Shown: in pieces, positions 1 through 43,587 of the stretch
Numbering within the stretch: the stretch's first letter is position 1
Layout: each line of letters opens with the position of its first letter
Sequence record: NC_027993.1
Length of the DNA stretch: 43,587 nucleotides
Reading direction: 5' to 3' (one strand)
Source: Escherichia phage K1G
The notes under the pieces: generated by a model
Told to the model about the DNA's origin: nothing
Databases searched by the model: none
Seen by the model: the letters and a program-made list of their open reading frames with translations, nothing else
Made by a program: the position numbers and the translations under genes

Positions 1-1251
1 ATGAGTATTCAGCTATCCGCACCGCAGGCGCTGTTCCTGAATTGTGATAACAAATATAAGGCATATGTCGGCGGCTTCGGTAGCGGAAAGACATTTGTTG
101 GCTGCCTTGACCTGCTTACGTTTATGCTCAAGCATCCAGGTACGCGCCTGGGTTACTTCGGCCCGACATACCCGGCTATCCGTGACATCTTCTACCCGAC
201 ATTTGAGGAAGCCGCTAACCTGCTCGGCCTCGATGTGCTGGTTAAATCTGGCGACAAAGAAGTCGTGGTTACTCGCGGTAAGACGGTGCTCGGTACAGTT
301 ATCTGCCGTTCTATGGATAACCCAGGCTCGATAGTCGGCTTCAAAATCGCTGCTGCGGTCGTGGATGAGCTTGATGTATTGAGCCGTGAGAAAGCTGAGC
401 TGGCGTGGAACAAAATTGTCGCCCGTATGCGTCTTGTTATTCCTGGTGTAATTAACCACATCTCTGTCACCACGACACCGGAAGGGTTCAAGTTCGTCTA
501 CGCCAAGTTCAAAGAGAACCCGACGCCGAGTTACTCGATGGTGCAGGCTTCTACACACGAGAACGCGCGATTCCTGCCACCTGACTACATTAGTTCGCTG
601 ACCGAGACTTATCCGGCGCAGTTGATTAACGCGTATCTGAATGGTGAGTTCGTCAACCTTACCTCCGGCAGCGTGTATTACGCATATGACCGCCGTAAGC
701 ACCGCAGCAAAGAGGTAATTCAACCGGGCGACACGTTGTACATCGGGCAGGACTTCAACGTTACGAAGAACGCAAGCGCCGTGTATGTGCAACGTAAAGA
801 CGGCTGGCACGCGGTAGCAGAACTGAAAGGCCTGTTCGATACACCGGATACCGTGCGCGTAATTACTGAGAAGTGGAAGTCGCAGGGCCACCGCATAGTC
901 GTTTACCCGGATGCCAGCGGCAAGAACCGCAAGACCAACTCGGCGTCAATATCAGATATTGCGTTACTCCAGCAGGCAGGTTTCGATGTTCGCGCTAAAT
1001 CCGCCAACCCTCCGGTTAAAGACCGTGTTTTAGCCGTGAATACCGCACTGGAAAAAGGTAAGCTGTGGGTTAACGACCACTTATGCCCTGAGATAGCAAA
1101 GACGCTGGAACAGCAGGCATACGACGATAACGGCGAGCCAGCTAAAGACGGCATTATCGACCATATGGCAGATGCGCTTGGCTATCCTGTAGTTTACGAG
1201 ATGCCGGTGGTTAAACCAGTAATCAACATCCCGGTGACTTTCGCACTTTAA
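1..1251 (+). CDS. terminase large subunit
   Basis: 416-aa ORF with N-terminal Walker A-like GGFGSGKT; immediately upstream of portal; preceded (across the window ends) by a terS-like ORF whose stop would overlap this ATG. Confidence 0.85.
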   Translation: MSIQLSAPQALFLNCDNKYKAYVGGFGSGKTFVGCLDLLTFMLKHPGTRLGYFGPTYPAIRDIFYPTFEEAANLLGLDVLVKSGDKEVVVTRGKTVLGTVICRSMDNPGSIVGFKIAAAVVDELDVLSREKAELAWNKIVARMRLVIPGVINHISVTTTPEGFKFVYAKFKENPTPSYSMVQASTHENARFLPPDYISSLTETYPAQLINAYLNGEFVNLTSGSVYYAYDRRKHRSKEVIQPGDTLYIGQDFNVTKNASAVYVQRKDGWHAVAELKGLFDTPDTVRVITEKWKSQGHRIVVYPDASGKNRKTNSASISDIALLQQAGFDVRAKSANPPVKDRVLAVNTALEKGKLWVNDHLCPEIAKTLEQQAYDDNGEPAKDGIIDHMADALGYPVVYEMPVVKPVINIPVTFAL

Positions 1252-1263
1252 GAGGATTATTCA

Positions 1264-2745
1264 ATGTTAACTATGAACGGTCAGAATCAGGGTGTTAAGA
1301 CAAAACACCGGGAATGGCTGCATCACTTCGATAAATGGCAGAAGGTGCGCCACGCACTGGAGGGTGACCTTATCCGCTATCTGCGAAACGTCGGGAAGAA
1401 CGAGCCGGACCCAACTTATGCAGCCCAGCGCCAGGAAGAATACGAGAACGGCGCTATCTGCTACAATTTCACCAAGCGTACCCTGTCGGGTATGGTTGGC
1501 TCGGTAATGCGAAAAGACCCGGAGCAGATTATTCCACGTGAACTGGAATACCTGTTACGCAATGCCGATGGCTCGGGTGTTGGCCTGTGGCAGCACGCGC
1601 AGGATACGCTGATGGAGATTGACTCGGTGGGTCGTGGCGGTTTACTGGTGGATGCGCCGGAGACAGCGGCAGCGACGGCAGCCGAACAGAACGCCGGATT
1701 ATTAAACCCGGTCATCGCATTCTATACCGCAGAGAACATCATCAACTGGCGACTCACTCGCGTAGGCTCTGTTAACCGCGTTACGATGGTAGTGCTGCGT
1801 GAGGTATGGGAATATTCAGAACCTAGAGCCGAGTTTGAAACCAAGTCTGGGGAACAATACCGCGTTCTCGACTTGATTGACGGGCGCTACCGTCAGCGCA
1901 TATACCGATTCGATGCGGAAGGCGGCGCGCAAGACGAAGTAATAGAAATCTTCCCGGAACTGGGCGAACAGTTGCGCGGTAAAATCCCGTTCACGTTCAT
2001 CGGGGCCAGCAACAACGACGCGACGGTTGATGACGCGCCTTTGCTGCCGTTAGCTGAGCTTAATATCGGGCATTTTCGCAACAGCGCAGACAATGAGGAG
2101 TCCAGCTTCGTTGTGGGCCAGCCAACCTTGTTCATTGCGCCAGGTGAGAACATGAGCATGGCTCAGTGGAAAGAAGCTAACCCTCACGGAGTGCGCATGG
2201 GGTCGCGTTCAGGCCATAACATCGGTTACGGCGGCAATGCGTTTCTGATTCAGGCGGGAGAGAACAACCTCGCCAAACAGAACATGTTGGATAAAGAGAA
2301 TCAGGCAATCCAGATTGGTGCACAGCTTATCACGCCTACGCAGCAAATCACCGCCGAATCCGCTCGCCTGCAACGTGCTGCCGATACGTCCGTAATGGCA
2401 ACCATTGCGCGTAACGTAAGCATGGCGTACACCGAAGCGTTGCGTTGGGTGGCTGCGATGCTGGGTCTACGCGAAGGAACAGAAATTGAGTTCAAGCTGA
2501 ATATGGAATTCTTCCTGCAACCAATGACCGCTCAGGACCGTGCGCAGTGGATGACAGACATTAATGCCGGTTTACTACCGGCAACTGCTTACTACGCCGC
2601 GTTGCGTAAGGCTGGGGTAACTGACTGGACTGACGAGGAGATTACAACGGCTATTGAGGATGCACCTGTGCCGTTAGGCGATGTTACTCAGGTAACTGGC
2701 GAGATTCCGCAGTCGGCGCAACAGCAGGATGCCACCCAGCAATAA
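1264..2745 (+). CDS. portal protein
   Basis: 493-aa ORF directly after terL; RBS AAGAGGA 8 nt upstream; size and position typical of portal. Confidence 0.75.
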   Translation: MLTMNGQNQGVKTKHREWLHHFDKWQKVRHALEGDLIRYLRNVGKNEPDPTYAAQRQEEYENGAICYNFTKRTLSGMVGSVMRKDPEQIIPRELEYLLRNADGSGVGLWQHAQDTLMEIDSVGRGGLLVDAPETAAATAAEQNAGLLNPVIAFYTAENIINWRLTRVGSVNRVTMVVLREVWEYSEPRAEFETKSGEQYRVLDLIDGRYRQRIYRFDAEGGAQDEVIEIFPELGEQLRGKIPFTFIGASNNDATVDDAPLLPLAELNIGHFRNSADNEESSFVVGQPTLFIAPGENMSMAQWKEANPHGVRMGSRSGHNIGYGGNAFLIQAGENNLAKQNMLDKENQAIQIGAQLITPTQQITAESARLQRAADTSVMATIARNVSMAYTEALRWVAAMLGLREGTEIEFKLNMEFFLQPMTAQDRAQWMTDINAGLLPATAYYAALRKAGVTDWTDEEITTAIEDAPVPLGDVTQVTGEIPQSAQQQDATQQ

Positions 2746-2755
2746 GTTCACCTGT

Positions 2756-2776
2756 AGCCCCGAAAGGGGCTTTCTT
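2756..2776 (+). terminator. hairpin AGCCCC-GAAA-GGGGCT followed by T-rich run
   Basis: perfect 6-bp GC stem with GAAA loop then TTCTTATAAT; identical hairpin recurs at 4325. Confidence 0.45.
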
Positions 2777-2781
2777 ATAAT

Positions 2782-3858
2782 ATGCTATTAACTTTAGCGC
2801 CACAGGGTTTATTTATGAGCTTACTGACATCATTAATCAGTCACCAGATTTGGCTGCAACGCACCGCATCTGGTGAGGTGAAAGACCTAGCACCATTCAT
2901 TCAGGAGATGCGCGATGAAATCAAACGGCAGGTGTTGTTGTTCGGCGACGACGGGCGAAGCACAGCACGTCTGAATAAATTGTTACGCGACCTAGAAGAA
3001 GCACTGACCGGGTTAACCGGTGACTGGCAAACGAAGCTGACAGAAGACCTTAAGGAACTGGCGGCGTACGAGGCCGAGTGGAATGTGAAGACACTCGCGG
3101 CTAACGTTAACACGGAATTTGTTACCCCTACCGCTGAGCAGGTGTGGTCCGCCGCTGTGTTCCAACCGCTGGCTTTAAGCGACAAGCCAGCAGATTTCAC
3201 GAAACTTATGGAAGGCTGGGGTGAAACAGAAGTGTCGCGCCTAGTAACTGGCGTTAAGATGGGGTTTGTACAGGGCCAGACAACACGGCAGATTATCAAG
3301 AGCGTTGTTGGCTCCGGCGGGCTGGCGGACATCTCAGAGCGCAATGCCGCTACCGTAATCCGCACCGCACTTTCACACGTATCTAACGAAGCCCGCAACG
3401 AGACTTATCGGCAGAACAGCGACATCATCGAGAAATACGAATGGGTGTCAACACTGGACAGCCGTACCAGCACGATATGCAAGGCCAGAGATGGCATGAC
3501 ATGGGAAATCGGTAAAGGCCCTACGCCGCCAGCCCATCCGAATTGTCGAAGTACCACAGCACCTGTAATTAGCTCAGAGTTCGACTTCCTTGATGCAGGC
3601 GCAAAACGTGCTGCCAAAGGTGCTGATGGCGGAACGCAAGTAAGCGCGGATACCACTTACTACGAGTTCCTTAAACAACAACCGGCGTGGTTTCAGGACC
3701 AGGCGCTCGGCCCGGTGCGAGGTAAGATTTTCCGTAACAGCGGTATATCGCCGGAAGAGTTTCGCGTAATATCTGTAGATGGTTTCGGGAATCCGCTCAC
3801 GCTTAAGCAGATGGCGGAACTCGATAAACGTGTTGCTGATTATCTGAAAGGGGAATAA
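2782..3858 (+). CDS. head morphogenesis / minor capsid protein (start uncertain, alt ATG 2815)
   Basis: 358-aa ORF following portal, the usual position of the head-morphogenesis gene in siphovirus late operons; no strong RBS. Confidence 0.55.
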   Translation: MLLTLAPQGLFMSLLTSLISHQIWLQRTASGEVKDLAPFIQEMRDEIKRQVLLFGDDGRSTARLNKLLRDLEEALTGLTGDWQTKLTEDLKELAAYEAEWNVKTLAANVNTEFVTPTAEQVWSAAVFQPLALSDKPADFTKLMEGWGETEVSRLVTGVKMGFVQGQTTRQIIKSVVGSGGLADISERNAATVIRTALSHVSNEARNETYRQNSDIIEKYEWVSTLDSRTSTICKARDGMTWEIGKGPTPPAHPNCRSTTAPVISSEFDFLDAGAKRAAKGADGGTQVSADTTYYEFLKQQPAWFQDQALGPVRGKIFRNSGISPEEFRVISVDGFGNPLTLKQMAELDKRVADYLKGE

Positions 3859-4319
3859 TGATGGGCTTTTTCAAAGTAACTGACGTACCGTCACGCCGCG
3901 TAGTCCAGTACGCCCGCGTGTCTGGCTCTGGTGAGAACGTGGTGTTTATTGATGATGAAAGTGTACTCGGTACACCCGAAGACGATATGCCGTTTGCAGA
4001 TAAAACCGGTATTGCGTTACCCGCGGCGGGCATGCTTTATGAAATTCCGTATCTGGCGGATGCTGGCGACGTGTATTTCTCAGTGCAACCCGCCGATACA
4101 GAACTGGTAGACGGCCGCGCAACTATCACTGTCGAAGTTAAGGCGGGCAAAGCGCCATATGCGTTGACCTGGTACAAAGACGGGAAGGAAGTGGTCAACG
4201 CCCCGGAAGAGGCTTTGTCTCTGAAGGTTAATGCAGTCGGTGAATACTTCGTTAAAGTCACCGATGCCGATGGGGTAGAGGCCGTCAGTAAAGCGGCGAA
4301 GGTTACTAAGCCAGAATAA
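3858..4319 (+). CDS. Ig-like domain structural protein
   Basis: RBS AAGGGGA; C-terminal segment APYALTWYKDGKEV...GEYFVKV resembles Ig-like fold motif shared with ORF 7366..7716. Confidence 0.5.
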   Translation: MMGFFKVTDVPSRRVVQYARVSGSGENVVFIDDESVLGTPEDDMPFADKTGIALPAAGMLYEIPYLADAGDVYFSVQPADTELVDGRATITVEVKAGKAPYALTWYKDGKEVVNAPEEALSLKVNAVGEYFVKVTDADGVEAVSKAAKVTKPE

Positions 4320-4324
4320 ACTGA

Positions 4325-4344
4325 AGCCCCGAAAGGGGCTTTTT
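4325..4344 (+). terminator. rho-independent terminator
   Basis: AGCCCC-GAAA-GGGGCT hairpin followed by TTTTT. Confidence 0.7.
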
Positions 4345-4408
4345 AGTGCCTGTGATTATTCCAGTTATTCCACTCAATTGTAAATGTTGGAATAAACTAT
4401 TCGAATAG

Positions 4409-4437
4409 TTGACTTTTCACCAAAAATGTGCTAAGCT
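4409..4437 (+). promoter_or_regulatory. sigma70-like promoter TTGACT-N17-TAAGCT with TGn extension; -35 overlaps 16-bp perfect palindrome AACTATTCGAATAGTT (4395-4410)
   Basis: hexamers and spacing read directly; -10 is weak (3/6) but preceded by TG. Confidence 0.45.
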
Positions 4438-4617
4438 CCACCTGAGCTTGTGAAGTATGAACAAGCGACCGCGGCGCGGGCAGGTAACGGAGCGGGACGT
4501 AAGTCCTGAGTGTAGTTACGCTGACGCGTTCGGAAGGGCCATAGTCTATCGCTTGTGTAAAAAAGTAACTGGTTTACTGAGATTACGCCGTTTCTATGTT
4601 TAAATGATAAGGACTAG

Positions 4618-4640
4618 CGCCCCGCTTTATGGCGGGGCTT
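4618..4640 (+). promoter_or_regulatory. leader hairpin GCCCCGC-TTTATG-GCGGGGC (possible attenuator or processing site) just upstream of spanin RBS
   Basis: 7-bp GC stem followed by short TTTA; same hairpin in reverse orientation at 36779-36798. Confidence 0.4.
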
Positions 4641-4662
4641 TACTTATCGAGAAAGGAGAAAC

Positions 4663-5049
4663 ATGAATCTTAACGCAACTGTCGTAGCAGGAGCATGTTT
4701 CATCCTCCTGACATACGGCTACGGAATCTACCAGTATCGCAGCGGCTGGAACGAAGGCCGGGCGAATCTCGTTTCGCAGCAACAGCAGAAAGCACAGGCT
4801 GAGTTAGCGAAGAAAACACAACGGCAGCAGCAGGATGAATCAAAGGCCGCAGCCGCTGACAACGAAGGCAAGACGAAATCAGAGGTGATCACACGTGAAG
4901 TCGTTAAGTACATTAAAACGCCTGGTCGCAGCGTGTGCGCTTTTGACCCTGAGCGCGTGCAGCTCAAGTCCCGCGCCGTCGCAAACGCCAATTCCATCCC
5001 CGGATACGACGATGATGCAGCCGCCGTGCAAACTGGCGCCGCCAAGTAG
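4663..5049 (+). CDS. i-spanin (Rz-like)
   Basis: 128 aa; N-terminal TM segment VVAGACFILLTYGYGIY, Gln/Ala-rich coiled-coil periplasmic region; RBS AAGGAG; embedded out-of-frame lipoprotein ORF. Confidence 0.65.
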   Translation: MNLNATVVAGACFILLTYGYGIYQYRSGWNEGRANLVSQQQQKAQAELAKKTQRQQQDESKAAAADNEGKTKSEVITREVVKYIKTPGRSVCAFDPERVQLKSRAVANANSIPGYDDDAAAVQTGAAK

Positions 5050-5158
5050 CGACGCTGACGAGGATTTAGCTGCCGACGTCCGGAACGCCGAATGCGCACG
5101 GCAACTGCGCCTGAAAGTATTCCAGTTGCAGGATTATGTGAGGAATATTCTGGAATAG
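4895..5158 (+). CDS. o-spanin (Rz1-like lipoprotein), GTG start, +1 frame embedded in and extending past i-spanin
   Basis: signal peptide with lipobox LTLSAC, proline-rich mature region; RBS AGAGGTG upstream of GTG. Confidence 0.65.
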   Translation: MKSLSTLKRLVAACALLTLSACSSSPAPSQTPIPSPDTTMMQPPCKLAPPSSDADEDLAADVRNAECARQLRLKVFQLQDYVRNILE

Positions 5159-5240
5159 TTGCCTTGCATGTTGGAATAATTTATTCTTGACATGTAAATC
5201 CGGGTGGCCCGGGTTCCAACGTCCAGGGGACATACTGACT

Positions 5241-5942
5241 ATGAATCGTTTTTTACGTTATCCGTTCCAGGAAGAAGCTGGAGCAGAAGATAAATCAGGC
5301 GGCGGTGACGCACCTAAAATGTACACAGCCGAAGAAGTGCAGGCGCTGATTGAGAAAGAAGTCGCCGGGCTTAAGGCTAACCAGGAAGCATTGCTGAACG
5401 AGAAGAAAGAAGCCGCTCGTAAAGCAAAAGAGGCCGAAGAAGAGCGGCAGCGTGCACACCAGGAGGCCCTGAAAGCCGCCGGTAAGATGGACGAGTTCGA
5501 AAAGACGATTCGTAGCCAGTATGACCCGGTGTTAGCCGAGAAAGATGGTCGCATCTCCAGAATGGCAGAGCGCATCCTCGGCAGCGAACGCAAAGCGGTG
5601 TTAGGTTCTTTCGCGGGTGACTTCATTACCCCGGAAGCAGTAGACATTCTCGCGCCGTTCGTTAAGACTGAGTTTGAAGGTGATGATGTGGTTACTAAGT
5701 TTGTCGGCGCGGATGGCAACGTAGTCACAACTGACCCGGAACAGTTCCGCAAATACCTGCGCGAACATAAAGCGTTTTCGCATTTGATTAAAGCAAATGC
5801 AGCTTCCGGCGGCGGGGCTTCCGGTAGCAAAGGCGGCGGGGCCGCACCAGCGTTTAAAGACATGAGTGAAGCAGAGCGTTTAGCCCTGTATAAATCGAAC
5901 CCTGCCGAATTTGAACGGCAACTTAAAGCCCTGAGGAAATAA
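5241..5942 (+). CDS. scaffolding protein
   Basis: Ala/Glu/Lys-rich coiled-coil protein immediately upstream of major capsid gene; RBS AGGGGA before ATG at 5241 (track ORF begins further upstream at 5187). Confidence 0.55.
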   Translation: MNRFLRYPFQEEAGAEDKSGGGDAPKMYTAEEVQALIEKEVAGLKANQEALLNEKKEAARKAKEAEEERQRAHQEALKAAGKMDEFEKTIRSQYDPVLAEKDGRISRMAERILGSERKAVLGSFAGDFITPEAVDILAPFVKTEFEGDDVVTKFVGADGNVVTTDPEQFRKYLREHKAFSHLIKANAASGGGASGSKGGGAAPAFKDMSEAERLALYKSNPAEFERQLKALRK

Positions 5943-5944
5943 TA

Positions 5945-6994
5945 ATGGCAATTACCACTATCGGCGATATCGTAACTGGCAACATCCCGGTCCTGGCGTC
6001 TTATATGACCGAGGACCCGGTAGAAAAAACCGCGTTCTTCCAGTCTGGTATTCTGACCCCGACTCCGTACGCTGCCGAGATTGCTCGCGGTCCGTCCAAC
6101 GTCGCCAACATTCCTTTCTGGAAAGCGATTGATACTTCTATCGAGCCTAACTACTCGAACGATGTTTATCAGGACATCGCTACCCCGCGTAATGTGCAGA
6201 CTGGCGAGATGATGGCCCGCGTTGCGTACCTGAACGAAGGTTTCGGTCAGGCGGACCTGACTGTCGAACTGACCAGCCAGAACCCTCTGCAATCCGTAGC
6301 GTCCCGTCTGGATAACTTCTGGCAGCGTCAGGCACAACGCCGTCTGATTGCTACCGCGCTCGGTCTGTACAACGACAACGTAGCTGCTACCGATGCTTAC
6401 CATACGCAGAACGATATGGTTATCGACGTGTCCGCTACTCTGGGCTTCGACGCAGGTGCGTTCATCGACGCCACTCAGACTATGGGCGATGCTCTGATGG
6501 GTAACGGTGGTGAGGTGCTGGGCGCTATCGCGATGCACAGCTTCGTTTATGCACAGGCGCGTAAGCAGCAGCTTATCGACTTCATTCGCGACGCTGACAA
6601 CAACACCATGTTTGCTAGCTACCAGGGCTACCGTGTGATTGTTGACGACAGCATGACCGTAGTCGGCACCGGCCCGAGCCGTAAGTTCATCTCCATCATC
6701 TTTGGCAACGGTGCCATCGGTTATGGTGAAGGCAACCCGTCCAACCCGCTGGAATACGAACGTGAAGCGTCCCGCGGCAATGGTGGCGGCGTTGAAACCC
6801 TGTGGACCCGTAAGACCTGGTTGCTGCACCCACTGGGCTACAGCTTCACCAGCGCGGTAATCACCGGCAACGGCACCGAGACTGTCGCCCGCTCCGCTTC
6901 CTGGCAGGACCTGGCGAACGCCTCCAACTGGAACCGTGTGGTTGACCGTAAGCATGTACCGATTGCCTTCCTGGTAACTGGTGTCGGGGCTTAA
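5945..6994 (+). CDS. major capsid protein
   Basis: 349-aa ORF after scaffold, RBS GAGGA, followed by strong terminator; position and size. Confidence 0.7.
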   Translation: MAITTIGDIVTGNIPVLASYMTEDPVEKTAFFQSGILTPTPYAAEIARGPSNVANIPFWKAIDTSIEPNYSNDVYQDIATPRNVQTGEMMARVAYLNEGFGQADLTVELTSQNPLQSVASRLDNFWQRQAQRRLIATALGLYNDNVAATDAYHTQNDMVIDVSATLGFDAGAFIDATQTMGDALMGNGGEVLGAIAMHSFVYAQARKQQLIDFIRDADNNTMFASYQGYRVIVDDSMTVVGTGPSRKFISIIFGNGAIGYGEGNPSNPLEYEREASRGNGGGVETLWTRKTWLLHPLGYSFTSAVITGNGTETVARSASWQDLANASNWNRVVDRKHVPIAFLVTGVGA

Positions 6995-7010
6995 GGTTAA
7001 GATATAATCG

Positions 7011-7037
7011 AGAGGGACTTCGGTCCCTCTTTTCATT
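7011..7037 (+). terminator. rho-independent terminator
   Basis: AGAGGGAC-TTCG-GTCCCTCT hairpin (UUCG tetraloop) followed by TTTCATTT. Confidence 0.7.
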
Positions 7038-7053
7038 TACTAAGAGGTAAATT

Positions 7054-7353
7054 ATGGCTAAGACCGGAAAAGGCTTGCCTCGCAGCCTTCAGAATGTCGA
7101 CTTCGGCGACTTTGACATCCCAGTAACGCCGGCTACTACCAGCGTAGTTGGTGGGGTTAAAAAGTCAGCTACTGTAGCCGCCCCCGCGGCCATTACCGCT
7201 GCCGCCGGGTCGCAGTCCGCTGCGGACCCGACTAAGACCGAGTTCGATGCCCTTGTAGCCGAGTACAACAAACTTCGAACTGATGTAACCGCGCTGCGCA
7301 CTACCGTAGCAAATCTGTTGACTGCGCTTAAAAATGCAGGAACTGTAAGCTAA
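7054..7353 (+). CDS. hypothetical structural protein
   Basis: 99-aa ORF with RBS AAGAGG; in head gene block. Confidence 0.5.
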   Translation: MAKTGKGLPRSLQNVDFGDFDIPVTPATTSVVGGVKKSATVAAPAAITAAAGSQSAADPTKTEFDALVAEYNKLRTDVTALRTTVANLLTALKNAGTVS

Positions 7354-7365
7354 AGGAGCTTAAAA

Positions 7366-7716
7366 ATGGTTGATGTAATCAAACGTCGTATTACTGGTGT
7401 TTCTGATGATTCTCCTGCCGATGGTCAGGTTGAAATCGATATGGCGAATATCTCGCCCGCATCTTTTTCTACCGCACTTGCCGCTACCACTACCAAGTCT
7501 ACGGGGCAGACGATGACCCTTACTGTAGCCGTAATCGGCGGTCTGGCCCCGTACACATACCAGTGGTACAAAGATAACAACGCTATCCCTGGCGCTACCG
7601 CCGCCACCTACGAGAAAACTTCGCTCGCTACTACCGATTCCGGTACGTATAAAGTGGTTGTTCACGATGTGTATGGTAATATTATCTCCAGCAGCACTGT
7701 AGCAACTGTGTCTTAA
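7366..7716 (+). CDS. Ig-like domain protein
   Basis: RBS AAAGGAG; motif APYTYQWYKDNNAI...SGTYKVVV paralogous to C-terminus of 3858..4319. Confidence 0.5.
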   Translation: MVDVIKRRITGVSDDSPADGQVEIDMANISPASFSTALAATTTKSTGQTMTLTVAVIGGLAPYTYQWYKDNNAIPGATAATYEKTSLATTDSGTYKVVVHDVYGNIISSSTVATVS

Positions 7717-7752
7717 TACAACGGCCCTTCGGGGCCGTAATAAGGAAAGGTC

Positions 7753-7932
7753 ATGGCAGATAATTATGTAATCCGCGAAAAGTACACCCACGTTGATATG
7801 GTTGATGGTCAGGTGATACCCGTGCGCGGTGTTGTAGAGGCGGATGAGCTGGTTGCAACCCAACCGGACAGCGAAGAAGCGCACAACAACGGCGGTGGGA
7901 CTAAACGTCGTCGCCGTAAGTCTGAGGAATAG
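7753..7932 (+). CDS. small hypothetical protein (59 aa, below ORF-track cutoff)
   Basis: ATG preceded by AAGGAAAGG RBS and by hairpin ACGGCCC-TTCG-GGGCCGT (7721-7738); basic C-terminus. Confidence 0.4.
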   Translation: MADNYVIREKYTHVDMVDGQVIPVRGVVEADELVATQPDSEEAHNNGGGTKRRRRKSEE

Positions 7933-7986
7933 TAATATCTGGCGTAGTGGTATAATGAATCCATCCTCCATTGAAAAGGGTGAATC

Positions 7987-8736
7987 ATGAACTACGCCAA
8001 AATCTATGAACAGTTAATATCGAACGCAAAAATCAATCCGTTTAGTGGGTATACCGAAAAACATCACATAGTCCCGAAATGCATGGGTGGTGGGGATACT
8101 TTTGACAATATTGTATCTTTGAGCGCTAGACAGCATTTTATTGCGCATTGGCTTCTCTATAAGATACACGGGACTAAAGAACTAGCTTTCGCCTGGAGGG
8201 TTATGTGTATTAACCCTAAAAACAATCAAAGGTCAAAAGTTAACTCACATTCCTTTAAGTTGGCGAAAGAGGCTTGGGCTATAGAGATGTCCAGGTTGAA
8301 TACTGGTGTTAAATTTTCTGATAAACGTATAGAAAATCTCAGACAAGCACATCTAGGGCAAAAGGCGTGGAATAAAGGAATTGCTACCGGGGAAACTGCA
8401 AGTAGAAAAGCCAGAATAGAGCATTACATGGCGAACCCACAACGATGTGTAACATGCGACCAGCCGATCCACTACCGTTTTAAATCACGAGCGCGTAAAT
8501 ATTGCTGCAAGAAATGCCAGTTCGCGGACCCAAATAGAATCGTTGGCAAGGTTAATAGAAAACCTAACTCCGGAAGTTTTAAGAAGGGCCATACGTTAAA
8601 GGGCGAGACTGTCAAGAAAATTTCAGATAAACTTACTGGAATGAAACGCCCGCGCGGGGTATGCCCACATTGCGGAACCGAAGGGGCGCTATCTCTTCTA
8701 AAGAGGTGGCACTTTGATAACTGTAAGAAGGGGTGA
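7987..8736 (+). CDS. HNH endonuclease
   Basis: motif HHIVPKCMGGGDTFDNIVSLSARQHFIAHW (HNH His-Asn-His core) plus C-terminal CxxC pairs; RBS AAAAGGGTG. Confidence 0.8.
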   Translation: MNYAKIYEQLISNAKINPFSGYTEKHHIVPKCMGGGDTFDNIVSLSARQHFIAHWLLYKIHGTKELAFAWRVMCINPKNNQRSKVNSHSFKLAKEAWAIEMSRLNTGVKFSDKRIENLRQAHLGQKAWNKGIATGETASRKARIEHYMANPQRCVTCDQPIHYRFKSRARKYCCKKCQFADPNRIVGKVNRKPNSGSFKKGHTLKGETVKKISDKLTGMKRPRGVCPHCGTEGALSLLKRWHFDNCKKG

Positions 8737-8739
8737 AAA

Positions 8740-9252
8740 GTGTCCTTAACCGTAGAAACAGGTCAAATTATAGAAGGGGCCGATTCGTACATCTCACTGG
8801 CTGACGCCCGCGCGTTAGCGGCTAATTACGGTCTTGAGTTACCTGCCGACGACACTGACGCCGAAGTAGCTCTGCGTAATGGTGCTGCTTATGTCGGGCT
8901 CGCCGAAACGCAGATGTGCGGCCGCCGTGTATCCGCCGAACAGTCTCTGGCGTATCCTCGCACTGGGGTAACGTTAAACGGATTCCCCGTAGCTAACAAC
9001 GTCATCCCGAAGCAGGTAATTCTTGCGCAGGTAATTGCTGCTGTTACCTATGGCGCGGGTACTGAGGTGCGGGCTAACTCAGACGGGCGTTCCGTGCAGA
9101 CTGAGCGTGTCGAGGGTGCGGTGACAGTGACCTACTTCAACAACGGCAACAGCGGGGCTACAACTGCTATTACCGCTGCGGACGACGCTTTACGCCCGTT
9201 ACTGTGTGGCGGTCTTAACAACGGCTTCTCATTTAATGTGTACCGGGGTTAA
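8740..9252 (+). CDS. head-tail connector-region protein (function by position only), GTG start
   Basis: 170-aa ORF between head and tail blocks. Confidence 0.5.
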   Translation: MSLTVETGQIIEGADSYISLADARALAANYGLELPADDTDAEVALRNGAAYVGLAETQMCGRRVSAEQSLAYPRTGVTLNGFPVANNVIPKQVILAQVIAAVTYGAGTEVRANSDGRSVQTERVEGAVTVTYFNNGNSGATTAITAADDALRPLLCGGLNNGFSFNVYRG

Positions 9253-9254
9253 AA

Positions 9255-9701
9255 ATGGCGAAGACTAAAACAGAGATATTTACGCTAATCGGGTCCGAGC
9301 TACCTGACAACACGACCGGGAAAATTACACCAGCTAAATTGCGTGGCGTACTTACGCAGATGGCCGACTCGCCTATTTACACCACTCCTGGGGTGAAAGA
9401 GGTCGAAGTTCTCCGCGCTGCGTCGACCATAGCGCAAGCGCCGACCGCGGTAGATACAGCATTGCAATTAACTTTCGGCTCCGCTAAGGGAAGTGCATCT
9501 GACCCGGTAATGATTAATGCCGCAGGGCTGGTTACGTTCAACACCGCAGGTAACTACGCCGCTCGCATCAAGTTACAGGCGGGGCGTACTGGCGCTAGTG
9601 GGACATCAATCCTGCTATCACGTATTTTAGTAAACGGTGCTCAGTACGGCTCTCCCGCAGCAACTAAGCTGGTAAGCGCGGACGTGACCCATCCCGATTG
9701 A
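9255..9701 (+). CDS. hypothetical structural protein
   Basis: 148-aa ORF; followed by a 260-bp stretch lacking an annotated gene in which the +1 frame stays open. Confidence 0.5.
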   Translation: MAKTKTEIFTLIGSELPDNTTGKITPAKLRGVLTQMADSPIYTTPGVKEVEVLRAASTIAQAPTAVDTALQLTFGSAKGSASDPVMINAAGLVTFNTAGNYAARIKLQAGRTGASGTSILLSRILVNGAQYGSPAATKLVSADVTHPD

Positions 9702-9870
9702 ATCCCGCGTCGTTATTAACCCCGCAGCAGGCCAGACGTTTGCCGTTCAGATTATGCGGGATGGTGCCGGAAGCAACTTCGGCGGCGTGTACCCACAAGC
9801 CGCTACCGTAACAGCATGGGGCACAGCACCGTCCGCGCTACTGGTTATTTCGAGACTGGAGGCCGCTTGA
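9688..9870 (+). other. stop-free +1 frame segment downstream of 9255..9701 (possible frameshifted C-terminal extension, pseudogene fragment or small unannotated gene)
   Basis: 60 sense codons reading ...INPAAGQTFAVQIMRDGAGSNFGGVYPQAATVTAWGTAPSALLVISRLEAA with no RBS-linked start; overlaps upstream stop at CCC GAU UGA. Confidence 0.3.
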
Positions 9871-9964
9871 TGAATAAGTTCACATGTGGTGTAGTTTTTG
9901 GTTTTCTTACCGCGGTAGTCTTGCACAGTTACGGTGTTCTTTTGACGCTGCAAGAGGTGCTAAA

Positions 9965-10324
9965 ATGAGCACCGCTTTCAGTAAACGTATGCAAGGCGTG
10001 GGTACGCGCCTGCTAACCAAATTCGGTAGCACGGTATCTCTGATTCGCGCTGGTTCAAAAGTATGGGATGAAGTTCTCGGTGAGTACGTATGGTCTGACG
10101 ATGAAGTGTTGCCGTTGAAGGCCGTTCCGGTTCCGGTAAACGCGGGACTGGTAAATGGTATGACGATTCAGGCCGGCGACATGATTGTTAAAGCTGATTG
10201 CAGTGTCGTTCCGAAGATGGAAGACAAGGTGCAATTCGGCGGCGAGCAATGGTCCATCGTAGCTATTGAGAAGAAGATGGTTAACGATGACGTCGTGGCG
10301 TACTTTATTCAGGTGAGAAAATGA
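9965..10324 (+). CDS. hypothetical head-tail joining protein
   Basis: ATG at 9965 with RBS GAGGTG; track ORF 9884 extension upstream is not protein-like. Confidence 0.5.
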   Translation: MSTAFSKRMQGVGTRLLTKFGSTVSLIRAGSKVWDEVLGEYVWSDDEVLPLKAVPVPVNAGLVNGMTIQAGDMIVKADCSVVPKMEDKVQFGGEQWSIVAIEKKMVNDDVVAYFIQVRK

Positions 10325-10716
10325 GTTTCGCGCTCGATGTCTCTAAGTTCGTGGAAAAGGCGAAGAAGAACCCTGAGAAGGTGATGCGTCAGGTGTCTAT
10401 CAAGCTGTTTTCCGCTATCATAAAGGCGAGTCCGGTAGACACGGGCCGCTTTCGTATGAACTGGATGGCATCTGGCGGTACTCCTGCTTCCGGGATTACG
10501 GACGCTACGGATAAATCAGGAAACACAGCAACCGGAAACGCTACGAGTTTCGTGCTGAAAGCCGCTGACTGGCATGAGTTCACGCTGACAAATAATCTGC
10601 CGTATGCGCAACGGCTGGAGTATGGTTGGTCGCAACAGGCGCCAGCCGGGGTTGTCAGGACTAATGTGTCTCGCTTCCAGCAACTCATTAACGAAGAAGC
10701 CAACAAGGTGAAATGA
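10321..10716 (+). CDS. hypothetical tail-associated protein
   Basis: ATGA start/stop overlap with upstream gene; in tail block. Confidence 0.55.
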   Translation: MSFALDVSKFVEKAKKNPEKVMRQVSIKLFSAIIKASPVDTGRFRMNWMASGGTPASGITDATDKSGNTATGNATSFVLKAADWHEFTLTNNLPYAQRLEYGWSQQAPAGVVRTNVSRFQQLINEEANKVK

Positions 10717-11129
10717 TGGGCTACTTTGAGGACTTAACAAAAGCGTTCGATGTTCCGCTGGTAGCCTTCGGAACCGCCAACGGCATCAAGGTCGCGCTTG
10801 AAAACATCGACGCGCCGACGTCAACCGATACGCCATATCTGGCAAGTTACATGTTACTGGCGGATACCGAGCAAGCAGATTTGTTCTTCACGGAACAACG
10901 CGCGGGTGTTTATCAGGTCGACATTAACTACGCATCGGTGAAAGGTAGCGCGCCAATCAATAAAATGGCAGACTTACTTAACACGGCATTCAAAGCAGGT
11001 AAGTCATTTTCTCGTAACGACATCTGCGCCGAGGTTCAATCGGTTAGCCTGGGGCCGCTGATTGTAGAAAACGGATGGGCCAAACGACCATTGTCAATTA
11101 ACTTTATTGCATTCACCAAGAGGCTGTGA
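10713..11129 (+). CDS. hypothetical tail-associated protein
   Basis: ATGA overlap with upstream gene. Confidence 0.55.
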   Translation: MMGYFEDLTKAFDVPLVAFGTANGIKVALENIDAPTSTDTPYLASYMLLADTEQADLFFTEQRAGVYQVDINYASVKGSAPINKMADLLNTAFKAGKSFSRNDICAEVQSVSLGPLIVENGWAKRPLSINFIAFTKRL

Positions 11130-11131
11130 AT

Positions 11132-12298
11132 ATGGCTACAACTCCTTTTAAGGGCGCGAATACTGCGCAATTCTATGTGGCAGAAACTACCCCTGGCGTA
11201 ACACCGACTAACCCGGTCTGGTCGCCATTGCGTAACACAGGTGGCGTTCCTGCCATTACCCGCGACACGCTGACCTCCAACGAACTGGACGGCAGCCGTG
11301 AAACTACGTCAATCCGCACCGGTAACAAGCAGGTTAGCGGAGAATACGCTATTGAGCTTAGCTCGAAAAGCCAGGACGACTGGCTGGCGGGTGCTTTAGG
11401 CTCTACATGGCAATCCGGTAGTTCTCTGACCGGGCTATCAATTACCGTCGCGCCTGCAGACAAGACCTTTACCCGTGCCGAAGGTAGCTTTATTTCTGAC
11501 GGCGTTGAAGTGGGCGACCTGATTGCGTTTACCGACTTAACCGGTGACAACGCAAAACCGTTTATCGTAACTGCAGTAGAGGCGCTGGTAGTGACCGGGG
11601 CGGGTATCCAGCATACCCTGACCACAGAGACAGTAACTACCGCCGCTAAGACAGGGGATAAACTGGAAACGGGAAGCCAGTGCAAGACGTTCTCTATTCT
11701 CACCTGGTACAAAGGCCAGTGCGGCGGGACTGACGCGTACACACTAACCAAAGGCGTGGAAGTTTCTGGTTTTACCATCGAACAGGCTGTTAACGCTATG
11801 GTAACTGGCAGCTTCCCGTTCATCGGTCGCAGTCAGGAGATTCTCACCACGCAGCCGTCTGGTTCTGATTTCTCCTCTGTTACGTTTGGTGACGAGCCAT
11901 TCTCCTCGGTCGATGTTTCTGTGTTCGACGGTTCTACGCCGTTGCGTTGCGACAGCCTGACCATCACCAACGACAACAGCGCGTCCGCACAGTTCGAACT
12001 CGGCAACACTAACGTAGCGTTTGTGGAGCGTAGCCGAGCAGCTAACACCTTCTCCATCTCCGGTAAGCTGTACGACATGGCGATGATTCAGAAGTTTATC
12101 AACGAGCAGCAGGTGGAGATTAACTCTATTCTGGCGGGGGTAAACGGGGCTATGTCTTTCAGTTTGAAACGTGCAGAACTTACGGCGGTTACACCTGAGA
12201 TTGGAGGACCTGAGTCAATCACTCAGTCTATTGAAGGCCAGGCTACCGGCAACCAGTACCAGTCGTCTATTGTTATTCAGCGTATCACATACGCATAA
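11132..12298 (+). CDS. major tail protein (by position)
   Basis: 389-aa Thr/Ser/Gly-rich protein upstream of chaperone and tape measure genes, followed by strong terminator; RBS AGAGG before ATG 11132. Confidence 0.55.
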   Translation: MATTPFKGANTAQFYVAETTPGVTPTNPVWSPLRNTGGVPAITRDTLTSNELDGSRETTSIRTGNKQVSGEYAIELSSKSQDDWLAGALGSTWQSGSSLTGLSITVAPADKTFTRAEGSFISDGVEVGDLIAFTDLTGDNAKPFIVTAVEALVVTGAGIQHTLTTETVTTAAKTGDKLETGSQCKTFSILTWYKGQCGGTDAYTLTKGVEVSGFTIEQAVNAMVTGSFPFIGRSQEILTTQPSGSDFSSVTFGDEPFSSVDVSVFDGSTPLRCDSLTITNDNSASAQFELGNTNVAFVERSRAANTFSISGKLYDMAMIQKFINEQQVEINSILAGVNGAMSFSLKRAELTAVTPEIGGPESITQSIEGQATGNQYQSSIVIQRITYA

Positions 12299-12302
12299 AA
12301 CT

Positions 12303-12328
12303 AAGGCCCCGTTTGGGGCCTTTTTCTT
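12303..12328 (+). terminator. rho-independent terminator (convergent junction)
   Basis: AAGGCCCC-GTTT-GGGGCCTT hairpin then TTTCTT; reverse complement of the hairpin at 24829. Confidence 0.7.
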
Positions 12329-12881
12329 ACAAACCTAATCTTAAAGCAATGCCTATAGCGTTCGATTTAACGTAACCCGGTATGATGTAGGTGTCATAAT
12401 CTTTTACACCATCAATATCGTACAGGTAACCGCGGCTGTCCCCTTCAAACGTATGGCCGTCTCTGTGCAAGCGGACGATTCTCACATCATGCCCTGCGGC
12501 AACGATAGGGGCTACTTCGCTGGCGAACCCGCCATCAGACACCACAAAAACTTCGTCGCCGTCGGGCAAGTTTCCGGCAAGATACTTACCGAAATAATCA
12601 TCACCGAATACCGGTTTAATGAATTGCTCGGAAATGGCAATCATTAACTGACGCCGAGACAACCCGTTAAGGAAACCCTCTGGCTTTTCTTTCCGCGCCC
12701 GGTCGTCGTAGCCGTCGAGAAACTCGCGGTAAGCATCCTGGCCTAACGCAGCCATAGCAATATTGAACATCGGATTCTTGAAACTGGCGACACCCTTCGC
12801 AAAGCCCATTTCTACCAGCGCCCTAGCAAGTGTGTCTTTCCCGCAGCCCGCAGGACCATTAAGAATAATTACCTTAGCCAT
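12327..12881 (-). CDS. P-loop nucleotide/polynucleotide kinase (dNMP-kinase-like or Pnk-kinase-like)
   Basis: Walker A GPAGCGKDT near N-terminus; 184 aa; start overlaps stop of upstream HAD gene. Confidence 0.75.
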   Translation of the reverse strand: MAKVIILNGPAGCGKDTLARALVEMGFAKGVASFKNPMFNIAMAALGQDAYREFLDGYDDRARKEKPEGFLNGLSRRQLMIAISEQFIKPVFGDDYFGKYLAGNLPDGDEVFVVSDGGFASEVAPIVAAGHDVRIVRLHRDGHTFEGDSRGYLYDIDGVKDYDTYIIPGYVKSNAIGIALRLGL

Positions 12882-13366
12882 TATTTATCACTCCCATGTG
12901 GTTTTAAGTGTGTAGAGTTCCCGTTACAGTCGTATTCAGTAACTGCGTGAGTGGTTATGCCGAGTTCGCGGAAATGCTTTATTACCGCTGGAGAGTCGTC
13001 GAATGCACACAAGATTCTCTCCGGCCCAATAGCACGCAACACCTCTTCTTTAATTACGATGTCTTTTCTGTTGTCGTGTTTGCTGCGCATGATTAACTGA
13101 TAAAATTCGACGCGGTGGCGCTGCAACCACATTCTGGTTTCTTTTTCCGCGTCATCACTACGGCCTGTTAAGATAATAACGGCATAGCGACGATTAAGGG
13201 CGTTACACAGTTCGATGTTATCTTTAATGGGTGCATCGTCTTTGCACGCCATGTTAAATGGTTTCCACGCCCAGGTTTCGCCGTAGTTATCTTTCGGCAG
13301 CAGGTGTAAACGATGAGTACCATCTGCCAATGTCCCGTCTAAATCGAAAATCACAATATCTTTCAT
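12881..13366 (-). CDS. HAD-superfamily phosphatase (polynucleotide 3'-phosphatase-like or 5'-nucleotidase-like)
   Basis: HAD motif I FDLDGTLAD, motif II ILTGR, motif IV AFDDSP; 161 aa. Confidence 0.75.
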   Translation of the reverse strand: MKDIVIFDLDGTLADGTHRLHLLPKDNYGETWAWKPFNMACKDDAPIKDNIELCNALNRRYAVIILTGRSDDAEKETRMWLQRHRVEFYQLIMRSKHDNRKDIVIKEEVLRAIGPERILCAFDDSPAVIKHFRELGITTHAVTEYDCNGNSTHLKPHGSDK

Positions 13367-14493
13367 CCAAGCATCTCCGGTGAAATAGTTAAACGTGCGA
13401 CCTCGCCATATTCGGCGCTATAAGTAATTACGTTTGCGCTACGGCCTGACATCCACCCGCCGCGGGAAGCATATGCATCTTTCGCCGCTAAGGTGCGATG
13501 TTGCTCAACAACCATGTTACGGCTTTCTACAATCTTTTGGTGGTGGAGATGCCCGACATGTGCGTAACTGTACTCGCTTTCGCCGAACGCTTTGCGGAAC
13601 TTGGCGATCATAACCGGTTCGATAGCATCGAAGCGTGCTTTATGGCCGTGGTGAAAGAACAGCGTAGTTTTGCCGTGTTGCACCATCTTGTAAACATCCG
13701 GCGACGTATCGACGAACACACGCGGCTCATTGTCGTACAGCGTACTAAACATCTCAGCTAACCAAATCATTCCGCTTTCGTCGTGGTTACCTTGCACAAT
13801 AAGCAAGCGAACATTTTTATGCTTAACAAGGGCCATATCAACGACACGGCGGACCATACGAATCATGTAGCGGACCAGTTTCTGATAGCGCGTGTCCGCA
13901 TCGAGAACATGACCACTTGCCGGTGTAACGGCGTCCAGACTATCGAAATGCGCAAGGTCGCCCAGCAGATTAATAACTCCTGTTCCGGCATCCGGTGCTT
14001 TCTGGAACGCTGCGTCGAACCAGCGGGAGAACAGGTCTTCCGCAATCTTCATGTCCCAGTCGTCGCCGCTCTCGTCAGCCCAGGCCAGCATACCGAGATG
14101 GAAATCAGACACAGTGTAAAGGTTGAGTAGCTTGTCGTCTCGTTTGGCGCGAACGGCTTTAACAGGTGCAACTGGTGTAATCTCCGACTTCATGCCTTCG
14201 ATTACGGCTTTCATCAATTCAACCTGACGTTCGGCATCGGTGTCGGTCTTAACCCATTGCAACTTGGTGTTGCCAAACTCATCCACCAGTGATGACGTTC
14301 CTTTAATCTTGTAGCCGTCCGGTACAAGGTAACTAACGTCACGCCCGTGGCCTACACCTTTCTTAGCCAGCTTCGCTTTACGGATACGAATAACGCGGTC
14401 GGAGATGCCGTATTTACGGGCGATGTCGATATTCTTCATACCGGCGTTCAATTCTTCCTGTAACTGTTCGTCGGTTATTTTCTTCCTGGCCAT
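13363..14493 (-). CDS. calcineurin-like metallophosphoesterase with N-terminal HTH
   Basis: motifs DFHLG, GDLAHFD, GNHDE, GHLHH in order; N-terminal segment NIDIARKYGISDRVIRIRK HTH-like; RBS GAGGAA. Confidence 0.75.
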   Translation of the reverse strand: MARKKITDEQLQEELNAGMKNIDIARKYGISDRVIRIRKAKLAKKGVGHGRDVSYLVPDGYKIKGTSSLVDEFGNTKLQWVKTDTDAERQVELMKAVIEGMKSEITPVAPVKAVRAKRDDKLLNLYTVSDFHLGMLAWADESGDDWDMKIAEDLFSRWFDAAFQKAPDAGTGVINLLGDLAHFDSLDAVTPASGHVLDADTRYQKLVRYMIRMVRRVVDMALVKHKNVRLLIVQGNHDESGMIWLAEMFSTLYDNEPRVFVDTSPDVYKMVQHGKTTLFFHHGHKARFDAIEPVMIAKFRKAFGESEYSYAHVGHLHHQKIVESRNMVVEQHRTLAAKDAYASRGGWMSGRSANVITYSAEYGEVARLTISPEMLG

Positions 14494-14530
14494 GCTTATT
14501 CCTCGTGTTTAGGATTTGTCCTATACTAGC

Positions 14531-14722
14531 TCACTTCTCTTTGACATTCGAGTTGCACGCCCAGATTAAGATAAATACCCACGGCAGCAGAACCCAACCA
14601 AGAAACAGATTAGCCATGAATATCGCTAACTTCGCTTTATGGTTACGGAAGTACGCAACCAGGAAAGGCGCGAAATAAGCGAGCAGTGCAAACAGAATTA
14701 AGGAAACTGGTAAACTGGACAT
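14531..14722 (-). CDS. small 2-TM membrane protein, superinfection-immunity-like (Imm-type motif)
   Basis: 63 aa from ATG 14722 (RBS AAGGGG; track ORF starts 15 nt upstream); motif RNHK...NLFLGWVLLPWVFILIWA recalled as typical of Imm_superinfect family. Confidence 0.5.
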   Translation of the reverse strand: MSSLPVSLILFALLAYFAPFLVAYFRNHKAKLAIFMANLFLGWVLLPWVFILIWACNSNVKEK

Positions 14723-14752
14723 TTTAAACCCCTTCATTGTTGGTGTAAGTGA

Positions 14753-14781
14753 ATAGTACCCTATTATATTGGGGTGTGCAA
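14753..14781 (-). promoter_or_regulatory. early-type promoter TTGCAC-N17-TACTAT (family 2) driving the antisense cassette
   Basis: minus-strand sequence cTTGCACaccccaatataatagggTACTATtcac nearly identical to + strand promoter at 37043; contains AATAG-N4-CTATT. Confidence 0.5.
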
Positions 14782-14889
14782 GTAATGTGATAGAATAAGT
14801 TTGCGCCTAGTGTCGCACACGAAAAGCGGGTGGTTCCCGTCTGGCGCATTTATCGTTAACCTGTAACCTCTTAACCAAAGGATTAAAGA

Positions 14890-15306
14890 ATGAAACTTTC
14901 TGATTTTTATTTCGAAGAGAAAGCACTGGTAGGCAAGAAGATGCCCATTCTGCTGCCAAACGGCGAAGACTCCGGTGAATGGCTTAACGTTGTAAGTCCC
15001 GATGCGGATGTCGCCGTTAAAGCGGGGCGTGCTTTCATTATTGCGTACCGTCGCGGGTTGGCGCGTTTCGAAGAACTGGAAAAAGCCGCCAAAGAATCCG
15101 GCGACTATACTGAATATAACCTGGCTATTAACGAACTGGCGGAAGACCTCAACCGGCAACTCGCGGCAGAAGTCGTAAACGGCTGGAGCTTTGATGAGCC
15201 TTTCTCTAAAGAAGCATTTAACAAATTGCTGGACCAGTTCAAGGCATTAGGCACACAGGTAGCAGCGTTCCATAACGCTGAGCGCAAAGCATTACAGGAA
15301 AAGTAG
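14890..15306 (+). CDS. tail assembly chaperone (G-like)
   Basis: 138-aa acidic ORF immediately upstream of tape measure gene; -1 frame ORF overlaps its 3' end. Confidence 0.55.
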   Translation: MKLSDFYFEEKALVGKKMPILLPNGEDSGEWLNVVSPDADVAVKAGRAFIIAYRRGLARFEELEKAAKESGDYTEYNLAINELAEDLNRQLAAEVVNGWSFDEPFSKEAFNKLLDQFKALGTQVAAFHNAERKALQEK

Positions 15307-15671
15307 ACGCGCTGTACAGGTTCGCCACCTATGAGTTTGTGGATAAGCATAAAATCAGAGAGTTTGATTCTATAGCCGACGGACACGAACAGGCGCTTAT
15401 CGCGATGGGTGTAATCGATAAGAAAAAACGTGCAGCGCGACGGGGTGGGCCAGAATGCCCGCCCCTTTTTATATCCACCTTCGAGACGTACTGCGACATT
15501 AAGTTTACGCGACACGTGCGCGAGGACGCTGTAGTATTGTTCGCAAGAGAATCCGTTACGTGGCAAGACCTGAAAGCCTATCTCGATGTTACGCAAAAAC
15601 AGCTTAGCCTGTTCGAGATAGACATTATCATGGGCTTAGAAGCAATCTTTGAAGGTAGAAATCATGGCTGA
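14890..15671 (+). CDS. putative G-T fusion via -1 frameshift near 15298-15304
   Basis: -1 frame is open from 15282 to 15671 and overlaps tape measure start; slippage candidate GAA AAG UAG (Lys tRNA AAG to AAA next to stop). Confidence 0.4.
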
Positions 15672-17937
15672 TACCGCTAGCTTGATCGTACGAGTATCAT
15701 CGACCGGCGTCGATAAAACCACATCACAACTGAACGGGCTTACCAAAGCCGCGGGGGCCGCCGCCGCTGCCGTTGTCAGTCTGGAAACTGCCAAACAGGT
15801 GTTCAGTGCGCTGGTGGACTCCCAGCGCAACTTCGATAAGCTGAACTCCGGCCTCATCACAATGACCGGGAGCGCCGAGAACGCTGCTAAGGCATTCAGC
15901 GTCCTGCAACAGTTCGCAAAAGAAACTCCGTATGGCCTCAATCAGGCGGTAGAGGGGTTTACCAAGCTCGTGGCGCTAGGTCTTAACCCCAGCAAAGAGG
16001 CGTTAATATCCTACGGCAACACCGCCGCAGCTATGGGCAAAGACCTTAACCAAATGATTGAGGCAGTTGCCGACGCCAGTACATTTGAATTTGAGCGCTT
16101 AAAAGAGTTCGGTATCAAGTCTTCCCAACAGGCGGATACAGTTTCGTTTACGTTCCGTGGCGTAACGACCACGGTTAAAAAGAACTCCGAAGAGATTCAG
16201 AAATACCTGCTAAATATCGGTAACACTGATTTCGCCGGAGCGATGGAGACGCGCTCGAAGACCTTAGATGGTCAGTTATCTAGCCTGGCGGACTCCTTCG
16301 ATGGTCTTGTTCTTGCGGTAGCGCAATCCGGTTTTGGCGACGCGGTAGGCGAACAAGCGGCAACAGCGGAAGATGCTATCACCGCACTCACCGACGCCAT
16401 CGCGTCCAATGAGATCTCCGCCACGCTCCAGGATTGGGTGACACTGTTCAATGAGTCGTTCAAGTTTATTTCTGATGCCCTGAATGACCTGGCATTCGAT
16501 ACCGAGGACAAATCCGTTGATATGTCCGACTCGCTGGGGGATATACCGGATGCCATCCGTGAGTGGTTGCCGGATATCCAGCAGACATTCCACGAGGTTA
16601 TTGCGTGGTTCCAGCGCATTGACGACTACGCGGTAGCGTTAGGCCAGACCCTTGCTGATGTGTTTGACCCGAGCAAAACGTCGGCGCTCACATTTAAAAA
16701 ACTGACTGCAGAGGCTGATGCCGCATACGACGCCAGTATAAAACGTGCAGAGGCCGAATCCCAAGCCATTACCGACAGGTCTAAGCAGCGTAAGAAAGAA
16801 ATTGAGGAACAGCGCAAGCAGTACGACGAGCGTAAGAAGCAAGAAATTGACTTAGCCAGCCTTGTTAATAAAAAGGGCGGAACTGGTGGGGTGGGGACAA
16901 CCGACGATAAAGCAGCAAAAGCCGCCGCCAAGAAAGCAGAGCAATTGCGGAATCAGGCGCAAGATTACCTCGACACTTTGGCCCGTCAGAACAACGACGA
17001 GTTAAAGGCTATCGACGCGCAGGAACAGCAGAAACTGGCTAAGGCAAAAGAGTTCTACAGCCAGGGCGCGTTGTCCCTGAAAGAATATGAACAAGCTAAA
17101 ACAGCTATCGTCCTCGAAGCCGGGCAAAAACGACAAGATGAACTGGATAAACGCCAGAAAGAAGCCCAGGAAAAGCAACAGAAAGGTGACGACTTCATGG
17201 CTCAGATTATGGGCCAGAACGCTACTGAGCTTGAGCTTCTCGACATCCAGGAACAGCAGAAGCTGGCGGTAGCAGATAAGTACCGTGAGCAGGGACTTAT
17301 TAGCGAGAAGCAGTATCAGGCCGCGCTTAACGCCATCAACGAGCAATACGCCACCAAGCGCGCCGACGCAACGGCAACCGCCTTCGGTAACATGGCCTCA
17401 AACATCGGGTCTGCGTTGGGTGAGGCTTCCGGCGCGTACAAAGCATTCGCTATTGTGCAGGCCACTATCGCCACGTACACCGCGGCTATTGAGGCGTACA
17501 AGTCTACGGCGGCTATCCCTGTTGTTGGCCCCTTTCTGGCTCCTGTAGCCGCTGCCGCTGCCGTTGGGGCGGGTATGGCGCAGATTTCCGCTATCAGGTC
17601 AGCACGTGAACAGGGCGGTCAGTTATCCGCGGGGCAGGCTTCTACTATCGCTGAACGTGGTAAACCCGAAGTTATCATGCCCGCTGGCGCATCGCGTGTG
17701 CGCACTGCACAGCAGATGAAAGAAATTATGGGGCAAAACGGGTCTTCCTCCGGCCCATCTAATGTTACCATTGTAAATAATACATCGAGTCAGATTGGCA
17801 ACGTATCCACCGAGCAGGATGATGAAGGCCGTCTGCGTATCATCATAGAAGAGCAAGTTGCTGCATCTTTGCAGAACAGCAACAGTAAGATTAGCAAGGC
17901 CCGCAAGGCCACAAGAAACGCGCCGGGGTTTAAATAA
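15649..17937 (+). CDS. tail tape measure protein
   Basis: 762 aa, Ala/Gln/Glu/Lys-rich coiled-coil, located after G/GT. Confidence 0.8.
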   Translation: MKVEIMADTASLIVRVSSTGVDKTTSQLNGLTKAAGAAAAAVVSLETAKQVFSALVDSQRNFDKLNSGLITMTGSAENAAKAFSVLQQFAKETPYGLNQAVEGFTKLVALGLNPSKEALISYGNTAAAMGKDLNQMIEAVADASTFEFERLKEFGIKSSQQADTVSFTFRGVTTTVKKNSEEIQKYLLNIGNTDFAGAMETRSKTLDGQLSSLADSFDGLVLAVAQSGFGDAVGEQAATAEDAITALTDAIASNEISATLQDWVTLFNESFKFISDALNDLAFDTEDKSVDMSDSLGDIPDAIREWLPDIQQTFHEVIAWFQRIDDYAVALGQTLADVFDPSKTSALTFKKLTAEADAAYDASIKRAEAESQAITDRSKQRKKEIEEQRKQYDERKKQEIDLASLVNKKGGTGGVGTTDDKAAKAAAKKAEQLRNQAQDYLDTLARQNNDELKAIDAQEQQKLAKAKEFYSQGALSLKEYEQAKTAIVLEAGQKRQDELDKRQKEAQEKQQKGDDFMAQIMGQNATELELLDIQEQQKLAVADKYREQGLISEKQYQAALNAINEQYATKRADATATAFGNMASNIGSALGEASGAYKAFAIVQATIATYTAAIEAYKSTAAIPVVGPFLAPVAAAAAVGAGMAQISAIRSAREQGGQLSAGQASTIAERGKPEVIMPAGASRVRTAQQMKEIMGQNGSSSGPSNVTIVNNTSSQIGNVSTEQDDEGRLRIIIEEQVAASLQNSNSKISKARKATRNAPGFK

Positions 17938-18437
17938 TGAGCGACTTATATTTCCCACGTAGCCTTAAGCCGGTGGTGTCGAAAGGCTATTCGATGACCA
18001 GACGCAACAACGTCTGGAGTGTTGATTTAGCTGGCGGCGGTGTACGTCAGGGGCGCGACACGTATTACGACGTGTTCCCGATAAGCGTAACCCTGATTAC
18101 CTCAGCGCTGGGGCGTCAGGCGTTTCTGTCGTTCCTCGAAAAAGTCGATGGTGGTGCGTCAAGTTTCTGGATGGCGCATGACTTCGGCATGGGTATTCAG
18201 GATTACCAAGTAACAATCACGTCAACCATCGCAGAGTCCACAGAAGACGGCATTAACTGGACGATTACTTTCACGGCAACCGCCGAGAAGTCACCGTTCC
18301 AGGACCTTGAGAACCAGTGCCTGATTAACAATCTGCCGGATTTGTTTGGTTGCTATGGTGACGGGCTGGGGTGTTTCCTTAAAGCCTACGGAACCGCGCA
18401 ATCAACGTTTCCACGAATTTGGGACCCGATGCAATGA
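17937..18437 (+). CDS. minor tail protein
   Basis: follows tape measure with TAATG overlap. Confidence 0.55.
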   Translation: MSDLYFPRSLKPVVSKGYSMTRRNNVWSVDLAGGGVRQGRDTYYDVFPISVTLITSALGRQAFLSFLEKVDGGASSFWMAHDFGMGIQDYQVTITSTIAESTEDGINWTITFTATAEKSPFQDLENQCLINNLPDLFGCYGDGLGCFLKAYGTAQSTFPRIWDPMQ

Positions 18438-18949
18438 GTCAGGAATCAGTAGAAGCAGCCTACCGCCGTAAGCTGGCGTCGAACCCAGATGGTGAGATGG
18501 ACTACATCACGTTGCAAATCAGCCACCCGTTGCTGTCAAAGACGTATTATCTTGTGCGCGGGCTACAGGAACTTACGGCAACACTGGAGACAGGCGAAAC
18601 AATAACATTCGAGCCAACCCCGATGGAGGCGTCGGGCGCGGCTAACAACAGTGACATGGACCAGACGACCACGTTTACTCTACCGGATATCCTCAATCAA
18701 CTTGATGATGAGATGGATAAAATCCCGATGAGTAACACCGAGTTGCCGAAGTTCGTATTTCGCCGTTACGTCAGCACCGACCTGTCTTACCCGGCTGACG
18801 GCCCGGTCGTGTACGAGTTACAGGCCATCAACCAGGAGAATGGCGAGTTCTCCGCAGATGTTGGTACACCTATGCTGAACCAACGAAGCACTGGTATACT
18901 GATGACACCTAAAGAGATACCGTTATTACGCGGCCTGTTGACCACATGA
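18434..18949 (+). CDS. minor tail protein
   Basis: ATGA overlap with upstream gene (track start 18419 is TTG). Confidence 0.55.
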   Translation: MSQESVEAAYRRKLASNPDGEMDYITLQISHPLLSKTYYLVRGLQELTATLETGETITFEPTPMEASGAANNSDMDQTTTFTLPDILNQLDDEMDKIPMSNTELPKFVFRRYVSTDLSYPADGPVVYELQAINQENGEFSADVGTPMLNQRSTGILMTPKEIPLLRGLLTT

Positions 18950-19311
18950 ATATTAACGACTACACGGGCATACCTTACGACTTTCGCAAGCGCAATTGCT
19001 GGCATCACGTGCGCATTGTCCGCGCGGATGCCGGGTTAGAAACCCCGGCGTTCGACGTCACAAGCCCAACGGCAATTAATGAAGCGTTCGACGAAGGACA
19101 TCGCAACACGAAGGGGCTTACGAAAATAGATAAGCCTGAAAACTTCTGTGCGGTGCTTATGGGGTATCGCCGTGGTGGTCGTATCGTGTGGCACGCAGGA
19201 GTATACTTCGACGGGATGGTTAGCCATTGCGAGCTTGCTTCTCGTCAGGTACGGCTTGACAGGCTGGCGGACCTCAGAGACACGTACACGGAGATTGAAT
19301 TTTGGCGATAA
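18946..19311 (+). CDS. tail assembly protein (gpK-like position)
   Basis: 121 aa with conserved Cys/His (RKRNCWHHV ... HAGVYFDGMVSHCE) suggestive of NlpC/P60-like fold. Confidence 0.5.
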   Translation: MNINDYTGIPYDFRKRNCWHHVRIVRADAGLETPAFDVTSPTAINEAFDEGHRNTKGLTKIDKPENFCAVLMGYRRGGRIVWHAGVYFDGMVSHCELASRQVRLDRLADLRDTYTEIEFWR

Positions 19312-21815
19312 TCCTGCACTACACGCGAAACGCTGATGGCGCTTTCGACCGTACAAAACACGTCGGGATGCCGATGGAGTTTGTCGTTAACCGTATCCCG
19401 GACGGCGTGCCGGTGCGCGTCTACCTCGGCGAAATTGGTGATGATACCGACGTAACTGACGACTTCGACGCACTCAAAGACGAAGACGCCGTGTACCACA
19501 TTATAGAGGGTGCTGGTAGCGGGGCGCTTGGTGCCGTTAGTAAGGTGTTCGGTTTTATCCTTAAGCCAATCGCTAAGTTGTTTGGTCTGAACATGTCCGC
19601 AAACGCCAACTATACGGCGACTAACAACCAGACAACATCACCAAATAACAGCCTCACAGACCGCTCAAACAAACCACGCCCTTACGAGCGCTCCTATGAC
19701 ATCTGCGGGACTGTGCAGACAATCCCTAACGACCTGATGCAGACGTATAAAGCGTTCAACTCCACGGGTGCTTTGCTGGAGTATTCGTATTATGACGCGG
19801 GGCGTGGGCATCTGCATATTGAGGCTGATGGCGTAACGGAAGGCGACACCCTGATAAGCGACATCACAGGTTCTTCTGTTGCCGTATACGCGCCGTATAC
19901 CTCCCCGAACAACACCACATCGCCGCAACTACAAATCGGCGACGTCATTGATCAGAAACTCTATGTGACATACTCCAACGACGACGTTGACGGTATTGTG
20001 CTGAAAGCGCCAAACGACATCGGAGCTAACCCAAGCTCCGACGGCACCGCCAAACGTATTTCAAACACCGGCTACATTTATGACCCGTCTGGTGATTCTG
20101 CTTTTTCTGAGTTTCTTAGCGTCGGTGATGTCGCGGTGCTGAGCAACTTTGACGTTGCTGATGTCACTAACCTGAACGGCTCGTTTGAGGTTTTATACGT
20201 TGACGACTTCGAAGTAAGATTAGCGGTAAACGGTGCGTCTAACTGGGCGGCGTTGACCAGCGGGCAGACGTACACGTTAACAGAGCGTTCAGATACGTTT
20301 ATGGGCCCGAGCAACACCTATGACGTATCCCTTACCGACTGGTATTACATGGTGCGCGGAGAAGTTGACCGAGTACTTGCTAACGTTGCCGGGCAGAACG
20401 GCCTCTACAAATACGACGGTGGCTATAATCGCACCAGCGTAACGGTAGAACTCCAGTACCAGATGATTGACTCTCGGCGCAACCCATTGAGCGATATTTA
20501 CACAGTACAGGCTACAATTACCGGTAATAGCACGGATTACGTCGGTACGTCTATCTACGGGCAATTGCCTACTGCATCGCGTTTCCGCGCCCGTATGCGC
20601 CGTATAACGAATTTTGATAAGGACTACAACGGTACAGTAAGCGACGAGATAACCTTCATCAACCTGTACGGGCAGTCGCTGGACACAACCCCACACTACG
20701 GCAACCGAACTACCGTGCATTGCGCACGTAAACAGACGCCGCGTGCCGCCAGTATCGACAACCCAGAACTGCGCATGATTGCGACCGAGATGTGTTACAA
20801 ATACCTCGGCAATGGGGTATTCGATACAGTAATGACGCCTAATACACAGGCGGTGCAGTCGCTAATCAGACTGGCGCGTGACCCGGCGGTTGGTAATCTG
20901 GAGCTGACAACGGCAAACATGGACAAGTTACTTGCTGTGCAGGAAGAGATTGAATCTTATTTTGGCAGCGAATTAGCCGGGCAATTCTGCTACACGTTCG
21001 ACGACTACGACACGACGATGCAGGACATTGTTCAGACCATAGCTGAAGCCGTGTTCTGTACTGCGTACCGTAAAGGCGCGGACATTATGCTGCGTTTCGA
21101 CCGTCCGGTTGCAGGGCCTGAAATGGTGTTCACCCACCGTAGTAAGACGACCGGTACGGAGAAATGGACACGCACGTTCAACGATTCTACGACCTACGAT
21201 AGCCTGTCGTTCTCGTACATCGACCCGGATACGAACGTACAGGAAACGATTTATATCCCGGAAGAACTCGGTGCAAACACTGAGGAGTACGAATCGAAGG
21301 GCGTGCGCAACTATCAGCAGGCGTACTGGCTGGCATGGCGTCGCTACCAGCGCAATGCGTTAAGTAAAGTTGTCGTAGAGTTCGAAGCTACCGAAGAGGG
21401 GGCACTCGCTACACCGGGCGGCGTAATCAGCGTGGTTAAAGGCTCACGCATCGCGCCGCAGGATGGTTATGTTGTTGCCGTTAACGGGCTTACGCTTACG
21501 CTGTCTCAGCCAGTTACGTTTACCCCCGGAGACGACCACTCCATCATCCTCAAGAAGCGCGATGGCTCTGTGCAGAGTATCTCGGTTATCAAAGGAAGCC
21601 ACGACCGCGAGGTGATTATGCTCTCCGCGCCGGAAGAAGCAATCTACACGGGGAATAGCGCGCTAAAAACTGAGTTTTCATTCGGCAACGAAGCAAGGCA
21701 TAATGCTCAGAAGATAGTTGTTTCTTCAATCGACCCGGGCGACGACCGCACGGTCAAGATTACTGGCTACAACTATGACGACGGATTCTATAAATACGAC
21801 GGCGTCGCGCCATAA
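19302..21815 (+). CDS. tail tip / central tail fibre protein (gpJ-like); start uncertain
   Basis: 837-aa ORF between tail assembly genes and tailspike. Confidence 0.65.
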   Translation: MAIILHYTRNADGAFDRTKHVGMPMEFVVNRIPDGVPVRVYLGEIGDDTDVTDDFDALKDEDAVYHIIEGAGSGALGAVSKVFGFILKPIAKLFGLNMSANANYTATNNQTTSPNNSLTDRSNKPRPYERSYDICGTVQTIPNDLMQTYKAFNSTGALLEYSYYDAGRGHLHIEADGVTEGDTLISDITGSSVAVYAPYTSPNNTTSPQLQIGDVIDQKLYVTYSNDDVDGIVLKAPNDIGANPSSDGTAKRISNTGYIYDPSGDSAFSEFLSVGDVAVLSNFDVADVTNLNGSFEVLYVDDFEVRLAVNGASNWAALTSGQTYTLTERSDTFMGPSNTYDVSLTDWYYMVRGEVDRVLANVAGQNGLYKYDGGYNRTSVTVELQYQMIDSRRNPLSDIYTVQATITGNSTDYVGTSIYGQLPTASRFRARMRRITNFDKDYNGTVSDEITFINLYGQSLDTTPHYGNRTTVHCARKQTPRAASIDNPELRMIATEMCYKYLGNGVFDTVMTPNTQAVQSLIRLARDPAVGNLELTTANMDKLLAVQEEIESYFGSELAGQFCYTFDDYDTTMQDIVQTIAEAVFCTAYRKGADIMLRFDRPVAGPEMVFTHRSKTTGTEKWTRTFNDSTTYDSLSFSYIDPDTNVQETIYIPEELGANTEEYESKGVRNYQQAYWLAWRRYQRNALSKVVVEFEATEEGALATPGGVISVVKGSRIAPQDGYVVAVNGLTLTLSQPVTFTPGDDHSIILKKRDGSVQSISVIKGSHDREVIMLSAPEEAIYTGNSALKTEFSFGNEARHNAQKIVVSSIDPGDDRTVKITGYNYDDGFYKYDGVAP

Positions 21816-21869
21816 GGCAGCGGTTTCTCCGATGGATTCAGCAATGGTTTTAATTAAAGAGGACTCTAT

Positions 21870-24824
21870 ATGTCAAGCGGATGTGGTGACGTTTTAAGCC
21901 TGGCGGATTTACAGACCGCCAAGAAGCACCAGATTTTTGAAGCCGAGGTTATCACGGGTAAATCCGGCGGAGTAGCCGGGGGCGCAGATATTGATTACGC
22001 GACAAACCAGGTTACAGGGCAGACCCAGAAGACACTACCTGCCGTGTTGCGTGACGCTGGTTTTAAACTGGCAGATTTTGATTTCACGTCAGGCGGTACA
22101 CTATCCGCTAACGACCGAAACACCGCAGTTTTGTGGCCGTCGTCCTCTGGCGGTGACGGGGATTGGTACTATTGGTTGGGTGCTCTACCAAAAATTATCC
22201 CGGCGTCATCTTCTCCGCAGTCCACCGGTGGCGTGGCAGATGGGGCGTGGCAGCCTGTCGGGTCGGTCATACTGCGGCAGCAAATATCTGATGTAAACGG
22301 TGCAATTCTGTACCCAGATTTACATGTGGCGCGATGGAAGGACGAATACGACCCGCGCGCATGGGGCGCCGTGGGCGACGGCGTAACTGATGATACTCAA
22401 TCTATTTTTAATGTATTAGCAGCTTCCCCCAACAATTGGATTATAGACGGCAGGGGTTTGACTTATAAAGTTTCCCAATTACCTGACATTAGTAAATTTA
22501 AGAATGCTGCATTCGTTTACGAGCGCGTAGCCGGGCAACCGCTTACTTATGTAGCTGATGGCTTCTTTAACGGTTCACTAACTAAGGTGACGGATACCCC
22601 GTTCTACAACGCATGGACGCAGGATAAAACTTTCGTCTACGACCATGTTATTTACGCCCCGTTTATGGCGGGCGAACGACATGGTGTTCAAAACTTACAT
22701 GTAGCTTGGGTTCGCTCTGGAGACGACGGGCAGACTTGGTCAATGCCTGAGTGGTTGACTCCAATCCATGCTGACTATAATGCTAGTGTTTCTACGGACA
22801 GAGTTAACTACCACTGCATGAGCATGGGTACGTGCGGCAACCGATTATATGCAGTTATAGAAACCCGCTACTTATCTAATATGCGGATGAAGAAGGCAGA
22901 ACTTTGGTCACGCCCAATGCCGTATTTTAGACACCCAACCGGCGGAATAACTATTAGTTCTGGCTCCACTACTGCTACCATTGTCATAGAAAATCATGGC
23001 CTAAAAGCAGGAGATGCGGTTAACTTCTCTAATACATCGGCAACTGGCGTATCGGGTAATATGACGGTTTCGTCTATAATTAACCGAAATACGTTCACTG
23101 TTACGCTCTCAAGCCCGGCGAGTTCCACCATAAACAATGCGGGTGTTACCTGGAACTTCGCAACGCGATTCTGGGACAGCCCGTGGGAAATTACCGAATT
23201 GCCTGGGGTAGCATACTCCACTAACGCTGATTTGTGTGTCACGGAGACACATAGTTTTGCGGTTATAGATGATGTTAACTACACTATCGCTGTCGGCTAT
23301 CACAACGGCGATGTGTCCCCTAGGCGTCTCGGTGTCTTGTATTTTAGTAACGTGTATGACAATCCTGGCGTATTCGTTCGTCGCACTGTCGCTCAGGCAT
23401 ACGCTGATAACGCTTCTGAGCCGTGCGTGAAAAGTTATGGTGGTGTGTTATACCTTACCACACGCGGCACATTACCTACTTCCCCTGGCTCTACACTGGC
23501 GATGAGCACCGATTCTGGGCAAAACTGGAGCTACTTGCGATTTCCGAACAATGTACATCACTCCAATCTTCCGTTCGCTAAAGTAGGTGACTATCTCTAC
23601 ATCTTTGGTACAGAACGTGCCTTTGGTGAGTGGGAAGGTGGCGAGCAGGACAGCCGCTATGAAGGTTCGTATCCGAGGACCTTTATGTGCAAAGTTAATG
23701 TGTCGTCCTGGCCTTCATCTTTAGATGATGTTCAGTGGTTTAATATTACCGACCAAATATACCAGGGTCATATCGTTAACTCTGCTGTCGGCGTCGGCTC
23801 GGTCTGTGTTAAAGATGGCTGGTTGTACTATATCTTTGGTGGGGAAGACTTCTTCTCTCCCTGGAGCATAGGGGATAACAGTGCGAAGTTATGGTACAAA
23901 CATGATGGGCATCCGGCTGACTTATATAGCTACCGGATAAAGATTGAAGACCACCCGTACGTATCACGTGATTTCAAATACGGAGCAACTCCTAACCGTA
24001 CAATACCTGTCGCCATGGGGGTAGATGGTGTACGCCATGTAGAAGCACCTTTAACGTTTGACAATGATGTAAGCGTGTACTCCCTGCATGTAACGGGGCT
24101 GGAATACGATGGTACACAACAGTCTGCCGTGCGCGCACGGTTTGATGGTGATTACGGGCTGATTTCAAAAACAGTCCCCACTAAAACCCCATCGGCTCAA
24201 AGACTGATAGTTAGCGGTGGTGATGGCGCATCCAGTTCCGATGGTGCGTTGCTGCAACTGTACGGGGCAAACCATGCAACGCCTAACAGGGCTATTATGT
24301 ATGCGTCAGGAGGCTTCTACTCATACAACAATTTCCTTCCTTACTTAGACTCGCAAGTGTCTTTAGGTTCGGCAGGTAATAGGTGGACTACGGTGTACGC
24401 GACCACCGGTACGATAAACACGTCTGATGGTACACTTAAGACGAACAAAGAGGAAATTGAGGGACAACTCCTTACCGCATGGGAAGATATACATGTAATA
24501 TCTTTTAAGTGGCTTGAAAGCCTAGCAATCAAGGGTGACACTGCAAGGATACACTTCGGTGTGATAGCCCAAGATGTGCGAGACATCTTGGTCAACCATG
24601 GGCTTATGGAGAAAGATTCTACCAGTTGTAAATATGCTTTCTTGTGCTACGACTCAATTGAAGCTGCGTATGATATTGATGAAGATGGCCAGACTGTACA
24701 AGTATCCCCTCCCGGCGGCAGATGGGGAGTTAGGGCGGACCAGATGTTCTTCATAGAGATTGCCTATCAGCGTAAGAAGATGCGCGAGTTCGAGAAGAGG
24801 CTGGCAGCACTAGAAGATAAATAA
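21870..24824 (+). CDS. endosialidase tailspike (endo-N-acetylneuraminidase) with C-terminal intramolecular chaperone domain
   Basis: 984 aa; Asp-box motifs SGDDGQTW and STDSGQNW; long stretches matching recalled K1F-type endosialidase (e.g. GDGVTDDT, NYHCMSMG, HNVHHSNLPFAKVGD, ARIHFGVIAQDVRD); RBS AAAGAGGA. Confidence 0.85.
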   Translation: MSSGCGDVLSLADLQTAKKHQIFEAEVITGKSGGVAGGADIDYATNQVTGQTQKTLPAVLRDAGFKLADFDFTSGGTLSANDRNTAVLWPSSSGGDGDWYYWLGALPKIIPASSSPQSTGGVADGAWQPVGSVILRQQISDVNGAILYPDLHVARWKDEYDPRAWGAVGDGVTDDTQSIFNVLAASPNNWIIDGRGLTYKVSQLPDISKFKNAAFVYERVAGQPLTYVADGFFNGSLTKVTDTPFYNAWTQDKTFVYDHVIYAPFMAGERHGVQNLHVAWVRSGDDGQTWSMPEWLTPIHADYNASVSTDRVNYHCMSMGTCGNRLYAVIETRYLSNMRMKKAELWSRPMPYFRHPTGGITISSGSTTATIVIENHGLKAGDAVNFSNTSATGVSGNMTVSSIINRNTFTVTLSSPASSTINNAGVTWNFATRFWDSPWEITELPGVAYSTNADLCVTETHSFAVIDDVNYTIAVGYHNGDVSPRRLGVLYFSNVYDNPGVFVRRTVAQAYADNASEPCVKSYGGVLYLTTRGTLPTSPGSTLAMSTDSGQNWSYLRFPNNVHHSNLPFAKVGDYLYIFGTERAFGEWEGGEQDSRYEGSYPRTFMCKVNVSSWPSSLDDVQWFNITDQIYQGHIVNSAVGVGSVCVKDGWLYYIFGGEDFFSPWSIGDNSAKLWYKHDGHPADLYSYRIKIEDHPYVSRDFKYGATPNRTIPVAMGVDGVRHVEAPLTFDNDVSVYSLHVTGLEYDGTQQSAVRARFDGDYGLISKTVPTKTPSAQRLIVSGGDGASSSDGALLQLYGANHATPNRAIMYASGGFYSYNNFLPYLDSQVSLGSAGNRWTTVYATTGTINTSDGTLKTNKEEIEGQLLTAWEDIHVISFKWLESLAIKGDTARIHFGVIAQDVRDILVNHGLMEKDSTSCKYAFLCYDSIEAAYDIDEDGQTVQVSPPGGRWGVRADQMFFIEIAYQRKKMREFEKRLAALEDK

Positions 24825-24828
24825 AACT

Positions 24829-24854
24829 AAGGCCCCAAACGGGGCCTTTTCTCT
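24829..24854 (+). terminator. rho-independent terminator (convergent junction, bidirectional)
   Basis: AAGGCCCC-AAAC-GGGGCCTT hairpin then TTCTCT. Confidence 0.7.
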
Positions 24855-24990
24855 ACTCTTCTGATAGCTTCTCCAGTACAAACGCCAGTTGCGCATTAGC
24901 GGCGTCTCTTTGCTGTCGTAGTCGTAGAACCTCTTCTTCGAGTTCCTTGATACGTTTTTGCAATGCGGGAATCGGGGCTATGACGTTCAT
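24853..24990 (-). CDS. small coiled-coil protein (45 aa)
   Basis: ATG overlaps stop of upstream gene (ATGA); sequence MNVIAPIPALQKRIKELEEEV... Confidence 0.3.
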   Translation of the reverse strand: MNVIAPIPALQKRIKELEEEVLRLRQQRDAANAQLAFVLEKLSEE

Positions 24991-25172
24991 TTCTTACCTT
25001 CGCTTTTCTTGAAACTGCGCTTTATATCCGGCAGAGTGTAGCATCGTGAATTTTCGTACTTACCGTCCGAGCTTACCAAAACAAAGCTGTTGCCGTCTTT
25101 TGATATGTACTCGATGGTGAAAGTATTGAATGAATGTACGCTGTATATTTCGTCTCCAACATTAAGTTTCAT
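24987..25172 (-). CDS. hypothetical protein
   Basis: 61-aa ORF, start overlaps helicase stop. Confidence 0.45.
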   Translation of the reverse strand: MKLNVGDEIYSVHSFNTFTIEYISKDGNSFVLVSSDGKYENSRCYTLPDIKRSFKKSEGKK

Positions 25173-26593
25173 TTCTTACCTCGTCTCTTCATATAATTAA
25201 GCAACTCTTCTTGCACAGATTTCTTTTCGTCAGTACGCGCGGCGACAACCTCGTCCAGCGTGTCTTTAGCAACGATGTGGTACAGGAACACCGGCCTCTC
25301 GTGTCCTGCCTGTTTCTGGCGGACCGGGCCTATTCGCTCGACAACCTGCAAATAGTGCTCAAGGTTCCAGCCTTGCGAGATGAATGCCAGATGATGTCCG
25401 CCGTCCTGTAAATTCAAACCATGTCCGGCCGACGCAGGATGCACGCATAAGATTTCGATTTCGCCGCGGTTCCATGCTTCCATCTGCTTATTACCCTTAG
25501 CACCTTTCGCGAATGCCTGCGCCTGCGGGAAACGTTTCAGGATACGCTCCAGTTCGTGCTTGAACTGATAGGCTACCAGTAGCGGAGCACCCTGTAACTC
25601 CTCAACAATTGACTCCAGCGCATCCAGTTTCATGTCGTGCACTTTCTCCCAGTCTTTGGTTGCTTCTCCGTCTGGCCCTGATACATACACAGCACCAGAA
25701 GCAATCTGCAAACACTTTGACGTCTTTGCCGCGGCGTTAGCCGCTTCAACTTCTCCGCTTTCCAGTTCCGCGAATAACTTTTCCTCCATATCGATGTACG
25801 CCTGACGCGCTTTCTTCGGCAGATCTATTTCAACCGGCACTATAATAGGCGCTTCACAACCGAACCACTCAGCGGCGTCAATCGTGAGACTAATGTCCTT
25901 CATCTTCTGGTGGATCTCATTATCTGCACCAGGACGCGCATGATACTCCCGCGCCATCGCCGACTTACCTTTTTGCACAGAGTTGAACCAGCGGTCGGTG
26001 AACGCAGTGTACGATGAACCGAGGCGCTCGCCAGCGTCGATAAACCAGTTCTGGCCCCACAGGTCTTTGAGGCCGTTAGGCGACGGTGTGCCCGTCAGAT
26101 TGATGAAACGCTTAACTTTACCGAACGCCACTTTGCTGAGCGCCTTTGCCCGCTTGCTACCACCAGAACGGCTACGGAATGACTTCAGTTTCGTACTCTC
26201 ATCTGCAACGATAACCGTAAAAGGCCAGTCGTCTTTGCCGTAGTAGTCAATCAGCCACTCGATAACTTCGTAGTTGGTACACACCACGTTAACATCTGAC
26301 TCCAGCGCCGCGATGCGGCGTTTCTCTGAACCTGTCGCATCTACGACACGCAGGCACGGGAATCGCCATTTCTCTTGTTCTGCCGGCCATGTACCTGATG
26401 CAACGCGCAACGGGGCGAGAATTAACACGCGGTCGTCGTCCGTAAGTTGCCCGTTGCGGAACAGGCGGTTTAAAGTCCACAGGACGCTGCCAGTCTTCCC
26501 GGCGCCCATGCTCGCCCAAATATTACAGCGATGGTGTTGCAGCATGAACGAAGTCATGAGCTTCTGGTATTCGCGCCTTTGAAACTTACTCAT
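25169..26593 (-). CDS. SNF2-family DNA helicase/ATPase
   Basis: motif I GAGKTG, motif II DESTKL, LTGTP; 474 aa. Confidence 0.8.
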   Translation of the reverse strand: MSKFQRREYQKLMTSFMLQHHRCNIWASMGAGKTGSVLWTLNRLFRNGQLTDDDRVLILAPLRVASGTWPAEQEKWRFPCLRVVDATGSEKRRIAALESDVNVVCTNYEVIEWLIDYYGKDDWPFTVIVADESTKLKSFRSRSGGSKRAKALSKVAFGKVKRFINLTGTPSPNGLKDLWGQNWFIDAGERLGSSYTAFTDRWFNSVQKGKSAMAREYHARPGADNEIHQKMKDISLTIDAAEWFGCEAPIIVPVEIDLPKKARQAYIDMEEKLFAELESGEVEAANAAAKTSKCLQIASGAVYVSGPDGEATKDWEKVHDMKLDALESIVEELQGAPLLVAYQFKHELERILKRFPQAQAFAKGAKGNKQMEAWNRGEIEILCVHPASAGHGLNLQDGGHHLAFISQGWNLEHYLQVVERIGPVRQKQAGHERPVFLYHIVAKDTLDEVVAARTDEKKSVQEELLNYMKRRGKK

Positions 26594-27410
26594 TTACGGC
26601 CCCCATAAACGCCTTTATAAATTCGGCGGCTACTTGCGGGACGATGGCATTGCCGTAACCGCGCAATCGTCCCACTCTTGCGGGTATCCCATTAGCCAGC
26701 GGGAATGCGCCGGGTTCAACCGGCCGGAACTTTCCATCACGGCATCCGAGCCAGTCAGCATCTGACCAGAAGCCGTGGTGCGGGTTGGTTGACTCGCTTT
26801 CAATCCCTGCTCTGTTGAGTAGTCCAGCCTGTCGAATGTTCTGTCCCTCCCGTCCGTGCGAATCACTGTCTCTCCGCTCCCTCTGAAGTCGTTCGCTGTC
26901 GGTGTAGGCCAGTTCGTGCGCGCCAAAGAAGAGTCGTTCTCTTTTGTGCGGTGCGCCGACGCTACAAGCTGGGAGTACAGCAAACCCGACGGCGTAGTCT
27001 TCTCCTTCCAGGTGAGCTTGTAAATCGCACATCCACGATTTTGCAATTGCTGCCGCAACCTGCTCCCCAAAGATGACTGGAGGGCGGCACTCGCTGATGA
27101 GGTCGAGGAAGACCGGCGCGAGGTGTCTCGGGTCGAACTGTCCGAGTTGCTTTCCCGCCGCGCTAAACGGTTGGCAAGGCGGGCTTCCCGTCCAGAGAGG
27201 CGCATCTTCCGGAACTCCCGCAAGTCTGAGCGCGAGAGGCCAGCCGCCGATACCCGCGAAAAAATGACACTGGGTGAACCCGTCAAGGTCTTCTGGCTTA
27301 ACTTCGGTAATGCTTCTTTCATCTACAACTCCAAAAGGTATGTGACCCTGTTTTATCAACTCACGCAGCCACGCGGCTGCGCCTTTATCCCATTCATTGT
27401 AATAGTTCAT
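26586..27410 (-). CDS. DNA (cytosine-5)-methyltransferase
   Basis: motif I FFAGIGGW, motif [19 protein letters not shown] (ENV-like), C-terminal GYGNAIVP. Confidence 0.8.
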
Positions 27411-27598
27411 TTCGCCACCAGAACTAACTCTTTACGCCCGAACGCCGTAACGTTACCGGTTACATCTTCGATAACCAGTTTACCGTTCGACTCGACGAAC
27501 ACCGTATCAACGGCAACAGGTTGACGTGTCTTAACGTTGAAAATCATGTCACCCGGTACGATGTCACGTGCTGGTTTGCGGTCATATTCGTGTTTCAT
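27407..27598 (-). CDS. hypothetical protein
   Basis: 63 aa, RBS AAGGAA, first gene downstream of promoter at 27632-27660. Confidence 0.5.
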   Translation of the reverse strand: MKHEYDRKPARDIVPGDMIFNVKTRQPVAVDTVFVESNGKLVIEDVTGNVTAFGRKELVLVAK

Positions 27599-27628
27599 TT
27601 CTCAATTCCTTATATTGTTGGTGTAGGA

Positions 27629-27913
27629 CTAACTATAATAGCTAGCTATTAGGTCGTCAACCTGTTTAAACGAACCAACGACAAAAACATTCGCACCACG
27701 TTTACGCATCCGCTCATGTTCCCGTAGCTGGTGCGGGTCTGGCTTCGTGTTCTCGTCTTTCTTAACCTCGACGAACCAGACTATGCCGCCGGGGAGAATT
27801 ACCAGCAGGTCTGGGGCGCCGGAACGCCCCTCGTAGGAGAGTTTGCGAACGAGGCCGCCAAGGGCCTCGAATCGGTCTTTTGCGTATTTCTGTACGCGGC
27901 CCTCTTTAGTCAT
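27629..27913 (-). CDS. VRR-NUC domain nuclease
   Basis: PD-(D/E)xK signature GAPDLLV...VEVKK; ATG at 27913 overlaps upstream stop. Confidence 0.6.
   Translation of the reverse strand: MTKEGRVQKYAKDRFEALGGLVRKLSYEGRSGAPDLLVILPGGIVWFVEVKKDENTKPDPHQLREHERMRKRGANVFVVGSFKQVDDLIASYYS
27632..27660 (-). promoter_or_regulatory. early promoter TTGACG-N17-TATAGT (family 1) with 16-bp perfect palindrome TAATAGCTAGCTATTA in spacer
   Basis: read on minus strand: TTGACGacctAATAGCTAGCTATTATAGTT. Confidence 0.6.
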
Positions 27914-28062
27914 GAGCGTAGATCCCAAGTAAGGAAAGCCCCTCCTAGAACGGCGACACCGACAAACTTAAAGAACAGGCCGTAACAGAACATCGCGGCT
28001 ATTCCTGCACCGAGTAGCAGTGCGAGCATGGTTACTATCACCCGAAATACGAACATTGTCAT
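27910..28062 (-). CDS. small membrane protein (50 aa, 2 predicted TM)
   Basis: strong RBS GGGAGGGG 9 nt upstream of ATG; hydrophobic MTMFVFRVIVTMLALLLGAGIAAMF... Confidence 0.4.
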   Translation of the reverse strand: MTMFVFRVIVTMLALLLGAGIAAMFCYGLFFKFVGVAVLGGAFLTWDLRS

Positions 28063-28144
28063 AATACGCACCCCTCCCGTTTGGTATGCTCAATTCCGCA
28101 GCGCGGGCAGATTCGACAGTCTTCTTCATAAAACCAGTAAATTT

Positions 28145-28276
28145 TCATTCCAGCACCCACAGATAAATTGCGATGAACATGCCCAATATGGCAACCATCA
28201 TGCCGTATTGACCCTCGTGACAGTAGACACCGGCAGCAAATCCCGCCAGTACCGCGATAATCAGTTTACTTGGCAT
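28145..28276 (-). CDS. small membrane protein (43 aa)
   Basis: ATG overlaps 3' end of polymerase gene; hydrophobic sequence MPSKLIIAVLAGFAAGVYCHEGQYGMMVAILGMFIAIYLWVLE. Confidence 0.3.
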   Translation of the reverse strand: MPSKLIIAVLAGFAAGVYCHEGQYGMMVAILGMFIAIYLWVLE

Positions 28277-30446
28277 AACGCTTCATCTCCGCGCCTTCTG
28301 CTACAAGAGGGAACCCCTCGGCCCACTCTGGTAATTCGCACATCAATCGTTCCAGTTCTGCGACATTGTATTCTGGTAAATCTGGTGTCTCGCAGATAAT
28401 CTCATCGTGAACATGAAGCACAATCGGGTAGCCGTTTGCTTCGACGTTCAGCAGTGCATTAGCCAACAAATCACGGCACAGCGCCTGAGTGCAGTTTTCC
28501 ACCAGTTTACCAGAGTAGGTGTACTGGAAGCCCCACTGACGGGTTAACTGGTTTTCGCCCTGGTACTTGATGCGCACGTTGGTAGACACCTTCCCGTCTT
28601 CGTCTGTCTCTTTCGACACGCTTAGCCCAACACCCGGATAAGACATAACGCGGCCCGACGGCAACGTCATCCGCAACCACCAACCGGCGACTTTGTTGCC
28701 GTTGTTGTCCGTTTCTACGTTGCGCGAAAACTTAACTCCCCGCGGCCCTGCGGTGAACTCTTTGCCCGGATTGCGGATAGCTGCCATAGCTGCGTCTTCA
28801 ATATCCCGCCAGAAAGCTACTGTTTCCGGGTGTGACTCACGCCACATACGCTTGATAGCGTCGCAGGTACGCCACACTTTCTTATCAAGAATATAAGATG
28901 GTCGGTCATCATTTTCACCTGGACGTGGTGGTCGCTTGGCTTCCTGAATACGCGCCCACTCATATCCACGTGCGGTAGCAGCCCAGATGTAGTCGGGGAA
29001 AGTCCCGTCCATTGTTTTTGCCATATCAACGAGGTCAAGGCCGAGGTTCTTGGCGAACTGTACGAATGCGCCGACACCACCCGCGTAGCCAAGTCCAAGT
29101 TCGCATGCCTTACCAATCTGGCGTAAGTCTTTACGTTCTTTCTTAATGTAATCCGGCTCCATGCCGAACATCTTGCCTGCGGTTACGCAGTAAATATCCA
29201 GCCCGGCACGGAACGTATCAAGCGCGGTTTCTTCGCCAGCCAGCCACGCCAAACCGCGGCCTTCAACGTTCGAGTAGTCGGCGACGACAAACTTATGTCC
29301 GGCTTCCGGGATAATGCAGCTGCGAACCGTAGATGCCGTTAGCTTGGCTACATCAAAACGGCGATGTGCTCGGCCCTTAAGTAATGCTGAAATACCTTTA
29401 TCCAGTTCATCATCGTGATAGTACCCACGCGCCAGGTTCTGCGGCTGGAAGCCTTTACCCGCAAATCGTAACGTACGTTTAGCTCCACCATACTGGATGC
29501 AACCGCGACGGCGGTCGTCAGACGAGCGGCCTAACAGCAGCGGGTTATATTTCGTTGACGCAGTGGATGCCGCCCCGAGGCGCATTTCTATAATCGTGCG
29601 GGCGTCGTCCGGTAAATCATCGTCAGCAAGCAGGTCGTTAAGCGTAGACTTCTGCGCGTTGTGGATGCGATGCGCAGGTGCCAGTTCACGCAGAATCGGC
29701 AGGAAGTCCTTACCTGTAAGCGAGCCGCCGTATTTACGTTGGGCTTCTTCCTGTAACTGTGCCTTGTGTTTCTCCACAGCTTCAATTGCGGCTTCCGCCA
29801 GCGCAACGTCGACCTTAAACCCGCGGTCGTTAATTAACTGGTCCAGTTCCAGTACACGGTCTTCGAACTCGGAGTTACCCCAACGCGGCAACTTATGGAA
29901 CACTTCACGCATCGCGGTGATGTCGCTAACGGCGTACTTGATGAACAGCGCCCACTCATCCGGGTGCGTTTCAGCAGTGTAGCGGCGAATTTTGTAGTTC
30001 TTCGGCGTCGGTTTAGAGAAACGCTGAATAAGCGCTTTGCCTCGTTTGTCTTTCGCGTTGTCTGCAGACACGCCAAGCACTTCGCACAATGCGTCGAGTG
30101 AACCCGGCAGCGCGTGACGAAACGCCCAAATCATCGTATCAATGGTGTTGCTTACGGGAATATCAAAACCCCAGCAGTGCTTCATGATGAGTCTGTCGAA
30201 CATTGAGCCGTTGTGCCACACCATCTTAATACGGCTGTTTGGTTTCACCAGACGGCGTAACGCGCGGTGCAAATCACCCGGCATGTCGCTGCCGTTGGTG
30301 CAATCCCATACCTGCACAGGCTCGTCGTCAAAAGCATATGTGCAGATTAGAACTTCGGTGGTTGGATGTTCGGCGTAAGCGTAGGAGCCGACTTTCTTCA
30401 AATCGGCTTCGGAGAATGTTTCAAAGTCTAAGAACAGGTAACTCAT
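28266..30446 (-). CDS. family-A DNA polymerase with 3'-5' exonuclease domain
   Basis: N-terminal Exo I motif FLDFETFS, C-terminal motif C HVHDEIICE; 726 aa. Confidence 0.85.
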   Translation of the reverse strand: MSYLFLDFETFSEADLKKVGSYAYAEHPTTEVLICTYAFDDEPVQVWDCTNGSDMPGDLHRALRRLVKPNSRIKMVWHNGSMFDRLIMKHCWGFDIPVSNTIDTMIWAFRHALPGSLDALCEVLGVSADNAKDKRGKALIQRFSKPTPKNYKIRRYTAETHPDEWALFIKYAVSDITAMREVFHKLPRWGNSEFEDRVLELDQLINDRGFKVDVALAEAAIEAVEKHKAQLQEEAQRKYGGSLTGKDFLPILRELAPAHRIHNAQKSTLNDLLADDDLPDDARTIIEMRLGAASTASTKYNPLLLGRSSDDRRRGCIQYGGAKRTLRFAGKGFQPQNLARGYYHDDELDKGISALLKGRAHRRFDVAKLTASTVRSCIIPEAGHKFVVADYSNVEGRGLAWLAGEETALDTFRAGLDIYCVTAGKMFGMEPDYIKKERKDLRQIGKACELGLGYAGGVGAFVQFAKNLGLDLVDMAKTMDGTFPDYIWAATARGYEWARIQEAKRPPRPGENDDRPSYILDKKVWRTCDAIKRMWRESHPETVAFWRDIEDAAMAAIRNPGKEFTAGPRGVKFSRNVETDNNGNKVAGWWLRMTLPSGRVMSYPGVGLSVSKETDEDGKVSTNVRIKYQGENQLTRQWGFQYTYSGKLVENCTQALCRDLLANALLNVEANGYPIVLHVHDEIICETPDLPEYNVAELERLMCELPEWAEGFPLVAEGAEMKRYAK

Positions 30447-30460
30447 TATTTTTGACCCTT

Positions 30461-30486
30461 AGTAAAAAGGCCCAATGAAGGGCCTT
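30461..30486 (-). terminator. rho-independent terminator for leftward transcripts
   Basis: minus-strand AAGGCCC-UUCAUU-GGGCCUU followed by UUUAC. Confidence 0.6.
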
Positions 30487-30505
30487 AGTTAAATTGATTC
30501 AGATA

Positions 30506-31132
30506 TTAGCGACGACGACGCTCGCGGCGCGGTGCTTCATCTTCTTCGTCGTCTTCCAGGTCATTTACGCTGGCAGCGACTTTAGAACCGCCAAACGCTT
30601 TACCTTCACCAACGTATTTAATAGCCAGCAGGTTAACGCCGAGGACTTTGTATTTCTGGCTGAACCAGATTTCAACGCTTACGTTAGCGACGCAGCCGCT
30701 GTAAACCTGTTCACCTTCAATCTGTTCGCCGTCTACATTGAAGTCCTGTTCTACCTGAGTCTCGCCTTTTTTAGAGGTTACAATCAGTGGCTGTTTCTGT
30801 GCCTTCGCCTTGAAGTAGAAGCCTTCCGGGAAGTCTTCAAACGGATTGTCGCGCTCGGCAATGTCTTTAATCGCACATTTATCCATGTGCTTACCTTCGC
30901 CGTAGTTGGACTTCATCCACTTCTCAGCGGCAGCTGCGCCCAACGCTTCTTCAACCACAGCGTAAACGGTGTCGTAGAGCGCGTCGATTTGTGCGTGGTC
31001 AGACGGCAGGATGATAGTCGCGCTGTACTGGCCTTTAGTGATTGAGCCATCATCGTTTTCACGGTCTTTTTCGCGTTCGAATACGTTAACCCATGCAGTG
31101 TTTACTTTACGCAGATTCAGTTTAATACCCAT
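30506..31132 (-). CDS. ssDNA-binding protein (DUF2815-like) with acidic C-terminal tail
   Basis: 208 aa, C-terminus DLEDDEEDEAPRRERRRR; adjacent to Cas4-like exonuclease and polymerase as in known phage replication modules. Confidence 0.65.
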   Translation of the reverse strand: MGIKLNLRKVNTAWVNVFEREKDRENDDGSITKGQYSATIILPSDHAQIDALYDTVYAVVEEALGAAAAEKWMKSNYGEGKHMDKCAIKDIAERDNPFEDFPEGFYFKAKAQKQPLIVTSKKGETQVEQDFNVDGEQIEGEQVYSGCVANVSVEIWFSQKYKVLGVNLLAIKYVGEGKAFGGSKVAASVNDLEDDEEDEAPRRERRRR

Positions 31133-31185
31133 CGTGATTTCTCGCTTTTCAGTTTACTCCGGGAACTGCCCGGCCAGTGATTAGA

Positions 31186-31214
31186 ACTATAATAGCTAAC
31201 TATTCGGGTGTCAA
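31186..31214 (-). promoter_or_regulatory. early promoter TTGACA-N17-TATAGT (family 1)
   Basis: minus strand TTGACAcccgAATAGTTAGCTATTATAGTT; near-palindromic AATAG-N4-CTATT. Confidence 0.6.
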
Positions 31215-31218
31215 CACT

Positions 31219-32469
31219 TTATTCCAAATCTTCTTCACTAACCTGATTCCACTCAGGACGTTTGTCGTCTGCCGTTGCGACACATGGTGCGCCTGGCTTA
31301 CGGGTAATAAACGGCTCAAGCGCTGCCATCTCATCCGCAGAAAGAACTTTTGCTGCCTCCGTAGGGGACATCAATACCTCTTTTTTGAGAATGTCGCCGT
31401 GTGACACTTCAATCGCATCGGCATCTTTCCACGCACGATTACCCAGGCGGCCTTCTACCAGTTTGTACCCTGGCACTTTATTACCGGAATGCAATGCGGC
31501 GGACATCGCTTTCTCAACCTTGTCGATGTGCTGGCGCAACAGCGGCAACTTCTCATACTCAACTACGAGTTGCTCCGTCGTCAGTTCCAGCACAAAGTCG
31601 TCTTCAAGTTCTTCCGCTAGTACAGAATTAACCGTCTTTGTACGCGCGGCACACTGTTCAGAGAACCGGCACCACTGGCAACCATCGACCGACGGTTTAA
31701 AGTCCGACGCTTTCAGGTTCTTCTTTCCACGGAAATAAGCATCAAGCGCTAACAGTGCCCGTTTCTGTGCGAACTTAGCGAACAGTTCCAGACCTTCGAC
31801 CGAGATGTCCCACTCTGACGCACCCCCCGCGTACGGCTGGAAGATGACCAGGCGCACTACTGTGATGTTATAACGTCTCTTGAGTCGGCGATAAACACCG
31901 AGAGCGTAAAGCATAAGCTGCTTGTTTTCTTTCGCTTCAACACGATGCCGTCCAGTTTTAAGGTCGCCAATAATGAGCATGTGCTCGTCGGTGTTCGCCA
32001 GTTCCTGGACAGCAACGAGGTCAGCCGTTCCGAACGTCTCGACACCTTCATACCCAGGATGCAATACCTCAGTAAGATTGACTCGCATTTCCAGCTTGGC
32101 GTAAGTCGCTACGTCGATAATCGCTTTGCAGTAGTCGGTGTACTTGCGCACCTGCTCAATCATGTCCGCCGTAATCAGTACCGCGCCTTTCATTGGGCTG
32201 ATTAGCGCCTTAATCTGGCCTTTACCTTCATCCAGCACGTAAGCGCCGACTTCACGCTCTAATGGCAGAGCAGTGCCTTTGATGTACTGGTTAAGGTGCA
32301 TCTCCGCTATGGTGTGGCATGCAGTCCCTGTAACGGCGGCTTTACCAGACGTGTTGGGAATATCTTTCTCACAGGCCAGTGATGCACTGCACGCCAGCCA
32401 CTTTTTAGCGCCAGACGGCGACAGTAAGGCGTGCACATCGTTATTGCCGCCGCGTTCCTTTAAAATCAT
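31219..32469 (-). CDS. Cas4/RecB-like PD-(D/E)xK exonuclease (DUF2800-like)
   Basis: N-terminal LLSPSGAKKWLACSA, nuclease motif IIGDLKTG...QLMLYA, C-terminal Cys cluster CQWCRFSEQC; ATG at 32469 with RBS GGGAGAG. Confidence 0.7.
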   Translation of the reverse strand: MILKERGGNNDVHALLSPSGAKKWLACSASLACEKDIPNTSGKAAVTGTACHTIAEMHLNQYIKGTALPLEREVGAYVLDEGKGQIKALISPMKGAVLITADMIEQVRKYTDYCKAIIDVATYAKLEMRVNLTEVLHPGYEGVETFGTADLVAVQELANTDEHMLIIGDLKTGRHRVEAKENKQLMLYALGVYRRLKRRYNITVVRLVIFQPYAGGASEWDISVEGLELFAKFAQKRALLALDAYFRGKKNLKASDFKPSVDGCQWCRFSEQCAARTKTVNSVLAEELEDDFVLELTTEQLVVEYEKLPLLRQHIDKVEKAMSAALHSGNKVPGYKLVEGRLGNRAWKDADAIEVSHGDILKKEVLMSPTEAAKVLSADEMAALEPFITRKPGAPCVATADDKRPEWNQVSEEDLE

Positions 32470-32738
32470 ACCCTGCTCTCCCACTGGTCAATTAAATGTC
32501 GTGTCTTATGGTCGCAGTGCATAGCCCAGCCATACATCGACTCGAAGACGTAAAAGTCCGGTTTGGCGAAAGTCGAGCGCTTAATATGTGACACGTGGCG
32601 GCCTATGTCTTTAGGCCGTGGCACTTTGCCTAAGTACGCCATATCTTCCATCTGGTGTGCACCGGACGGCGCACGCAATAACCATAGTGCCTCTGTGTTA
32701 TCCCGCCGGTCAACGGCGCGGTATAGTTGGTAAATCAT
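32466..32738 (-). CDS. hypothetical protein
   Basis: 90-aa ORF, stop overlaps exonuclease start. Confidence 0.5.
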   Translation of the reverse strand: MIYQLYRAVDRRDNTEALWLLRAPSGAHQMEDMAYLGKVPRPKDIGRHVSHIKRSTFAKPDFYVFESMYGWAMHCDHKTRHLIDQWESRV

Positions 32739-32781
32739 AATCCCGACCCTCAGTTAAAGCGGCCCGAAGGCCGCGGGATAG

Positions 32782-33303
32782 TTATTCTTCTTCGAAATAC
32801 TTGTTCTTGATTGCTGTCAGGCGCTCCAGATACTCAGCCAGGTCTTCGTCTTTAATCGCTGCAATCTTCATCTTCTTACCGGTAAACTCTTCCAGCAGTT
32901 CGTCAGAATCGTCGCACGCGGCATCGCTTGGGCCTTCGTTAATCGCATCGTCGATAGCCTGAATCTGGTCGCGCAGAGACTGGTAATCGACTTCTTCTTT
33001 CTCTTCTTCCGGCTCTGGCGTTGGTTCCTCTACTTTGTCCTTACGCGGCTTGCGCTTCGGCTTCTCTTCTTCTGCTGGTTTAGTGTCGACGATGTCTTCA
33101 CCTTCAACCGGGATTTCTTTCGCCTTCTCGACTTCTTCAAGTGCTTTAGCCAGTTCTTTTTTAACTGTCTCTACCCCAGTTACCGCGACGTCAACAGTCA
33201 ATTCACCTACAGATTTGCTAGTCGGTTGTTTCACACTGTTTGCAGCAATCAGTTCGTGGGCGACTACGAAACGTTCCAGTAATACCAAGAATTTCTCTAA
33301 CAT
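32782..33303 (-). CDS. acidic early protein
   Basis: 173 aa, strongly acidic C-terminal two thirds; strong RBS GAGGAGAG; first gene after promoter 33335-33363. Confidence 0.6.
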   Translation of the reverse strand: MLEKFLVLLERFVVAHELIAANSVKQPTSKSVGELTVDVAVTGVETVKKELAKALEEVEKAKEIPVEGEDIVDTKPAEEEKPKRKPRKDKVEEPTPEPEEEKEEVDYQSLRDQIQAIDDAINEGPSDAACDDSDELLEEFTGKKMKIAAIKDEDLAEYLERLTAIKNKYFEEE

Positions 33304-33334
33304 TTGTTTCTCTCCTCTCGTTTGGTATGGGCTA

Positions 33335-33363
33335 ACTATAATAGCGAACTATTCACTTGTCAA
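33335..33363 (-). promoter_or_regulatory. early promoter TTGACA-N17-TATAGT (family 1)
   Basis: minus strand TTGACAagtgAATAGTTCGCTATTATAGTT. Confidence 0.6.
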
Positions 33364-33427
33364 TGGGCTTTTCTAAAATAATTAATATGGTACTATTCAC
33401 ATATCAACTGACTAAGGAGTAATTGGC

Positions 33428-33643
33428 ATGCAACCATCTGAACTAGGTATCCGTGTAGAGCAACGCCGTAAAGAACTCGGTATCTCCCAGCGCCATCTGG
33501 CTGTCCTGGCCGGTGTTTCCCAAGGCGCGATTAACCAGCTGGCACTTGGGGTAACTCAGGACGTCCGCCCAGCGACGCTGTTTAAACTGGCGGAAGTGCT
33601 GCAAGTAGACGCCAAGTGGCTGGCGTTCGGTGAAGGGGCTTAA
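33428..33643 (+). CDS. XRE/Cro-type HTH transcriptional regulator
   Basis: 71 aa; HTH segment ISQRHLAVLAGVSQGAINQL; RBS AAGGAG; divergent from leftward early operon. Confidence 0.7.
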   Translation: MQPSELGIRVEQRRKELGISQRHLAVLAGVSQGAINQLALGVTQDVRPATLFKLAEVLQVDAKWLAFGEGA

Positions 33644-33660
33644 CGCCCCTTTCTTTTTAT
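33635..33660 (+). terminator. rho-independent terminator
   Basis: GGGGC-TTAAC-GCCCC hairpin followed by TTTCTTTTTAT. Confidence 0.7.
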
Positions 33661-33854
33661 TGCACCTTTATCGGGTATCTTTTGCGAAACTTACCTAACC
33701 CGCAGTATACGCTGTAAGCCTCTGTGTAACTGTACACAACATGATACCCGCGCCCGTAAGGAACTACGTTAAGAACTTCCACTACTTCGCCTCTGTGGTT
33801 GGTGTATTTATTACCTTTAAGTTCGTCGCTTACTTCTTTAAATTTACCGCTCAT
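33657..33854 (-). CDS. hypothetical protein
   Basis: 65-aa ORF, start overlaps primase-helicase stop. Confidence 0.5.
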   Translation of the reverse strand: MSGKFKEVSDELKGNKYTNHRGEVVEVLNVVPYGRGYHVVYSYTEAYSVYCGLGKFRKRYPIKVQ

Positions 33855-36118
33855 TCCAAATCCTCCTCTGTCACTGTCAGCATCTCATTCGGTTCATATA
33901 TTGTCTTCGGAATCTTGTTATCAGTTATCCGGGTGTTCAGCCTGTAACGGCCAGGGATTATCTGATTGTTTTCGTCAGTCCCCGGAACAAGATACCCAGC
34001 CTCAACCATTTTCTTAATCTTCCCGCGTTCTATGGCTTCTTTGGAGTTAAACGCCTTTGCATTGGGGTCAGACTGTGCGAGCTTATTAGCGGCGGCGACT
34101 GTGATGCCTTCGTTGCCGTTGTAGGTTCCTTCCGCCAGTTCAAACGCCGCCAGTATCGTGGCTTCTGAACTGTTGACGGCGTTCTCTATGGTTTTACGTA
34201 CGTTTTCTTTACCTTCTTTCGTCAACCCTTCTTCCCGCTCTTTCTCCTCGTCAGTCTTGAACGGCTCGAAACCCCACGGCATTAACACAAGTGCCTTATG
34301 CGGCTCCGGCAGGTCTAGGTTTACGATTGTGCCGTATTCCTCCGTGCTACCGAGGAACTCAACCGCACGGTACTCTTTCGGCGGCGGCGCTTCACGGAAC
34401 TGTACAGACTCCAGCACCATACCAACCGTCTTCTGTTGAGGCCCGTGCTTGAATTTCGAGTGGTATACATTTATCTGGCGGTCGGTAGCTCGTTCGATTG
34501 TCAGTTCCACGTCGACGCCAGCATACAGCGCCCCACTGCCACGGGCTTTCTTTCCGCCCTTCGGCGTATGGTGGACAACGCCTACCGCAGCTTTAGTCGC
34601 GTCACGTACTTCTTTCAGGATGGCGATAACCTTACCCATGCCGATTGCCGTTGATGAACTGTTCTCGTCGAACTTATCAATCGTCAGGGCTAGCGTCTGG
34701 TTGAGGGTGTCGAACGCAACCATGCCGATGGGTTCGTCACCCGCAGTTTCACGCATCAACTTAATCAGGCTTTTCAGTTTTCCGACTTCGCCCATGTCGA
34801 TGACATGTACATAATCTTTACCTTCCTCGCTATACTTAGCTGCGAGCGCATCGATACGGGTGCGTGTAGCTGCGCCGCCCTCACCGTCGATATAAAAATG
34901 GTGGCAACGCTGCGTATCTGCCCCCGCAAACCGGTATCCGGCGGCGCTCAGGTACATCATCCCCAGCGTATAGAACGATTTGTACGTGCCGGATTCCCCG
35001 ACAATATCCCAGATACAATCTGACGGCATGTACCCTTCAACGACGAAATCCGCCTTTACCGGTTCCGGTAACTCGTCATCCTCTGAGTCCTCGTCATCTT
35101 CCAGGTCGTCGAGGCTGCATGAAACAGATTCACGTGCACCCCATCCGATGGCCTCTGCGACTTCACTGAACGGCAGCCCCGTCGCATCGCACGCATACTT
35201 CCACACCTCTTTCGGTGACATGCCTTCGGTCGCCGTAATGTCAGTGTCGTGAATCATGGTTACGTTCGGCGCCTCATATCCCTCTCGCGGGAAGCACAGC
35301 AGGAAGTCATCCGGGCGCGGCGTCGGGTCGCTGTAGTTTTCTGCGTGTTCTGGCGTAGCTGGCATCTTAAGGCCTCGTGGCGTCATGATACCGCCATACT
35401 CGAACGCCAGTGCCTCGAACGCGTCGGTAAACGCGGTGCGCAGTTCTTCCGGTATCTGGTAATCCGATGCGCTGCTAACGTCAACGGCGGGGATGCCTTC
35501 CAGTAACTCGTCCGGGTCAATCAGGTCGTTGCGGCGTGACCAGATAACGGTAGAGCCAACCGGAGGCAGGTACATCGGTTGCGAAAGAGTGAACCCGCTG
35601 CGGTCAGCACCCATGCTTTTGAAGAAGTGTTCCAGCAATCCATGGCGAACACGGATGATGTCACCACCTTCGACCGGACGGGCCAGCGGCATGACGACGC
35701 GAAAGCGCGGGGACTCGTCGGTATGTGATGCCGTGGTATAGATACACATGCCCCGGCGGCTGCGTTTAACTAAGCGCACCGCTTCCTGATACTCTTCTGG
35801 TGTTGCGCTGTCGAAGTCCAGATACGCCAGCGACGATTTGCTTACAGACGCGTCACAGCGATAGAAAAAGCCTTTACGCGCTTGCTTAAAGTCGCCGGTT
35901 TCCGGGTCTTTTACAGTGCTGTGCGTCGAGTCGCACGCGGCGGTGATATAACCGGGCGCGGTCTTCGGGTTAATTCCGTCACGGACAGCATCGAGTGGCT
36001 GGATTAACTCTTTCAGGTCGTCCAGTGTTGCCGTGTGTGTGGTTCTGACGTTTATATCCTTTTTCTCAGCCCGCGCGTTGCGACGCGACCACGAGTAGGA
36101 TAAAATTACATCGGACAT
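33851..36118 (-). CDS. DNA primase/helicase (RecA-fold ATPase)
   Basis: 755 aa; Walker A-like GESGTYKSF, large N-terminal domain; RBS GAAGGAAA. Confidence 0.7.
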   Translation of the reverse strand: MSDVILSYSWSRRNARAEKKDINVRTTHTATLDDLKELIQPLDAVRDGINPKTAPGYITAACDSTHSTVKDPETGDFKQARKGFFYRCDASVSKSSLAYLDFDSATPEEYQEAVRLVKRSRRGMCIYTTASHTDESPRFRVVMPLARPVEGGDIIRVRHGLLEHFFKSMGADRSGFTLSQPMYLPPVGSTVIWSRRNDLIDPDELLEGIPAVDVSSASDYQIPEELRTAFTDAFEALAFEYGGIMTPRGLKMPATPEHAENYSDPTPRPDDFLLCFPREGYEAPNVTMIHDTDITATEGMSPKEVWKYACDATGLPFSEVAEAIGWGARESVSCSLDDLEDDEDSEDDELPEPVKADFVVEGYMPSDCIWDIVGESGTYKSFYTLGMMYLSAAGYRFAGADTQRCHHFYIDGEGGAATRTRIDALAAKYSEEGKDYVHVIDMGEVGKLKSLIKLMRETAGDEPIGMVAFDTLNQTLALTIDKFDENSSSTAIGMGKVIAILKEVRDATKAAVGVVHHTPKGGKKARGSGALYAGVDVELTIERATDRQINVYHSKFKHGPQQKTVGMVLESVQFREAPPPKEYRAVEFLGSTEEYGTIVNLDLPEPHKALVLMPWGFEPFKTDEEKEREEGLTKEGKENVRKTIENAVNSSEATILAAFELAEGTYNGNEGITVAAANKLAQSDPNAKAFNSKEAIERGKIKKMVEAGYLVPGTDENNQIIPGRYRLNTRITDNKIPKTIYEPNEMLTVTEEDLE

Positions 36119-36176
36119 GTTATATTTCCTTCAGCAAGTAATTTGGCCTCGGCGTTCACCGCGTCGGGGCTTTCTT

Positions 36177-36452
36177 TTATTCCAGGTCGCGGGAGATATT
36201 ACCCTCGGGCACCAACACTTTTCCAATACTTCTCGCTTTCTCTGTAATAGGCGTCGCTCTTGTTGCCCGATAAAACTTTCCTTTATTAAGAATCTCACCA
36301 TGTCGCTCGAGCACATCTAAAGCATGTTTGATCGGGTTTACACCGTAATTATCCAACCGGTATCTCCGAAGCCCGTCTACCGTAAAAGCGCCGTTCGCTT
36401 CGGTCAGTCTGCGTGCACACATTAATATGTGTTTCTGGAATTTAGTTAGCAT
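36177..36452 (-). CDS. hypothetical protein
   Basis: ATG at 36452 with RBS AAGGAG; overlaps 3' end of upstream HTH gene. Confidence 0.45.
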   Translation of the reverse strand: MLTKFQKHILMCARRLTEANGAFTVDGLRRYRLDNYGVNPIKHALDVLERHGEILNKGKFYRATRATPITEKARSIGKVLVPEGNISRDLE

Positions 36453-36621
36453 CTTTAACGTTCTCCTTAATCCACGCCTCCACAGTAGCGCGGTCAAAGG
36501 TACCTGGCTGACGGTAGCCGTTGATAACGCGGCAACACTCCGGGAACTTTCCTGACCGAAGCCAGCGATTAAGAGTCATAGGGGAAACCCCGATTAAGTC
36601 TGCTACTTCTTTCTGTGTCAT
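36442..36621 (-). CDS. AlpA/Xis-like HTH DNA-binding protein
   Basis: MTQKEVADLIGVSPMTLNRWLRSGKFP; ATG at 36621 with RBS GAGGG (track ORF begins at TTG 36651). Confidence 0.6.
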   Translation of the reverse strand: MTQKEVADLIGVSPMTLNRWLRSGKFPECCRVINGYRQPGTFDRATVEAWIKENVKDAN

Positions 36622-36778
36622 TTTACGCGCCCTCTCTATCAAGTGAAACAACTATAACACCTACAATAGACAAACACAACCTATTGACAAAATAAAATGT
36701 AGCTGTAAAATCAACGTATCGAATGGCTTTAGTTAAGAATTACTTAGAAACAATATTCTTAAGTCTCGGGTACTTAAA

Positions 36779-36798
36779 GCCCCGCCATAAAGCGGGGC
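36779..36798 (-). promoter_or_regulatory. leader hairpin, reverse-orientation copy of the 4618-4637 hairpin
   Basis: GCCCCGC-CATAAA-GCGGGGC on + strand equals reverse complement of the spanin leader hairpin. Confidence 0.35.
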
Positions 36799-37042
36799 GC
36801 TAAATAGTACTCTTGGTAACGTTAGTATCTAAGTTTCCTCAAAGTAACAGCAAGTGGCAAGAAAGCCCCCGTCTATTTAAATTTTACCCTCCTTCATAAG
36901 CCACTGATAATTAAAAGTTTCTATAGTTGCCGTAAACGTGGAAGAGAGTACTTCACTTCGCTGGGGTGGGCTAACGCCCACCCACTGCGTTGCGTACTCT
37001 TTTAAGAAACGAAAGAATCACAACGGCAACGTAACTATTCTC

Positions 37043-37071
37043 TTGCACACCCCAACATAATAGGATACTAT
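37043..37071 (+). promoter_or_regulatory. early promoter TTGCAC-N17-TACTAT (family 2)
   Basis: cTTGCACaccccaacatAATAGGATACTATTcac. Confidence 0.5.
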
Positions 37072-37096
37072 TCACTTATCGAAACGAGACAGAGGA

Positions 37097-37297
37097 GTGA
37101 GGGTTATGTTTAAACGTGGTCAGTTGGTTAAATACTCCGACGATAAACACGGCATAATTGAATTAAAATCTGCTTTATTTCCAGGAAAGTACGTAGTTAC
37201 CGTGCAAAATGTGAGAGGAGTAAATTCACAAATATACGTAGCGGAGGAGAACTTAAAACTCATCGGCAACAATTTTAAATTTAAAGGGGGAGGGTGA
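37097..37297 (+). CDS. hypothetical early protein
   Basis: 66 aa, RBS GAGGAGTGAGGG. Confidence 0.5.
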   Translation: MRVMFKRGQLVKYSDDKHGIIELKSALFPGKYVVTVQNVRGVNSQIYVAEENLKLIGNNFKFKGGG

Positions 37298-37301
37298 AGT
37301 G

Positions 37302-37502
37302 ATGGAAGAATTATTTGAAGAACTGAAACATCATGATTTCGAGGAAATATATTTCGTAGCTGAACGCTACGAGGTGCATCTGGCGGACGGTATAACGGTT
37401 ATTACATCTACCAGCGAGCGAATGTTAAATAGCTTACGAGCAATACGAACGGCATCGAATCATGATGCTTGTGCCGACGACGCTGAGGGAGGTTGCCGTT
37501 AA
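37302..37502 (+). CDS. hypothetical early protein
   Basis: 66 aa from ATG 37302, RBS GGGGGAGGG. Confidence 0.5.
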   Translation: MEELFEELKHHDFEEIYFVAERYEVHLADGITVITSTSERMLNSLRAIRTASNHDACADDAEGGCR

Positions 37503-37705
37503 TGCGAATCCGTATAACTGACCGCAGGCTTATCCGTATAACTGACCGCAGGCTTATCCGTATAACTGACCGCAGGCTTATAGATTTCGGTATCTCGGTA
37601 GGTGATGTTTTTCCGGCGTTCAGCATCAACCATTATGGTTTTATGATTGAGTACAAAGGGTCGTTATTGTTCGTGTATCGGGATGAATGTGAGGTTCTGG
37701 TATGA
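37502..37705 (+). CDS. small protein containing three RITDRRLI repeats
   Basis: ATG overlaps upstream stop (TAATG), RBS GAGGGAGG; 3 x 24 bp tandem repeat is in frame. Confidence 0.4.
   Translation: MRIRITDRRLIRITDRRLIRITDRRLIDFGISVGDVFPAFSINHYGFMIEYKGSLLFVYRDECEVLV
37510..37581 (+). repeat. perfect tandem direct repeat, 3 x 24 bp (CCGTATAACTGACCGCAGGCTTAT)
   Basis: three identical consecutive 24-mers read directly. Confidence 0.9.
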
Positions 37706-37857
37706 GAGAAGCATTTGAACGGTGGGCTGTGGTCGAGGGTCTGCCGGTTAACAAGGGTTCAAAGAAAGAGTACCTGAACGTTAAGACGCGTCTCGCGTGG
37801 CGGGCGTGGAAAGCTGGTGTGCAATCCTTGATTGAAAGAGGTGTGAGGTATGGGTGA
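37702..37857 (+). CDS. small hypothetical protein (51 aa)
   Basis: ATGA overlap with upstream gene; sequence MREAFERWAVVEGLPVNKGSKKEYLNVKTRLAWRAWKAG... Confidence 0.4.
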   Translation: MREAFERWAVVEGLPVNKGSKKEYLNVKTRLAWRAWKAGVQSLIERGVRYG

Positions 37858-38050
37858 GTGGATTAAGTGTAGTGAGATGCTGCCGGGTAATGGGTATACG
37901 GATAAAGAGTTCCTGGTGTATGAAACGTTAAATAACGCAGTTCAGCACGATTATTACATAGTTCCTGATGACGGGAGAAAGCCTTTCTGGAATCACTACG
38001 ATAAGTACGTGACGCACTGGATGCCGTTACCCGAGCCGCCAGAAGTGTGA
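37850..38050 (+). CDS. DUF551-like protein
   Basis: N-terminus MGEWIKCSEMLPGNG resembles DUF551 proteins (W-I...LP motif). Confidence 0.5.
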   Translation: MGEWIKCSEMLPGNGYTDKEFLVYETLNNAVQHDYYIVPDDGRKPFWNHYDKYVTHWMPLPEPPEV

Positions 38051-38184
38051 TGTTCAATAGTTTGGGATTTTACTGAGTGACTTACGCTGCTACACAGCAG
38101 CGTACAACTTTAACTTAGTGTCGTCAAAAGGCGACACTTTCATCAAACGCAACAATCGAAGCGACTATTGCAGGAGATGCAACA

Positions 38185-38358
38185 ATGATTACTAAAGAAC
38201 AGGCTGAACGACTAATCACGTTAATCGACACGATGGTTGATGCGAAAACCGATTTAGCAACGGCAACAGAGGAATCCGCTACCTGGTCGCTTGAAGAAAG
38301 AGAAGCAGAAGCGGAAAGGGAGTTACTGGCGTTCATCGACTCTATAACACACCAATAA
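38185..38358 (+). CDS. small acidic hypothetical protein (57 aa)
   Basis: RBS AGGAG 10 nt upstream of ATG. Confidence 0.45.
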   Translation: MITKEQAERLITLIDTMVDAKTDLATATEESATWSLEEREAEAERELLAFIDSITHQ

Positions 38359-38365
38359 AATTTAC

Positions 38366-38394
38366 TTGCACACTAAGATAGAATAGGCTACTAT
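38366..38394 (+). promoter_or_regulatory. early promoter TTGCAC-N17-TACTAT (family 2)
   Basis: cTTGCACactaagatagAATAGGCTACTATTcat. Confidence 0.5.
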
Positions 38395-38425
38395 TCATTT
38401 ACACAAACGAGAGGAGAGACGGAAG

Positions 38426-38614
38426 ATGTTTAATTCAAACGAGCATTTGATTAAGGTTACCCCGTGTTGGGCCGGGTATCAGTTGGCGCACGACGGAAAG
38501 CACGTACCTAAACTTGTATTTGCCAATTATGAAGTTGCCCGCGGTTGGGTTAGCGCCGGAAAGAAAGGCGAACGCGGAATAATGAAGGTTGGATTTGTAG
38601 GAGATACGAAATGA
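38426..38614 (+). CDS. hypothetical early protein
   Basis: 62 aa, RBS GAGAGGAGAG. Confidence 0.5.
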   Translation: MFNSNEHLIKVTPCWAGYQLAHDGKHVPKLVFANYEVARGWVSAGKKGERGIMKVGFVGDTK

Positions 38615-39039
38615 ATAACAACGACGCAGTATTCGAGTACTTGGTAGCGGCAATGCACCTAACACTGGACGAACGTAAGGCGCACAAGCAGCAGTGCGAA
38701 GACCTGGCGCACGAGGTGCAGTCACTTAAGAACCAGTTACGTGATGCTTCGGCGCAGATTAAGGAGCTACACATGGCGTTGGCTACTGCTACAGGCGACG
38801 TGGAGGCGTACAAACTTATCCGCAAGGGCGAGCAATCTGGTTGCCGTAAGGAAGACGTTCAGGGATGCGTGCACGAGTGGGCGCTTGATGAAAAAGGTGA
38901 CTACTTCGTTTGCACTAAATGCGGTAAGCAAGAAGCGGAATTGAACGATTGCCAACACACTAATACTGTTGGTTTGCGTAAGGGTTTTGCGCCGGGGTTT
39001 ACTAAAAAGTGTCTGGATTGCGGGGCTAAACTGAAATGA
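38611..39039 (+). CDS. coiled-coil plus Zn-ribbon protein
   Basis: C-terminal CVHEW...CTKCGK...CLDCG; paralogous motif to 41292 and 41530 ORFs. Confidence 0.55.
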   Translation: MNNNDAVFEYLVAAMHLTLDERKAHKQQCEDLAHEVQSLKNQLRDASAQIKELHMALATATGDVEAYKLIRKGEQSGCRKEDVQGCVHEWALDEKGDYFVCTKCGKQEAELNDCQHTNTVGLRKGFAPGFTKKCLDCGAKLK

Positions 39040-39239
39040 CCAGCATCTTATTTATCTGGGTACTGTCGGCGGGCCAGATGCAACTAGCGGCATCGGAAAC
39101 GTTTTATTCGATGGAGGCGTGCCAGTCAGCGGCACGCGCCGCAGAGAACGCGCACTTTCTGTTTCAGGGTGACAAGCCCAACGATTCAGAGGTACGCGCT
39201 ATCTGCTCACCTAAGCGACTTGGTAAACAGGAGAAATAA
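39036..39239 (+). CDS. small protein with N-terminal hydrophobic/signal segment
   Basis: 67 aa, ATGA overlap. Confidence 0.5.
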   Translation: MTSILFIWVLSAGQMQLAASETFYSMEACQSAARAAENAHFLFQGDKPNDSEVRAICSPKRLGKQEK

Positions 39240-39532
39240 TGTCGTTAGCAACTGACATCCTGAAACGAAGCGGCCTTGCGCCGCTGTCGCCGAGAGCGAA
39301 TACGCGTATACACAAGCGCCGCCGTAATGCACTGTACCCCGAGATTCAGGCCAGACGCAAAGCGGTACGCGCCTGTGGATTCCAGAACGGGAAGGCTGTG
39401 AATCTCGGTGAGTTTAAAACACAGGAACGCGCAGCAATCGCTAATCGGCTATTTAATTACTGGAAATCGTTGGGATACGATGATATTCCGACGAAACCAC
39501 AGAGACGACAATACATCTGGCGCCATAAATAA
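39239..39532 (+). CDS. hypothetical basic protein
   Basis: 97 aa, Arg/Lys-rich. Confidence 0.5.
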   Translation: MSLATDILKRSGLAPLSPRANTRIHKRRRNALYPEIQARRKAVRACGFQNGKAVNLGEFKTQERAAIANRLFNYWKSLGYDDIPTKPQRRQYIWRHK

Positions 39533-39607
39533 ACCGTTATTAAGATAATTCCTACCCGTGGTATCCTCCAGTTACTGCATACTTAATACGCACCTGGAGG
39601 ATTCATC

Positions 39608-39916
39608 TTGGATAAATTTACTGAAACAGTGACGGGGTGGCTTCTCGCCGCCGCACTGGTCGGTGGATTGGTCGGGCTAAGACAACATAAAAAGTCTATA
39701 TCCGGGCCGATTGACGGACTGGTATTTCTTCTCACCGGCTTCGCGTGTGCTATTTTCGGTGCACCTCTTGCCGCTCAATGGTTCGGTATTACCGGTGAGC
39801 GTGAGATAGCTGGCCTCGGATTCATCATTGCCATTCTCTGGATGCCTATCTATTCCCGCCTTTCTGGCATCGTATCGGGTGGCGATATTGCCCGCCCAGG
39901 AGGACCGCATGACTGA
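39608..39916 (+). CDS. holin candidate (TTG start)
   Basis: 102 aa with 2-3 hydrophobic helices; RBS GGAGGA 6 nt upstream of TTG; immediately upstream of endolysin cassette. Confidence 0.5.
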   Translation: MDKFTETVTGWLLAAALVGGLVGLRQHKKSISGPIDGLVFLLTGFACAIFGAPLAAQWFGITGEREIAGLGFIIAILWMPIYSRLSGIVSGGDIARPGGPHD

Positions 39917-40181
39917 GCTATTCTGGTTTGTCACAATGCTTTCAATGGGCGCTTCGTCCCTGTTCAACGTGTATAATGAACGCGTGGACGACGGGCTGTT
40001 CGGGCGTGTTCTCTATATCCTGACTGCTATCGTCTGTGCCGCCGGATGTGTTCACCTGTTACAGGGCAGCATGTCGCCTACGCTGCCTGAGACATTAATC
40101 ACATTAGTCGCGCTGCGCCAGATTCGCCAGGCGTGGCTGTCATACGGAGGACATAAGCGTGTCTCGAAATATTTCAGATAA
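39909..40181 (+). CDS. second holin-like membrane protein (holin/antiholin)
   Basis: ATG 39909 with RBS AGGAGG; two hydrophobic segments; overlaps neighbours. Confidence 0.5.
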   Translation: MTELFWFVTMLSMGASSLFNVYNERVDDGLFGRVLYILTAIVCAAGCVHLLQGSMSPTLPETLITLVALRQIRQAWLSYGGHKRVSKYFR

Positions 40182-40644
40182 TGGATTGCATTTCTGTGCC
40201 GCGTTCGAGGGATTCCGCGGAACTGCGTATCGCGCTACGCCGAATGAGAAGTATCTTACTATTGGCTACGGTCACTACGGGCCAGACGTAACACCAGGTA
40301 AGACCATCACACCAGGACAGGGCTTGCTGTTACTGAATCGCGATATGGCTAAGGCTGTAGCTGCTGTTGACGCAGCAGCACACCATTCGCTTACACAGGC
40401 ACAGTTCGATGCGGTGTGTGACCTGGTCTATAACGTGGGGGCTGGCGTGATTTCGGCTACTACCGGTACAGGTAAGGCACTGCGCTCCGGTGATATCGCG
40501 ACGTTACGGGCTAAGCTGGCGCTGTTCATCAACCAGAACGGCAAACCACTACTTGGCCTGCGTCGCCGTACAGCCGGGCGTCTGGCGCTGTTCGACGGTA
40601 AACCGTGGCAAGAGGCTGAGGCTATCGGTAGGGCGGTTAAATGA
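40159..40644 (+). CDS. endolysin, T4-lysozyme-like (GH24), GTG start
   Basis: AAFEGFRGTAY...TIGYGHYG catalytic-region motif; RBS ACGGAGGA. Confidence 0.8.
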   Translation: MSRNISDNGLHFCAAFEGFRGTAYRATPNEKYLTIGYGHYGPDVTPGKTITPGQGLLLLNRDMAKAVAAVDAAAHHSLTQAQFDAVCDLVYNVGAGVISATTGTGKALRSGDIATLRAKLALFINQNGKPLLGLRRRTAGRLALFDGKPWQEAEAIGRAVK

Positions 40645-40771
40645 TGGACGAATACGAAGGCGTTTAGTAAACTTACATCCACGCTGTTTGTGCCTGCATA
40701 CTAAGCCCCGGTAAACCCGAAGCAGCAGCCCAAGCGGTGGAGACTGCGTAGGGTTCAGGGGCTTATGCCCG

Positions 40772-40803
40772 AAACCCGGACCGCGAATCCGGGTTTTATT
40801 TTA
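40772..40803 (+). terminator. rho-independent terminator
   Basis: ACCCGGA-CCGCGAA-TCCGGGT hairpin followed by TTTATTTTA. Confidence 0.6.
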
Positions 40804-40807
40804 CCAA

Positions 40808-40836
40808 TTGACACCTGAGACTAATCCGACGATACT
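40808..40836 (+). promoter_or_regulatory. candidate promoter TTGACA-N17-GATACT
   Basis: perfect -35, 4/6 -10; sits between two terminators. Confidence 0.35.
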
Positions 40837-40842
40837 TAAATC

Positions 40843-40909
40843 ACCTCCTGTTCCATCCCTCTGCTCTCCAGTTTTATCCCGGCCCTTACCCAGCCGGGAT
40901 TTTTTTTAT
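40843..40909 (+). ncRNA. candidate ~65-nt small RNA with anti-Shine-Dalgarno-like motif AUCACCUCCU
   Basis: promoter-terminator unit with no ORF; C/U-rich body; 10-nt match to 16S rRNA 3' end sequence. Confidence 0.25.
40878..40909 (+). terminator. rho-independent terminator
   Basis: CCCGGC-CCTTACCCA-GCCGGG hairpin followed by ATTTTTTTT. Confidence 0.7.
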
Positions 40910-40929
40910 CCGTTTTCTGTAATGACTAG

Positions 40930-40958
40930 TTGACTATTACCTTAGACCCTATTATATT
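40930..40958 (+). promoter_or_regulatory. promoter TTGACT-N17-TATATT
   Basis: hexamers and 17-bp spacer read directly; upstream of ORF 40992. Confidence 0.5.
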
Positions 40959-40991
40959 TACTCCATCGACAACGAGAACGGAGTAGAGAAA

Positions 40992-41141
40992 ATGAAAATC
41001 ACAGACATCGAAGCATTCAAAGACGCACAACTGATGGCACGCATCGCCGTTAGTAACCTGAGCAACAGCATTCCAGCGGACGCGTTCTGGTTCGCTGCGA
41101 TGCAGACACTTAAAGCAGCTTATGCAGGAGAGAAGAAATGA
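40992..41141 (+). CDS. small hypothetical protein (49 aa)
   Basis: RBS GGAGTAGAG; ATGA overlap with next ORF. Confidence 0.45.
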   Translation: MKITDIEAFKDAQLMARIAVSNLSNSIPADAFWFAAMQTLKAAYAGEKK

Positions 41142-41299
41142 GCGAACAAGGCCCAGTAAGCCAGCCGTTACGAGTAGGCCGTAAAGTCAGTCACACCCCG
41201 TTCCCGACACGCGAGGAACTGATGAAACGTAACAGTTTCCCCGGCCCGGACAAGAACAAGTATCTCAATCGCATGTGGGGAGAGTGTAAAAATGACTGA
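41138..41299 (+). CDS. small hypothetical protein (53 aa)
   Basis: translationally coupled chain of ORFs. Confidence 0.4.
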   Translation: MSEQGPVSQPLRVGRKVSHTPFPTREELMKRNSFPGPDKNKYLNRMWGECKND

Positions 41300-41537
41300 C
41301 CGTGAATACGAAAAGATGATGGTTGAGGCCGTTAACGGCGGCGCAGACATTAGCCATGTGATGCACGTCCTGAATACTAAAATCGCTGTAGCTGAGCAAA
41401 TGGTTGAGTCGCTTTATGAGACGCGCCGTGAACTGATTAACCGCTTCAACCTGAACAAGTGCGAACATGAGTTCGACTACAATCCGAAGGATATGTGTGG
41501 GCAGTGTATTAAATGCGGGGTACAGCGTCATGCCTAA
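41292..41537 (+). CDS. small Zn-ribbon protein
   Basis: C-terminal CEHEFDYNPKDMCGQCIKCG. Confidence 0.5.
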   Translation: MTDREYEKMMVEAVNGGADISHVMHVLNTKIAVAEQMVESLYETRRELINRFNLNKCEHEFDYNPKDMCGQCIKCGVQRHA

Positions 41538-41778
41538 AATCACAATCGCATCGCTCGAGCGCCGTATTCTGGTGCTTGAGTCGGAGAAACAGACGCTAGG
41601 CGGGCAACTGTCGATTAACGGTGAGTACCAGTTAGCCGCATTTAAGGTTCTTCTCATGTTGTTGAGAGGAGAAGAGGAAAAGATGAACGCCTGCGAGCAT
41701 GATTACCGCCTGCATTTAGTTGATGGGGAGCATCGAGTCACATGCTTAAAATGCGGTAAAGCGTATGAAAGCGCCTGA
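41530..41778 (+). CDS. small Zn-ribbon protein (paralog)
   Basis: ATG 41530; C-terminal CEHDYRLHLVDGEHRVTCLKCGK. Confidence 0.5.
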   Translation: MPKITIASLERRILVLESEKQTLGGQLSINGEYQLAAFKVLLMLLRGEEEKMNACEHDYRLHLVDGEHRVTCLKCGKAYESA

Positions 41779-41947
41779 ACCCGTAGTTATCGATGGCGTC
41801 CTGTGGAAACCATACTCGGTTAACCACATCGACGCCGACGGGAAGAAGTTCAGCTTCTACATTTTTGCAATTAGCCGTGAGCACGCCGCTTGTGTGGTCG
41901 ACGATATACGAGAAACGGCGTGGCTCGGTGATGAGATAGTGGGGTGA
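41765..41947 (+). CDS. hypothetical protein
   Basis: 60-aa ORF in coupled series. Confidence 0.45.
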   Translation: MKAPEPVVIDGVLWKPYSVNHIDADGKKFSFYIFAISREHAACVVDDIRETAWLGDEIVG

Positions 41948-42180
41948 GTATGTTTCACGAACTGAAGATATTACCTGATCATTTTGAGCCTGTTATGGCG
42001 GGAATCAAGCGGGCGGAACTTCGATTAAACGACCGCGACTTTAAGGAATATGACACTCTGTGCCTGCGAGAATACGAAAACGGTGAGTACACAGGCCGTA
42101 TCGTTTACCGCCGCATCATTCATGTTGCGGACGTAGGGGCTTACCTACCAGGGTACGTGCTATTAAGTATGGAGGGTTGA
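41944..42180 (+). CDS. ASCH/PUA-like (DUF3850-like) protein
   Basis: HELKILPDHFEPVMAGIKRAELRLNDRDFKEYDTLCLREY matches recalled DUF3850 pattern. Confidence 0.5.
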   Translation: MSMFHELKILPDHFEPVMAGIKRAELRLNDRDFKEYDTLCLREYENGEYTGRIVYRRIIHVADVGAYLPGYVLLSMEG

Positions 42181-42182
42181 GT

Positions 42183-42275
42183 ATGAGTCTTGAGGTGGTT
42201 ATTGGCCTTGTCGCAGCAGGTTATTTTATCGGCGTATTGATTGGGTTTATGTGGGGTAGAGACAGTGTTCAGTGA
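42183..42275 (+). CDS. tiny hydrophobic peptide (30 aa)
   Basis: RBS GGAGGG; single predicted TM segment. Confidence 0.3.
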   Translation: MSLEVVIGLVAAGYFIGVLIGFMWGRDSVQ

Positions 42276-42435
42276 CATTAATGCGGCAATCGAAGAAGCA
42301 ATCTGGCGACGCTACAACGGTGAGCAACAACGGCACTTCTGCCTGGTGCAACGCGGAAACATGATTGCTGTGGTACAGGACCGTGATAATAAATATCCGA
42401 ATGCGATGTGGACAACGAGGAATTTCTTAGGATGA
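42241..42435 (+). CDS. hypothetical protein, start uncertain (TTG/GTG)
   Basis: ORF-track ORF; no ATG start. Confidence 0.35.
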   Translation: MGLCGVETVFSDINAAIEEAIWRRYNGEQQRHFCLVQRGNMIAVVQDRDNKYPNAMWTTRNFLG

Positions 42436-42668
42436 TTACCAGCATTCCGAACCTGATTAAAGAATTTGGCACGATGGCGGAGACATGCCGACAAACCGGC
42501 ATCAACGAAATGACGATTGCGAAGTACAGCAAAGACGTCGATTGTGAACGCCATGTAATTTATAACAATCGTCTGATGACGCACGTTAAGACAAGCCCGG
42601 TGTTATTCACGCGCCGGGGTATTACTAAAACAGAGCAACGTATTGCTAAAGAGGAGAGTGGGGAATGA
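42432..42668 (+). CDS. hypothetical protein with HTH-like segment
   Basis: ATG 42432 with RBS GAGGAA; TCRQTGINEMTIAKYSKD. Confidence 0.45.
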   Translation: MITSIPNLIKEFGTMAETCRQTGINEMTIAKYSKDVDCERHVIYNNRLMTHVKTSPVLFTRRGITKTEQRIAKEESGE

Positions 42669-42823
42669 TTAGTATTCTGGAGTTCATCGACAACCAAGTT
42701 TGGTACGAGCCAGAGTTAAATAAGTATTCAGTTAATGGGAAAATATTTCGGCGCAAAGGCCAGGCAGAGCGTTACGCAGCTAAACTATACCGCCAGCTTG
42801 TCAAGGATGGTTTCTTCAAATGA
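42665..42823 (+). CDS. small hypothetical protein (52 aa)
   Basis: ATGA overlap with upstream gene. Confidence 0.4.
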   Translation: MISILEFIDNQVWYEPELNKYSVNGKIFRRKGQAERYAAKLYRQLVKDGFFK

Positions 42824-42925
42824 GACTACTAATCATCCCTAACGCCTGGGCCATTCCCGTAGCTAACGACCATTACGGCGGCGACGGTAAAAGAGCACCA
42901 CGCCACGGCCTATACAACTGATACA

Positions 42926-42949
42926 AGCCCTCTACCGAGGGCTTTTCTG
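42926..42949 (+). terminator. rho-independent terminator ending the early rightward operon
   Basis: AGCCCTC-TACC-GAGGGCT hairpin followed by TTTCTGT. Confidence 0.6.
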
Positions 42950-43042
42950 TACATCCCGCCCAATCCCCTTATATAATCCCTTTAGACGCGTAGGGCGCGT
43001 CTGATGCGCTCTGATGGTCAGACGCATATGCAAGGGGATTCT

Positions 43043-43587
43043 ATGAAGCTGAAACTCAAGCAGCCATCGCCAGAGGTGGTGCAAGCTGCACATGAAGAAG
43101 CTGTTAGCGCAAACCGCCGACGTAAACGACCGCGCGGTAAACAGAGCCTTTATCAATCGTCCCGTAATTCCGCAGCGTTGTGGGACCCGGACTATTGCGA
43201 CGAATTAATTCGTTTCTTCGACCGCACGTCATGGGAGGCTATGCCGACAGGAGCGCACGGAGACTACAAAGCAGTCATTGCGGATAAACCGCCATCACTG
43301 GCTCGCTTCGCCTTACACATCGGTGTAACTATCCCGATTATTAAGCTGTGGCTGCGTGAGATTCCCGCATTTGCAGAAGCCTATGAAACAGCACAGGCGC
43401 TGGAAGAGGCATATTTCACTGAGACAGGGGCCGCGGGCATCTCGGCTACATTTGCTGCCGCTAAGCTGAGCCTCGGCAAAGAGAAACCAGTTGAATCCAC
43501 CGAAGAAACGGCACCGACCGAGATTATTTTTAGTGTTGCAGAGCCTGTAGGTAAAATTGTAACAACGAATATGGGTGAGGTAGAGGA
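43043..43587 (+). CDS. putative terminase small subunit, 3' end runs off window (continues into position 1-4 if circularised)
   Basis: RBS AGGGGA; 181 codons open to the window end; last partial codon GA + A(1) then TGA(2-4) overlapping terL ATG; position upstream of terL. Confidence 0.55.
   Translation, partial: MKLKLKQPSPEVVQAAHEEAVSANRRRKRPRGKQSLYQSSRNSAALWDPDYCDELIRFFDRTSWEAMPTGAHGDYKAVIADKPPSLARFALHIGVTIPIIKLWLREIPAFAEAYETAQALEEAYFTETGAAGISATFAAAKLSLGKEKPVESTEETAPTEIIFSVAEPVGKIVTTNMGEVE

What the first reader, a model, noticed from the sequence alone, without database searches (positions are those of the whole stretch)
27632..33363. Three near-identical leftward early promoters (TTGACA-N17-TATAGTT) with a conserved spacer
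The sites at 27632-27660, 31186-31214 and 33335-33363 share TTGAC(A/G) and a 21-bp core AATAG(C/T)T(A/C)GCTATTATAGTT when read on the minus strand. Each sits just upstream of a block of minus-strand early genes. Spacer conservation beyond the hexamers implies selection for a bound factor or recent duplication, and it divides the replication region into at least three transcription units.
Basis: seen in the sequence. Interest (0 to 1): 0.45.

Follow-up and report, generated by a model that had tools for sequence, protein, structure and literature searches.

The report
Shared operator inside phage early promoters
The three look-alike promoters are real, and their shared "spacer" is a 14-bp palindromic binding site found at eight or more promoters of this lytic E. 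coli phage, most likely the operator of the phage's own small Cro-like repressor; this is a classical control circuit in a less usual setting, not a new mechanism.

Summary
Observation confirmed. Three minus-strand sites (27631-27660, 31185-31214, 33334-33363) read TTGAC(A/G)-N4-AATAG-N4-CTATTATAGTT. No shuffle reproduced this. They are the three best sigma-70-like promoters in the region.

The window is a Kagunavirus (Guernseyvirinae), about 97% identical to phage K1H.

The conserved spacer is a 14-bp dyad, AATAG-N4-CTATT. There are six exact copies (0.04 expected) and two one-mismatch copies. All eight overlap a core promoter element, in three different registers and on both strands, and five lie outside the three reported promoters.

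The arms are conserved across Kagunavirus, a 75-77% lineage and Jerseyvirus. The central 4 bp and the linker to the -35 vary. This excludes recent duplication and points to a dimeric binding protein.

The best candidate is the 71-aa HTH_3 protein at 33428-33643. It is transcribed divergently from site 3, its closest solved relative is phage 434 Cro, and a weaker dyad sits on its own promoter. Binding, repression and timing are inferred, not shown.

The three promoters share one downstream terminator, so their transcripts are nested rather than separate units.

Three genome papers already list the motif as a PHIRE "phage promoter". None links it to the repressor.

Interest is modest.

The parts
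27632..27660 (-). Promoter PL1: TTGACG-N17-TATAGT. Lies inside the 3' end of the VRR-NUC ORF. Heads the 63-aa ORF, methyltransferase and SNF2 helicase genes.
27637..27650 (.). Dyad operator AATAGCTAGCTATT, a perfect 14-bp palindrome at about -25 to -12 of PL1.
31186..31214 (-). Promoter PL2: TTGACA-N17-TATAGT. Begins right after the exonuclease stop codon. Heads the DUF2815/ssDNA-binding and DNA polymerase genes.
31191..31204 (.). Dyad operator AATAG-CTAA-CTATT (plus-strand reading).
33335..33363 (-). Promoter PL3: TTGACA-N17-TATAGT. Heads the 173-aa ORF, the 90-aa ORF and the exonuclease gene. Divergent from the HTH gene.
33340..33353 (.). Dyad operator AATAG-CGAA-CTATT (plus-strand reading).
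33384..33397 (.). HTH-proximal weaker dyad AATATGGTACTATT: one good arm and one degenerate arm. It overlaps the candidate -10 (TGgTACTAT, 33388-33396) of the HTH gene. It lies 44 bp from the PL3 dyad.
33428..33643 (+). 71-aa HTH_3 protein resembling 434 Cro; the candidate dyad-binding repressor.
33632..33652 (+). Intrinsic terminator after the HTH gene.
37043..37072 (+). Rightward promoter PR1: TTGCAC-N17-TACTAT. The dyad AATAGGATACTATT (37059-37072) covers the -10.
38366..38395 (+). Rightward promoter PR2: TTGCAC-N17-TACTAT. The dyad AATAGGCTACTATT (38382-38395) covers the -10.
14752..14781 (-). Leftward promoter of the same type as PR1/PR2: TTGCAC (14781-14776)-N17-TACTAT (14758-14753). The dyad is at 14752-14765. 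It heads the Imm / phosphatase / PNKP-like cluster embedded in the tail module. It is near-identical to PR1.
40925..40958 (+). Promoter TTGACT-N17-TATATT. A one-mismatch dyad ACTAGTTGACTATT (40925-40938) lies over the -35, and a CTATTATATT half-element lies at the -10.
24829..24848 (-). The only minus-strand intrinsic terminator found downstream of PL3, PL2 and PL1; their common 3' end.
36445..36621 (-). Second small DNA-binding protein (HTH_17, excisionase/AlpA-like); the alternative candidate reader of the dyad.

Best explanation
The three sites are strong host-RNA-polymerase (sigma-70) promoters that launch nested leftward transcripts through the replication genes. Their conserved 'spacer' is a 14-bp two-fold symmetric operator, AATAG-N4-CTATT. 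The same operator is built into at least eight promoters of this Kagunavirus, always over a core element. It covers the spacer and the upstream edge of the -10 at the three leftward promoters. It covers the -10 itself at three TTGCAC-N17-TACTAT promoters and at the HTH gene's own promoter. It covers the -35 at one more promoter. The most likely reader is a dimer of the 71-aa 434-Cro-like HTH protein encoded at 33428-33643, divergently from site 3. When bound it would exclude RNA polymerase. As the protein accumulates it would turn down the early/middle promoters together, and at higher levels its own promoter through the weaker operator. This would be a Cro-type shut-off circuit without a cI partner. 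Shown: the sequence anatomy, the statistics, the conservation pattern and the protein family. Inferred: that a protein binds, that it is this protein, that the effect is repression, and the timing. My sub-confidences: promoters real ~0.85; dyad is a protein operator ~0.75; reader is the Cro-like HTH ~0.55.
For: (1) Six exact dyads against 0.04 expected, and nine with <=1 mismatch against 1.24 expected. It is the top 5-N4-5 palindrome in the window, in Jerseyvirus Shelanagig, and in every one of 25 Kagunavirus and 12 Jerseyvirus loci. (2) Every copy overlaps a promoter-like element, in three different registers relative to -35/-10. What stays constant is the dyad, not its position relative to polymerase. 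(3) The arms are conserved while the centre and linker vary. At site-2 orthologues, nucleotide diversity is 0.05 and 0.03 for the arms, 0.50 for the centre and 0.38 for the linker (alignments). A 1-bp indel falls in the linker, and the dyad stays in register with the -10. (4) Natural arm variants fall at mirror-image positions 2/13 and 4/11. (5) The adjacent divergent gene is HTH_3 (E 9.7e-12). Its best solved relative is 434 Cro, also 71 aa (E 4.9e-7). The AF2 model's top PDB hits are 434 Cro, 434 repressor and P22 c2. PHROGs labels it a transcriptional repressor. A 45%-identical homologue sits at the cro position of a lambdoid phage whose operators are 434-type. (6) From established knowledge, 434 and P22 operators have the same 5-N4-5 geometry with an uncontacted, variable centre. 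(7) A weaker dyad lies on the HTH gene's own promoter in all lineages. (8) The HTH protein is strongly conserved within each lineage, and a 75-77% lineage with an identical helix 3 keeps all the dyads. (9) The promoters are near-consensus with 17-18 nt spacers, so they need no activator.
Against: There are no binding, footprint or transcript 5'-end data. The recognition helices differ between Kagunavirus (SQGAINQ) and Jerseyvirus (SQSLITH), although the operator arms are the same. The PSDA-2-like clade and contig L183 have Jersey-like helices but only degenerate, poorly symmetric versions of the motif. L183 has a different palindrome, CCCTACGTCGTAGGG, in the site-3 spacer. Regulator-operator covariation is therefore not clean. 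No homologue outside this phage group shares the helix, so there is no independent test. A second small DNA-binding protein (HTH_17) and several ORFs of unknown function are also encoded nearby. Spacing between the two operators in the HTH/PL3 region varies (43-45 and 55 bp), so helical phasing is not strict.
Confidence: 0.55

Rival explanations
1. The dyad is a real operator, but it is read by a different protein: the HTH_17 excisionase-like protein (36445-36621), an uncharacterised early protein such as the 173-aa product just downstream of PL3, or a host factor.
For: A second DNA-binding gene and several ORFs without family hits lie in the same region. Covariation between the HTH_3 helix and the motif is not clean.
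Against: HTH_17/Xis-type proteins of ~59 aa typically bind as monomers to direct repeats, not to 14-bp dyads (general knowledge). The HTH_3 gene has the classic divergent, self-operator arrangement. I know of no E. coli or Salmonella regulator with this consensus (from memory, not tested).
Confidence: 0.2
2. No separate factor exists. The motif is a phage-specific strong-promoter module read only by host RNA polymerase. It would act as an A+T-rich spacer or extended -10 context, or as a bidirectional -10 core. Its symmetry would be incidental.
For: The right arm always abuts or forms part of the -10 (CTATTATAGT or TACTATT). Three genome papers treat the motif simply as a promoter. The PSDA-2 clade keeps the -10-proximal half better than the symmetry.
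Against: The left arm is as conserved as the right, yet it sits at different polymerase positions: about -25 to -21 at the leftward promoters, -19 to -15 at the TACTAT promoters, and upstream of the -35 at 40925. The reverse reading of the leftward sites (TATTCA) lacks the invariant final T of a -10. The variable 4-bp centre with mirror-symmetric arm variants is the signature of a dimer site.
Confidence: 0.15
3. The motif marks promoters for a phage-encoded RNA polymerase, as labelled in the fBC-Eco01 paper.
For: PHIRE output was labelled 'Phage RNAP promoter'.
Against: No RNA polymerase gene is annotated in K1H or in the fully annotated Shelanagig genome. The sites carry near-consensus sigma-70 -35 and -10 hexamers.
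Confidence: 0.02
4. The similarity reflects recent copy-and-paste duplication of a promoter cassette, with no function for the spacer.
For: The three cores are 18/20 to 19/20 identical.
Against: The flanks are unrelated. The same arms are kept at orthologous sites in genera whose alignable DNA is ~76% identical, while the centre and linker drift.
Confidence: 0.03

Closest known systems
Phage 434 Cro / repressor and their 14-bp operators (ACAA-N6-TTGT, i.e. ACAAG-N4-CTTGT)
   Same: The protein is a single-domain HTH_3 of identical length (71 aa) with significant sequence and fold similarity. The operator is 14 bp, with 5-bp conserved arms and a variable 4-bp centre, and it overlaps sigma-70 promoters. 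The gene sits next to its own operator. The Gln that starts helix 3 is conserved.
   Different: The arm sequence is AATAG, not ACAAG (positions 2-3 differ). Helix 3 is SQGAINQ, not KQQSIQL. There is no cI partner, no three-operator OR and no lysogeny module. The operators are dispersed over at least eight promoters genome-wide. Binding is untested.
Lambda Cro turn-down of PL/PR during lytic growth
   Same: The proposed logic is the same: an early-made small repressor feeds back on the early promoters and on itself.
   Different: Lambda Cro has a different fold and 17-bp operators at two loci only. Here the host phage is a virulent siphovirus with no alternative lysogenic state.
P22 c2/Cro operators (TTAAG-N4-CTTAA core)
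   Same: 5-N4-5 geometry with an uncontacted centre, and shared inner AG...CT bases. P22 c2 is among the sequence and fold hits.
   Different: The P22 operator is longer (18 bp) with different outer bases, and the phage is temperate.
PHIRE-predicted 'phage-specific promoters / regulatory elements' of Kagunavirus and Jerseyvirus genome papers (fBC-Eco01 PMC9825357, Golestan PMC7203180, SGP-C PMC8790156)
   Same: It is the same motif (tgAATAGTa-ccTATTat-T; TAATAGTACCCTATTATGTT) with about seven copies per genome.
   Different: Those papers give only a 20-mer list. One ascribes it to a non-existent phage RNA polymerase. None notes the dyad symmetry, the three promoter registers or the link to the adjacent HTH gene.
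Restriction-modification controller (C) proteins and C-boxes
   Same: Small HTH_3 dimers that bind palindromes upstream of their own gene; they appear among the fold hits.
   Different: The C-box consensus (GACT...AGTC) is absent, there is no restriction endonuclease partner, and similarity is lower than to 434 Cro.

Membership tests
Sigma-70 (host RNA polymerase) promoter | -35 TTGACA-like and -10 TATAAT-like hexamers 16-18 nt apart | tested here: met
   TTGACA/TTGACG-N17-TATAGT scoring 10-11 of 12. These are the best sites in 24-43.6 kb. Orthologues keep a 17-18 nt spacer.
Sigma-70 (host RNA polymerase) promoter | Transcript 5' end 6-8 nt downstream of the -10; activity with holoenzyme | not testable with these tools
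   The only Kagunavirus RNA-seq paper found gives gene-level timing, not 5' ends. Its gene numbers could not be mapped to this window.
434 Cro/CI-type HTH_3 repressor-operator pair | HTH_3 (Cro/C1-type) DNA-binding domain | tested here: met
   Pfam PF01381, E 9.7e-12, 45 bits against a cutoff of 23.
434 Cro/CI-type HTH_3 repressor-operator pair | Sequence and fold similarity to 434 Cro; single-domain Cro-like size | tested here: met
   phmmer E 4.9e-7 to 1zug/2cro/3cro, both 71 aa. AF2 model pLDDT 86. The top Foldseek hit is 2cro, TM 0.77-0.83. Caveat: the 434 Cro sequence was one of five rows in the alignment used for the model.
434 Cro/CI-type HTH_3 repressor-operator pair | 14-bp dyad operators with conserved outer bases and a variable centre, overlapping promoters | tested here: met
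   AATAG-N4-CTATT: 6 exact copies and 2 near copies, all on promoter elements. Arms are conserved and the centre varies.
434 Cro/CI-type HTH_3 repressor-operator pair | Regulator gene adjacent to, and autoregulated through, its operators | tested here: met
   The gene is divergent from PL3, and a weaker dyad lies over its own -10 region. This arrangement is conserved in all lineages. Autoregulation itself is inferred.
434 Cro/CI-type HTH_3 repressor-operator pair | Demonstrated sequence-specific binding as a dimer | not testable with these tools
   No protein-DNA modelling or experiment is available here.
434 Cro/CI-type HTH_3 repressor-operator pair | Regulator and operator co-vary between lineages | tested here: inconclusive
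   Kagunavirus and Jerseyvirus helices differ but their arms are the same. The AATCG half-site variant occurs in 9 of 106 half-sites in Jersey-type loci against 1 of 258 in Kaguna-type loci, but these are not independent events. The PSDA-2 and L183 clades have degenerate or replaced motifs.
Lambdoid immunity switch (cI-OR-cro) | Divergent cI repressor gene, tripartite OR, integrase/lysogeny module | tested here: not met
   Replication genes lie opposite the HTH gene and there are only two dyads. No cI or integrase appears in the K1H or Shelanagig annotation. Compare RothD, which has all of these.
Phage-RNA-polymerase promoter (literature label) | A phage-encoded RNA polymerase | tested here: not met
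   None is annotated in the related complete genomes.
MerR-type activator site in the promoter spacer | Dyad centred in an over-long 19-20 bp spacer; MerR-family regulator with a coiled-coil | tested here: not met
   Spacers are 17-18 nt. The only MerR-like hit is a 59-aa HTH_17 protein without a dimerisation helix.

The most novel reading that the evidence does not exclude
The cI-less Cro-like repressor and its genome-wide operator set would act as a true immunity circuit. By silencing essentially all strong early promoters, it could hold the genome of a nominally strictly lytic Guernseyvirinae phage in a transient, episomal carrier (pseudolysogenic) state with superinfection immunity. One paper claims such behaviour for the Jerseyvirus SGP-C: turbid plaques and phage-positive immune colonies (PMC8790156). 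This would matter because these phages are widely proposed for therapy.
Probability: 0.1. Interest if true: 0.65.

Novelty: new member of a known kind. Interest (0 to 1): 0.35.

Why it matters
The finding replaces a vague "conserved spacer" and a mislabelled "phage RNAP promoter" in the literature with a concrete, testable circuit. That circuit is one small Cro-type protein and one 14-bp operator placed on at least eight promoters. It would coordinate replication, superinfection-immunity and small early genes in Kagunavirus and Jerseyvirus, two genera heavily used as therapeutic and biocontrol phages. If confirmed, it supplies a ready-made orthogonal repressor/operator pair and a handle for engineering or timing these phages. 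It also bears on reports of lysogen-like behaviour in this supposedly virulent group. It does not reveal a new mechanism.

Tried and rejected
1. Covariation of helix 3 with the operator across lineages was not clean.

2. The PSDA-2-like clade (HTH 39% identical) was tried as a contrast group. It has only degenerate, non-symmetric versions (ATTAG-N4-GTATT) with no significant enrichment: 25 observed against 15.4 expected at <=2 mismatches.

3. I searched for homologues outside Guernseyvirinae that share the helix, so the motif could be tested in an independent context. The word-indexed and exhaustive HMMER searches found none above ~50% identity. The top hits were multi-HTH repeat proteins.

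4. A pattern scan of IMG/VR for TGAATAGNNNNCTATTATA returned multi-hit contigs of 31-45 kb, several of them the same contigs recovered through the HTH protein. Single hits were at about chance level, so nothing was learned beyond specificity.

5. An Rfam scan of the window gave no hits.

6. A full-text search for the motif string returned only unrelated primers. The MB78 and Jerseyvirus RNA-seq searches found nothing usable.

7. The Kagunavirus K1B4 transcriptome paper lists an HTH gene among its 4 earliest genes. Its gene numbers could not be mapped to this window.

8. Fixed-offset conservation profiles failed because of indels and loose anchors (partly). MAFFT alignments and the clean site-2 set replaced them.

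9. Helical phasing of the two operators beside the HTH gene was rejected as strict. Spacing is 43, 44, 45 or 55 bp.

10. I compared the motif from memory with host-factor sites (ArgR, Fur, Lrp, CRP and others). None resembled it, and this was not formally tested.


Full report
**Identity of the window.** The region 26000-34000 is about 97% identical to Escherichia phage K1H and related K1-capsule phages of the genus Kagunavirus, subfamily Guernseyvirinae. It matches 491 phage records, mostly Escherichia Kagunavirus and Salmonella Jerseyvirus. The K1H annotation gives the local gene order on the minus strand:
- helicase-primase
- HTH protein (plus strand)
- 173-aa protein
- exonuclease
- DUF2815 ssDNA-binding protein
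- DNA polymerase
- VRR-NUC resolvase
- 63-aa protein
- methyltransferase
- SNF2 helicase

**Checking the observation.**
- TTGACGacctAATAGCTAGCTATTATAGTT
- TTGACAcccgAATAGTTAGCTATTATAGTT
- TTGACAagtgAATAGTTCGCTATTATAGTT

A degenerate 30-mer finds exactly these three even with three mismatches allowed, and none of 100 shuffles gave a match. In a generic sigma-70 scan they are among the four best sites of the 24-43.6 kb region, each with a 17-nt spacer. The shared core is 20 nt, not 21. Site 1 lies inside the last codons of the VRR-NUC ORF, whose TAG stop directly follows TATAGT.

**What the conserved spacer is.** The core contains a 14-bp palindrome, AATAG-N4-CTATT, which is perfect at site 1. 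It occurs six times exactly in the window against 0.04 expected, and nine times with at most one mismatch against 1.24 expected. It is the most frequent 5-N4-5 palindrome in the window.

The additional copies are:
- 37059-37072 and 38382-38395, on rightward promoters TTGCAC-N17-TACTAT, where the dyad covers the -10 itself.
- 14752-14765, on a near-identical leftward promoter. It heads a minus-strand cluster embedded in the tail module: superinfection-immunity protein, metallophosphatase, PNKP-type phosphatase and a P-loop protein.
- 33384-33397 (AATATGGTACTATT, one mismatch), directly over the likely -10 (TGgTACTAT) of the plus-strand gene 33428-33643.
- 40925-40938 (ACTAGTTGACTATT, one mismatch), where the dyad covers the -35 of a TTGACT-N17-TATATT promoter.

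The same dyad therefore sits on at least eight promoters in three registers relative to the core elements. The dyad itself is the constant feature, not a fixed polymerase contact.

**Comparative evidence.** I used the HTH protein as bait to fetch 55 loci from IMG/VR. I also fetched whole genomes of Jerseyvirus Shelanagig, the lambdoid phage RothD and the divergent PSDA-2, and three contigs of an intermediate lineage.

- AATAG-N4-CTATT is the top palindrome in every Kagunavirus locus (25) and every Jerseyvirus locus (12). It is absent from unrelated loci that carry HTH homologues.
- In Shelanagig the dyads lie at the orthologous promoters, although the -35 hexamers, linkers and centres differ.
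- In the alignment anchored only on the HTH start codon, the arms, the TG before the left arm and the -10 are invariant within Kagunavirus. The linker, three of the four centre positions and the start-site region vary. A 1-bp indel falls in the linker.
- For the clean set of site-2 orthologues, nucleotide diversity is 0.05 and 0.03 in the arms, 0.50 in the centre and 0.38 in the linker.
- The rare arm variants occur at mirror positions 2/13 (ACTAG, AGTAG, CTACT) and 4/11 (AATCG, CGATT).
- The intermediate lineage is 84-87% identical over alignable DNA, and its HTH is 75-77% identical with an identical helix 3. It keeps every dyad, including the weak one beside the HTH gene and the one over the -35.

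This pattern rules out recent duplication. It is what a dimeric sequence-specific binding protein produces.

**The candidate reader.** The gene 33428-33643 is transcribed divergently from site 3. Evidence about the protein:
- It is an HTH_3 protein.
- Its closest solved relative by sequence is phage 434 Cro, which is also 71 aa, followed by 434 repressor and P22 c2.
- An AlphaFold2 model (pLDDT 86) has 434 Cro as its top PDB match. The 434 Cro sequence was one of five rows in the input alignment; no templates were used.
- PHROGs files it under transcriptional repressors.
- Outside Guernseyvirinae, its tblastn matches include a 45%-identical protein at the cro position of the lambdoid phage RothD, whose cI-cro region carries 434-type ACAA-N6-TTGT operators, and the Rac prophage repressor DicA at 43.5%.

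From established knowledge, 434 and P22 operators have the same 5-N4-5 architecture, with conserved outer bases and an uncontacted, variable centre. AATAG differs from 434's ACAAG at positions 2-3. The Gln that starts helix 3 is conserved here. The next residue, Gln29 in 434, is Gly or Ser here. From memory, Gln29 reads positions 2-3 in 434. This is a lead, not a test.

The HTH/PL3 intergenic region thus resembles a reduced immunity region: a strong operator on the outward promoter and a weaker one on the regulator's own promoter, 43-45 bp apart in Kaguna-type phages and 55 bp in Jerseyvirus.

**Proposed mechanism.** The leftward promoters are near-consensus and need no activator. A dimer bound from about -25 to -12 (leftward promoters), from about -19 to -6 (the TACTAT promoters), or across the -35 (the promoter at 40925) would exclude polymerase. 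I therefore propose coordinated negative feedback on the replication, Imm/PNKP and small rightward gene promoters, with autoregulation through the weaker site. This resembles Cro-type turn-down of early transcription during lytic growth. No minus-strand terminator lies between PL3, PL2 and PL1, and the only one found is at 24848-24829. The three promoters should therefore give nested, 3'-coterminal transcripts, not three separate units.

**Weak points.**
- Nothing here shows binding.
- The Kagunavirus and Jerseyvirus helices differ (SQGAINQ and SQSLITH), yet the arms are the same.
- The PSDA-2-like clade and contig L183 have Jersey-like helices but only degenerate or asymmetric versions of the motif.
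- L183 has a different perfect palindrome, CCCTACGTCGTAGGG, in the spacer of the site-3 orthologue.
- The AATCG half-site is enriched in Jersey-type loci (9 of 106 against 1 of 258), but these counts are not phylogenetically independent.
- A second small DNA-binding protein, HTH_17/excisionase-like at 36445-36621, is an alternative reader.

**Relation to the literature.**
- The fBC-Eco01 paper reports seven PHIRE "phage RNAP promoters" with consensus tgAATAGTa-ccTATTat-T and lists the 20-mers.
- The Golestan paper reports seven PHIRE promoters.
- The Jerseyvirus SGP-C paper reports the element TAATAGTACCCTATTATGTT and calls the HTH_3 gene "Cro". It also claims lysogen-like colonies with superinfection immunity.
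- These phages encode no RNA polymerase, so the RNAP label is wrong.
- In the searchable corpus I found no paper that notes the dyad symmetry, the multiple promoter registers or a regulator-operator link.
- A Kagunavirus time-course transcriptome lists an HTH gene among its four earliest genes and replication genes as "middle". I could not map its gene numbers to this window.

**Verdict.** The promoter reading is well supported by sequence. The element is best described as a 434/P22-type dyad operator embedded in at least eight sigma-70 promoters, probably read by the phage's Cro-like HTH. It is a new member of a well-known kind of circuit, already half-noticed in genome papers, and of modest interest.

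Noticed in passing
window 4390-4402 and 5174-5186; also L002 5778 and 6534; L004 32065 and 33669: A second conserved palindrome, GAATA-N3-TATTC, lies immediately upstream of or abutting TTGAC -35 elements in structural-module intergenic regions. One copy follows the terminator at 4325-4345. It is present in all three clades, including PSDA-2. Its position suggests an activator site for late promoters.
   Followed up: partly
window ~31159-31173 (minus strand), just downstream of site 2: A 5'-UTR hairpin, CCGGGCAGTTCCCGG, follows PL2. It is conserved in Kagunavirus, Jerseyvirus and PSDA-2, and a variant form occurs in L183. It has no T-run, so it is not a terminator. It may be an mRNA-stability or processing element. 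Rfam has no match.
   Followed up: partly
window 33309-33322 (-), 38406-38419 (+), 37081-37095 (+), 40972-40988 (+): Several dyad-bearing promoters share a leader, (A)AACGAGAGGAGAGA, that includes the ribosome-binding site. The -10-to-leader distances are similar.
   Followed up: no
window 12327-14737 (minus strand): An early-type cluster is embedded in the tail module and driven by a dyad promoter. It encodes an Imm_superinfect protein, a 376-aa metallophosphatase, a HAD/PNKP-type phosphatase and an AAA_18 P-loop protein. This looks like an RNA-repair / anti-defence set.
   Followed up: partly
window 36620-36711, especially 36664-36686: A divergent promoter region upstream of the HTH_17 gene and helicase-primase operon lacks the 14-bp dyad. 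It contains CAATAG-N11-CTATTG, the same arms at a different spacing. A strong rightward TTGACA-N16-TAAAAT promoter lies at 36684-36711.
   Followed up: no
L183 ~3165-3290 (site-3 orthologue): In a divergent Guernseyvirinae-like contig, the spacer of the orthologous promoter carries a different perfect palindrome, CCCTACGTCGTAGGG, between TTGCGC and TATAGT. The operator slot appears to have been re-used.
   Followed up: partly
window 27629-27660: Promoter PL1 and its operator are encoded within the C-terminal codons of the VRR-NUC gene. The gene's stop codon is the TAG directly after the -10, so this stretch is constrained both as coding and as regulatory sequence.
   Followed up: yes
literature: PMC8790156 (Jerseyvirus SGP-C): The paper claims turbid plaques and phage-positive, superinfection-immune colonies, possibly episomal, for a phage 94% identical to SETP3. 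It attributes this to the Cro-like and HTH_17 genes. The claim is unverified but relevant to the role of the repressor.
   Followed up: partly

Follow-up and report, generated by a model that had tools for sequence, protein, structure and literature searches.

Two predicted membrane microproteins and a conserved Cys-rich microprotein encoded between the DNA polymerase and VRR-NUC genes of Escherichia phage K1G

What is encoded in the short interval between the DNA polymerase and VRR-NUC genes of Escherichia phage K1G, and what might its products do in the infected cell? K1G is a Kagunavirus with 99.4% identity to Escherichia phage K1H. The window analyzed here is the whole stretch of 43,587 nucleotides of record NC_027993.1. 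An earlier note on this DNA had claimed two tiny, mostly hydrophobic ORFs of 43 and 50 aa in the interval and had proposed superinfection exclusion or manipulation of the host membrane as their role. Both ORFs were located on the minus strand, at 28145..28276 and 27910..28062, respectively. They are not the sole microgenes as had been supposed: a 29-aa ORF, universally conserved and non-hydrophobic, lies between them and shares an ATGA with each of the two. The pol–VRR-NUC interval thus holds three minus-strand microgenes, which are referred to here as A, B, and C (43, 29, and 50 aa). The features of the locus are as follows.

31186..31214, minus strand: promoter-like site TTGACA-17-TATAGT (11/12 matches), upstream of the SSB-pol-A-B-C-VRR-NUC string
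28266..30446, minus strand: family-A DNA polymerase (pol), 726 aa, neighbor upstream of ORF-A
28145..28276, minus strand: ORF-A, 43 aa, ATG start, MPSKLIIAVLAGFAAGVYCHEGQYGMMVAILGMFIAIYLWVLE, member of phrog_10404
28059..28148, minus strand: ORF-B, 29 aa, MKIYWFYEEDCRICPRCGIEHTKREGCVL, member of phrog_38225, filling the gap between A and C exactly
27910..28062, minus strand: ORF-C, 50 aa from its ATG start (53 aa from an upstream GTG), MTMFVFRVIVTMLALLLGAGIAAMFCYGLFFKFVGVAVLGGAFLTWDLRS, member of phrog_14925
27629..27913, minus strand: VRR-NUC/Holliday-junction-resolvase-like nuclease, 94 aa from the ATG at 27913, phrog_93 and phrog_5702, neighbor downstream of ORF-C
24829..24848, minus strand: terminator-like hairpin with a T-run, where the minus-strand replication operon ends

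The replication operon is organized in the order SSB, pol, A, B, C, VRR-NUC, a 63-aa ORF, methylase, and helicase. It must be noted that the PF08774 match of the VRR-NUC gene was below the Pfam cut-off. The lysis genes are encoded away from this locus, with the holins and endolysin at about 39.6-40.6 kb on the plus strand and the spanins at other sites. In the sole Kagunavirus transcriptome (PMC12645636), whose time course far exceeds one infection cycle, the flanking pol and methylase genes were assigned to the latest-peaking class and the A, B, and C microgenes were not resolved. The earlier note had spoken of small membrane proteins in early operons; for this operon, an early timing is conjectural. 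A search of the literature for functional data on the three ORFs retrieved none.

The length of the ORFs was not significant by itself, given that the 6 kb surrounding the locus contained 95 ORFs of 20 aa or more. The comparative evidence decides their coding status. The pooled pN/pS ratios in their own frames were 0.22 for A, 0.09 for B, and 0.19 for C, against 0.175 for both VRR-NUC and the C-terminus of pol and 0.9-2.95 for the two alternative minus-strand frames. The variable sites in the microgenes were enriched at the third codon position, and the lengths and starts of the ORFs were conserved over 42 (A), 47 (B), and 26 (C) distinct alleles. Because of these ratios, the codon-position bias and the fixed lengths, A, B, and C are almost certainly genuine coding genes, on which purifying selection, as measured by pN/pS, is as strong as on the flanking enzymes. 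The alternative that the frames are open by chance, the interval being a non-coding spacer or a regulatory RNA, would fit the frequency with which ORFs of 40-50 codons arise by chance in K1G sequence and the K1H RefSeq entry, the closest reference record, in which the interval carries no annotation; the pN/pS and codon-position tests, the full-length PHROG matches, the annotation of all three ORFs by other depositors, and an Rfam search with no match beyond a sub-threshold lncRNA (E = 0.41) mean that the comparative data have already effectively refuted it. Two overlapping candidates were rejected as well: a 53-aa minus-strand ORF at 27968..28129, since the alternative minus-strand frames had a pN/pS of at least 0.9, and a 123-aa plus-strand ORF at 28028..28399, since the constraint observed fits the A, B, and C frames.

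The three genes are already known as deposited hypothetical proteins and as PHROG families. All three CDSs are annotated as "hypothetical protein" at the same place in ULINTec2, Bas70, SHAK7693, Sciku, and others, and one depositor labeled a homolog of ORF-A as "TMhelix containing protein". The PHROG matches were full-length for A (E = 4.5e-32), B (E = 2.5e-22), and C (E = 3.3e-32), and the function of each family is listed as unknown.

The overlaps with the neighboring genes that had been described were confirmed and extended to ORF-B. The last 11 nt of pol, its stop codon included, are shared with the start of ORF-A, and ATGA stop-start overlaps join A to B (28145..28148), B to C (28059..28062), and C to VRR-NUC (27910..27913), the last one being formed by the TGA of the 50-aa ORF and the ATG of the nuclease gene. 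The 11-nt overlap and the ATGA overlaps are all kept in the aligned relatives. This stop-start arrangement, maintained among relatives, is the one by which translationally coupled operon genes are recognized, and on this ground A, B, and C are predicted to be coupled. Two Shine-Dalgarno (SD) sequences are relevant to this arrangement.

28287..28290, minus strand: GGAG within the final codons of pol, preceding the ORF-A ATG by 10 nt
28071..28078, minus strand: Shine-Dalgarno sequence GGGAGGGG within codons R24-E25-G26 of ORF-B, preceding the ORF-C ATG by 8 nt

The first of these is a probable weak SD for ORF-A. The second corresponds to the very strong ribosome-binding site that the earlier note had attributed to one of its two ORFs; the site is indeed there, and it sits inside the coding sequence of ORF-B, which the note did not describe. 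In genomes that lack C, the same GAGGGG is found 7 nt upstream of the VRR-NUC ATG. When an insertion parts A or C from its upstream partner, a new SD is present; in L015 and L033, in which an HNH gene lies between pol and A, it is an AGGAG or GGAGG in front of A.

The hydrophobic character of A and C, as claimed, was borne out by GRAVY values of 1.35 and 1.62, respectively, and both ranked in the top three for hydrophobicity among the 83 ATG-initiated ORFs of 40-60 aa in the window. Each has at least one segment long and hydrophobic enough for a bilayer (15-19-residue windows, Kyte-Doolittle (KD) values of 2.2-2.6). ORF-A reached a KD of 2.16 at residues 24-42 and 2.6 at residues 28-42, and its best 19-mer had a Wimley-White octanol dG of -12.0 kcal/mol. 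It consists of two hydrophobic segments, at approximately residues 5-18 and 26-42, separated by a near-invariant YCHEGQY loop; with 14 and 17 residues, these segments are short for full transmembrane spans. Its length is fixed (43 aa in 51/51 loci), with an ATG start in 50/51. ORF-C, which is 49-50 aa long in 28 loci, is hydrophobic across residues 8 to 46, with K32 as the single interruption; its KD was 2.49 at residues 8-26, its best 19-mer had an octanol dG of -8.5 kcal/mol, and its second hydrophobic segment, of 14 residues, is likewise short for a full transmembrane span. AlphaFold2 drew ORF-C as one continuous 48-residue helix (residues 2-49) with a pLDDT of 82.5, rising to 93-95 at residues 1-20. 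Given the short segments and a model of ORF-C that is a single helix and no hairpin, the membrane topology of A and C is uncertain. The conserved overlaps, the strong hydropathy and the confident helix of C thus uphold the description of A and C as tiny, translationally coupled, putative membrane proteins.

No homology of A or C to characterized families, including superinfection exclusion (Sie), holin, and defense families, was found in PHROGs, Pfam, NCBIfam, or PADLOC. Nothing above threshold was obtained for any of the three proteins in Pfam, NCBIfam, and PADLOC, the last one giving no match at E values up to 1. With hmmscan against Pfam at E values up to 1, ORF-A matched only EMC6/SPC12 and ORF-C only PufX, in both cases below threshold and with no hit to PF14373. 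A word-indexed search of 5.8 billion proteins with A and C retrieved only relatives of at least about 73% identity, on phage contigs of 41-45 kb. Paralogy between A and C, suspected from the shared "AG.AA..(Y/F)C" and "VA.LG..F..LW" patterns, was rejected with an hhalign probability of 0.5%. A lipoprotein identity of the T5 Llp or Cor type was also rejected, since the residue at position -1 of the lipobox ([LVI][ASTVI][GAS]C) is disallowed in both: Y in the G-V-Y-C19 of ORF-A and F in the A-M-F-C26 of ORF-C.

ORF-B is of a different nature. It contains a knuckle-like motif, C14-x2-C17-x3-H21-x5-C27, whose four ligands are invariant in a 22-variant alignment and near-invariant over 59 loci (the exceptions are a single Y at position 17 and a Y and a Q, once each, at position 21), while C11 is replaceable across loci. 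ORF-B was present in 59/59 of the close loci. No zinc-finger match above threshold was found in Pfam. An exhaustive profile search of 1.84 billion representatives recovered its own family and one tandem zinc-ribbon protein, this sole non-family match corresponding to the second knuckle of a tandem classical zinc ribbon. The AlphaFold2 model was a beta-hairpin around the knuckle, of low confidence (pLDDT 63.6), and nothing significant was obtained in the PDB, either by sequence (E of at least 0.3) or with Foldseek on this low-confidence model (E of at least 4.3). ORF-B shares with the retroviral-type CCHC knuckle (C-x2-C-x4-H-x4-C) the 14-residue span and the arrangement of ICPRCG followed by H and C, but its spacing is x3/x5 instead of x4/x4; it also lacks the first CxxC knuckle that a zinc ribbon has. 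ORF-B is probably a separate core factor that is predicted to bind zinc. A bolder reading, which we regard as unlikely although worth stating, is that it may be a hitherto unrecognized CCHC-type metal-binding accessory factor of replication or recombination acting with the polymerase and the nuclease, and that its last codons may be a fixed ribosome-loading dock for any small gene placed between B and VRR-NUC, be it C, a mini-TM peptide, the 64-aa protein, or a homing endonuclease. Such a gene would be translated immediately and would pass its ribosomes to the nuclease gene. If this were true, a lytic phage would possess, built in, a plug-and-play site from which accessory cargo is expressed, and ORF-B with the slot behind it would be the object of interest rather than the two membrane peptides.

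The distribution of the three genes among relatives was determined with tblastn in about 445 related phage records, of which 443 had B, 222 had A, and 119 had C. In terms of the Guernseyvirinae, this amounts to essentially all records for B, about 50% for A, and about 27% for C. ORF-A was present in 101/101 Escherichia-named and 11/11 Kagunavirus-named records and in 106/324 Salmonella phage records. All four combinations exist (A-B-C, A-B, B-C without A, and B without A and C), and the presence of C is uncoupled from the pol allele class. In other relatives, the position 3' of B is taken by an HNH endonuclease, by a 64-aa soluble protein, or by mini-TM peptides, or it is empty; an HNH gene or its remnant follows B in Sciku, SETP7-like phages, and Jersey. 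C is an occupant of a cassette slot located just 3' of B, in which the resident genes would use the SD in the last codons of B and hand over ribosomes to VRR-NUC through ATGA. In distant relatives (VRR-NUC 40-55% identical), A, B, and C were all absent; the content between pol and VRR-NUC was highly variable there, and the junction sometimes held unrelated small TM or Cys-rich ORFs. The absence of A and C from 50-73% of relatives fits an accessory role, and their mosaic presence indicates that they are dispensable accessory proteins, putatively of the membrane.

Our main reading, to which we assign a probability of about 0.6, is that A and C are real, coupled, dispensable membrane-acting accessory proteins flanking the core microprotein B. 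Under this reading, the ribosomes that finish pol would reinitiate at A, B, and C in turn and go on to VRR-NUC, and in consequence the peptides would be made along with the replication enzymes. ORF-A would insert into the inner membrane of the host as a short helical hairpin, with K4 and the C-terminus facing the cytoplasm and the YCHEGQY loop facing the other side, while ORF-C would insert with at least one transmembrane helix at approximately residues 8-30. Both may then act at the membrane of the infected cell as dispensable fitness factors.

With respect to the process in which they act, our best single guess, a tentative one that is more likely wrong than right and that agrees with the proposal of the earlier note, is that A and C exclude superinfecting related phages by interfering with DNA entry at the inner membrane. 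T4 Imm and T4 Sp, which belong to a virulent phage, are small proteins of the inner membrane that keep the DNA of secondary phages from entering (Lu and Henning 1989, as cited in PMC12645636). By analogy, A and C resemble them in being small, virulent-phage-encoded, and apparently non-essential and in having two hydrophobic segments; they differ from Imm in that they are about half its size, are located in a replication operon, and have no match to PF14373, for which the gathering score is 27.9 bits. HK97 gp15 and the exclusion morons of siphophages are small inner-membrane accessory proteins of patchy occurrence that block genome injection by related siphophages. A and C are like these morons in their small size, accessory membrane character, and patchy distribution; however, the morons are prophage-expressed from their own promoter, whereas A and C belong to a lytic phage and are coupled inside an operon, and no sequence similarity between the two groups was detected in PHROGs. 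To our knowledge, the well-known exclusion genes are not typically located in replication operons. In addition, K1G already carries a gene matching Pfam Imm_superinfect (PF14373) at 14531..14737 (48.3 bits, E = 9.3e-13), which makes additional exclusion genes less necessary.

Two other roles seem improbable to us, and to a similar degree. Type-I toxins and holin-like peptides are small and hydrophobic, and A and C resemble them in size and composition; the small-xxx-small motifs of C (G18AG20 and G35...G40G41) suggest, moreover, that it may oligomerize. A and C could on these grounds be membrane-perturbing peptides, either type-I-toxin-like or modulators of holin and antiholin, which would depolarize or remodel the host membrane and so participate in host shut-off or in the timing of lysis. 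Nevertheless, dedicated holins, endolysin, and spanins are encoded at other sites, co-expression with the replication enzymes would risk premature killing, and A and C have no family match, including to the holin families of PHROGs and Pfam. A role in a lysis cassette was accordingly discarded, given that the locus lies outside it. The second of these roles is that of counter-defense factors directed against membrane-associated immunity effectors of the host or its prophages, the patchiness then reflecting the hosts met. Accessory arms-race genes would be expected to show such a mosaic presence together with strong purifying selection in the genomes that carry them, and the contrast between the Escherichia-named records, all with A, and the Salmonella phage records, of which about one third have it, is compatible with this. 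Against it, A and C have no homology to known anti-defense proteins and no reported link to a defense phenotype, and in the BASEL phenotyping, Kagunavirus isolates with all three ORFs were still highly sensitive to RM and variably sensitive to Old (bioRxiv 10.1101/2024.09.12.612763).

A role for A and C in tethering the replication machinery of the phage to the inner membrane, or in organizing it there, is considerably less probable. In phi29, the membrane proteins p1 and p16.7 have their genes among those for replication and are proposed as replication anchors (PMC4974454), and A and C are likewise embedded in, and coupled to, genes of replication and recombination. Many relatives, however, have the same pol, VRR-NUC, and helicase genes and lack A or C, which are thus dispensable across the subfamily; p16.7 has a sizeable soluble DNA-binding domain, whereas A and C are essentially hydrophobic helices almost without a soluble portion, the polar stretch of A being the 7-residue loop only; and no similarity of A or C to p1 or p16.7 was detected. 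Slightly weaker still is the view that A and C are passengers or relics of homing-endonuclease traffic at a recombination hot spot, of no benefit to the phage: HNH genes or a remnant do occupy the same junctions in relatives and the junction varies strongly in distant ones, but relics should decay, and A and C keep an exact length, their start codon, and a low pN/pS across 26-43 distinct alleles and are unlike endonuclease fragments, the remnant in Jersey showing what a true relic looks like.

Small hydrophobic accessory ORFs without assigned function are common in phages. A, B, and C are real but ordinary genes, and they do not overturn current understanding. Kagunavirus and Jerseyvirus phages are widely isolated for use against K1, UPEC, and APEC strains of E. 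coli and against Salmonella. If A and C exclude or otherwise shape secondary infection, this would matter for the design of Kagunavirus and Jerseyvirus cocktails, in which interference might arise between phages that differ in their A/C combination. With regard to annotation, genes clearly under selection, among them the near-universal 29-aa ORF-B, are missing from the K1H reference and from many Jerseyvirus records. Finally, insertions occur naturally and are tolerated in the slot behind ORF-B; with the RBS that it already offers, this site could serve in the engineering of these small siphophages.

ORF-A, ORF-B and ORF-C, three microgenes between the genes of the family-A DNA polymerase (pol) and the VRR-NUC nuclease, are under selection and are chained by conserved stop-start overlaps within the replication operon. 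They form part of a long minus-strand run of replication and recombination genes, which is organized as follows.

31214..31186, minus strand, sigma-70-like promoter, good match
30506..31132, minus strand, Enc34-type ssDNA-binding protein
28266..30446, minus strand, family-A DNA polymerase (pol)
28145..28276, minus strand, ORF-A, 43 aa
28059..28148, minus strand, ORF-B, 29 aa, MKIYWFYEEDCRICPRCGIEHTKREGCVL
27910..28062, minus strand, ORF-C, 50 aa from its ATG
27629..27913, minus strand, VRR-NUC (Holliday-junction-resolvase-like nuclease)
after VRR-NUC, minus strand, 63-aa ORF
after the 63-aa ORF, minus strand, C5 cytosine methylase and SNF2-type helicase
24848..24829, minus strand, terminator-like hairpin

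The earlier note had reported two of them, A and C, as tiny, mostly hydrophobic ORFs overlapping their neighbours, one with a strong ribosome-binding site. Both were found on the minus strand, with GRAVY values of 1.35 and 1.62, respectively, within the top three among the window's 83 ATG-ORFs of 40-60 aa. A overlaps the end of pol by 11 nt with its ATG, the TGA of C forms an ATGA overlap with the VRR-NUC ATG, and the strong site, GGGAGGGG at 28071..28078, is located 8 nt upstream of the ATG of C. The particulars of that description were right and its structure largely so, while the whole was incomplete: no spacer separates A from C, their 82-nt gap being exactly filled by the overlooked ORF-B, which shares ATGA overlaps with A's stop and C's start and whose codons R24-E25-G26 constitute the strong site.

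Since the surrounding 6 kb contain 95 ORFs of at least 20 aa, length alone is no proof of coding. The comparison therefore drew on 9 annotated GenBank phage loci and on 79 loci from IMG/VR contigs encoding a VRR-NUC relative, in each of which pol, A, B, C and VRR-NUC were located. A was exactly 43 aa long in the 51 loci having it (ATG start in 50) and C 49-50 aa in 28 of 28, while B occurred in all 59 close relatives, its length being 29 aa or, if the tail extends into VRR-NUC, 32 aa. Variable sites were enriched at third codon positions in all three.

Table. Pooled Nei-Gojobori pN/pS in the own frame; in the two alternative frames; for the microgenes, variable sites at codon positions 1/2/3 with chi-square p
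ORF-A: 0.22; 1.02, 2.26; 21/11/27, p = 0.036
ORF-B: 0.09; 2.95, 1.16; 8/6/18, p = 0.021
ORF-C: 0.19; 0.90, 1.60; 19/8/31, p = 0.001
VRR-NUC: 0.175; 1.32, 2.92
pol C-terminus: 0.175; 1.44, 2.22

In two loci with an HNH endonuclease gene between pol and A, A has its own AGGAG or GGAGG, and a 190-nt insert between B and C is accompanied by GCGGAG ahead of C. The A-B-C interval matched no Rfam family. Judged from sequence comparison, A, B and C are real protein-coding genes, and chance ORFs are effectively excluded.

The 1.4-kb stretch around the microgenes, 99.4% identical in Escherichia phage K1H, matched 448 phage records, nearly all of Escherichia and Salmonella phages of the subfamily Guernseyvirinae (Kagunavirus and Jerseyvirus). 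Presence was counted by tblastn against 50,697 phage records, of which about 445-448 are related at the DNA level; B was found in 443 of about 445.

Table. Records with each microgene: all; Escherichia-named; Kagunavirus-named; Salmonella-named
ORF-B: 443; 101; 11; 324
ORF-A: 222; 101; 11; 106
ORF-C: 119; 59; 8; 50

All four combinations were seen (A-B-C, A-B, and B-C or B with A deleted), and the allele class of the pol C-terminus does not track the presence of C. Where Jerseyviruses have lost A, a specific deletion runs from one TGATTAT repeat to another (A codons 5-7, B codons 1-3) and joins the start and first seven codons of A in frame to B (MLSKLII-YYFxEEDCRICPRCG...), giving a 33-36-aa product and keeping the A start site that overlaps pol, so that translation of B continues from A's initiation site (Jerseyvirus-type loci L009, L023, L042, L045, L050, L052, L053 and L057). 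The profile of phrog_38225, the PHROG family of B, is the 36-aa fused form. Rare frameshift fusions, A-B of 72-73 aa and B-C of 68-79 aa with 1-3 member sequences each, occur among metagenomic proteins (P0069, P0071-P0073, P0127, P0164, P0167) and may reflect either sequencing error or natural variation.

A and C are thus dispensable and B is universal, and one Shine-Dalgarno (SD) sequence with its junction serves whatever follows B. The position directly 3' of B (~28062, minus strand) is a cassette slot, occupied by C, by a 64-aa soluble protein (MSNKPFSKKLAALVDMPEWEF...CAGCTHKGVYY...) with or without C, by an intact HNH endonuclease of 163-165 aa (Sciku, L043, L044), by an HNH relic (40 aa in phage Jersey), by single-helix peptides of 23-25 aa, or by nothing (loci L006-L008, L013, L017, L018, L025, L030, L031, L036, L040, L043, L044, L054-L056 and L063). 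All occupants share the GAGGGGTGCGTATTATGA junction as their start, a GAGGGG SD plus ATGA; in empty-slot genomes GAGGGG lies 7 nt upstream of the VRR-NUC ATG. The gap from pol to A is a second homing-endonuclease hot spot, given the differing HNH genes between the pol stop and A in two metagenomic loci (L015, ~873..1637, 231 aa; L033, ~1266..1781, 171 aa) and the "endonuclease VII" gene in this region of Bas73 and Bas74.

A, B and C were not found in phages further removed (VRR-NUC 40-55% identical). Their pol-to-VRR-NUC junction either has no gene or carries HNH genes or small transmembrane (TM) or Cys-rich ORFs of unrelated sequence; the latter suggest that small membrane proteins have been recruited here repeatedly. 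Examples at ~43% VRR-NUC identity (L075 1503..1763, L085 1796..2005, L082 686..1023, L077 1765..2004) include a Cys-rich N-terminus followed by a TM segment (MHCCNCNCNQGRECP...), a 45- plus 67-aa TM pair and a 79-aa TM protein.

The three are not new as genes. They are annotated as "hypothetical protein" in ULINTec2, Bas70, SHAK7693, SE124_2FR, Sciku and others, and match over their full length PHROG families listed as function-unknown (A, phrog_10404; B, phrog_38225; C, phrog_14925). The interval is empty in the K1H RefSeq entry, the closest reference record, and B is omitted from many Jerseyvirus records. The finding is real but ordinary, concerning known small phage genes without reference annotation or assigned function; what the second look adds is the third gene, the conserved one, and the cassette-slot organization behind it.

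B is not hydrophobic. Its residues C14, C17, H21 and C27 show little or no variation, whereas several alleles carry R or F in place of C11. The resulting C-x2-C-x3-H-x5-C motif spans 14 residues, as a CCHC knuckle does, with a spacing (x2/x3/x5) of its own. When 1.84 billion representatives were searched exhaustively with a profile, only B's own family was recovered, with no homologue outside the subfamily, plus one tandem classical zinc-ribbon protein, with whose second knuckle B aligns. AlphaFold2 modelled B with low confidence (pLDDT 63.6), forming a beta-hairpin around CPRCG, and sequence and fold searches against solved structures gave no significant match.

A has hydrophobic stretches at about residues 5-18 and 26-42, either side of its most conserved part, Y18-C-H-E-G-Q-Y24; with K4 at the N-terminus, the simplest reading would be an N-in/C-in hairpin, but its segments are short. 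In C the hydrophobic part covers residues 8-46 and contains one lysine, and AlphaFold2 modelled the peptide as one helix (residues 2-49; mean pLDDT 82.5, 93-95 over the first twenty residues). One TM helix in C has good support, unlike a second pass. No relationship between A and C was detected (hhalign probability 0.5%). Both lack a lipobox, neither matched Pfam, NCBIfam or PADLOC models above threshold, and their homologues are limited to sequences of at least about 73% identity on 41-45 kb contigs.

We infer that ribosomes leaving pol would reinitiate via A, B and C into VRR-NUC, and that A and C would insert into the inner membrane, where they would serve as optional fitness factors. The functional suggestion of the earlier note, superinfection exclusion or membrane manipulation, is a plausible hypothesis, and we rank exclusion at the DNA-entry step first, at a probability of about 0.25-0.3, because A and C look like exclusion genes, as small membrane proteins that are patchily distributed, assort independently and evolve under purifying selection. 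The inner membrane is likewise the site of action of siphophage exclusion proteins such as HK97 gp15. Against it count the unusual location of A and C for such genes, their lack of homology to any exclusion family, and the phage's own Imm_superinfect (PF14373) gene in the tail-gene region (14531..14737, minus strand, 68 aa, two TM segments). With E = 9.3e-13 and 48.3 bits against a curated cut-off of 27.9 bits, the latter is a genuine family member and a candidate dedicated superinfection-immunity gene; the transcriptome paper of a relative also lists a gene of this type (PMC12645636). Behind exclusion come counter-defence and membrane perturbation or adjustment of lysis timing, on a par, and then tethering of the replisome, as by phi29 p1/p16.7 (PMC4974454), A and C lying among replication genes. 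Lastly, A and C might be passenger DNA at a homing-endonuclease hot spot.

The operon is at most putatively early: in the sole transcriptome of the genus, pol and the methylase fall into the latest-peaking class, a label that is not a clean temporal class, since sampling extended to 120 min against a latent period of 30 min (PMC12645636). A promoter-like TTGACG-17-TATAGT (10/12 matches; 27632..27660, minus strand) lies within the VRR-NUC 3' end, upstream of the 63-aa ORF, and the Jersey phage record has an annotated promoter at the equivalent position. The methylase gene is covered by two long overlapping ORFs in different frames, 26586..27410 (minus strand, 274 aa) and 26630..27322 (minus strand, 230 aa), both called DNA methyltransferase in the K1H RefSeq entry; of the two, the 274-aa frame alone has a match to Pfam DNA_methylase (E = 4.8e-17), so the 230-aa one may have been annotated in error.

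Follow-up and report, generated by a model that had tools for sequence, protein, structure and literature searches.

A probable 434 Cro-type repressor with putative dispersed 14-bp operators in the Kagunavirus K1G

Introduction

The operator of phage 434 comprises 14 bp (ACAA-N6-TTGT) with conserved outer bases and a variable centre. The operator core of phage P22, TTAAG-N4-CTTAA, is a dyad of 5-N4-5 geometry with a non-contacted centre, and the P22 c2 repressor, which maintains lysogeny, carries a C-terminal oligomerisation and cleavage domain. The P1 C1 repressor is a single small protein that serves many promoters through single, dispersed operators; its sites are asymmetric and 17 bp long, and the phage is maintained as a plasmid prophage. 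C proteins such as C.AhdI are dimeric, bind promoter-overlapping dyads and act as concentration-dependent timers. Finally, virulent derivatives of temperate lineages, e.g. among Streptococcus thermophilus and lactococcal phages, keep a cro-type gene facing the early operon.

Here, a 71-aa regulator of Escherichia phage K1G and the palindromes associated with it were analysed computationally. The regulator shares with 434 Cro its length of 71 aa, a single-domain, five-helix HTH_3 architecture, approximately 40% identity and the glutamine that starts the recognition helix (Q28 in 434). As in 434, the putative operator has 14 bp with conserved outer bases and four variable central bases, and the gene adjoins a divergent promoter pair. 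In contrast to 434, the half-site is AATAG instead of ACAA[G/T], two residues are inserted after the recognition helix, and there is no CI partner, no PRM and no triple OR/OL array; seven dispersed single operators are found in place of two clusters of three, and the genome is that of a virulent siphovirus and not of a lambdoid temperate phage. The N-terminal domain of P22 c2 has the same fold and its operator core the same dyad geometry, but the sequence similarity is lower (34%, E 4e-3), and the regulator neither carries the C-terminal domain nor maintains lysogeny. The dispersed arrangement resembles that of P1 C1, although the proteins are unrelated in sequence and the operators considered here are symmetric and belong to a lytic phage. 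Persistence of a cro-type gene without integrase or CI is shared with the streptococcal and lactococcal phages; those are recent deletion derivatives, whereas the Guernseyvirinae are a whole subfamily in which no temperate member was seen here, and the operator has spread to seven promoters. C.AhdI is likewise a small HTH_3 protein with a similar fold score, but the regulator has no adjacent restriction-modification pair and no C-box, and its similarity to C.AhdI is far weaker than that to 434 Cro. We think it probable that the 71-aa protein is a 434 Cro-type single-domain HTH repressor that acts through dispersed 14-bp operators in an obligately lytic Kagunavirus.

Genome and regulator gene

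The window, i.e. the whole stretch of DNA analysed (NC_027993.1; 43,587 nucleotides), covers the whole phage genome of about 43.6 kb and starts at the ATG of the terminase large-subunit gene. Its gene order is collinear with the complete genome of K1H and with phage Ivi, and the window is thus a complete Kagunavirus genome of the K1H/Ivi type. A 1.3 kb segment around the regulator locus was matched by 446 phage records with 80-99% identity, mostly Escherichia Kagunavirus and Salmonella Jerseyvirus of the subfamily Guernseyvirinae. An Rfam search of the window (non-coding region 36.7-37.05 kb) returned no known RNA.

The regulator gene (33428..33643, + strand) starts with ATG and encodes 71 aa. 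Its product matches Pfam HTH_3 (PF01381) over residues 11-65 with E 9.7e-12 and 45.2 bits (curated cut-off: 23 bits). All Pfam matches up to E 0.1 were of the HTH_3 type, with none to the lambda-Cro family (alpha+beta fold). The best sequence match in the PDB was 434 Cro, which has 71 aa as well (phmmer, E 4.9e-7; regulator residues 6-68 aligned with 434 Cro 4-64), followed among solved structures by the 434 repressor DNA-binding domain and, more weakly, P22 c2. An AlphaFold2 model built on nine homologues (mean pLDDT 79) contains five helices (residues 5-17, 21-28, 32-39, 48-57 and 62-66), i.e. an all-alpha five-helix bundle in which helices 2 and 3 are joined by a turn. Foldseek searches with this model retrieved the 434 repressor DNA-binding domain, SinR and 434 Cro as top matches, with TM 0.74-0.76 to 1pra, 2cro and 3cro; HipB, HigA, the C proteins C.AhdI and C.BclI, and P22 c2 were further neighbours. 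The HTH and a short tail account for all 71 aa, with no C-terminal S24 peptidase or oligomerisation domain. The label "Cro-like" is thus well founded in the sense of 434, not in the sense of the lambda Cro fold.

In the model, residues 32-39 (SQGAINQL) form the predicted recognition helix. The DNA-binding surface is conserved: among homologues with identities as low as 76%, no change is seen in residues 29-46, which comprise the turn, the recognition helix and the loop after it, whereas the two termini are variable. The gene is preceded by a Shine-Dalgarno sequence, AAGGAG (33414..33419, + strand), read directly from the DNA and conserved across 45 unique intergenic sequences. A terminator-like hairpin (33632..33661, + strand; 8-bp stem with 5 GC pairs, followed by CTTTTTATTG) overlaps the stop codon. 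Because this hairpin and its T-run would end the transcript at the regulator stop codon, the gene is regarded as a one-gene rightward unit. Its neighbours are divergent or convergent, and there is no co-directional partner.

Divergent intergenic region

The regulator gene and the divergent ORF are separated by exactly 124 bp (33304-33427). The divergent ORF (32782..33303, - strand; phrog_3127) is the first gene of the leftward operon and encodes an acidic, lysine-rich protein of 173 aa without HTH. A near-consensus promoter, TTGACA-17-TATAGT, lies at 33335..33363 on the - strand (read from 33363 to 33335) with 11 of 12 consensus matches. It would drive the 173-aa ORF, a 90-aa ORF and a PD-(D/E)XK exonuclease gene, and possibly also the genes beyond the exonuclease.

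Two palindromes lie in this gap, both overlapping early promoters beside the regulator's own gene. O1 (33340..33353) is a putative perfect operator, AATAG-CGAA-CTATT (AATAGCGAACTATT), of 5-N4-5 geometry. O1 takes up the spacer of the leftward promoter and reaches into the -10 hexamer with its outer base. O2 (33384..33397), AATAT-GGTA-CTATT (AATATGGTACTATT), is a putative imperfect operator whose left arm has a single G-to-T mismatch. It lies across the -10 of the probable regulator promoter, an extended -10 (TGgTACTAT, 33388..33396, + strand) that is accompanied by no recognisable -35 and was assigned from the sequence. In Jerseyvirus, where the gap is 10 bp longer, TTGCAC or TTGCGT lies 17 nt upstream of the equivalent -10.

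The original prediction had described a Cro-like XRE-family HTH gene of 71 aa, transcribed divergently from a leftward early promoter across a 124-bp region. Gene, divergence and promoter were all found as described, and the Cro-like character is borne out by the best PDB match, the five-helix fold and a phage homologue in a cro slot (see below). AATAG-type half-sites had been placed at 33340-33353, where the perfect palindrome is indeed located. A variant half-site, expected near 33383-33396, is present too, but it occupies 33384-33397, one base further to the right.

Palindromes across the genome

AATAG-N4-CTATT is the commonest 5-N4-5 palindrome in the window. Six perfect copies start at positions 14752, 27637, 31191, 33340, 37059 and 38382, and the one-mismatch copy at 33384 is the seventh site. 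A first-order Markov model gives an expectation of 0.03 perfect copies (Poisson probability approximately 1e-12). With up to one mismatch allowed, AATAGNNNNCTATT occurs 9 times against 1.24 expected, a count that was reached in 0 of 100 shuffles. All seven sites overlap the spacer or the -10 of a sigma-70-like promoter pointing at adjacent genes, and the central 4 bp differ at every site.

The promoters of the perfect sites fall into two classes. Class A comprises the three leftward promoters at 27660, 31214 and 33363, in which TTGACA or TTGACG is followed by N4, AATAGnnnnCTAT and TATAGT, so that the dyad fills the 17-bp spacer. Besides O1, these are the putative operator AATAGCTAACTATT at 31191..31204, in the spacer of TTGACA-17-TATAGT (31214..31186), upstream of the genes for a ssDNA-binding protein and DNA polymerase, and the putative operator AATAGCTAGCTATT at 27637..27650, in the spacer of TTGACG-17-TATAGT (27660..27632), upstream of a 63-aa ORF, a C5-methyltransferase gene and a SNF2 helicase gene. 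The C5 cytosine methyltransferase gene is located at 26586-27410, 6 kb from the regulator gene.

Class B comprises the promoters at 14781 (- strand), 37043 (+ strand) and 38366 (+ strand), each of the form TTGCAC-N10-AATAGGnTACTATT, with the dyad covering the -10 hexamer TACTAT; all three are TTGCAC-17-TACTAT promoters. The leftward one (14781..14753) carries the putative operator AATAGTACCCTATT on its -10 (14752..14765) and drives an operon for superinfection immunity, an exonuclease and a polynucleotide kinase-phosphatase. This site lies in a divergent gap facing the tail operon, and the gap must also hold the tail operon promoter. The two rightward promoters (37043..37071 and 38366..38394) carry the putative operators AATAGGATACTATT (37059..37072), upstream of a run of small ORFs, and AATAGGCTACTATT (38382..38395), upstream of another set of small ORFs extending towards the holin and endolysin genes. 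The probable promoter of the regulator itself is a class B variant.

Quasi-sites with one mismatch lie over the -35 of two head and packaging promoters (4409 and 40930), where there is no perfect site. No canonical site was found at the promoter of the primase operon near 36650. The only candidate there, AATAG-N11-CTATT, was rejected, as it is not conserved (AATAA in one locus, L034).

The original prediction had interpreted the locus as a lytic-cycle transcriptional switch. Its reading of the gene as a regulator stands, whereas the scope was too local: five more promoter regions, as far as 19 kb off, carry the palindrome, and genome-wide repressor is a better description than two-promoter switch.

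Conservation of sites and regulator

For comparison, 60 loci were taken from IMG/VR by homology to the regulator protein. In all 37 Kagunavirus-type loci of this set, AATAG-N4-CTATT was the top palindrome or tied for top. All 38 Kagunavirus genomes compared have a perfect O1, and all 38 share the single G-to-T mismatch of O2. Because the same mismatch recurs in every one of these genomes, the weakness of O2 looks selected. When 45 unique intergenic sequences were aligned, both O1 half-sites proved invariant, while the four central bases took six forms (CGAA, CTAA, TGAA, CGAG, CAAA and CTAG) and the 4-5 nt between O1 and the -35 were variable and included an indel. At the loci covered, the four remote sites within reach are perfect in 30/33 (27637), 32/35 (31191), 34/34 (37059) and 27/30 (38382) cases. 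In the Jerseyvirus Shelanagig, the orthologous promoters carry five perfect sites, with the orthologue of the 14752 site at 15200, and there are imperfect ones in the regulator's own gap.

By tblastn, the regulator falls into three clusters within the Guernseyvirinae: Kagunavirus (>90% identity), Jerseyvirus (approximately 51%) and the PSDA-2/PhiSTP2 lineage (39%). No AATAG-N4-CTATT was found in the latter. The recognition helices of Kagunavirus (SQGAINQL) and Jerseyvirus (SQSLITHL) differ at 4 of 8 positions, with the operator common to both; that of the PSDA-2 lineage (TQSAISHL) resembles the Jerseyvirus helix, yet its genomes are devoid of the motif. A clean covariation of helix and operator was considered and rejected. 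PSDA-2 and PhiSTP2 carry ATTA[CG]-N4-[CG]TAAT at a few promoters, with 2-3 copies per genome, and ATTA-N6-TAAT (4-N6-4) is no commoner in this lineage than its background count in other genomes. This replacement palindrome is no more than weak evidence for covariation.

Outside the Guernseyvirinae, the nearest homologues are cro or repressor genes of temperate phages (RothD, Rac DicA and Stx phage CI), with DicA being 43% identical. In the lambdoid Klebsiella phage RothD, a 45%-identical homologue lies exactly between CI and CII, i.e. in the cro slot, and is flanked by ACAAACAAGTTTGT, an operator of the 434 type (ACAA-N6-TTGT). A word-indexed protein search retrieved only homologues of at least 75% identity, with no independent distant lineage for testing the operator assignment. 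In GenBank, many records already name the gene Cro, repressor, DicA or XRE regulator.

Alternative explanations

The palindrome could be a genuine operator of another protein, with the XRE protein regulating something else or only itself. Other candidate DNA-binding proteins are encoded in the genome: a 59-aa HTH_17 protein (excisionase or MerR-like; 36445-36621, - strand; E 2.9e-9) and a NinH-like protein (42408-42665, + strand; weak NinH match); an unannotated phage protein or a host regulator would be further candidates, and the motif is common to Kagunavirus and Jerseyvirus despite their differing XRE recognition helices. However, two contigs, L028 and L021, have unrelated ORFs of 149 aa and 47 aa, respectively, in place of the HTH_17 homologue and nevertheless keep 6 and 3 perfect operators together with a 97%-identical XRE gene, and in the PSDA-2 lineage, which is without the motif, conservation of the NinH-like protein is still 55-69%. 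The HTH_17 protein also has no evident dimerisation element, whereas a perfect 14-bp dyad of 5-N4-5 geometry fits a dimer of the 434 type, and the two sites flanking the XRE gene are the usual signature of an autoregulated HTH protein. Of the three candidates, only the XRE protein always accompanies the motif and shows strong divergence in genomes without it, and a different binder is therefore judged unlikely. We regard it as quite unlikely that the regulator acts only on itself or on its two local promoters, and that the distant palindromes are unbound promoter sequence copied from one phage promoter to another. The right half-site does overlap the -10 in 4 of the 7 sites, and for class B part of the CTATT conservation is explained by promoter function alone because CTATT lies within the -10 hexamer TACTAT. 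The spacer-located AATAG arm, for which no sigma-70 contact is known, is nonetheless as invariant as the arm overlapping the -10, while nearby spacer bases drift. The dyad takes up two distinct registers with respect to the -10, so that the palindrome is not just a part of the promoter; promoter duplication would also have kept the central 4 bp, which differ at every site. PHIRE-type analyses do report the motif as a promoter: in phage Golestan it is among seven "conserved promoter sequences", e.g. TAATAGGGTACTATTCATTA (PMC7203180, Table S4). A literature search found no prior link between motif and regulator, nor a dyad reading, the two registers or a conserved weak auto-operator.

Given that the Foldseek scores for HipB, C.AhdI and C.BclI are similar to that for 434 Cro and that the phage encodes a C5 cytosine methyltransferase, an antitoxin-like or restriction-modification-controller-like protein, controlling a toxin or the methyltransferase, was also considered. 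We hold this to be extremely unlikely, as the gene is monocistronic, with its own terminator and without the adjacent co-transcribed toxin of HipB/HigA-like type II antitoxins. It is not part of a restriction-modification operon beside an endonuclease with C-box operators, so that the likeness to C proteins is one of fold only; the methyltransferase is 6 kb off, with no endonuclease partner seen. In sequence, the protein is clearly most similar to 434 Cro and repressor, and the seven operators are spread over unrelated operons. Very unlikely, too, is a remnant of a lysogeny or immunity module that would serve a non-integrated, repressed carrier state, or mainly homoimmune exclusion, instead of lytic timing. 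Its appeal comes from the temperate-phage origin of the closest homologues outside the Guernseyvirinae, from the notion that operators on most promoters might allow a repressor to silence a genome, and from a complete Kagunavirus genome that was submitted as a circular "plasmid" of 44,086 bp from a clinical E. coli blood isolate (CP088689.1). This lone record could reflect a carrier state or culture carry-over, and phage carried over in the sequenced culture suffices to explain it. Against such a remnant, no integrase, CI, partition or plasmid-replication gene was found among ten large non-structural ORFs or in the annotations of Shelanagig and K1H, the locus occurs in 0 of 5,426 complete E. 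coli genomes, and silencing would be incomplete, with the primase operon promoter lacking an operator. In the literature, the Guernseyvirinae are described as lytic (PMC7203180; BASEL collection paper).

Proposed circuit

The preferred reading, a 434 Cro-type repressor with dispersed operators, suggests the following course of events; binding, dimerisation, repression and the order of occupancy are inferred from homology and from the layout of the sites. On infection, host sigma-70 RNA polymerase would fire all phage promoters, including the weak extended -10 promoter of the regulator; no CI, phage RNA polymerase or sigma factor was detected in the genome. The regulator would accumulate, and its dimer would bind the 14-bp AATAG-N4-CTATT operators. 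Filling of the six perfect operators would exclude RNA polymerase from spacer or -10 and turn down the units for replication, recombination, methylase and helicase, superinfection immunity and small early genes. The mismatched O2, on the regulator's own -10, would fill last and provide weak negative autoregulation that limits the regulator level. In this way, the regulator probably turns down most non-head transcription, including that of its own gene, which would amount to Cro function, i.e. the turning down of early transcription, without CI, integrase or a lysogenic alternative. As the 14752 site also faces the tail operon, tail expression may be affected too, and a plain scheme of early genes off and late genes on falls short. 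The circuit would work like 434 Cro on early promoters, with operators dispersed as for P1 C1; it is of an expected kind and introduces no new principle. An RNA-seq study of a Kagunavirus (K1B4) names only four genes with an early peak, one of which encodes an HTH domain (PMC12645636), and this gene is the probable orthologue of the regulator. For MB78 and SETP3 promoters, Jerseyvirus transcriptomes or pseudolysogeny, and cell-free work with phage CM001, the literature search gave nothing usable.

A more far-reaching version, in which a lone Cro homologue is the master timer of a whole virulent siphovirus subfamily, graded operators order the shutdown of essentially all non-head units, and the same circuit could hold the genome in a reversibly quiescent, non-integrated state, we consider unlikely. 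Its grades would be the six perfect sites, the one-mismatch site at the own promoter and the two head and packaging quasi-sites over -35 elements. The Kagunavirus genome that was entered as a "plasmid" of a clinical isolate would hint at such a quiescent state.

Lytic lifestyle and implications

Neither integrase nor recombinase nor CI was detected by Pfam among ten large non-structural ORFs, and none of the three is annotated in the complete relatives Shelanagig, K1H, PSDA-2 and PhiSTP2 or in a 26-kb stretch of Ivi. The original prediction, which had found none of these genes and had named an integrase at the equivalent locus of a related full genome as a counter-argument, thus holds on both points. 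No prophage copy of the locus was present in the 5,426 complete E. coli genomes, in which the sole match was a CRISPR spacer; with neither integrase nor integrated copies, the phage shows no sign of being temperate. The locus also differs from a lambdoid immunity region (CI - operators - Cro - CII) in that the divergent gene encodes the 173-aa protein and a terminator and the convergent primase operon follow downstream. The earlier interpretation as a lytic-cycle switch and not a lysogeny module is thus supported. Likewise, Golestan is reported to be free of lysogeny genes (PMC7203180), and temperate behaviour of Kagunavirus is not mentioned in the BASEL collection paper.

When phages are isolated for therapy or food biocontrol directed at E. 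coli and Salmonella, Kagunaviruses and Jerseyviruses are among the most frequent finds, and the labels "Cro", "repressor" and "DicA" in GenBank raise a safety question with respect to lysogeny. This question is answered here, since the gene looks like a regulator of the lytic cycle, the search for an integrase was negative and the 5,426 host genomes are free of a prophage copy. The results are useful in annotating these genomes, in judging the safety of therapeutic phages and in phage engineering. With its single repressor, seven operators and host sigma-70 promoters, the proposed circuit is small and testable and may be employed in engineering these phages of 41-45 kb.

K-12 cryptic prophages inhibit some Kagunaviruses, and cross-immunity by a repressor such as DicA (43% identical to the regulator) was considered as a cause and rejected. 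The inhibition is due to glucosylation of the O-antigen by GtrABS (BASEL collection paper).

CRISPR spacer and dyad copies

A type I-E CRISPR array of E. coli strain 2017.09.02CC, adjoining cas1e and cas2e, holds a 33-nt stretch (NZ_AP025214.2 4038667-4038699; positions 1501-1533 of region L068) with 100% identity to window 33359-33391, between the putative operators O1 and O2. The array thus contains a natural spacer against precisely this conserved regulatory gap.

Copies of the operator dyad with one mismatch (AATAGTTGACTTTT, ACTAGTTGACTATT) were located at window 4404-4417 and 40925-40938, over the -35 element TTGACT of two rightward promoters. One of these promoters precedes the spanin, scaffold and major head genes, and the other precedes small ORFs lying ahead of terminase. 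At the equivalent place, the Jerseyvirus relative Shelanagig carries AATAGTTGACTAGT. The two copies may be weak operators or chance occurrences.

In one metagenomic homologue of the regulator (P0001, 84 aa), the first ~13 residues are tandemly duplicated (MQPSELGIRVEQRR-QPSELGIRVEKRR...), so that the gene starts with a short repeat that keeps the reading frame.

Orientation and gene content of the primase operon

The operon of the HTH_17 gene (excisionase/MerR-like), primase-helicase and a 65-aa ORF (33643-36651, - strand) runs leftward and is convergent with the regulator gene (33428-33643, + strand). The hairpin at 33632-33652 has its T-run on the + strand only, so that leftward, antisense read-through of the regulator gene would be possible; primase operon transcripts may cross this gene antisense and reach the next operon.

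In the PSDA-2/PhiSTP2 lineage (L004 6551-7011, PSDA-2; L005 19656-20059), the primase block is inverted relative to the window, the HTH_17 gene is absent, and the primase operon begins with the XRE gene on the same strand. Two Kagunavirus contigs (L028 12559-13144; L021 3624-4209) have lost HTH_17 from its place upstream of primase and carry a 149-aa ORF and a 47-aa ORF there instead, neither of which gave a match in Pfam. The 47-aa ORF contains two CxxC pairs and is zinc-finger-like. Since the PSDA-2 primase-helicase (L004 4119-6418) is annotated as four separate CDSs, which suggests frameshift errors in this record, site counts from the PSDA-2 genome call for caution.

Non-coding stretch and start codon assignment

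Over ~440 bp, window 36652-37096 is free of any ORF of at least 45 aa. It contains a rightward promoter of near-consensus sequence (TTGACA-16-TAAAAT, 36684-36711, + strand) and two GC-rich inverted repeats (~36780-36797 and ~36963-36984). This stretch might encode a small RNA; an Rfam search gave no match.

The superinfection-immunity ORF was listed with its ATG at 14737, ~9 nt downstream of the predicted transcript start. A second ATG at 14722 is the likelier start, because it is preceded by AAGGGG and its 63-aa product agrees in length with the annotation in the collinear phage Ivi.

Kagunavirus genome recorded as a plasmid

CP088689.1 (pC16EC0033-2, circular, 44,086 bp) is a complete Kagunavirus genome that was deposited under the label of a "plasmid", classed as non-mobilizable, from a clinical blood isolate of E. 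coli. The record stems either from carry-over in the culture or from a carrier state, and in it an additional 75-aa ORF separates the homologue of the 173-aa ORF from the HTH gene.

What the first reader, a model, noticed from the sequence alone, without database searches (positions are those of the whole stretch)
36652..37096. Largest non-coding region (445 bp) between divergent early operons: likely control hub, possible origin
It contains the family-2 promoter (37043-37071), a plus-strand TTGACA-N16-TAAAAT (36706-36733), the leader hairpin at 36779-36798, an 8-bp-stem hairpin GGGTGGGC-TAAC-GCCCACCC (36964-36983) and AT-rich tracts. No ORF with an RBS was found.
Basis: seen in the sequence. 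Interest (0 to 1): 0.4.

Follow-up and report, generated by a model that had tools for sequence, protein, structure and literature searches.

The report
Phage early control region, structured leader
The largest gene-free stretch of this E. coli phage is most likely the switchboard between its two early gene blocks: back-to-back promoters, a long folded non-coding leader RNA and a second, almost invariant promoter, with nothing pointing to a replication origin.

Summary
The window is a K1G-like Kagunavirus. The gene-free gap is real and the largest in the genome. It runs 484 bp (36622-37105), from the HTH gene to the first rightward small gene. All listed features exist, but the TTGACA-N16-TAAAAT promoter lies at 36684-36711, not 36706-36733.

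About 50 related gaps are all roughly 480-550 bp long but mosaic. The left 276 bp occurs in one clade only. The middle is shared with a second type. The last 99 bp, holding TTGCAC-N17-TACTAT and the 5' UTR, is 96-100% identical across the genus.

Every type has the same layout:
- a leftward promoter next to the HTH gene;
- a rightward TTGAC(A/T)...TAA(A/G)NT promoter;
- a type-specific folded region;
- a GC stem-loop at a fixed position, with unrelated sequences in different types;
- the invariant second promoter.

The other gap types carry a paralogue of a 263-bp non-coding element at window 4400-4662. That element is 95-99% identical in 177 phages and has compensatory base pairs. It is absent from Rfam.

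The gap has no iterons, no DnaA-box cluster and no conserved ORF.

Best reading: a divergent early control region that encodes a structured rightward leader RNA of about 283 nt. An origin is unsupported but not excluded.

The parts
36442..36621 (-). HTH_17 (excisionase/AlpA-like) DNA-binding protein gene. It is the first gene of the leftward HTH/helicase-primase operon and forms the left border of the gap.
   Evidence: Pfam HTH_17 E=2.9e-9 and phrog_66. The same 59-aa gene is annotated in EC3-1 and other relatives. The allele type co-varies with the gap type.
36663..36690 (-). P_L candidate: TTGTCA-N16-TATTGT, giving a leader of about 35 nt to the HTH gene. Its -35 overlaps the -35 of P_R1.
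   Evidence: Consensus scan, 9/12. Promoter-like sites at the same distance from the HTH ATG occur in the other gap types: TTGATT-N17-TATACT and TTGCTT-N17-TATACT, read from the sequence. Function is inferred.
36684..36711 (+). P_R1: TTGACA-N16-TAAAAT, predicted start near 36718.
   Evidence: 11/12 to consensus. 100% conserved in all 9 type-A gaps. It is one of only two TTGACW-N16-17-TAARNT sites in the window, against 0.14 expected. Equivalent promoters occur in all other gap types.
36733..36761 (+). AT-rich inverted repeat TTAAGAAT-N13-ATTCTTAA ('hairpin 1'). It is probably not a conserved structure.
   Evidence: It appears in the single-sequence fold, but its third pair is broken in most relatives and two uncompensated changes occur in L070.
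36768..36812 (.). Two-tier stem-loop. The lower helix is 36768-74/36806-12.
   Evidence: Fold z = -4.0. L070 and L071 keep both helices through compensatory changes. Positions 36775-36802 are a 28/28 inverted copy of the 3' hairpin of the element at 4615-4642. The T-rich tail (TTTAAGTA) is on the minus strand.
36871..36932 (+). Conserved islands shared by otherwise unrelated gap types: GTCTATT (36871-77), AAGCCACTGAT (36898-908) and GTTGCCGT (36925-32). Position 36898 is the border of the module shared with fPoEco01/K-01-type phages.
   Evidence: Alignments. BLAST borders at query positions 277 and 386.
36945..37000 (+). Extended stem-loop. The lower stem is 36945-51/36994-37000. The upper hairpin is 36964-71/36976-83, followed by TTTAAG. 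It is the proposed end or attenuator of the P_R1 leader and an insulator in front of P_R2.
   Evidence: Folds. A GC hairpin stands at the same position in every gap type with unrelated sequences (GGGTGGGC, TGGTGCC, GGGCAGGC). Within one type there is a compensatory C:G to T:A change and a G.T wobble. It does not meet the canonical terminator rule.
37007..37105 (+). Invariant core: an A-rich upstream stretch, the octamer ACGGCAAC (37023-30), P_R2 TTGCAC-N17-TACTAT (37043-71), a predicted start near 37078, and the 5' UTR with RBS GAGGAG...GAGGG.
   Evidence: 96-100% identity over 93-99 bp in the Kagunavirus records listed. 37013-37084 is about 94% identical in Jerseyvirus. Repeated copies of the promoter lie in front of other operons.
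37106..37297 (+). First rightward small gene (63 aa, phrog_12538). It forms the right border of the gap.
   Evidence: Annotated starts in relatives fall directly after the core.
4400..4662 (+). 'S element', outside the finding. It is a paralogue of the other gap types. It comprises promoter TTGACT-N17-TGcTAAGCT (4409-4437), a folded domain of about 114 nt (4438-4551), and hairpin 4619-4638 plus TTTACTTAT. It ends about 20 nt before the Rz-like spanin gene (4663).
   Evidence: 95-99% identity over its full length in 177 of 179 phage records. It is homologous to type-B gaps. Covariation and five concordant folds support the structure. Model R1 finds a diverged copy in Jerseyvirus Kenya-K9.

Best explanation
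The 484-bp gap is the early transcription-control region of a K1G-like Kagunavirus, and most of it is a transcribed non-coding leader rather than empty spacer. Two host sigma-70-type promoters sit back to back with overlapping -35 hexamers. P_L (36690-36663) drives the HTH and helicase-primase (replication) operon leftward. P_R1 (36684-36711) fires rightward from about 36718. P_R1 makes a leader of about 283 nt. It contains a conserved two-tier stem-loop (36768-36812) and short islands conserved across all relatives. It ends in a long stem-loop (36945-37000), which probably stops or attenuates part of the transcription and shields the next promoter. Directly behind it lies the nearly invariant P_R2 (TTGCAC-N17-TACTAT, 37043-71) with its 5' UTR, which serves the small rightward early genes. 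The adjacent HTH protein probably acts on the P_L/P_R1 segment. Shown here: the anatomy, its conservation, the mosaic borders, structure-preserving substitutions, and the paralogy of the other gap types with the element at 4400-4662. Inferred: promoter activity, the transcribed strand in this phage, what the stem-loops do, and the role of the HTH protein.
For: Identity and context. Gap length is conserved at 477-552 bp in 16 relatives while the sequence is mosaic. Promoters: which finds only two TTGACW-N16-17-TAARNT sites in the genome (here and at 4409) against 0.14 expected. P_R1 is invariant in 9 type-A gaps. Equivalent rightward promoters occur in types B, C and D. Structure: 36768-36812 is kept by compensatory changes in L070 and L071. 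A GC hairpin stands at the same position in all types with unrelated sequences, and shows compensatory and wobble variants within a type. Strand: the module 36898-37006 is 94-97% identical to the 3' part of type-B' units. Their 5' domain carries invariant G.U pairs and GC/GU/AU alternation that work only on the + strand. Leader rather than free sRNA: in the paralogue at 4400-4662 the hairpin lies about 20 nt from the spanin RBS, which leaves no room for another promoter. Core conservation. HTH allele linked to gap type. HTH gene early in a related phage: PMC12645636.
Against: There are no transcript data for any of these phages at this resolution. Neither hairpin passes the canonical terminator rule on the + strand, and the T-rich tail of 36779-98 is on the minus strand. 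The first predicted hairpin of the leader is not conserved. The window's own 5' domain does not match the covariance model of the S/B family (best 3.3 bits), so the parallel rests on layout and on the shared 3' module. P_R2 matches the sigma-70 consensus at only 7 of 12 positions, read directly from the sequence. It may need a factor, or it may not be a promoter. The compensatory changes in 36768-36812 are strand-symmetric.
Confidence: 0.6

Rival explanations
1. The gap holds one or more free-standing trans-acting small RNA genes. In particular, a minus-strand RNA of about 100 nt would run from TTATCA-N18-TAAAAT (36910-36881) to the inverted S-type hairpin (36798-36779, tail UUUAAGUA). It would be antisense to the P_R1 leader.
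For: A minus-strand promoter-like site scores 9/12. The hairpin is a 28/28 inverted copy of the 3' hairpin of the 4400-4662 element and has the same kind of T-rich tail on the minus strand as other minus-strand hairpins of this genome. The minus-strand fold has z = -4.1. 36736-36860 is the best-conserved part of the type-A module. L070 keeps TAAAAT with a TGn extension (read).
Against: The -35 of this promoter is not kept in L070 or L071 and is absent in B'-type gaps that share the -35 region. No comparable minus-strand unit exists in the other gap types. No target is known. It is compatible with the best explanation rather than exclusive of it.
Confidence: 0.2
2. The gap is, or contains, the phage origin of replication next to the helicase-primase operon. 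The origin would be activated by transcription from P_R1, with the hairpins and the inverted octamer pair GTTGCCGT/ACGGCAAC (36925-32 and 37023-30) as initiator or loading sites.
For: It lies beside the replication operon. A 100-bp stretch has GC 0.29. The cumulative GC skew reaches its minimum at about 37,000. The genome's most over-represented octamer occurs twice here as an inverted pair around the stem-loop, and six copies lie in 36027-38840.
Against: There are no iterons or tandem repeats in the gap and no DnaA-box cluster. The AT-rich stretch is the promoter pair itself. The skew turns at every coding-strand switch. The left 276 bp is swapped for unrelated sequence in phages with the same helicase-primase. 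The octamer is scattered over the whole genome in both orientations. The nearby perfect 24-bp x3 repeat (37508-37581) varies in copy number down to one among relatives.
Confidence: 0.12
3. Only the promoters matter. The rest would be recombination scar tissue of a mosaic junction, with the hairpins acting as ordinary terminators or insulators left from exchanged modules and no dedicated RNA function.
For: Module borders are sharp at 36898 and 37007. Recombinant gaps exist (BEU33, L029, L030, L070). The hairpin at 36779-98 is a displaced copy of another element's hairpin.
Against: Gap length and the order of features are conserved across unrelated sequence types. Compensatory substitutions maintain helices. 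The paralogous element at 4400-4662 is 95-99% identical in 177 phages, far above neutral expectation.
Confidence: 0.1

Closest known systems
Lambda late control unit P_R'-6S RNA-t_R' read through by Q (from my own knowledge)
   Same: A strong sigma-70 promoter (TTGACT-type -35) is followed by a non-coding transcript of about 200 nt that ends in a hairpin directly before lysis and structural genes. This holds especially for the paralogue at 4400-4662, in front of the spanin and head genes.
   Different: No Q-like protein was recognised. The hairpins have weak U-tracts. The unit studied here sits before early genes and is followed by a second promoter. No sequence relation is known.
HK022 put RNAs (cis-acting RNA-mediated antitermination; from my own knowledge)
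   Same: There are two paralogous folded RNA elements per genome. Each lies just downstream of a strong promoter at the head of a long operon. Their structure is conserved through compensatory changes.
   Different: Model R1 finds nothing in the HK022 early region. The folded domain is larger (about 95 nt, one short and one long irregular hairpin). An effect on RNA polymerase is untested. The window's own gap carries a different 5' domain.
Divergent early control regions of temperate phages (lambda P_L/O_L and P_R/O_R with cI and cro; from my own knowledge)
   Same: Back-to-back promoters lie between divergent early operons beside a small HTH protein gene. The HTH allele and the adjacent DNA are exchanged together as a module.
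   Different: This is a virulent phage with no repressor or immunity function known. No repeated operators were identified. Most of the gap is a transcribed leader.
T7 early-region RNase III processing hairpins (from my own knowledge)
   Same: Long irregular stem-loops with internal loops lie in non-coding stretches of early transcripts.
   Different: No cleavage data exist, and the position at the 5' end of the transcript differs from the intercistronic T7 sites.

Membership tests
Sigma-70 divergent promoter region | Two outward-facing -35/-10 pairs with 16-18 bp spacing | tested here: met
   P_R1 scores 11/12 and P_L 9/12. The P_R1 class occurs twice in the genome against 0.14 expected.
Sigma-70 divergent promoter region | Measured transcription starts | not testable with these tools
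   The only transcriptome paper found (PMC12645636) reports gene-level timing only.
Phage/plasmid iteron or DnaA-type origin | Three or more direct repeats (iterons) for an initiator | tested here: not met
   The repeat finder and TRF report none in 36622-37105.
Phage/plasmid iteron or DnaA-type origin | Cluster of DnaA boxes | tested here: not met
   One 1-mismatch hit lies in the gap (37041-49, which is the -35 of P_R2). The genome-wide count is below chance.
Phage/plasmid iteron or DnaA-type origin | AT-rich unwinding element | tested here: inconclusive
   GC is 0.29 at 36650-36749, but this stretch is the promoter pair.
Phage/plasmid iteron or DnaA-type origin | Replication initiates here | not testable with these tools
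   This needs marker-frequency data or 2D gels.
S/B-type structured leader (model R1 built here) | Match to the covariance model of the 5' domain | tested here: not met
   The best hit in 36500-37200 is 3.3 bits, E = 0.6, with filters off. Window 4438-4551 scores 124.5 bits but was in the training set. Kenya-K9, which was not in the training set, scores 28.1 bits.
S/B-type structured leader (model R1 built here) | TTGACW-N16-17-TAARNT promoter directly upstream | tested here: met
S/B-type structured leader (model R1 built here) | Shared 3' module (GTCTAT, ACTGAT, GC hairpin) | tested here: met
   36898-37006 is 94-97% identical to B'-type units.
Rho-independent terminator | GC-rich stem followed by at least 5 T in 8 | tested here: not met
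   No site in 36622-37105 passes the scan. The tails are GCTAAATAG and ACTGCGTTG on the + strand, and TTTAAGTAC on the - strand for 36779-98.
HK022 put RNA | Sequence or structure homology | tested here: not met
   R1 gives no hit in HK022 24000-32000. Caveat: the model was built from S/B elements, not from put.
HK022 put RNA | Makes RNA polymerase terminator-resistant in cis | not testable with these tools
   This needs in vitro transcription or reporter read-through assays.
Any Rfam 15 family | Score at or above the gathering threshold | tested here: not met
   No hit in the whole window. The permissive searches of both elements gave only hits below 20 bits.

The most novel reading that the evidence does not exclude
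The gap leader and the ultra-conserved element at 4400-4662 could be two members of an undescribed family of cis-acting phage leader RNAs. Each follows one of the only two consensus-class promoters in the genome. They would govern read-through of downstream hairpins and terminators into the long rightward transcription unit (early genes, lysis, packaging, head, tail). That would be an RNA-based or factor-assisted antitermination switch analogous to HK022 put or lambda Q/P_R', in virulent Guernseyvirinae.
Probability: 0.2. Interest if true: 0.7.

Novelty: new variant of a known kind. Interest (0 to 1): 0.45.

Why it matters
Kagunavirus and Jerseyvirus phages are among the most frequently isolated therapeutic candidates against K1/UPEC E. 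coli and Salmonella, yet I found no description of their transcription programme beyond gene-level timing. This region, together with its paralogue, defines where early transcription starts and how the rightward operon is entered. It also identifies the non-coding elements under the strongest constraint. That gives concrete targets for promoter and terminator mapping, for engineering (native strong promoters, insulators, safe insertion points), and for finding the early-to-late switch. The structured elements are absent from Rfam, so they would add a new phage RNA family if confirmed.

Tried and rejected
- **Rfam.** Searches at gathering and permissive thresholds found nothing.
- **Model R1.** The covariance model of the S/B 5' domain does not hit the window gap or the HK022 early region.
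- **BLAST against E. coli.** Neither the left module nor the S element matches 5,426 E. coli genomes, so they have no host or prophage source.
- **Local alignment with the S element.** The left module shares only the 28-nt inverted hairpin with it.
- **Small ORFs.** The ATG of the 26-aa ORF is specific to the window and the near-identical K1ind3. ORFs annotated in relatives (Bas73_0055, K9_046, Snoke_056, K-01 CDS0031/32) differ in length and cross unrelated modules, so I treat them as spurious.
- **Hairpin 1 (36733-36761).** Rejected as a conserved structure.
- **DnaA boxes and iterons.** None.
- **The 24-bp x3 tandem repeat at 37508-37581 as origin iterons.** Rejected because relatives carry two or one copy.
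- **GC skew as an origin signal.** Rejected because it follows the coding strand.
- **boxA.** A recalled resemblance of TACTCTTTTAAG (36995-37006) to rrn/lambda boxA was not pursued. It is absent in type B and C gaps.
- **RBS pairing.** A 16-nt complementarity between 36876-91 and the RBS of the first gene (37099-114) is type-A specific and within chance range.
- **Literature.** Searches on promoters, origins or intergenic regions of Guernseyvirinae found nothing relevant.

Full report
**Identity and setting.** The window is a K1G-like Kagunavirus (Guernseyvirinae). The region is 99% identical to K1ind2/K1ind3 and 95-96% identical to K1H. To the left, on the minus strand, lie a 59-aa HTH_17 protein gene, a small phrog_5169 gene and a 755-aa helicase-primase. 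To the right, on the plus strand, runs a string of small genes, followed further on by holin and endolysin. With the HTH start at ATG 36621 and the first rightward gene at ATG 37106, as annotated in relatives, the gap is 484 bp. It is the largest gap in a crude ORF map.

**Check of the observation.** All listed features exist. The exception is a coordinate: TTGACA-N16-TAAAAT lies at 36684-36711, not 36706-36733. The 'family-2' promoter is a real repeated element. There is a 35/37 copy at 14782-14746, a third full copy ending at 38398, and a partial copy at 33391 before a Cro-like gene. Each sits about 30 nt before an RBS and ATG. The gap is AT-rich. No ORF is credible. The ATG of the 26-aa ORF is absent in every relative except the near-identical K1ind3, and ORFs annotated in other phages are inconsistent.

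**Comparative anatomy.** I extracted the same gap from about 50 relatives (GenBank phages, IMG/VR, metagenomes).
- Its length is always about 480-550 bp, but the sequence is mosaic.
- The left 276 bp (36622-36897, 'type A') occurs only in the K1G/K1H/K1ind2-3 clade and a few metagenomic contigs.
- 36898-37006 is shared at 94-97% with fPoEco01/K-01-type phages.
- 37007-37105 is 96-100% identical across the genus. 37013-37084 is about 94% identical in Salmonella Jerseyviruses.
- Recombinant gaps exist (BEU33, L029, L030, L070/71).

Despite the unrelated sequences, each type has the same order of parts:
- a leftward promoter-like site 30-70 bp from the HTH ATG;
- a rightward promoter with a TTGAC(A/T) -35 and a TAA(A/G)NT -10;
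- a type-specific folded stretch;
- the short islands GTCTAT, AAGNNNCTGAT and TGCCGT;
- a GC hairpin at a fixed distance from the core, with unrelated sequences: GGGTGGGC, TGGTGCC or GGGCAGGC. Within a type it shows a compensatory C:G to T:A change and a G.T wobble variant;
- the invariant core.

In the window, the pattern TTGACW-N16-17-TAARNT occurs only twice, at 36684 and at 4409, against 0.14 expected.

**The paralogue.** The hairpin at 36779-98 with its flanks is a 28/28 inverted copy of 4615-4642. Reading that locus showed that 4400-4662 is homologous to the left and middle part of type-B gaps. It lies in a 343-bp gap behind a tail-gene terminator.
- The shared parts are the promoter TTGACT-N17-TGnTAAGCT, a GC-rich domain of about 114 nt, GTCTAT, and a 3' hairpin.
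- The element is 95-99% identical over its full length in 177 of 179 phage records from both genera.
- RNAalifold and five independent single-sequence folds give one architecture: a short hairpin plus a long irregular stem-loop. One long-range pair occurs as U:A, C:G and A:U. The apical hairpins have unrelated sequences. Two G.U pairs are invariant and can form only on the + strand.
- A covariance model (R1) finds a diverged copy at the syntenic place in Jerseyvirus Kenya-K9 that BLAST had missed. That copy has further compensatory stems and a different 3' hairpin.
- The hairpin stands about 20 nt before the RBS of an Rz-like spanin gene. The element is therefore a 5' leader, not a free-standing RNA gene.
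- It is not in Rfam and not in E. coli genomes.

**The window's own gap.** R1 does not match it, so its 5' domain is a different module. Within type A, the more distant L070/L071 (88% identity) keep the two-tier stem-loop 36768-36812 through compensatory changes in both helices. The AT-rich 'hairpin 1' is not kept. The 3' stem-loop extends to 36945-37000. Neither hairpin meets the canonical terminator rule on the + strand. The T-rich tail of 36779-98 is on the minus strand, like other minus-strand hairpins of this genome. This keeps alive a rival reading with a minus-strand RNA of about 100 nt. The HTH allele, including its recognition helix, co-varies with the HTH-proximal gap type. That fits either an operator-regulator module or simple linkage.

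**Origin hypothesis.** The gap has no iterons or tandem repeats and no DnaA-box cluster. The AT-rich part is the promoter pair. The GC skew turns with each coding-strand switch. The left module is exchanged between phages that share the helicase-primase. A perfect 24-bp x3.1 repeat at 37508-37581 looked iteron-like, but relatives carry two or one copy. I therefore give the origin reading about 0.12. It cannot be excluded without replication data.

**Interpretation.** The best-supported reading is a divergent early control region whose rightward half is a structured leader of about 283 nt between two tandem promoters. How the leader works is inferred, not shown. Possibilities are attenuation and insulation, put-like or Q-like read-through control, RNase processing, or a trans-acting role. 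I found no literature on these elements. One RNA-seq study of a related phage classes the HTH gene as early (PMC12645636).

Noticed in passing
window 4400-4662 (+): A 263-bp non-coding element lies between a tail-gene terminator and the Rz-like spanin gene. It is 95-99% identical in 177 of 179 Guernseyvirinae records. It has a consensus-class promoter, a covariation-supported folded domain of about 114 nt and a 3' hairpin. It is not in Rfam and is a paralogue of type-B early gaps.
   Followed up: yes
whole window; e.g. 36925-36932 (-), 37023-37030 (+), 37492 (-), 9143 (+), 28695 (-): ACGGCAAC/GTTGCCGT is the most frequent 8-mer in the genome. It has 22 copies, on both strands and in all reading frames. 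Synonymous-codon shuffles give 6.9±1.7. It is also the top 8-mer in Golestan (21 copies) and has 12 copies in Kenya-K9. 14 of 16 aligned sites are kept in Golestan against 7.5 expected. Its function is unknown.
   Followed up: partly
window 37508-37581: A perfect 24-bp x3.1 tandem repeat (ATCCGTATAACTGACCGCAGGCTT) lies in frame inside a small ORF. Its copy number differs among close relatives: 3 in K1H, 2 in K1ind3 and fKuEco01, and 1 in others.
   Followed up: partly
window 14746-14782 (-), 38366-38398 (+), 33391-33405 (+), 37043-37078 (+): The promoter-like element cTTGCACAC-N-ATAGGnTACTATTCAyTTA is repeated before four transcription units, including the Cro-like gene 33428-33643. It matches the sigma-70 consensus poorly (7/12) but is highly conserved.
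   Followed up: partly
HTH gene 36442-36621 and loci L002-L071: Three HTH alleles differ in the predicted recognition helix (SPMTLNRW, TRQTINNW, TRRTLNNW). They co-occur strictly with gap types A, B/D and C.
   Followed up: partly
L010 (BEU33) 1604-1661: The BEU33 gap carries a 58-bp insert, 98% identical to the 5' part of the 4400-4662 element, between its stem-loop and the core. This suggests recombination between the two loci.
   Followed up: no
L009 (Golestan) gap, about 1430-1460; the same place in L002, L011, L012: A (CTCA)n microsatellite sits just upstream of the type-B hairpin. Golestan carries about three more units than its relatives.
   Followed up: no
window 12303-12322 and 24829-24848: Near-identical AAGGCCC...GGGCCTT hairpins with T-rich tails on both strands lie at the two convergent gene junctions. 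They are likely bidirectional terminators.
   Followed up: no

What the first reader, a model, noticed from the sequence alone, without database searches (positions are those of the whole stretch)
36779..36798. Identical 7-bp-stem hairpin in the leaders of two oppositely oriented operons
GCCCCGC-UUUAUG-GCGGGGC precedes the spanin RBS on the plus strand (4618-4637). The exact reverse complement lies at 36779-36798, upstream of the leftward AlpA-like/primase operon. Both are followed by only a short UUUA, so they are weak terminators at best; paired leader hairpins suggest attenuation/antitermination or an RNA-processing site.
Basis: seen in the sequence. Interest (0 to 1): 0.4.

Follow-up and report, generated by a model that had tools for sequence, protein, structure and literature searches.

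The report
Phage RNA hairpin copied in reverse
The two hairpins are real copies of one sequence, but the first closes a strongly conserved, previously undescribed non-coding RNA unit just before the phage's spanin (lysis) gene. The second is a reversed copy found in only a few close relatives, and it lies outside the leftward operon's transcript.

Summary
GCCCCGC-N6-GCGGGGC occurs twice (4619-4638 and 36779-36798), and the exact inverted repeat is 28 bp long (4615-4642 / 36775-36802). The window is a Kagunavirus (Guernseyvirinae), about 98% identical to K1ind2/K1ind3.

- **Site 1** is the 3' stem-loop of a roughly 200-nt non-coding unit with its own promoter (4409-4642). The unit is 95-99% identical in about 177 phages, while flanking genes are 62-90% identical to Salmonella phage SETP13. 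Its core is a structured RNA supported by covariation, with no Rfam match.
- **The site 1 stem** is kept by compensatory changes across the subfamily, but the U-tract is not kept. It is therefore a leaky terminator or 3'-end hairpin that every spanin transcript must cross.
- **Site 2** occurs in only seven closely related lineages. It lies upstream of the leftward promoter, so it is not in that operon's leader. It sits inside a rightward non-coding early unit driven by a consensus sigma-70 promoter, where it is read in the opposite sense and has no U-tract.

If both units are transcribed rightward, the two RNAs would be complementary over 28 nt. However, the loops do not co-vary in four of six lineages, so an antisense role is weakly supported.

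The parts
4321..4342 (+). Canonical intrinsic terminator (GAAGCCCC-GAAA-GGGGCTTTTT) that ends the upstream Hoc-like head-decoration gene. It marks the left border of the non-coding island.
   Evidence: repeat families D2/D8, with copies at 2752, 12303 and 24822; fold -15.5 kcal/mol.
4409..4437 (+). Sigma-70-type promoter of the non-coding unit (TTGACT-17 nt-TAAGCT).
   Evidence: Read from the sequence. It is kept in every class A and class B copy. The Jersey-type homologue has TAGACT-17-TACGCT. PHIRE predicted a host promoter here in fBC-Eco01.
4436..4557 (+). Structured RNA core: a small 5' hairpin, a long irregular hairpin, and the conserved single-stranded motif UUCGGAAGGGCC.
   Evidence: Covariance model R1 gives 148 bits here, the only copy in the window. 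Covariation: 97.2% of cells paired against 86.2% in shuffles (0/500), 9 pairs changed on both sides, slid controls 33-44%. The same architecture appears in ten variants folded separately. No Rfam match.
4558..4614 (+). A+U-rich linker between the core and the terminal hairpin.
   Evidence: Part of the 95-99% conserved block.
4615..4642 (+). Copy 1 of the 28-bp repeat; hairpin at 4619-4638 followed by UUUACUUAUC. It is the 3' stem-loop of the unit and a leaky terminator just before the spanin ribosome-binding site.
   Evidence: The stem is kept by compensatory changes across the subfamily. ARNold predicted a terminator at this hairpin in fBC-Eco01.
4663..5158 (+). Spanin genes: Rz-like i-spanin at 4663-5049 and the overlapping o-spanin at 4895-5158. 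They have no promoter of their own.
   Evidence: annotation of K1ind2 and other relatives.
36442..36621 (-). First gene of the leftward operon: a 59-aa HTH_17 (excisionase/AlpA-like) protein. The probable start is ATG 36621, preceded by GAGAGGG.
   Evidence: Pfam HTH_17, E = 2.9e-9. The homologue is annotated at 59 aa in EC3-1.
36663..36690 (-). Probable leftward early promoter (TTGTCA-16-TATTGT). It lies between site 2 and the HTH gene.
   Evidence: It lies inside the 43-nt block invariant in all seven carriers. fKuEco01 has the same back-to-back arrangement.
36684..36711 (+). Rightward consensus promoter (TTGACA-16-TAAAAT, 11/12) of the early non-coding unit; the start site is near 36718.
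   Evidence: Invariant in seven lineages. CCTATTGACA is also kept at this position in Jersey-type phages.
36718..37000 (+). Early non-coding unit (about 280 nt). Its 5' module (36712-36897) is specific to this lineage. Its 3' part (about 36893-37000) is homologous to the tail of class B2 units in other phages.
   Evidence: There are no conserved ORFs, and relatives annotate nothing here.
36775..36802 (.). Copy 2 of the 28-bp repeat, inverted; hairpin at 36779-36798. On the plus strand it has no U-tract. On the minus strand it is followed by UUUAAGUA.
   Evidence: It is present only in the window, K1ind2, K1ind3, K1H, EC3-1, LM02P1 and one IMG/VR contig.
36963..36984 (+). Second strong hairpin (GGGGTGGGC-TAAC-GCCCACCC). 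It occupies the position of the unit-ending terminator-like hairpins of relatives.
   Evidence: fold -23.3 kcal/mol, z = -4.2; comparison with relatives.
37042..37078 (+). Phage-family promoter (TTGCAC-17-TACTAT, with a conserved spacer) just before the first rightward early gene (ATG 37106).
   Evidence: (I1, I2, I6).

Best explanation
The two hairpins are two copies, in opposite orientation, of one 28-bp G+C-rich stem-loop. Both lie inside rightward non-coding transcription units, not in the leaders of two opposed operons.

Copy 1 (4619-4638) is the conserved 3' stem-loop of a roughly 200-nt unit: sigma-70 promoter 4409-4437, structured RNA core 4436-4557, A+U-rich linker, hairpin. This unit precedes the spanin ribosome-binding site in all Guernseyvirinae examined. 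The hairpin most likely forms and protects the 3' end of that RNA by inefficient intrinsic termination, possibly with processing. The transcripts that pass it become the mRNA for the spanins and probably the head genes downstream.

Copy 2 (36779-36798) is a recent copy specific to one lineage. It lies about 60 nt into a rightward early non-coding unit driven by the consensus promoter at 36684-36711, and upstream of the leftward promoter. Read on the plus strand it has the same stem but a complemented loop and flanks and no U-tract. There it is a structural stem-loop, the counterpart of the unrelated 5'-proximal hairpins that other lineages carry at this position, and not a terminator.

Shown: the sequences, the conservation, the covariation and the positions relative to promoter-like sites. 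Inferred: that the predicted promoters fire, where the RNA ends lie, and what the hairpins do.
For: - **Repeat:** 28-bp exact inverted repeat, not a chance match.
- **Conservation peak:** 4357-4665 is 95-99% identical in 177 of 179 phage records, both Escherichia and Salmonella phages. Against Salmonella phage SETP13, flanking genes are 62-90% identical while 4400-4599 is 96-98% identical.
- **Not coding:** indels shift the reading frames between relatives, and the Jersey-type homologue lacks the start codon.
- **Structured core:** the covariance model finds one copy per spanin locus, always on the spanin strand. Cells are 97.2% paired against 86.2% in shuffles (0/500), 9 pairs change on both sides, and slid controls give 33-44%. 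G-U pairs fit only the plus strand.
- **Hairpin stem under selection:** pair 5 is C-G, G-C or U-A and pair 6 is G-C or A-U; 98.9% of cells are paired. The loop varies freely (TTTATG, TTTAAG, TTTACG, TTTAGG, CTTAAG), and the hairpin-to-RBS distance of 13 nt is constant.
- **U-tract not conserved:** it is absent in the Jersey type (TTAGCGTATAAAG).
- **Read-through is obligatory:** no promoter lies between the hairpin and the spanin gene.
- **Site 2 strand:** an 11/12 plus-strand promoter and the leftward promoter sit in an invariant 43-nt block. Every lineage has a plus-strand promoter-to-hairpin unit at this position, and many carry a paralogue of the site 1 core there.
- **Shared tail:** the 3' part of the window's unit is homologous to class B2 tails.
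- **Equivalent hairpins elsewhere:** other lineages carry different strong hairpins without U-tracts about 60-80 nt after the plus-strand start.
- **Site 2 distribution:** restricted to seven close lineages. No second copy exists in seven other whole genomes.
Against: - There are no transcript data. The only Kagunavirus RNA-seq paper found reports gene-level counts only. All promoters, start sites and 3' ends are predictions.
- The hairpin is slightly more stable on the minus strand at site 2 (-21.8 against -19.0 kcal/mol). The repeat includes the UUUA that would serve a minus-strand terminator, and a weak minus-strand promoter-like site at 36910..36881 cannot be excluded.
- A purely structural role does not explain why exactly this 28-mer, flanks included, was copied and has stayed intact. 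With only seven close lineages this conservation is not statistically informative.
- The function of the conserved core is unknown, so the role assigned to the site 1 hairpin (3'-end formation with read-through) is the simplest reading, not a demonstrated one.
Confidence: 0.55

Rival explanations
1. Trans-antisense pair. The early rightward RNA carries 28 nt perfectly complementary to the 3' hairpin of the site 1 RNA, which is also the spanin leader. Loop-loop kissing (UUUAUG with CAUAAA) would extend to a 28-bp duplex. That duplex would remove the terminator or create an RNase III site, so the early RNA would time spanin or structural-operon expression.
For: Complementarity is 28/28 if both units are transcribed rightward, and rightward promoters are predicted at both units. 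The early region and the site 1 unit are linked in other lineages too, where the early region carries a paralogue of the site 1 core. A 28-bp duplex would be long enough for RNase III (general knowledge, not tested).
Against: The loops do not co-vary. Site 1 and the reverse complement of site 2 are identical only in the window and EC3-1, and differ by one loop base in K1ind2, K1H, LM02P1 and IMG/VR contig 012512. About 170 relatives have the same site 1 hairpin and no antisense copy. Both partners are locked in stable hairpins of -18 to -19 kcal/mol, and the loops are A/U-rich. Apart from one 8-nt match (AAAGCCCC against GGGGCTTT), also in the hairpin region, the early unit shows only chance-level complementarity (7-8 nt) to the spanin leader.
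Confidence: 0.12
2. Site 2 works on the minus strand, as the first reader assumed for the strand. It would be the same weak terminator as site 1, either ending a short antisense RNA started at a weak promoter (36910..36881) or insulating the leftward early promoter from stray leftward transcription.
For: On the minus strand the copy has the same flanks as site 1 (TAGC...TTTA). It gains a U-G closing pair and an A-tract/U-tract extension, giving -21.8 kcal/mol. A 9/12 promoter-like site lies about 100 nt upstream on that strand, and its hexamers are kept in the seven lineages.
Against: The U-tract is UUUAAGUA, which the terminator scan does not flag. No minus-strand gene lies upstream of it. 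The candidate promoter is weak (18-nt spacer, 9/12). Lineages without site 2 have no comparable minus-strand terminator at this place.
Confidence: 0.12
3. Paired attenuators. Each hairpin would be a regulated terminator in the 5' leader of its operon (spanin rightward, HTH/primase leftward), under common antitermination control.
For: Site 1 lies between a promoter and the spanin gene and must be read through.
Against: Site 2 lies upstream of the leftward promoter. The pair is absent from most of the subfamily. Forbidding the hairpin costs 10-14 kcal/mol, and the alternative partner (GGAAGGGCC) does not co-vary with the stem. PHROGs and Pfam scans of about 20 small phage ORFs found no N- or Q-like antiterminator.
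Confidence: 0.05
4. The conserved core is a cis-acting antitermination leader that works like the HK022 put RNAs, or like the lambda PR'-6S RNA-tR' late leader. RNA polymerase that has transcribed the core would become able to pass the site 1 hairpin and later terminators of the spanin-head-tail operon. Site 1 would then be the checkpoint terminator.
For: The architecture fits: a constitutive-type promoter, a promoter-proximal two-hairpin RNA, a terminator-like hairpin, then lysis (Rz/Rz1) and head genes with no other promoter. There is a second copy ahead of the rightward early operon in many phages. Extreme conservation across phages of E. coli and Salmonella would fit a conserved host target such as RNA polymerase (inference).
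Against: This is resemblance only, recalled from knowledge of HK022 and lambda; no sequence or model comparison with put was made. Class B copies are followed by a separate phage promoter, so read-through is not needed there. The window lineage lacks the early copy altogether. The site 1 hairpin is already a weak terminator, and it has no U-tract in the Jersey type.
Confidence: 0.1
5. Site 2 has no function of its own. It would be a short patch copied from site 1 by template switching or illegitimate recombination between co-infecting phages, carried along in a mosaic early-region module.
For: It is restricted to seven close lineages inside a module that is swapped as a block. Homology ends abruptly at 28 bp. 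The early region is highly mosaic. A palindrome-correcting variant of site 1 exists (TAAAG...CTTTA in IMG/VR contig 018086), which suggests template switching at this hairpin (inference).
Against: The stem and flanks are intact in all seven lineages while neighbouring bases vary by 3-6%, though the numbers are too small to be significant. The position matches that of strong hairpins in other lineages' units, which suggests that a hairpin is needed there.
Confidence: 0.06

Closest known systems
Leaky intrinsic terminators that end a leader-derived small RNA upstream of a gene (for example the trp-leader RNA rnTrpL, or riboswitch-derived SreA/SreB)
   Same: Promoter, about 200 nt of structured non-coding RNA, a G+C-rich hairpin with a short U-run, then immediately the ribosome-binding site of a gene that has no promoter of its own.
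   Different: No ligand, leader peptide or conserved antiterminator structure was found. The U-tract is lost in the Jersey-type homologue while the stem is kept. No transcript ends have been mapped.
Lambda PR'-6S RNA-tR' late leader (Q antitermination)
   Same: A constitutive-type promoter, a roughly 200-nt short transcript ending at a terminator, followed directly by lysis genes (here Rz/Rz1) and morphogenesis genes.
   Different: No Q-like protein was detected among about 20 small ORFs. Here the RNA itself is structured and co-varying. The terminator is weak. These are virulent siphoviruses, not lambdoid phages. The comparison rests on recalled knowledge of lambda.
HK022 put RNAs (RNA-only processive antitermination)
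   Same: A promoter-proximal RNA made of two stem-loops, up to two copies per genome, each ahead of an operon and followed by terminator-like hairpins.
   Different: No sequence or model comparison was made. In HK022 the two copies lie in divergent operons, whereas here both are rightward. The window has only one copy. No function has been tested.
Antisense kissing-hairpin regulators (R1 CopA/CopT, ColE1 RNA I/RNA II, P22 sar)
   Same: Two stable hairpins whose loops and stems are exactly complementary (28 nt) if both units are transcribed rightward.
   Different: The partners are encoded 11-32 kb apart, not on opposite strands of one locus. Loop complementarity is not conserved (4 of 6 lineages carry a mismatch). 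Most relatives lack the partner.
Families of near-identical terminators within one phage genome
   Same: The window has another such family (GGCCCC-loop-GGGGCC plus a T-run) at 2752, 4321, 12303 and 24822, in both orientations.
   Different: Those copies have full U-tracts and sit at gene ends. The GCCCCGC pair has short U-runs and sits inside non-coding units.

Membership tests
Intrinsic (Rho-independent) terminator | G+C-rich stem of 5 or more pairs with a loop of 3-8 nt | tested here: met
   7-8 pairs, 7 of them G-C; -17.9 kcal/mol, z = -3.3.
Intrinsic (Rho-independent) terminator | U-rich tract directly after the stem | tested here: inconclusive
   Site 1 (UUUACUUAUC) passes the scan threshold of 5 T in 8. 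Site 2 is flagged on neither strand. The Jersey-type homologue of site 1 has UUAGCGUAUA.
Intrinsic (Rho-independent) terminator | Lies at the end of a transcription unit, with RNA 3' ends mapping there | not testable with these tools
   Site 1 closes a promoter-to-hairpin unit, but a gene without a promoter follows. No RNA-end data are available.
Transcription attenuator / riboswitch leader | Lies between the promoter and the regulated gene | tested here: met
   Met for site 1 only. Not met for site 2 with respect to the leftward operon.
Transcription attenuator / riboswitch leader | A conserved, mutually exclusive antiterminator structure | tested here: not met
   Blocking the 3' arm costs 14 kcal/mol (Kagunavirus type) or 10 kcal/mol (Jersey type). 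The 5' arm then pairs with GGAAGGGCC, but this pairing does not co-vary with the stem variants.
Processive antitermination leader (HK022 put; lambda Q/qut-tR') | Promoter-proximal element upstream of terminators in the same transcript | tested here: met
   The core starts within about 10 nt of the predicted start site and is followed by the hairpin.
Processive antitermination leader (HK022 put; lambda Q/qut-tR') | Homology to put RNA, or presence of a Q/N-type antiterminator protein | tested here: not met
   No Rfam match. PHROGs and Pfam scans of about 20 small ORFs found no antiterminator. Put itself was not compared directly.
Processive antitermination leader (HK022 put; lambda Q/qut-tR') | Makes RNA polymerase resistant to terminators | not testable with these tools
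   Needs in vitro transcription.
Antisense kissing-hairpin pair | Extended exact complementarity between two RNAs | tested here: met
   28/28 in the window if both units are rightward. The strands are inferred from promoters.
Antisense kissing-hairpin pair | Loop complementarity maintained in evolution | tested here: not met
   Identical in 2 of 6 lineages, one loop mismatch in 4 of 6. The partner is absent from seven other genomes.
Dispersed palindromic repeats (REP/BIME, MITE-like) | Many dispersed copies, also present in the host genome | tested here: not met
   Two copies in the window. A 241-nt query containing the 28-mer found nothing in 5,426 E. coli genomes.
Any Rfam family | Reaches a family's gathering score | tested here: not met
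   0 matches in the whole window. Only sub-threshold chance hits at both sites.

The most novel reading that the evidence does not exclude
The promoter-core-hairpin unit would be a new class of phage cis-regulatory RNA that gates the spanin and structural operon through the site 1 hairpin, by modifying RNA polymerase as put does or by another RNA-based switch. In the K1-type lineage, an immediate-early RNA carrying the 28-nt antisense of that hairpin would tune the gate in trans. This would make a two-RNA timing circuit for lysis and late genes in a virulent siphovirus.
Probability: 0.1. Interest if true: 0.7.

Novelty: new member of a known kind. Interest (0 to 1): 0.4.

Why it matters
The hairpin pair on its own is a minor, lineage-specific curiosity. 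Following it exposes a discrete non-coding unit (promoter, about 120-nt co-varying RNA core, linker, hairpin). This unit is the most conserved stretch of the head-gene region in Guernseyvirinae phages of E. coli and Salmonella. It often has a second copy in the early control region, has no Rfam family, and I found no published description of it.

It sits exactly where transcription of the spanin genes, and probably the head genes, must begin. It is therefore a concrete and cheap target for working out how these widely used therapeutic-candidate phages time late and lysis gene expression. It also shows that genome annotations calling short 'hypothetical proteins' in this gap are probably wrong.

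Tried and rejected
- **Known RNA families and tRNAs:** Rfam at gathering thresholds on the whole window, and at E up to 10 on both sites, gave nothing meaningful. ARAGORN found no tRNA or tmRNA.
- **Protein-coding reading of the site 1 gap:** the 48-aa ORF at 4457-4603, and the 36-38-aa ORFs that two relatives annotate, are not frame-conserved; the Jersey type lacks them. Rejected.
- **Extended homology between the two sites:** none beyond the 28 bp.
- **Host origin:** a 241-nt query containing the 28-mer found no match in 5,426 complete E. coli genomes.
- **Occurrence outside the subfamily:** a degenerate core pattern hit only 40-45-kb Guernseyvirinae-type contigs in IMG/VR. In GTDB genomes, 44 pattern hits reduced to 2 true ones under the covariance model, both on tiny contigs that look like phage contamination.
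- **A general 'second inverted copy' design:** absent in seven other whole genomes.
- **Antiterminator alternative structure:** not conserved.
- **Partner protein:** no antiterminator was found; the only lead is a DUF3850/ASCH protein at 41944-42177.
- **Literature:** no description of this RNA or of transcript maps was found. The single Kagunavirus RNA-seq paper is gene-level only.
- **Not attempted:** direct comparison with HK022 put, and a metagenome scan for more carriers of site 2.
Full report
**1. The observation**

Its exact reverse complement lies at 36779-36798. The pattern GCCCCGC-N6-GCGGGGC, even with one mismatch allowed, occurs only at these two places. The expected number is 0.02, and none of 100 shuffles gave two matches.

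The identity extends to 28 bp: TAGCGCCCCGCTTTATGGCGGGGCTTTA at 4615-4642 against 36775-36802. This is the only perfect long inverted repeat in the window. Beyond those 28 bp the flanks are unrelated.

As RNA the stem-loop is stable: -17.9 kcal/mol at site 1, -21.8 at site 2 on the minus strand and -19.0 at site 2 on the plus strand. Because the stem arms are GCCCCGC and GCGGGGC, either strand gives the same stem. Only the 6-nt loop and the 4+4 flanking bases depend on strand.

**2. Context**

The window is a Kagunavirus (Guernseyvirinae), about 98% identical to K1ind2, K1ind3 and K1H over the region tested.

| Coordinates | Strand | Content |
|---|---|---|
| 1-24824 | + | terminase, portal, head, tail and tailspike genes |
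| 25169-36621 | - | replication genes, ending with the primase-helicase and a 59-aa HTH_17 protein |
| from 37106 | + | small early genes, then holins and endolysin |

Site 1 lies in a 343-nt gap between a canonical terminator (4321-4342) and the spanin start (4663). Site 2 lies in the roughly 480-nt divergent gap between the HTH gene and the first rightward gene.

**3. What site 1 belongs to**

*Conservation.* The gap is not ordinary spacer. Positions 4357-4665 are 95-99% identical in 177 of 179 matching phage records, from both Escherichia and Salmonella phages. Against Salmonella phage SETP13, flanking genes are 62-90% identical while 4400-4599 is 96-98% identical.

*Layout of the unit.* It contains a sigma-70-type promoter (TTGACT-17-TAAGCT, 4409-4437), about 120 nt of G+C-rich sequence, an A+U-rich linker, and then the hairpin. 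The spanin ribosome-binding site follows 14 nt after the hairpin.

*Not coding.* ORFs in the gap are not frame-conserved. Relatives differ by single-base indels, two relatives annotate short ORFs of different length there (36 and 38 aa), and the divergent homologue lacks the start codon.

*Copies elsewhere.* An exact 31-mer of the core recovered 40 IMG/VR loci. These show two classes of unit, always on the same strand as the spanin gene.
- Class A lies upstream of the spanin gene in every phage.
- Class B is a paralogue with the same promoter and core but different 3' tails. In many phages it sits in the early divergent region, just upstream of the phage promoter TTGCAC-17-TACTAT.

Loci fetched with the spanin protein showed a much more diverged homologue in typical Jersey-type Salmonella phages. 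Its promoter is TAGACT-17-TACGCT, its 5' hairpin is different, and the central helix and the motif UUCGGAAGGGCC are retained.

*Structure.* Ten variants folded separately give the same architecture. A covariance model built from 17 sequences finds all copies. Kagunavirus types score 87-150 bits and Jersey types 35-42 bits.

On the resulting alignment, 97.2% of cells are paired against 86.2% in column shuffles (0 of 500 reach this). Nine pairs show changes on both sides, and sliding the partners drops pairing to 33-44%. That alignment is fitted to the model, which favours the structure. However, one position shows three different Watson-Crick pairs (C-G, U-A, A-U), and the apical helix is fully exchanged between variants, both visible in the raw sequences. 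The G-U pairs are compatible only with the plus strand.

*Where else it occurs.* The element has no Rfam match and no match in E. coli genomes. In IMG/VR it occurs only on contigs of about 40-45 kb, the Guernseyvirinae size. In bacterial genome assemblies there are two true hits, both on very small contigs that look like phage contamination. I found no description of it in the searchable literature.

**4. The site 1 hairpin itself**

Across the subfamily the stem is kept by compensatory changes:
- GCCCCGC/GCGGGGC
- GCCCTGC/GCAGGGC
- GCCCGGC/GCCGGGC
- GCCCGAC/GTCGGGC

Overall 98.9% of cells are paired, and two pairs change on both sides. The loop varies freely (TTTATG, TTTAAG, TTTACG, TTTAGG, CTTAAG, TTAC, TTCG, GTAA). 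The distance from the stem to the ribosome-binding-site block AGAAAGG is 13 nt in both types.

The U-run is not conserved. It is UUUACUUAUC in the Kagunavirus type, which the scan flags as terminator-like and which ARNold predicted as a terminator in fBC-Eco01. In the Jersey type it is UUAGCGUAUAAAG. By contrast, the window's clear terminators carry full T-runs.

No promoter can be placed between the hairpin and the spanin gene, so spanin transcripts must run through it. I conclude that selection acts on the RNA stem-loop. I infer that it defines and protects the 3' end of the non-coding RNA by inefficient termination, possibly with processing, and that read-through supplies the spanin mRNA.

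I tested for a riboswitch-like antiterminator. Forbidding the hairpin costs 10-14 kcal/mol. The freed 5' arm then pairs with the conserved GGAAGGGCC motif, but this pairing does not follow the stem variants. Regulated attenuation is therefore not supported, though it is not excluded.

**5. What site 2 belongs to**

*Distribution.* The segment 36712-36897 that carries the hairpin is found only in the window, K1ind2, K1ind3, K1H, EC3-1, LM02P1 and one IMG/VR contig. All other relatives match this query only through their own site 1 28-mer. Seven other whole genomes have no second copy of their spanin-leader hairpin in either orientation.

*Promoters.* Within the seven carriers, a 43-nt block is invariant. 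It holds an 11/12 consensus rightward promoter (TTGACA-16-TAAAAT, 36684-36711). Overlapping it back to back is the best leftward promoter (TTGTCA-16-TATTGT, 36690..36663), about 35 nt from the HTH gene's ribosome-binding site.

The hairpin therefore lies about 90 nt upstream of the leftward promoter and about 60 nt downstream of the rightward start. It is not in the leftward operon's leader.

*Support for the rightward reading.*
- Every lineage examined has a plus-strand promoter at this position. CCTATTGACA is shared even with Jersey-type phages.
- That promoter is followed by a roughly 280-nt non-coding stretch, a terminator-like hairpin with an imperfect U-run, and then the phage promoter.
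- In many lineages this unit is the class B paralogue of the site 1 RNA.
- The 3' third of the window's unit (about 36893-37000, including the hairpin at 36963-36984) is homologous to class B2 tails.
- Lineages without a core carry other strong hairpins without U-tracts at about the same distance from the start.

On the plus strand, site 2 reads GCCCCGC-CAUAAA-GCGGGGC followed by GCUAAAUAG. That is the same stem with no U-tract, so it is not a terminator in that sense.

**6. Are the two copies functionally coupled?**

If both units are transcribed rightward, the two RNAs are complementary over 28 nt. That suggests a kissing-hairpin antisense interaction between an early RNA and the spanin leader.

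The comparative test does not favour it. Site 1 and the reverse complement of site 2 have identical loops only in the window and EC3-1. They differ by one loop base in K1ind2, K1H, LM02P1 and IMG/VR contig 012512. The site 1 loop variants are the ones common throughout the genus, whether or not a phage has site 2. Apart from one 8-nt match (AAAGCCCC against GGGGCTTT), also in the hairpin region, the early unit shows only chance-level complementarity (7-8 nt) to the spanin leader. I give this reading about 12%.

A minus-strand role for site 2 also stays at about 12%. It would be the terminator of a roughly 100-nt antisense RNA from a weak promoter at 36910..36881, or an insulator for the leftward promoter. 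In its favour, the hairpin is slightly more stable on that strand and the repeat includes UUUA. Against it, there is nothing obvious to terminate.

**7. Mechanism of the core**

The architecture is a constitutive-type promoter, a short structured RNA, a weak terminator, then Rz/Rz1 and the head genes. From general knowledge, this recalls the lambda PR'-6S RNA-tR' late leader and the HK022 put RNAs.

I could test only peripheral points. PHROGs and Pfam scans of about 20 small ORFs found no Q- or N-like protein, and Rfam gave no match. I therefore list this as a rival at about 10%, not as a membership claim.

**8. Verdict**

It is not supported for site 2, where the operon and probably the strand are wrong and there is no conserved pairing.

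The pair is an ordinary, lineage-specific duplication of a stem-loop. The more interesting result is the conserved, apparently undescribed structured RNA unit that site 1 terminates.

Noticed in passing
window 4409-4642; class B paralogues e.g. L005:34284-34520, L008:7460-7760, L102:36080-36330: A promoter-core-tail non-coding RNA family restricted to Guernseyvirinae. It often has two copies per genome, one upstream of the spanin gene and one in the early control region. It has covariation support, no Rfam family, and I found no published description.
   Followed up: yes
window 37042-37078 (+), 38362-38408 (+), 14746-14782 (-), 33383-33403: A family of promoter-like sites, TTGCAC-17-TACTAT, whose spacer is also conserved (ACCCCAAyATAATAGGr). 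The conserved spacer suggests a bound factor or a phage-specific promoter class. A second leftward family (TTGAC..TATTATAGT) lies at 27626, 31180 and 33329.
   Followed up: partly
window 37508-37581: Three perfect tandem copies of a 24-bp unit (ATCCGTATAACTGACCGCAGGCTT) in the early rightward region, overlapping small ORFs. They could be iterons or an origin, or a repeat-encoded peptide.
   Followed up: no
window 4384-4402 and 5168-5186: The motif ATGTTGGAATAA(A/T)(C/T)TATTC occurs just upstream of a TTGAC(T/A) hexamer in two places: before the non-coding unit and before the scaffolding gene. It could be a shared regulator-binding or UP-like element.
   Followed up: no
window 36886-36894; L101, L103, L104 and L005 early units: All early non-coding units contain a C/U-rich motif that looks like an anti-Shine-Dalgarno sequence (CCCUCCUUC; CUUCCUUCC; CUCACUCACUCACUC with variable repeat number). 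They also share short motifs (TATCTAAGTT-like, GCCGTA). CUCACUC is complementary to GAGUGAG in the ribosome-binding site of the first early gene.
   Followed up: no
between window 4342 and 4357 (equivalent positions in L002, L004, L049): This is an insertion hot spot between the canonical terminator and the non-coding unit. fBC-Eco01 carries two reverse-strand genes there, SETP13 an endonuclease VII gene and EC3-1 a hypothetical gene.
   Followed up: partly
L079 / L016 (IMG/VR contig 3300045988_018086), site 1: A variant in which the 5' flank of the hairpin is TAAAG instead of CTAGC. This makes a perfect extended palindrome (TAAAGCCCCGC...GCGGGGCTTTA), as expected from template-switch 'correction' of a quasi-palindrome.
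   Followed up: no
L133 (JAEWLW010000073.1, 'Bacillota' MAG, 6.2-kb contig) and L135 (Taishania pollutisoli scaffold48, 738 nt): Two 'bacterial' assembly contigs carry the phage RNA core (121 and 42 bits). They are most likely Guernseyvirinae phage contamination or mis-binning.
   Followed up: partly
window 41944-42177 (+): A 78-aa DUF3850/ASCH-domain protein (PHROG 986, labelled 'RNA-binding protein'). It is the only predicted RNA-binding candidate among the small ORFs scanned.
   Followed up: no
window 4663-5158: The spanin genes sit inside the head-gene module, about 8 kb (across the genome ends) from the holin and endolysin genes at about 39600-40650. This placement is conserved across the subfamily.
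   Followed up: no

What the first reader, a model, noticed from the sequence alone, without database searches (positions are those of the whole stretch)
37510..37581. Perfect 3 x 24 bp tandem direct repeat inside a small early ORF
Three identical consecutive copies of CCGTATAACTGACCGCAGGCTTAT lie in frame within ORF 37502..37705, encoding RITDRRLI three times. Perfect identity suggests recent expansion or selection at the DNA level. Such arrays can be iteron-like binding sites (for example a replication origin or partition site) or a slippage-prone copy-number-variable locus.
Basis: seen in the sequence. Interest (0 to 1): 0.5.

Follow-up and report, generated by a model that had tools for sequence, protein, structure and literature searches.

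The report
Copy-number-variable coding repeat in phage gene
The perfect 3 x 24 bp repeat is real, but it is a recent in-frame triplication of the first eight-residue segment of a tiny, conserved phage protein of unknown function, its copy number differs (1, 2 or 3) among close relatives, and nothing supports a replication-origin or partition role.

Summary
Three identical 24-bp units lie at 37510-37581, in frame in ORF 37502-37705. The window is a Kagunavirus (K1H/K1ind-like lytic siphovirus).

The ancestral and commonest form of the gene encodes 51 aa with one unit. It is predicted with high confidence (pLDDT 96) to be a small SH3-like beta-barrel. The unit encodes part of strand 1 and the start of the only helix.

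Close relatives carry 1, 2 or 3 units. Four multi-copy array states exist (A-A, G-A, A-A-A, G-G-A), differing by one Ile/Val base change. These states occur on flanks that are under 1% diverged and on more than one gene background. Copy number therefore changes repeatedly and quickly, as expected for slippage or unequal recombination. In the 3-copy protein only the last copy is built into the fold. The two extra copies form a basic, low-confidence N-terminal tail.

The iteron/origin/partition reading is not supported:
- Most relatives have one copy, and many lack most of the unit.
- The array does not co-vary with the helicase-primase.
- The unit has no dyad symmetry, no adjacent AT-rich stretch, no nearby DnaA boxes and no other copies in the genome.
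- It forms no DNA or RNA structure beyond chance.

This is an ordinary coding minisatellite, useful mainly as a typing marker.

The parts
37510..37581 (+). Perfect 3 x 24 bp tandem array (unit CCGTATAACTGACCGCAGGCTTAT; TRF phase 37508-37581)
   Evidence: (family D1): 100% identity, spacing 24 and 24, TRF score 148.
37510..37557 (+). The two extra units (codons 4-19), absent from the ancestral 51-aa form. They encode a basic, low-confidence N-terminal tail.
   Evidence: One-copy homologues P0002, P0005, P0007, P0009, P0028 and loci L007-L010, L016-L019. In the AF2 model of the 67-aa protein, residues 1-11 have pLDDT below 50 and the block 11-20 averages 73.
37558..37581 (+). Last unit (codons 20-27), the copy built into the predicted fold (end of strand 1, turn, first turn of the helix)
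   Evidence: AF2 gives strand 18-21 and helix 24-29 in the 3-copy protein. This matches strand 2-5 and helix 8-13 in the 1-copy protein, shifted by 16 residues.
37502..37705 (+). Small ORF (67 aa here, 51 aa ancestrally) encoding an SH3-like small beta-barrel of unknown function (PHROG 30395)
37488..37492 (+). Shine-Dalgarno GGAGG, 9 nt upstream of the ATG at 37502
   Evidence: Read directly from the sequence and conserved in relatives ('up20' strings).
37508..37509 (+). AT dinucleotide that precedes the array and also ends each unit: 2-bp microhomology at the duplication boundary
   Evidence: 3.1 copies. The one-copy sequence ATGCGAAT|CCGT...CTTAT|AGATTTC is shown.

Best explanation
The array is a coding minisatellite. 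A 24-bp stretch at the 5' end of a small conserved phage gene was duplicated in tandem and then triplicated by replication slippage or unequal recombination between the units. The gene is translated. Its ancestral 51-aa product is a single SH3-like beta-barrel, and the unit encodes RITDRRLI (end of strand 1, a turn, the start of the only helix). Because the unit is 8 codons long and lies at the extreme N-terminus, extra copies keep the frame. The copy next to the rest of the domain completes the fold, and the others hang off as a basic tail (+2 net charge per unit). That is why they are tolerated. Once two identical units exist the locus is unstable, so copy number drifts between 1, 2 and 3 among otherwise near-identical phages. 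Shown: the array, the coding frame, the one-copy ancestral form, copy-number polymorphism on near-identical flanks, and the predicted fold. Inferred: the slippage mechanism, near-neutrality of the extra copies, and early expression.
For: (1) Copy number. One-copy 51-aa forms are found in many phages and contigs. Two-copy forms occur in K1ind2/3, fKuEco01, fTaEco01/03, MirsaeidiM_Esher4, UTI89UKE1, one IMG/VR contig and 5 metagenome contigs, and in protein-cluster members seen on 93 and 126 contigs. Three-copy forms occur only in the window, K1H and UTI-CM001. None has more than three.
(2) Four multi-copy array states (A-A, G-A, A-A-A, G-G-A) need at least one duplication, one A>G substitution and two separate 2-to-3 expansions.
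(3) States do not follow the flanks. The window's 400 bp upstream are identical to UTI-CM001 (G-G-A). Its 700 bp downstream are identical to K1H (A-A-A) and 0.4% from one-copy phage G. A one-copy form exists on the 'FPAFSIN' background (P0028) and a two-copy form on the 'FLAFSSN' background (P0036).
(4) Coding. There is a Shine-Dalgarno, and the start and stop overlap the neighbouring ORFs. Synonymous third-position changes occur inside the unit in one-copy relatives (ATC>ATT, CGT>CGA). Divergent homologues at 35-59% identity keep the same architecture. The profile search finds only small phage-type proteins apart from one 3,334-aa protein (P0021), which was not examined.
(5) Structure. The one-copy form has pLDDT 96.3. 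In the 3-copy form the last copy forms the strand and helix and the N-terminus is disordered. The fold is SH3-like.
(6) Units are bounded by an AT/AT microhomology.
Against: No reads or passage data were available, so slippage itself and within-lysate heterogeneity are not shown. Two-copy forms are at least as common in assemblies as one-copy forms on the same background, so the first duplication might be favoured rather than neutral. AF2 cannot say whether the extra copies compete for the strand-1 position or drive oligomerisation. The array lies about 500 bp from the cumulative GC-skew minimum and next to the replication genes. A DNA-level role in this sub-lineage is therefore not formally excluded.
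Confidence: 0.8

Rival explanations
1. Adaptive protein-level repeat. The extra RITDRRLI units are selected because the arginine-rich N-terminal tail, or competing copies of strand 1 that allow strand swapping and oligomerisation, changes how the small SH3-like protein engages its target. Under this reading copy-number change acts as a tunable contingency locus.
For: Two-copy alleles are abundant (members on 93 and 126 contigs). The only substitution inside arrays is conservative (Ile>Val). Most family members are 58-65 aa with an 8-15-residue loop between strand 1 and the helix that the 51-aa allele lacks, so length at this position is clearly variable in the family. Each unit adds +2 charge.
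Against: The protein's function and partner are unknown: no Pfam or NCBIfam hit, and the PHROG has unknown function. The tail has low model confidence. There is no visible correlation of copy number with host type. K1-dependent K1H has 3 copies, phage G (isolated on a K1 host) has 1, and K1ind2/3 have 2. All states are equally well explained by drift at an unstable locus.
Confidence: 0.13
2. DNA-level binding array. The units are iterons of a replication origin, as in lambda where ori lies inside gene O, or another protein-binding array that happens to lie inside a gene.
For: The units are perfectly identical. The array lies about 1.4 kb from the helicase-primase gene and about 500 bp from the cumulative GC-skew minimum at about 37,000. 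Iterons inside a coding gene have a precedent in lambda (established knowledge).
Against: One copy is the ancestral and most frequent state. Allele-B phages such as ST20 keep only the first 12 bases of the unit, yet their helicase-primase is about 91% identical in nucleotide sequence to the window's. Conversely, UTI-CM001 and fKuEco01 carry the array with a helicase-primase N-terminal region so different that blastn finds no match. The unit has no dyad symmetry beyond shuffles (6 of 12 pairs against a mean of 6.2). The array and its flanks have GC 0.40-0.52, while the AT-rich stretch is 800 bp away at 36620-36780. No DnaA box with up to 1 mismatch lies within 36-38 kb. No other copy with up to 5 mismatches exists on either strand. 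The GC-skew switch coincides with the switch of transcription direction, which explains it. The junction base differs (A or G) between lineages.
Confidence: 0.04
3. Partition (centromere-like) site of a plasmid-prophage.
For: Only the tandem-repeat appearance supports it.
Against: The window's closest relatives are Kagunavirus. The group is described as strictly lytic (PMC11641727). The region has no match in 5,426 complete E. coli genomes or their plasmids. Relatives have one copy.
Confidence: 0.01

Closest known systems
In-frame coding minisatellites / VNTRs generated by slipped-strand mispairing (as used for typing bacteria and large DNA viruses)
   Same: Identical head-to-tail units. The unit length is a multiple of three. 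The reading frame is preserved. Copy number differs among near-identical genomes. A single-copy progenitor sequence is found in relatives.
   Different: The array is very short (at most 3 units seen). It sits at the extreme N-terminus of a 51-aa globular domain and duplicates real secondary-structure elements rather than a low-complexity linker. No frameshift switching is possible.
Lambda-type origin iterons inside a coding gene (ori-lambda in gene O)
   Same: Direct repeats of about 20 bp with roughly 24-bp spacing lying in frame inside a gene near the replication genes.
   Different: Lambda iterons are imperfect and internally symmetric. They are conserved in number, lie inside the initiator's own gene and are followed by an AT-rich region. 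Here the units are perfect (recent) and asymmetric, are absent or single in most relatives, and lie in a gene for an SH3-like protein with no AT-rich flank.
FeoA / DtxR C-terminal SH3-like domains (Pfam PF04023)
   Same: A small SH3-like barrel with a short helix after the first strand. The G-x-x-x-G-D turn motif (FGISVGD) resembles the FeoA 'LG(l)xpG' turn (from memory). Depositors of fTaEco01 and fTaEco03 report HHpred probability of about 96 to an archaeal FeoA. ScaR and FeoA 3e19 appear among the Foldseek hits.
   Different: There is no Pfam or NCBIfam match even at permissive thresholds. Fold scores are equally good or better for generic SH3, SH3b, Hfq and integrase C-terminal domains. 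No link to iron transport is apparent.

Membership tests
Coding minisatellite / in-frame tandem duplication (slippage VNTR) | Head-to-tail identical units | tested here: met
   3 x 24 bp at 100% identity.
Coding minisatellite / in-frame tandem duplication (slippage VNTR) | Unit length divisible by three, inside a genuine translated ORF that stays open | tested here: met
   24 bp equals 8 codons. The ORF has a Shine-Dalgarno, overlapping start and stop with its neighbours, conserved homologues, synonymous variation and a confident fold. Translation itself was not measured.
Coding minisatellite / in-frame tandem duplication (slippage VNTR) | Copy number polymorphic among close relatives, with a single-copy progenitor | tested here: met
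   1, 2 and 3 copies occur, with flanks 0-1% diverged between different states.
Coding minisatellite / in-frame tandem duplication (slippage VNTR) | Copy-number change observed within a population or on passage | not testable with these tools
   This needs sequencing reads of a lysate or a passage experiment.
Replication-origin iterons | Several copies conserved among relatives that share the replication module | tested here: not met
   Most relatives have one copy, and allele-B phages lack the unit beyond 12 bases although the helicase-primase is about 90-92% identical.
Replication-origin iterons | Iteron sequence co-varies with the initiator protein | tested here: not met
   The same unit is found with the K1G/K1H-type helicase-primase and with the UTI-CM001/fKuEco01-type, whose N-terminal region gives no blastn match.
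Replication-origin iterons | Adjacent AT-rich unwinding region and/or host-factor (DnaA) boxes | tested here: not met
   GC is 0.40-0.52 in and beside the array, and the AT-rich stretch lies at 36620-36780. No DnaA box with up to 1 mismatch lies in 36-38 kb.
Replication-origin iterons | Protein binding and origin activity | not testable with these tools
   This needs EMSA or ChIP, marker-frequency analysis or ori cloning.
Partition site (parS-like centromere) | Plasmid-prophage lifestyle with a partition system | tested here: not met
   The group is described as strictly lytic (PMC11641727). The region has no match in E. coli chromosomes or plasmids. No systematic scan for ParA/ParB genes was run.
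FeoA family (PF04023), for the encoded protein | Sequence match to the family model above its threshold | tested here: not met
   No Pfam hit at E up to 1 and no NCBIfam hit at E up to 10. A profile search of PDB sequences finds no FeoA.
FeoA family (PF04023), for the encoded protein | SH3-like barrel fold closest to FeoA/DtxR-C domains | tested here: inconclusive

The most novel reading that the evidence does not exclude
The array is a small contingency locus. Gain and loss of RITDRRLI units lengthens or shortens an arginine-rich N-terminal tail, or supplies competing strand-1 copies that promote strand-swapped oligomers, on an early SH3-like host-takeover or anti-defence protein. Copy number would then be selected differently on different hosts.
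Probability: 0.1. Interest if true: 0.5.

Novelty: new member of a known kind. Interest (0 to 1): 0.2.

Why it matters
The practical value is modest. The locus is a ready-made length marker (153, 177 or 201 bp ORF) for telling apart otherwise near-identical therapeutic K1-type Kagunavirus phages and for monitoring stock stability. It shows that the K1H and K1ind records leave a block of real small genes unannotated. It is a clean natural example of a globular mini-domain tolerating tandem duplication of its first strand and helix start. It does not identify the replication origin of these phages.

Tried and rejected
- Origin or iteron: rejected on distribution, lack of co-variation with the helicase-primase, no dyad symmetry, no AT-rich flank and no DnaA boxes.
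- DnaA-like box at the unit junction: TTATCCGTA matches TTATCCACA at 7 of 9 positions. It is two mismatches off in the critical CACA part, exists only at A-type junctions, and becomes TTGTCCGTA in the commoner G-A arrays. Boxes with up to 1 mismatch occur at chance frequency genome-wide (10 found, 7.5 expected).
- RNA or DNA secondary structure of the array: z = +1.1 (RNA) and +0.8 (DNA), no better than shuffles.
- Known RNA family: no Rfam hit in the whole window.
- Dispersed copies of the unit: none with up to 5 mismatches on either strand.
- Reverse-strand ORFs across the array (37408-37629 and 37499-37633, minus strand): they exist only because the repeat lacks stops. After collapse to one copy, two of the three reverse frames and both other forward frames contain stops, and the remaining reverse frame has no support beyond the absence of stops.
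- An 11-nt exact inverted match between the unit junction (37530-37540, 37554-37564) and 37895-37905: about chance level for a 2.2-kb region.
- Prophage or plasmid origin: no match in complete E. coli genomes.
- FeoA membership: not confirmed.
- afdb50 fold search: the library was unavailable.
- Literature searches for Kagunavirus with FeoA, and for Guernseyvirinae origins of replication, gave nothing relevant.
- Identity of the window as phage K1G: suspected from memory of its genome length, but not verifiable here (one search found no length or accession).

Full report
**Observation.** The window reads CCGTATAACTGACCGCAGGCTTAT three times without interruption at 37510-37581. Tandem Repeats Finder gives period 24, 3.1 copies, 100% matches and score 148. 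No other array in the window scores above 37. The chance of a perfect 3 x 24 array in 43.6 kb of random sequence is about 5e-25. The array lies in ORF 37502-37705 on the plus strand, which encodes 67 aa: MRI(RITDRRLI)x3DFGISVGDVFPAFSINHYGFMIEYKGSLLFVYRDECEVLV. GGAGG lies 9 nt upstream of the ATG. The ATG overlaps the stop of the upstream ORF (TAATG), and the stop overlaps the next start (ATGA).

**What the genome is.** The closest records are Escherichia phages K1ind2/3 and K1H (genus Kagunavirus, Guernseyvirinae) at 97-98% identity over 36600-38400. There is no match in 5,426 complete E. coli genomes. The group is described as strictly lytic (PMC11641727). From memory the window length matches phage K1G, but I could not verify this.

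**Local layout.**
- The helicase-primase gene (33851-36118) and two small genes, one an HTH protein (Pfam HTH_17), run leftward.
- An intergenic region at 36652-37096 contains a near-consensus sigma-70 promoter-like site pointing rightward (TTGACA, 16 nt, TAAAAT at 36684-36711).
- From 37097 a string of tightly packed small ORFs runs rightward. The repeat-bearing ORF is the third.
- The K1H and K1ind records annotate none of these small ORFs. Later records annotate all of them.

**The gene without the repeat.** A search of 5.8 billion proteins returned 13 homologues. Most are 51 aa, MRIRITDRRLIDFGISVGD..., with a single RITDRRLI. More distant relatives of 58-65 aa begin MRIRITD and then carry an 8-15-residue loop (for example VDYVLPPDYGDPSLR) before the conserved FG(I/V)SVGD. 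An exhaustive profile search of 1.84 billion representatives found 12 proteins. Eleven are small and of this type. The twelfth (P0021, 3,334 aa) was not examined. The family matches PHROG 30395, which has unknown function, and no Pfam or NCBIfam model.

Coding status rests on several lines. Among nine distinct one-copy-collapsed alleles there are 6 synonymous and 5 non-synonymous changes. These include two synonymous third-position changes inside the unit itself. The other two forward frames and two of the three reverse frames contain stops.

**Copy number in relatives.**

| Copies | Where found |
|---|---|
| 3 | window (A-A-A), K1H (A-A-A), UTI-CM001 (G-G-A) |
| 2 | fKuEco01, fTaEco03 and one metagenome contig (A-A); K1ind2, K1ind3, fTaEco01, MirsaeidiM_Esher4, UTI89UKE1, one IMG/VR contig and four metagenome contigs (G-A) |
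| 1 | phiEc3, NTEC3, LF7074P1, EC3-1, phage G AB-2017 and three IMG/VR contigs, read directly; about a dozen more inferred from match spans |

'G' is an A>G change at unit position 23, which converts Ile to Val. In the protein cluster, two-copy members were seen on 93 and 126 contigs, and a one-copy member on the same 'FPAFSIN' background on 19 contigs. No array longer than three units was found in IMG/VR, JGI metagenomes or the phage collection.

**Dynamics.** The four multi-copy states need at least one duplication, one point change and two independent 2-to-3 expansions. States do not follow the flanks:
- The window's upstream 400 bp are identical to UTI-CM001 (G-G-A).
- Its downstream 700 bp are identical to K1H (A-A-A).
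- That downstream stretch is only 0.4% from one-copy phage G.
- A two-copy array also exists on the other gene background (P0036), and a one-copy form on the 'FPAFSIN' background (P0028).

So copy number changes at least as fast as point substitutions accumulate in about 1 kb of flank. This is the signature of an unstable tandem repeat. The units are bounded by an AT/AT microhomology.

**Effect on the protein.** In the AF2 model of the 67-aa protein, the last unit supplies strand 18-21 and helix 24-29. These are the same elements as residues 2-5 and 8-13 of the 51-aa form. Residues 1-11 have pLDDT below 50. Extra units therefore add a basic N-terminal tail (+2 charge per unit) without disturbing the domain. 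This explains why they are tolerated. Whether they also do something is unknown.

**Test of the iteron, origin and partition reading.** The idea was worth testing. The cumulative GC-skew minimum lies at about 37,000 and the replication genes are adjacent. But the skew switch coincides with the switch in transcription direction, and every specific expectation fails:
- One copy is the ancestral and commonest state.
- Allele-B phages such as ST20 keep only the first 12 bases of the unit, while their helicase-primase is about 91% identical to the window's.
- UTI-CM001 and fKuEco01 carry the array with a helicase-primase N-terminal region that gives no blastn match to the window's.
- The unit has no dyad symmetry beyond shuffles.
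- The array and its flanks are not AT-rich, and the AT-rich stretch lies at 36620-36780.
- No DnaA box lies nearby.
- No other copies exist in the genome.
- There is no DNA or RNA structure beyond chance and no Rfam family.
- A partition site is implausible in a strictly lytic phage.

If the origin is in this neighbourhood, the intergenic region 36652-37096 is the better candidate. That was not tested.

**Verdict.** The feature is real and statistically unambiguous. It is best explained as a recent, unstable, in-frame triplication of the first eight-residue structural segment of a small SH3-like early protein (confidence about 0.8). A selected protein-level role for the extra units remains possible (about 0.13). 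A DNA-binding-array role is unlikely (about 0.04). It is a new instance of a well-known kind of variation, so interest is low.

Noticed in passing
window 36652-37096: This is a divergent intergenic region between the leftward replication/HTH genes and the rightward small-ORF string. It holds a near-consensus sigma-70 promoter-like site (TTGACA, 16 nt, TAAAAT at 36684-36711, plus strand) and the most AT-rich stretch of the neighbourhood (36620-36780, GC 0.31-0.34). It also holds two GC-rich hairpins: GCCCCGC/GCGGGGC at 36779-36798 and GGGTGGGC/GCCCACCC at 36964-36983. The cumulative GC-skew minimum of the genome (about 37,000) lies here. It is a better candidate than the repeat for regulatory or origin functions.
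   Followed up: partly
window 37502-37521 versus 37522 onward; L020 (ST20) 1555-1746: A sharp mosaic boundary lies inside the gene. The end of the upstream ORF plus the first 7 codons (MRIRITD, through the first 12 bases of the unit) are about 90-95% identical in many Kagunavirus phages. After that point these phages switch to a divergent allele, MRIRITD-VDY...-FG(I/V)SVGDEFE, of 60-65 aa.
   Followed up: partly
window about 36650-38100; K1H, K1ind2 and K1ind3 records (L001, L002, L013): The closest GenBank records annotate no genes at all across this roughly 1.5-2 kb block. Newer relatives annotate 6-7 small ORFs here, including the repeat-bearing gene and a DUF551 protein (window 37850-38050, Pfam E = 6e-12). 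The exact 3-copy A-A-A protein is absent from the 15-billion-protein collection.
   Followed up: yes
L003 (UTI-CM001) 1-527 and L004 (fKuEco01) 1-543 versus window 35592-36118: The N-terminal part of the helicase-primase gene in these phages gives no blastn match to the window's. The genes to the right of the intergenic region are 97-99% identical. The replication module and the small-ORF module are therefore exchanged independently.
   Followed up: partly
L010 (EC3-1) 620-690; also L008, L009 and protein P0008: Some one-copy relatives carry about 64 extra bases just upstream of the gene. These encode a short hydrophobic peptide (MNNYPFILI(V/I)SAVYV...) that gene callers sometimes fuse to the SH3-like ORF.
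   Followed up: no
window 37530-37540 and 37554-37564 versus 37895-37905: The unit junction TTATCCGTATA has an exact 11-nt inverted match inside the DUF551 gene. This is about what chance gives in a 2.2-kb region. The junction also resembles a DnaA box at 7 of 9 positions, but the resemblance is lost in G-type junctions.
   Followed up: yes
protein P0021: A 3,334-aa protein matched the family profile in six short stretches (best stretch at profile positions 15-41, E = 3e-7). This probably reflects a repeated G-x-S-V-G-D-like motif. It was not examined.
   Followed up: no
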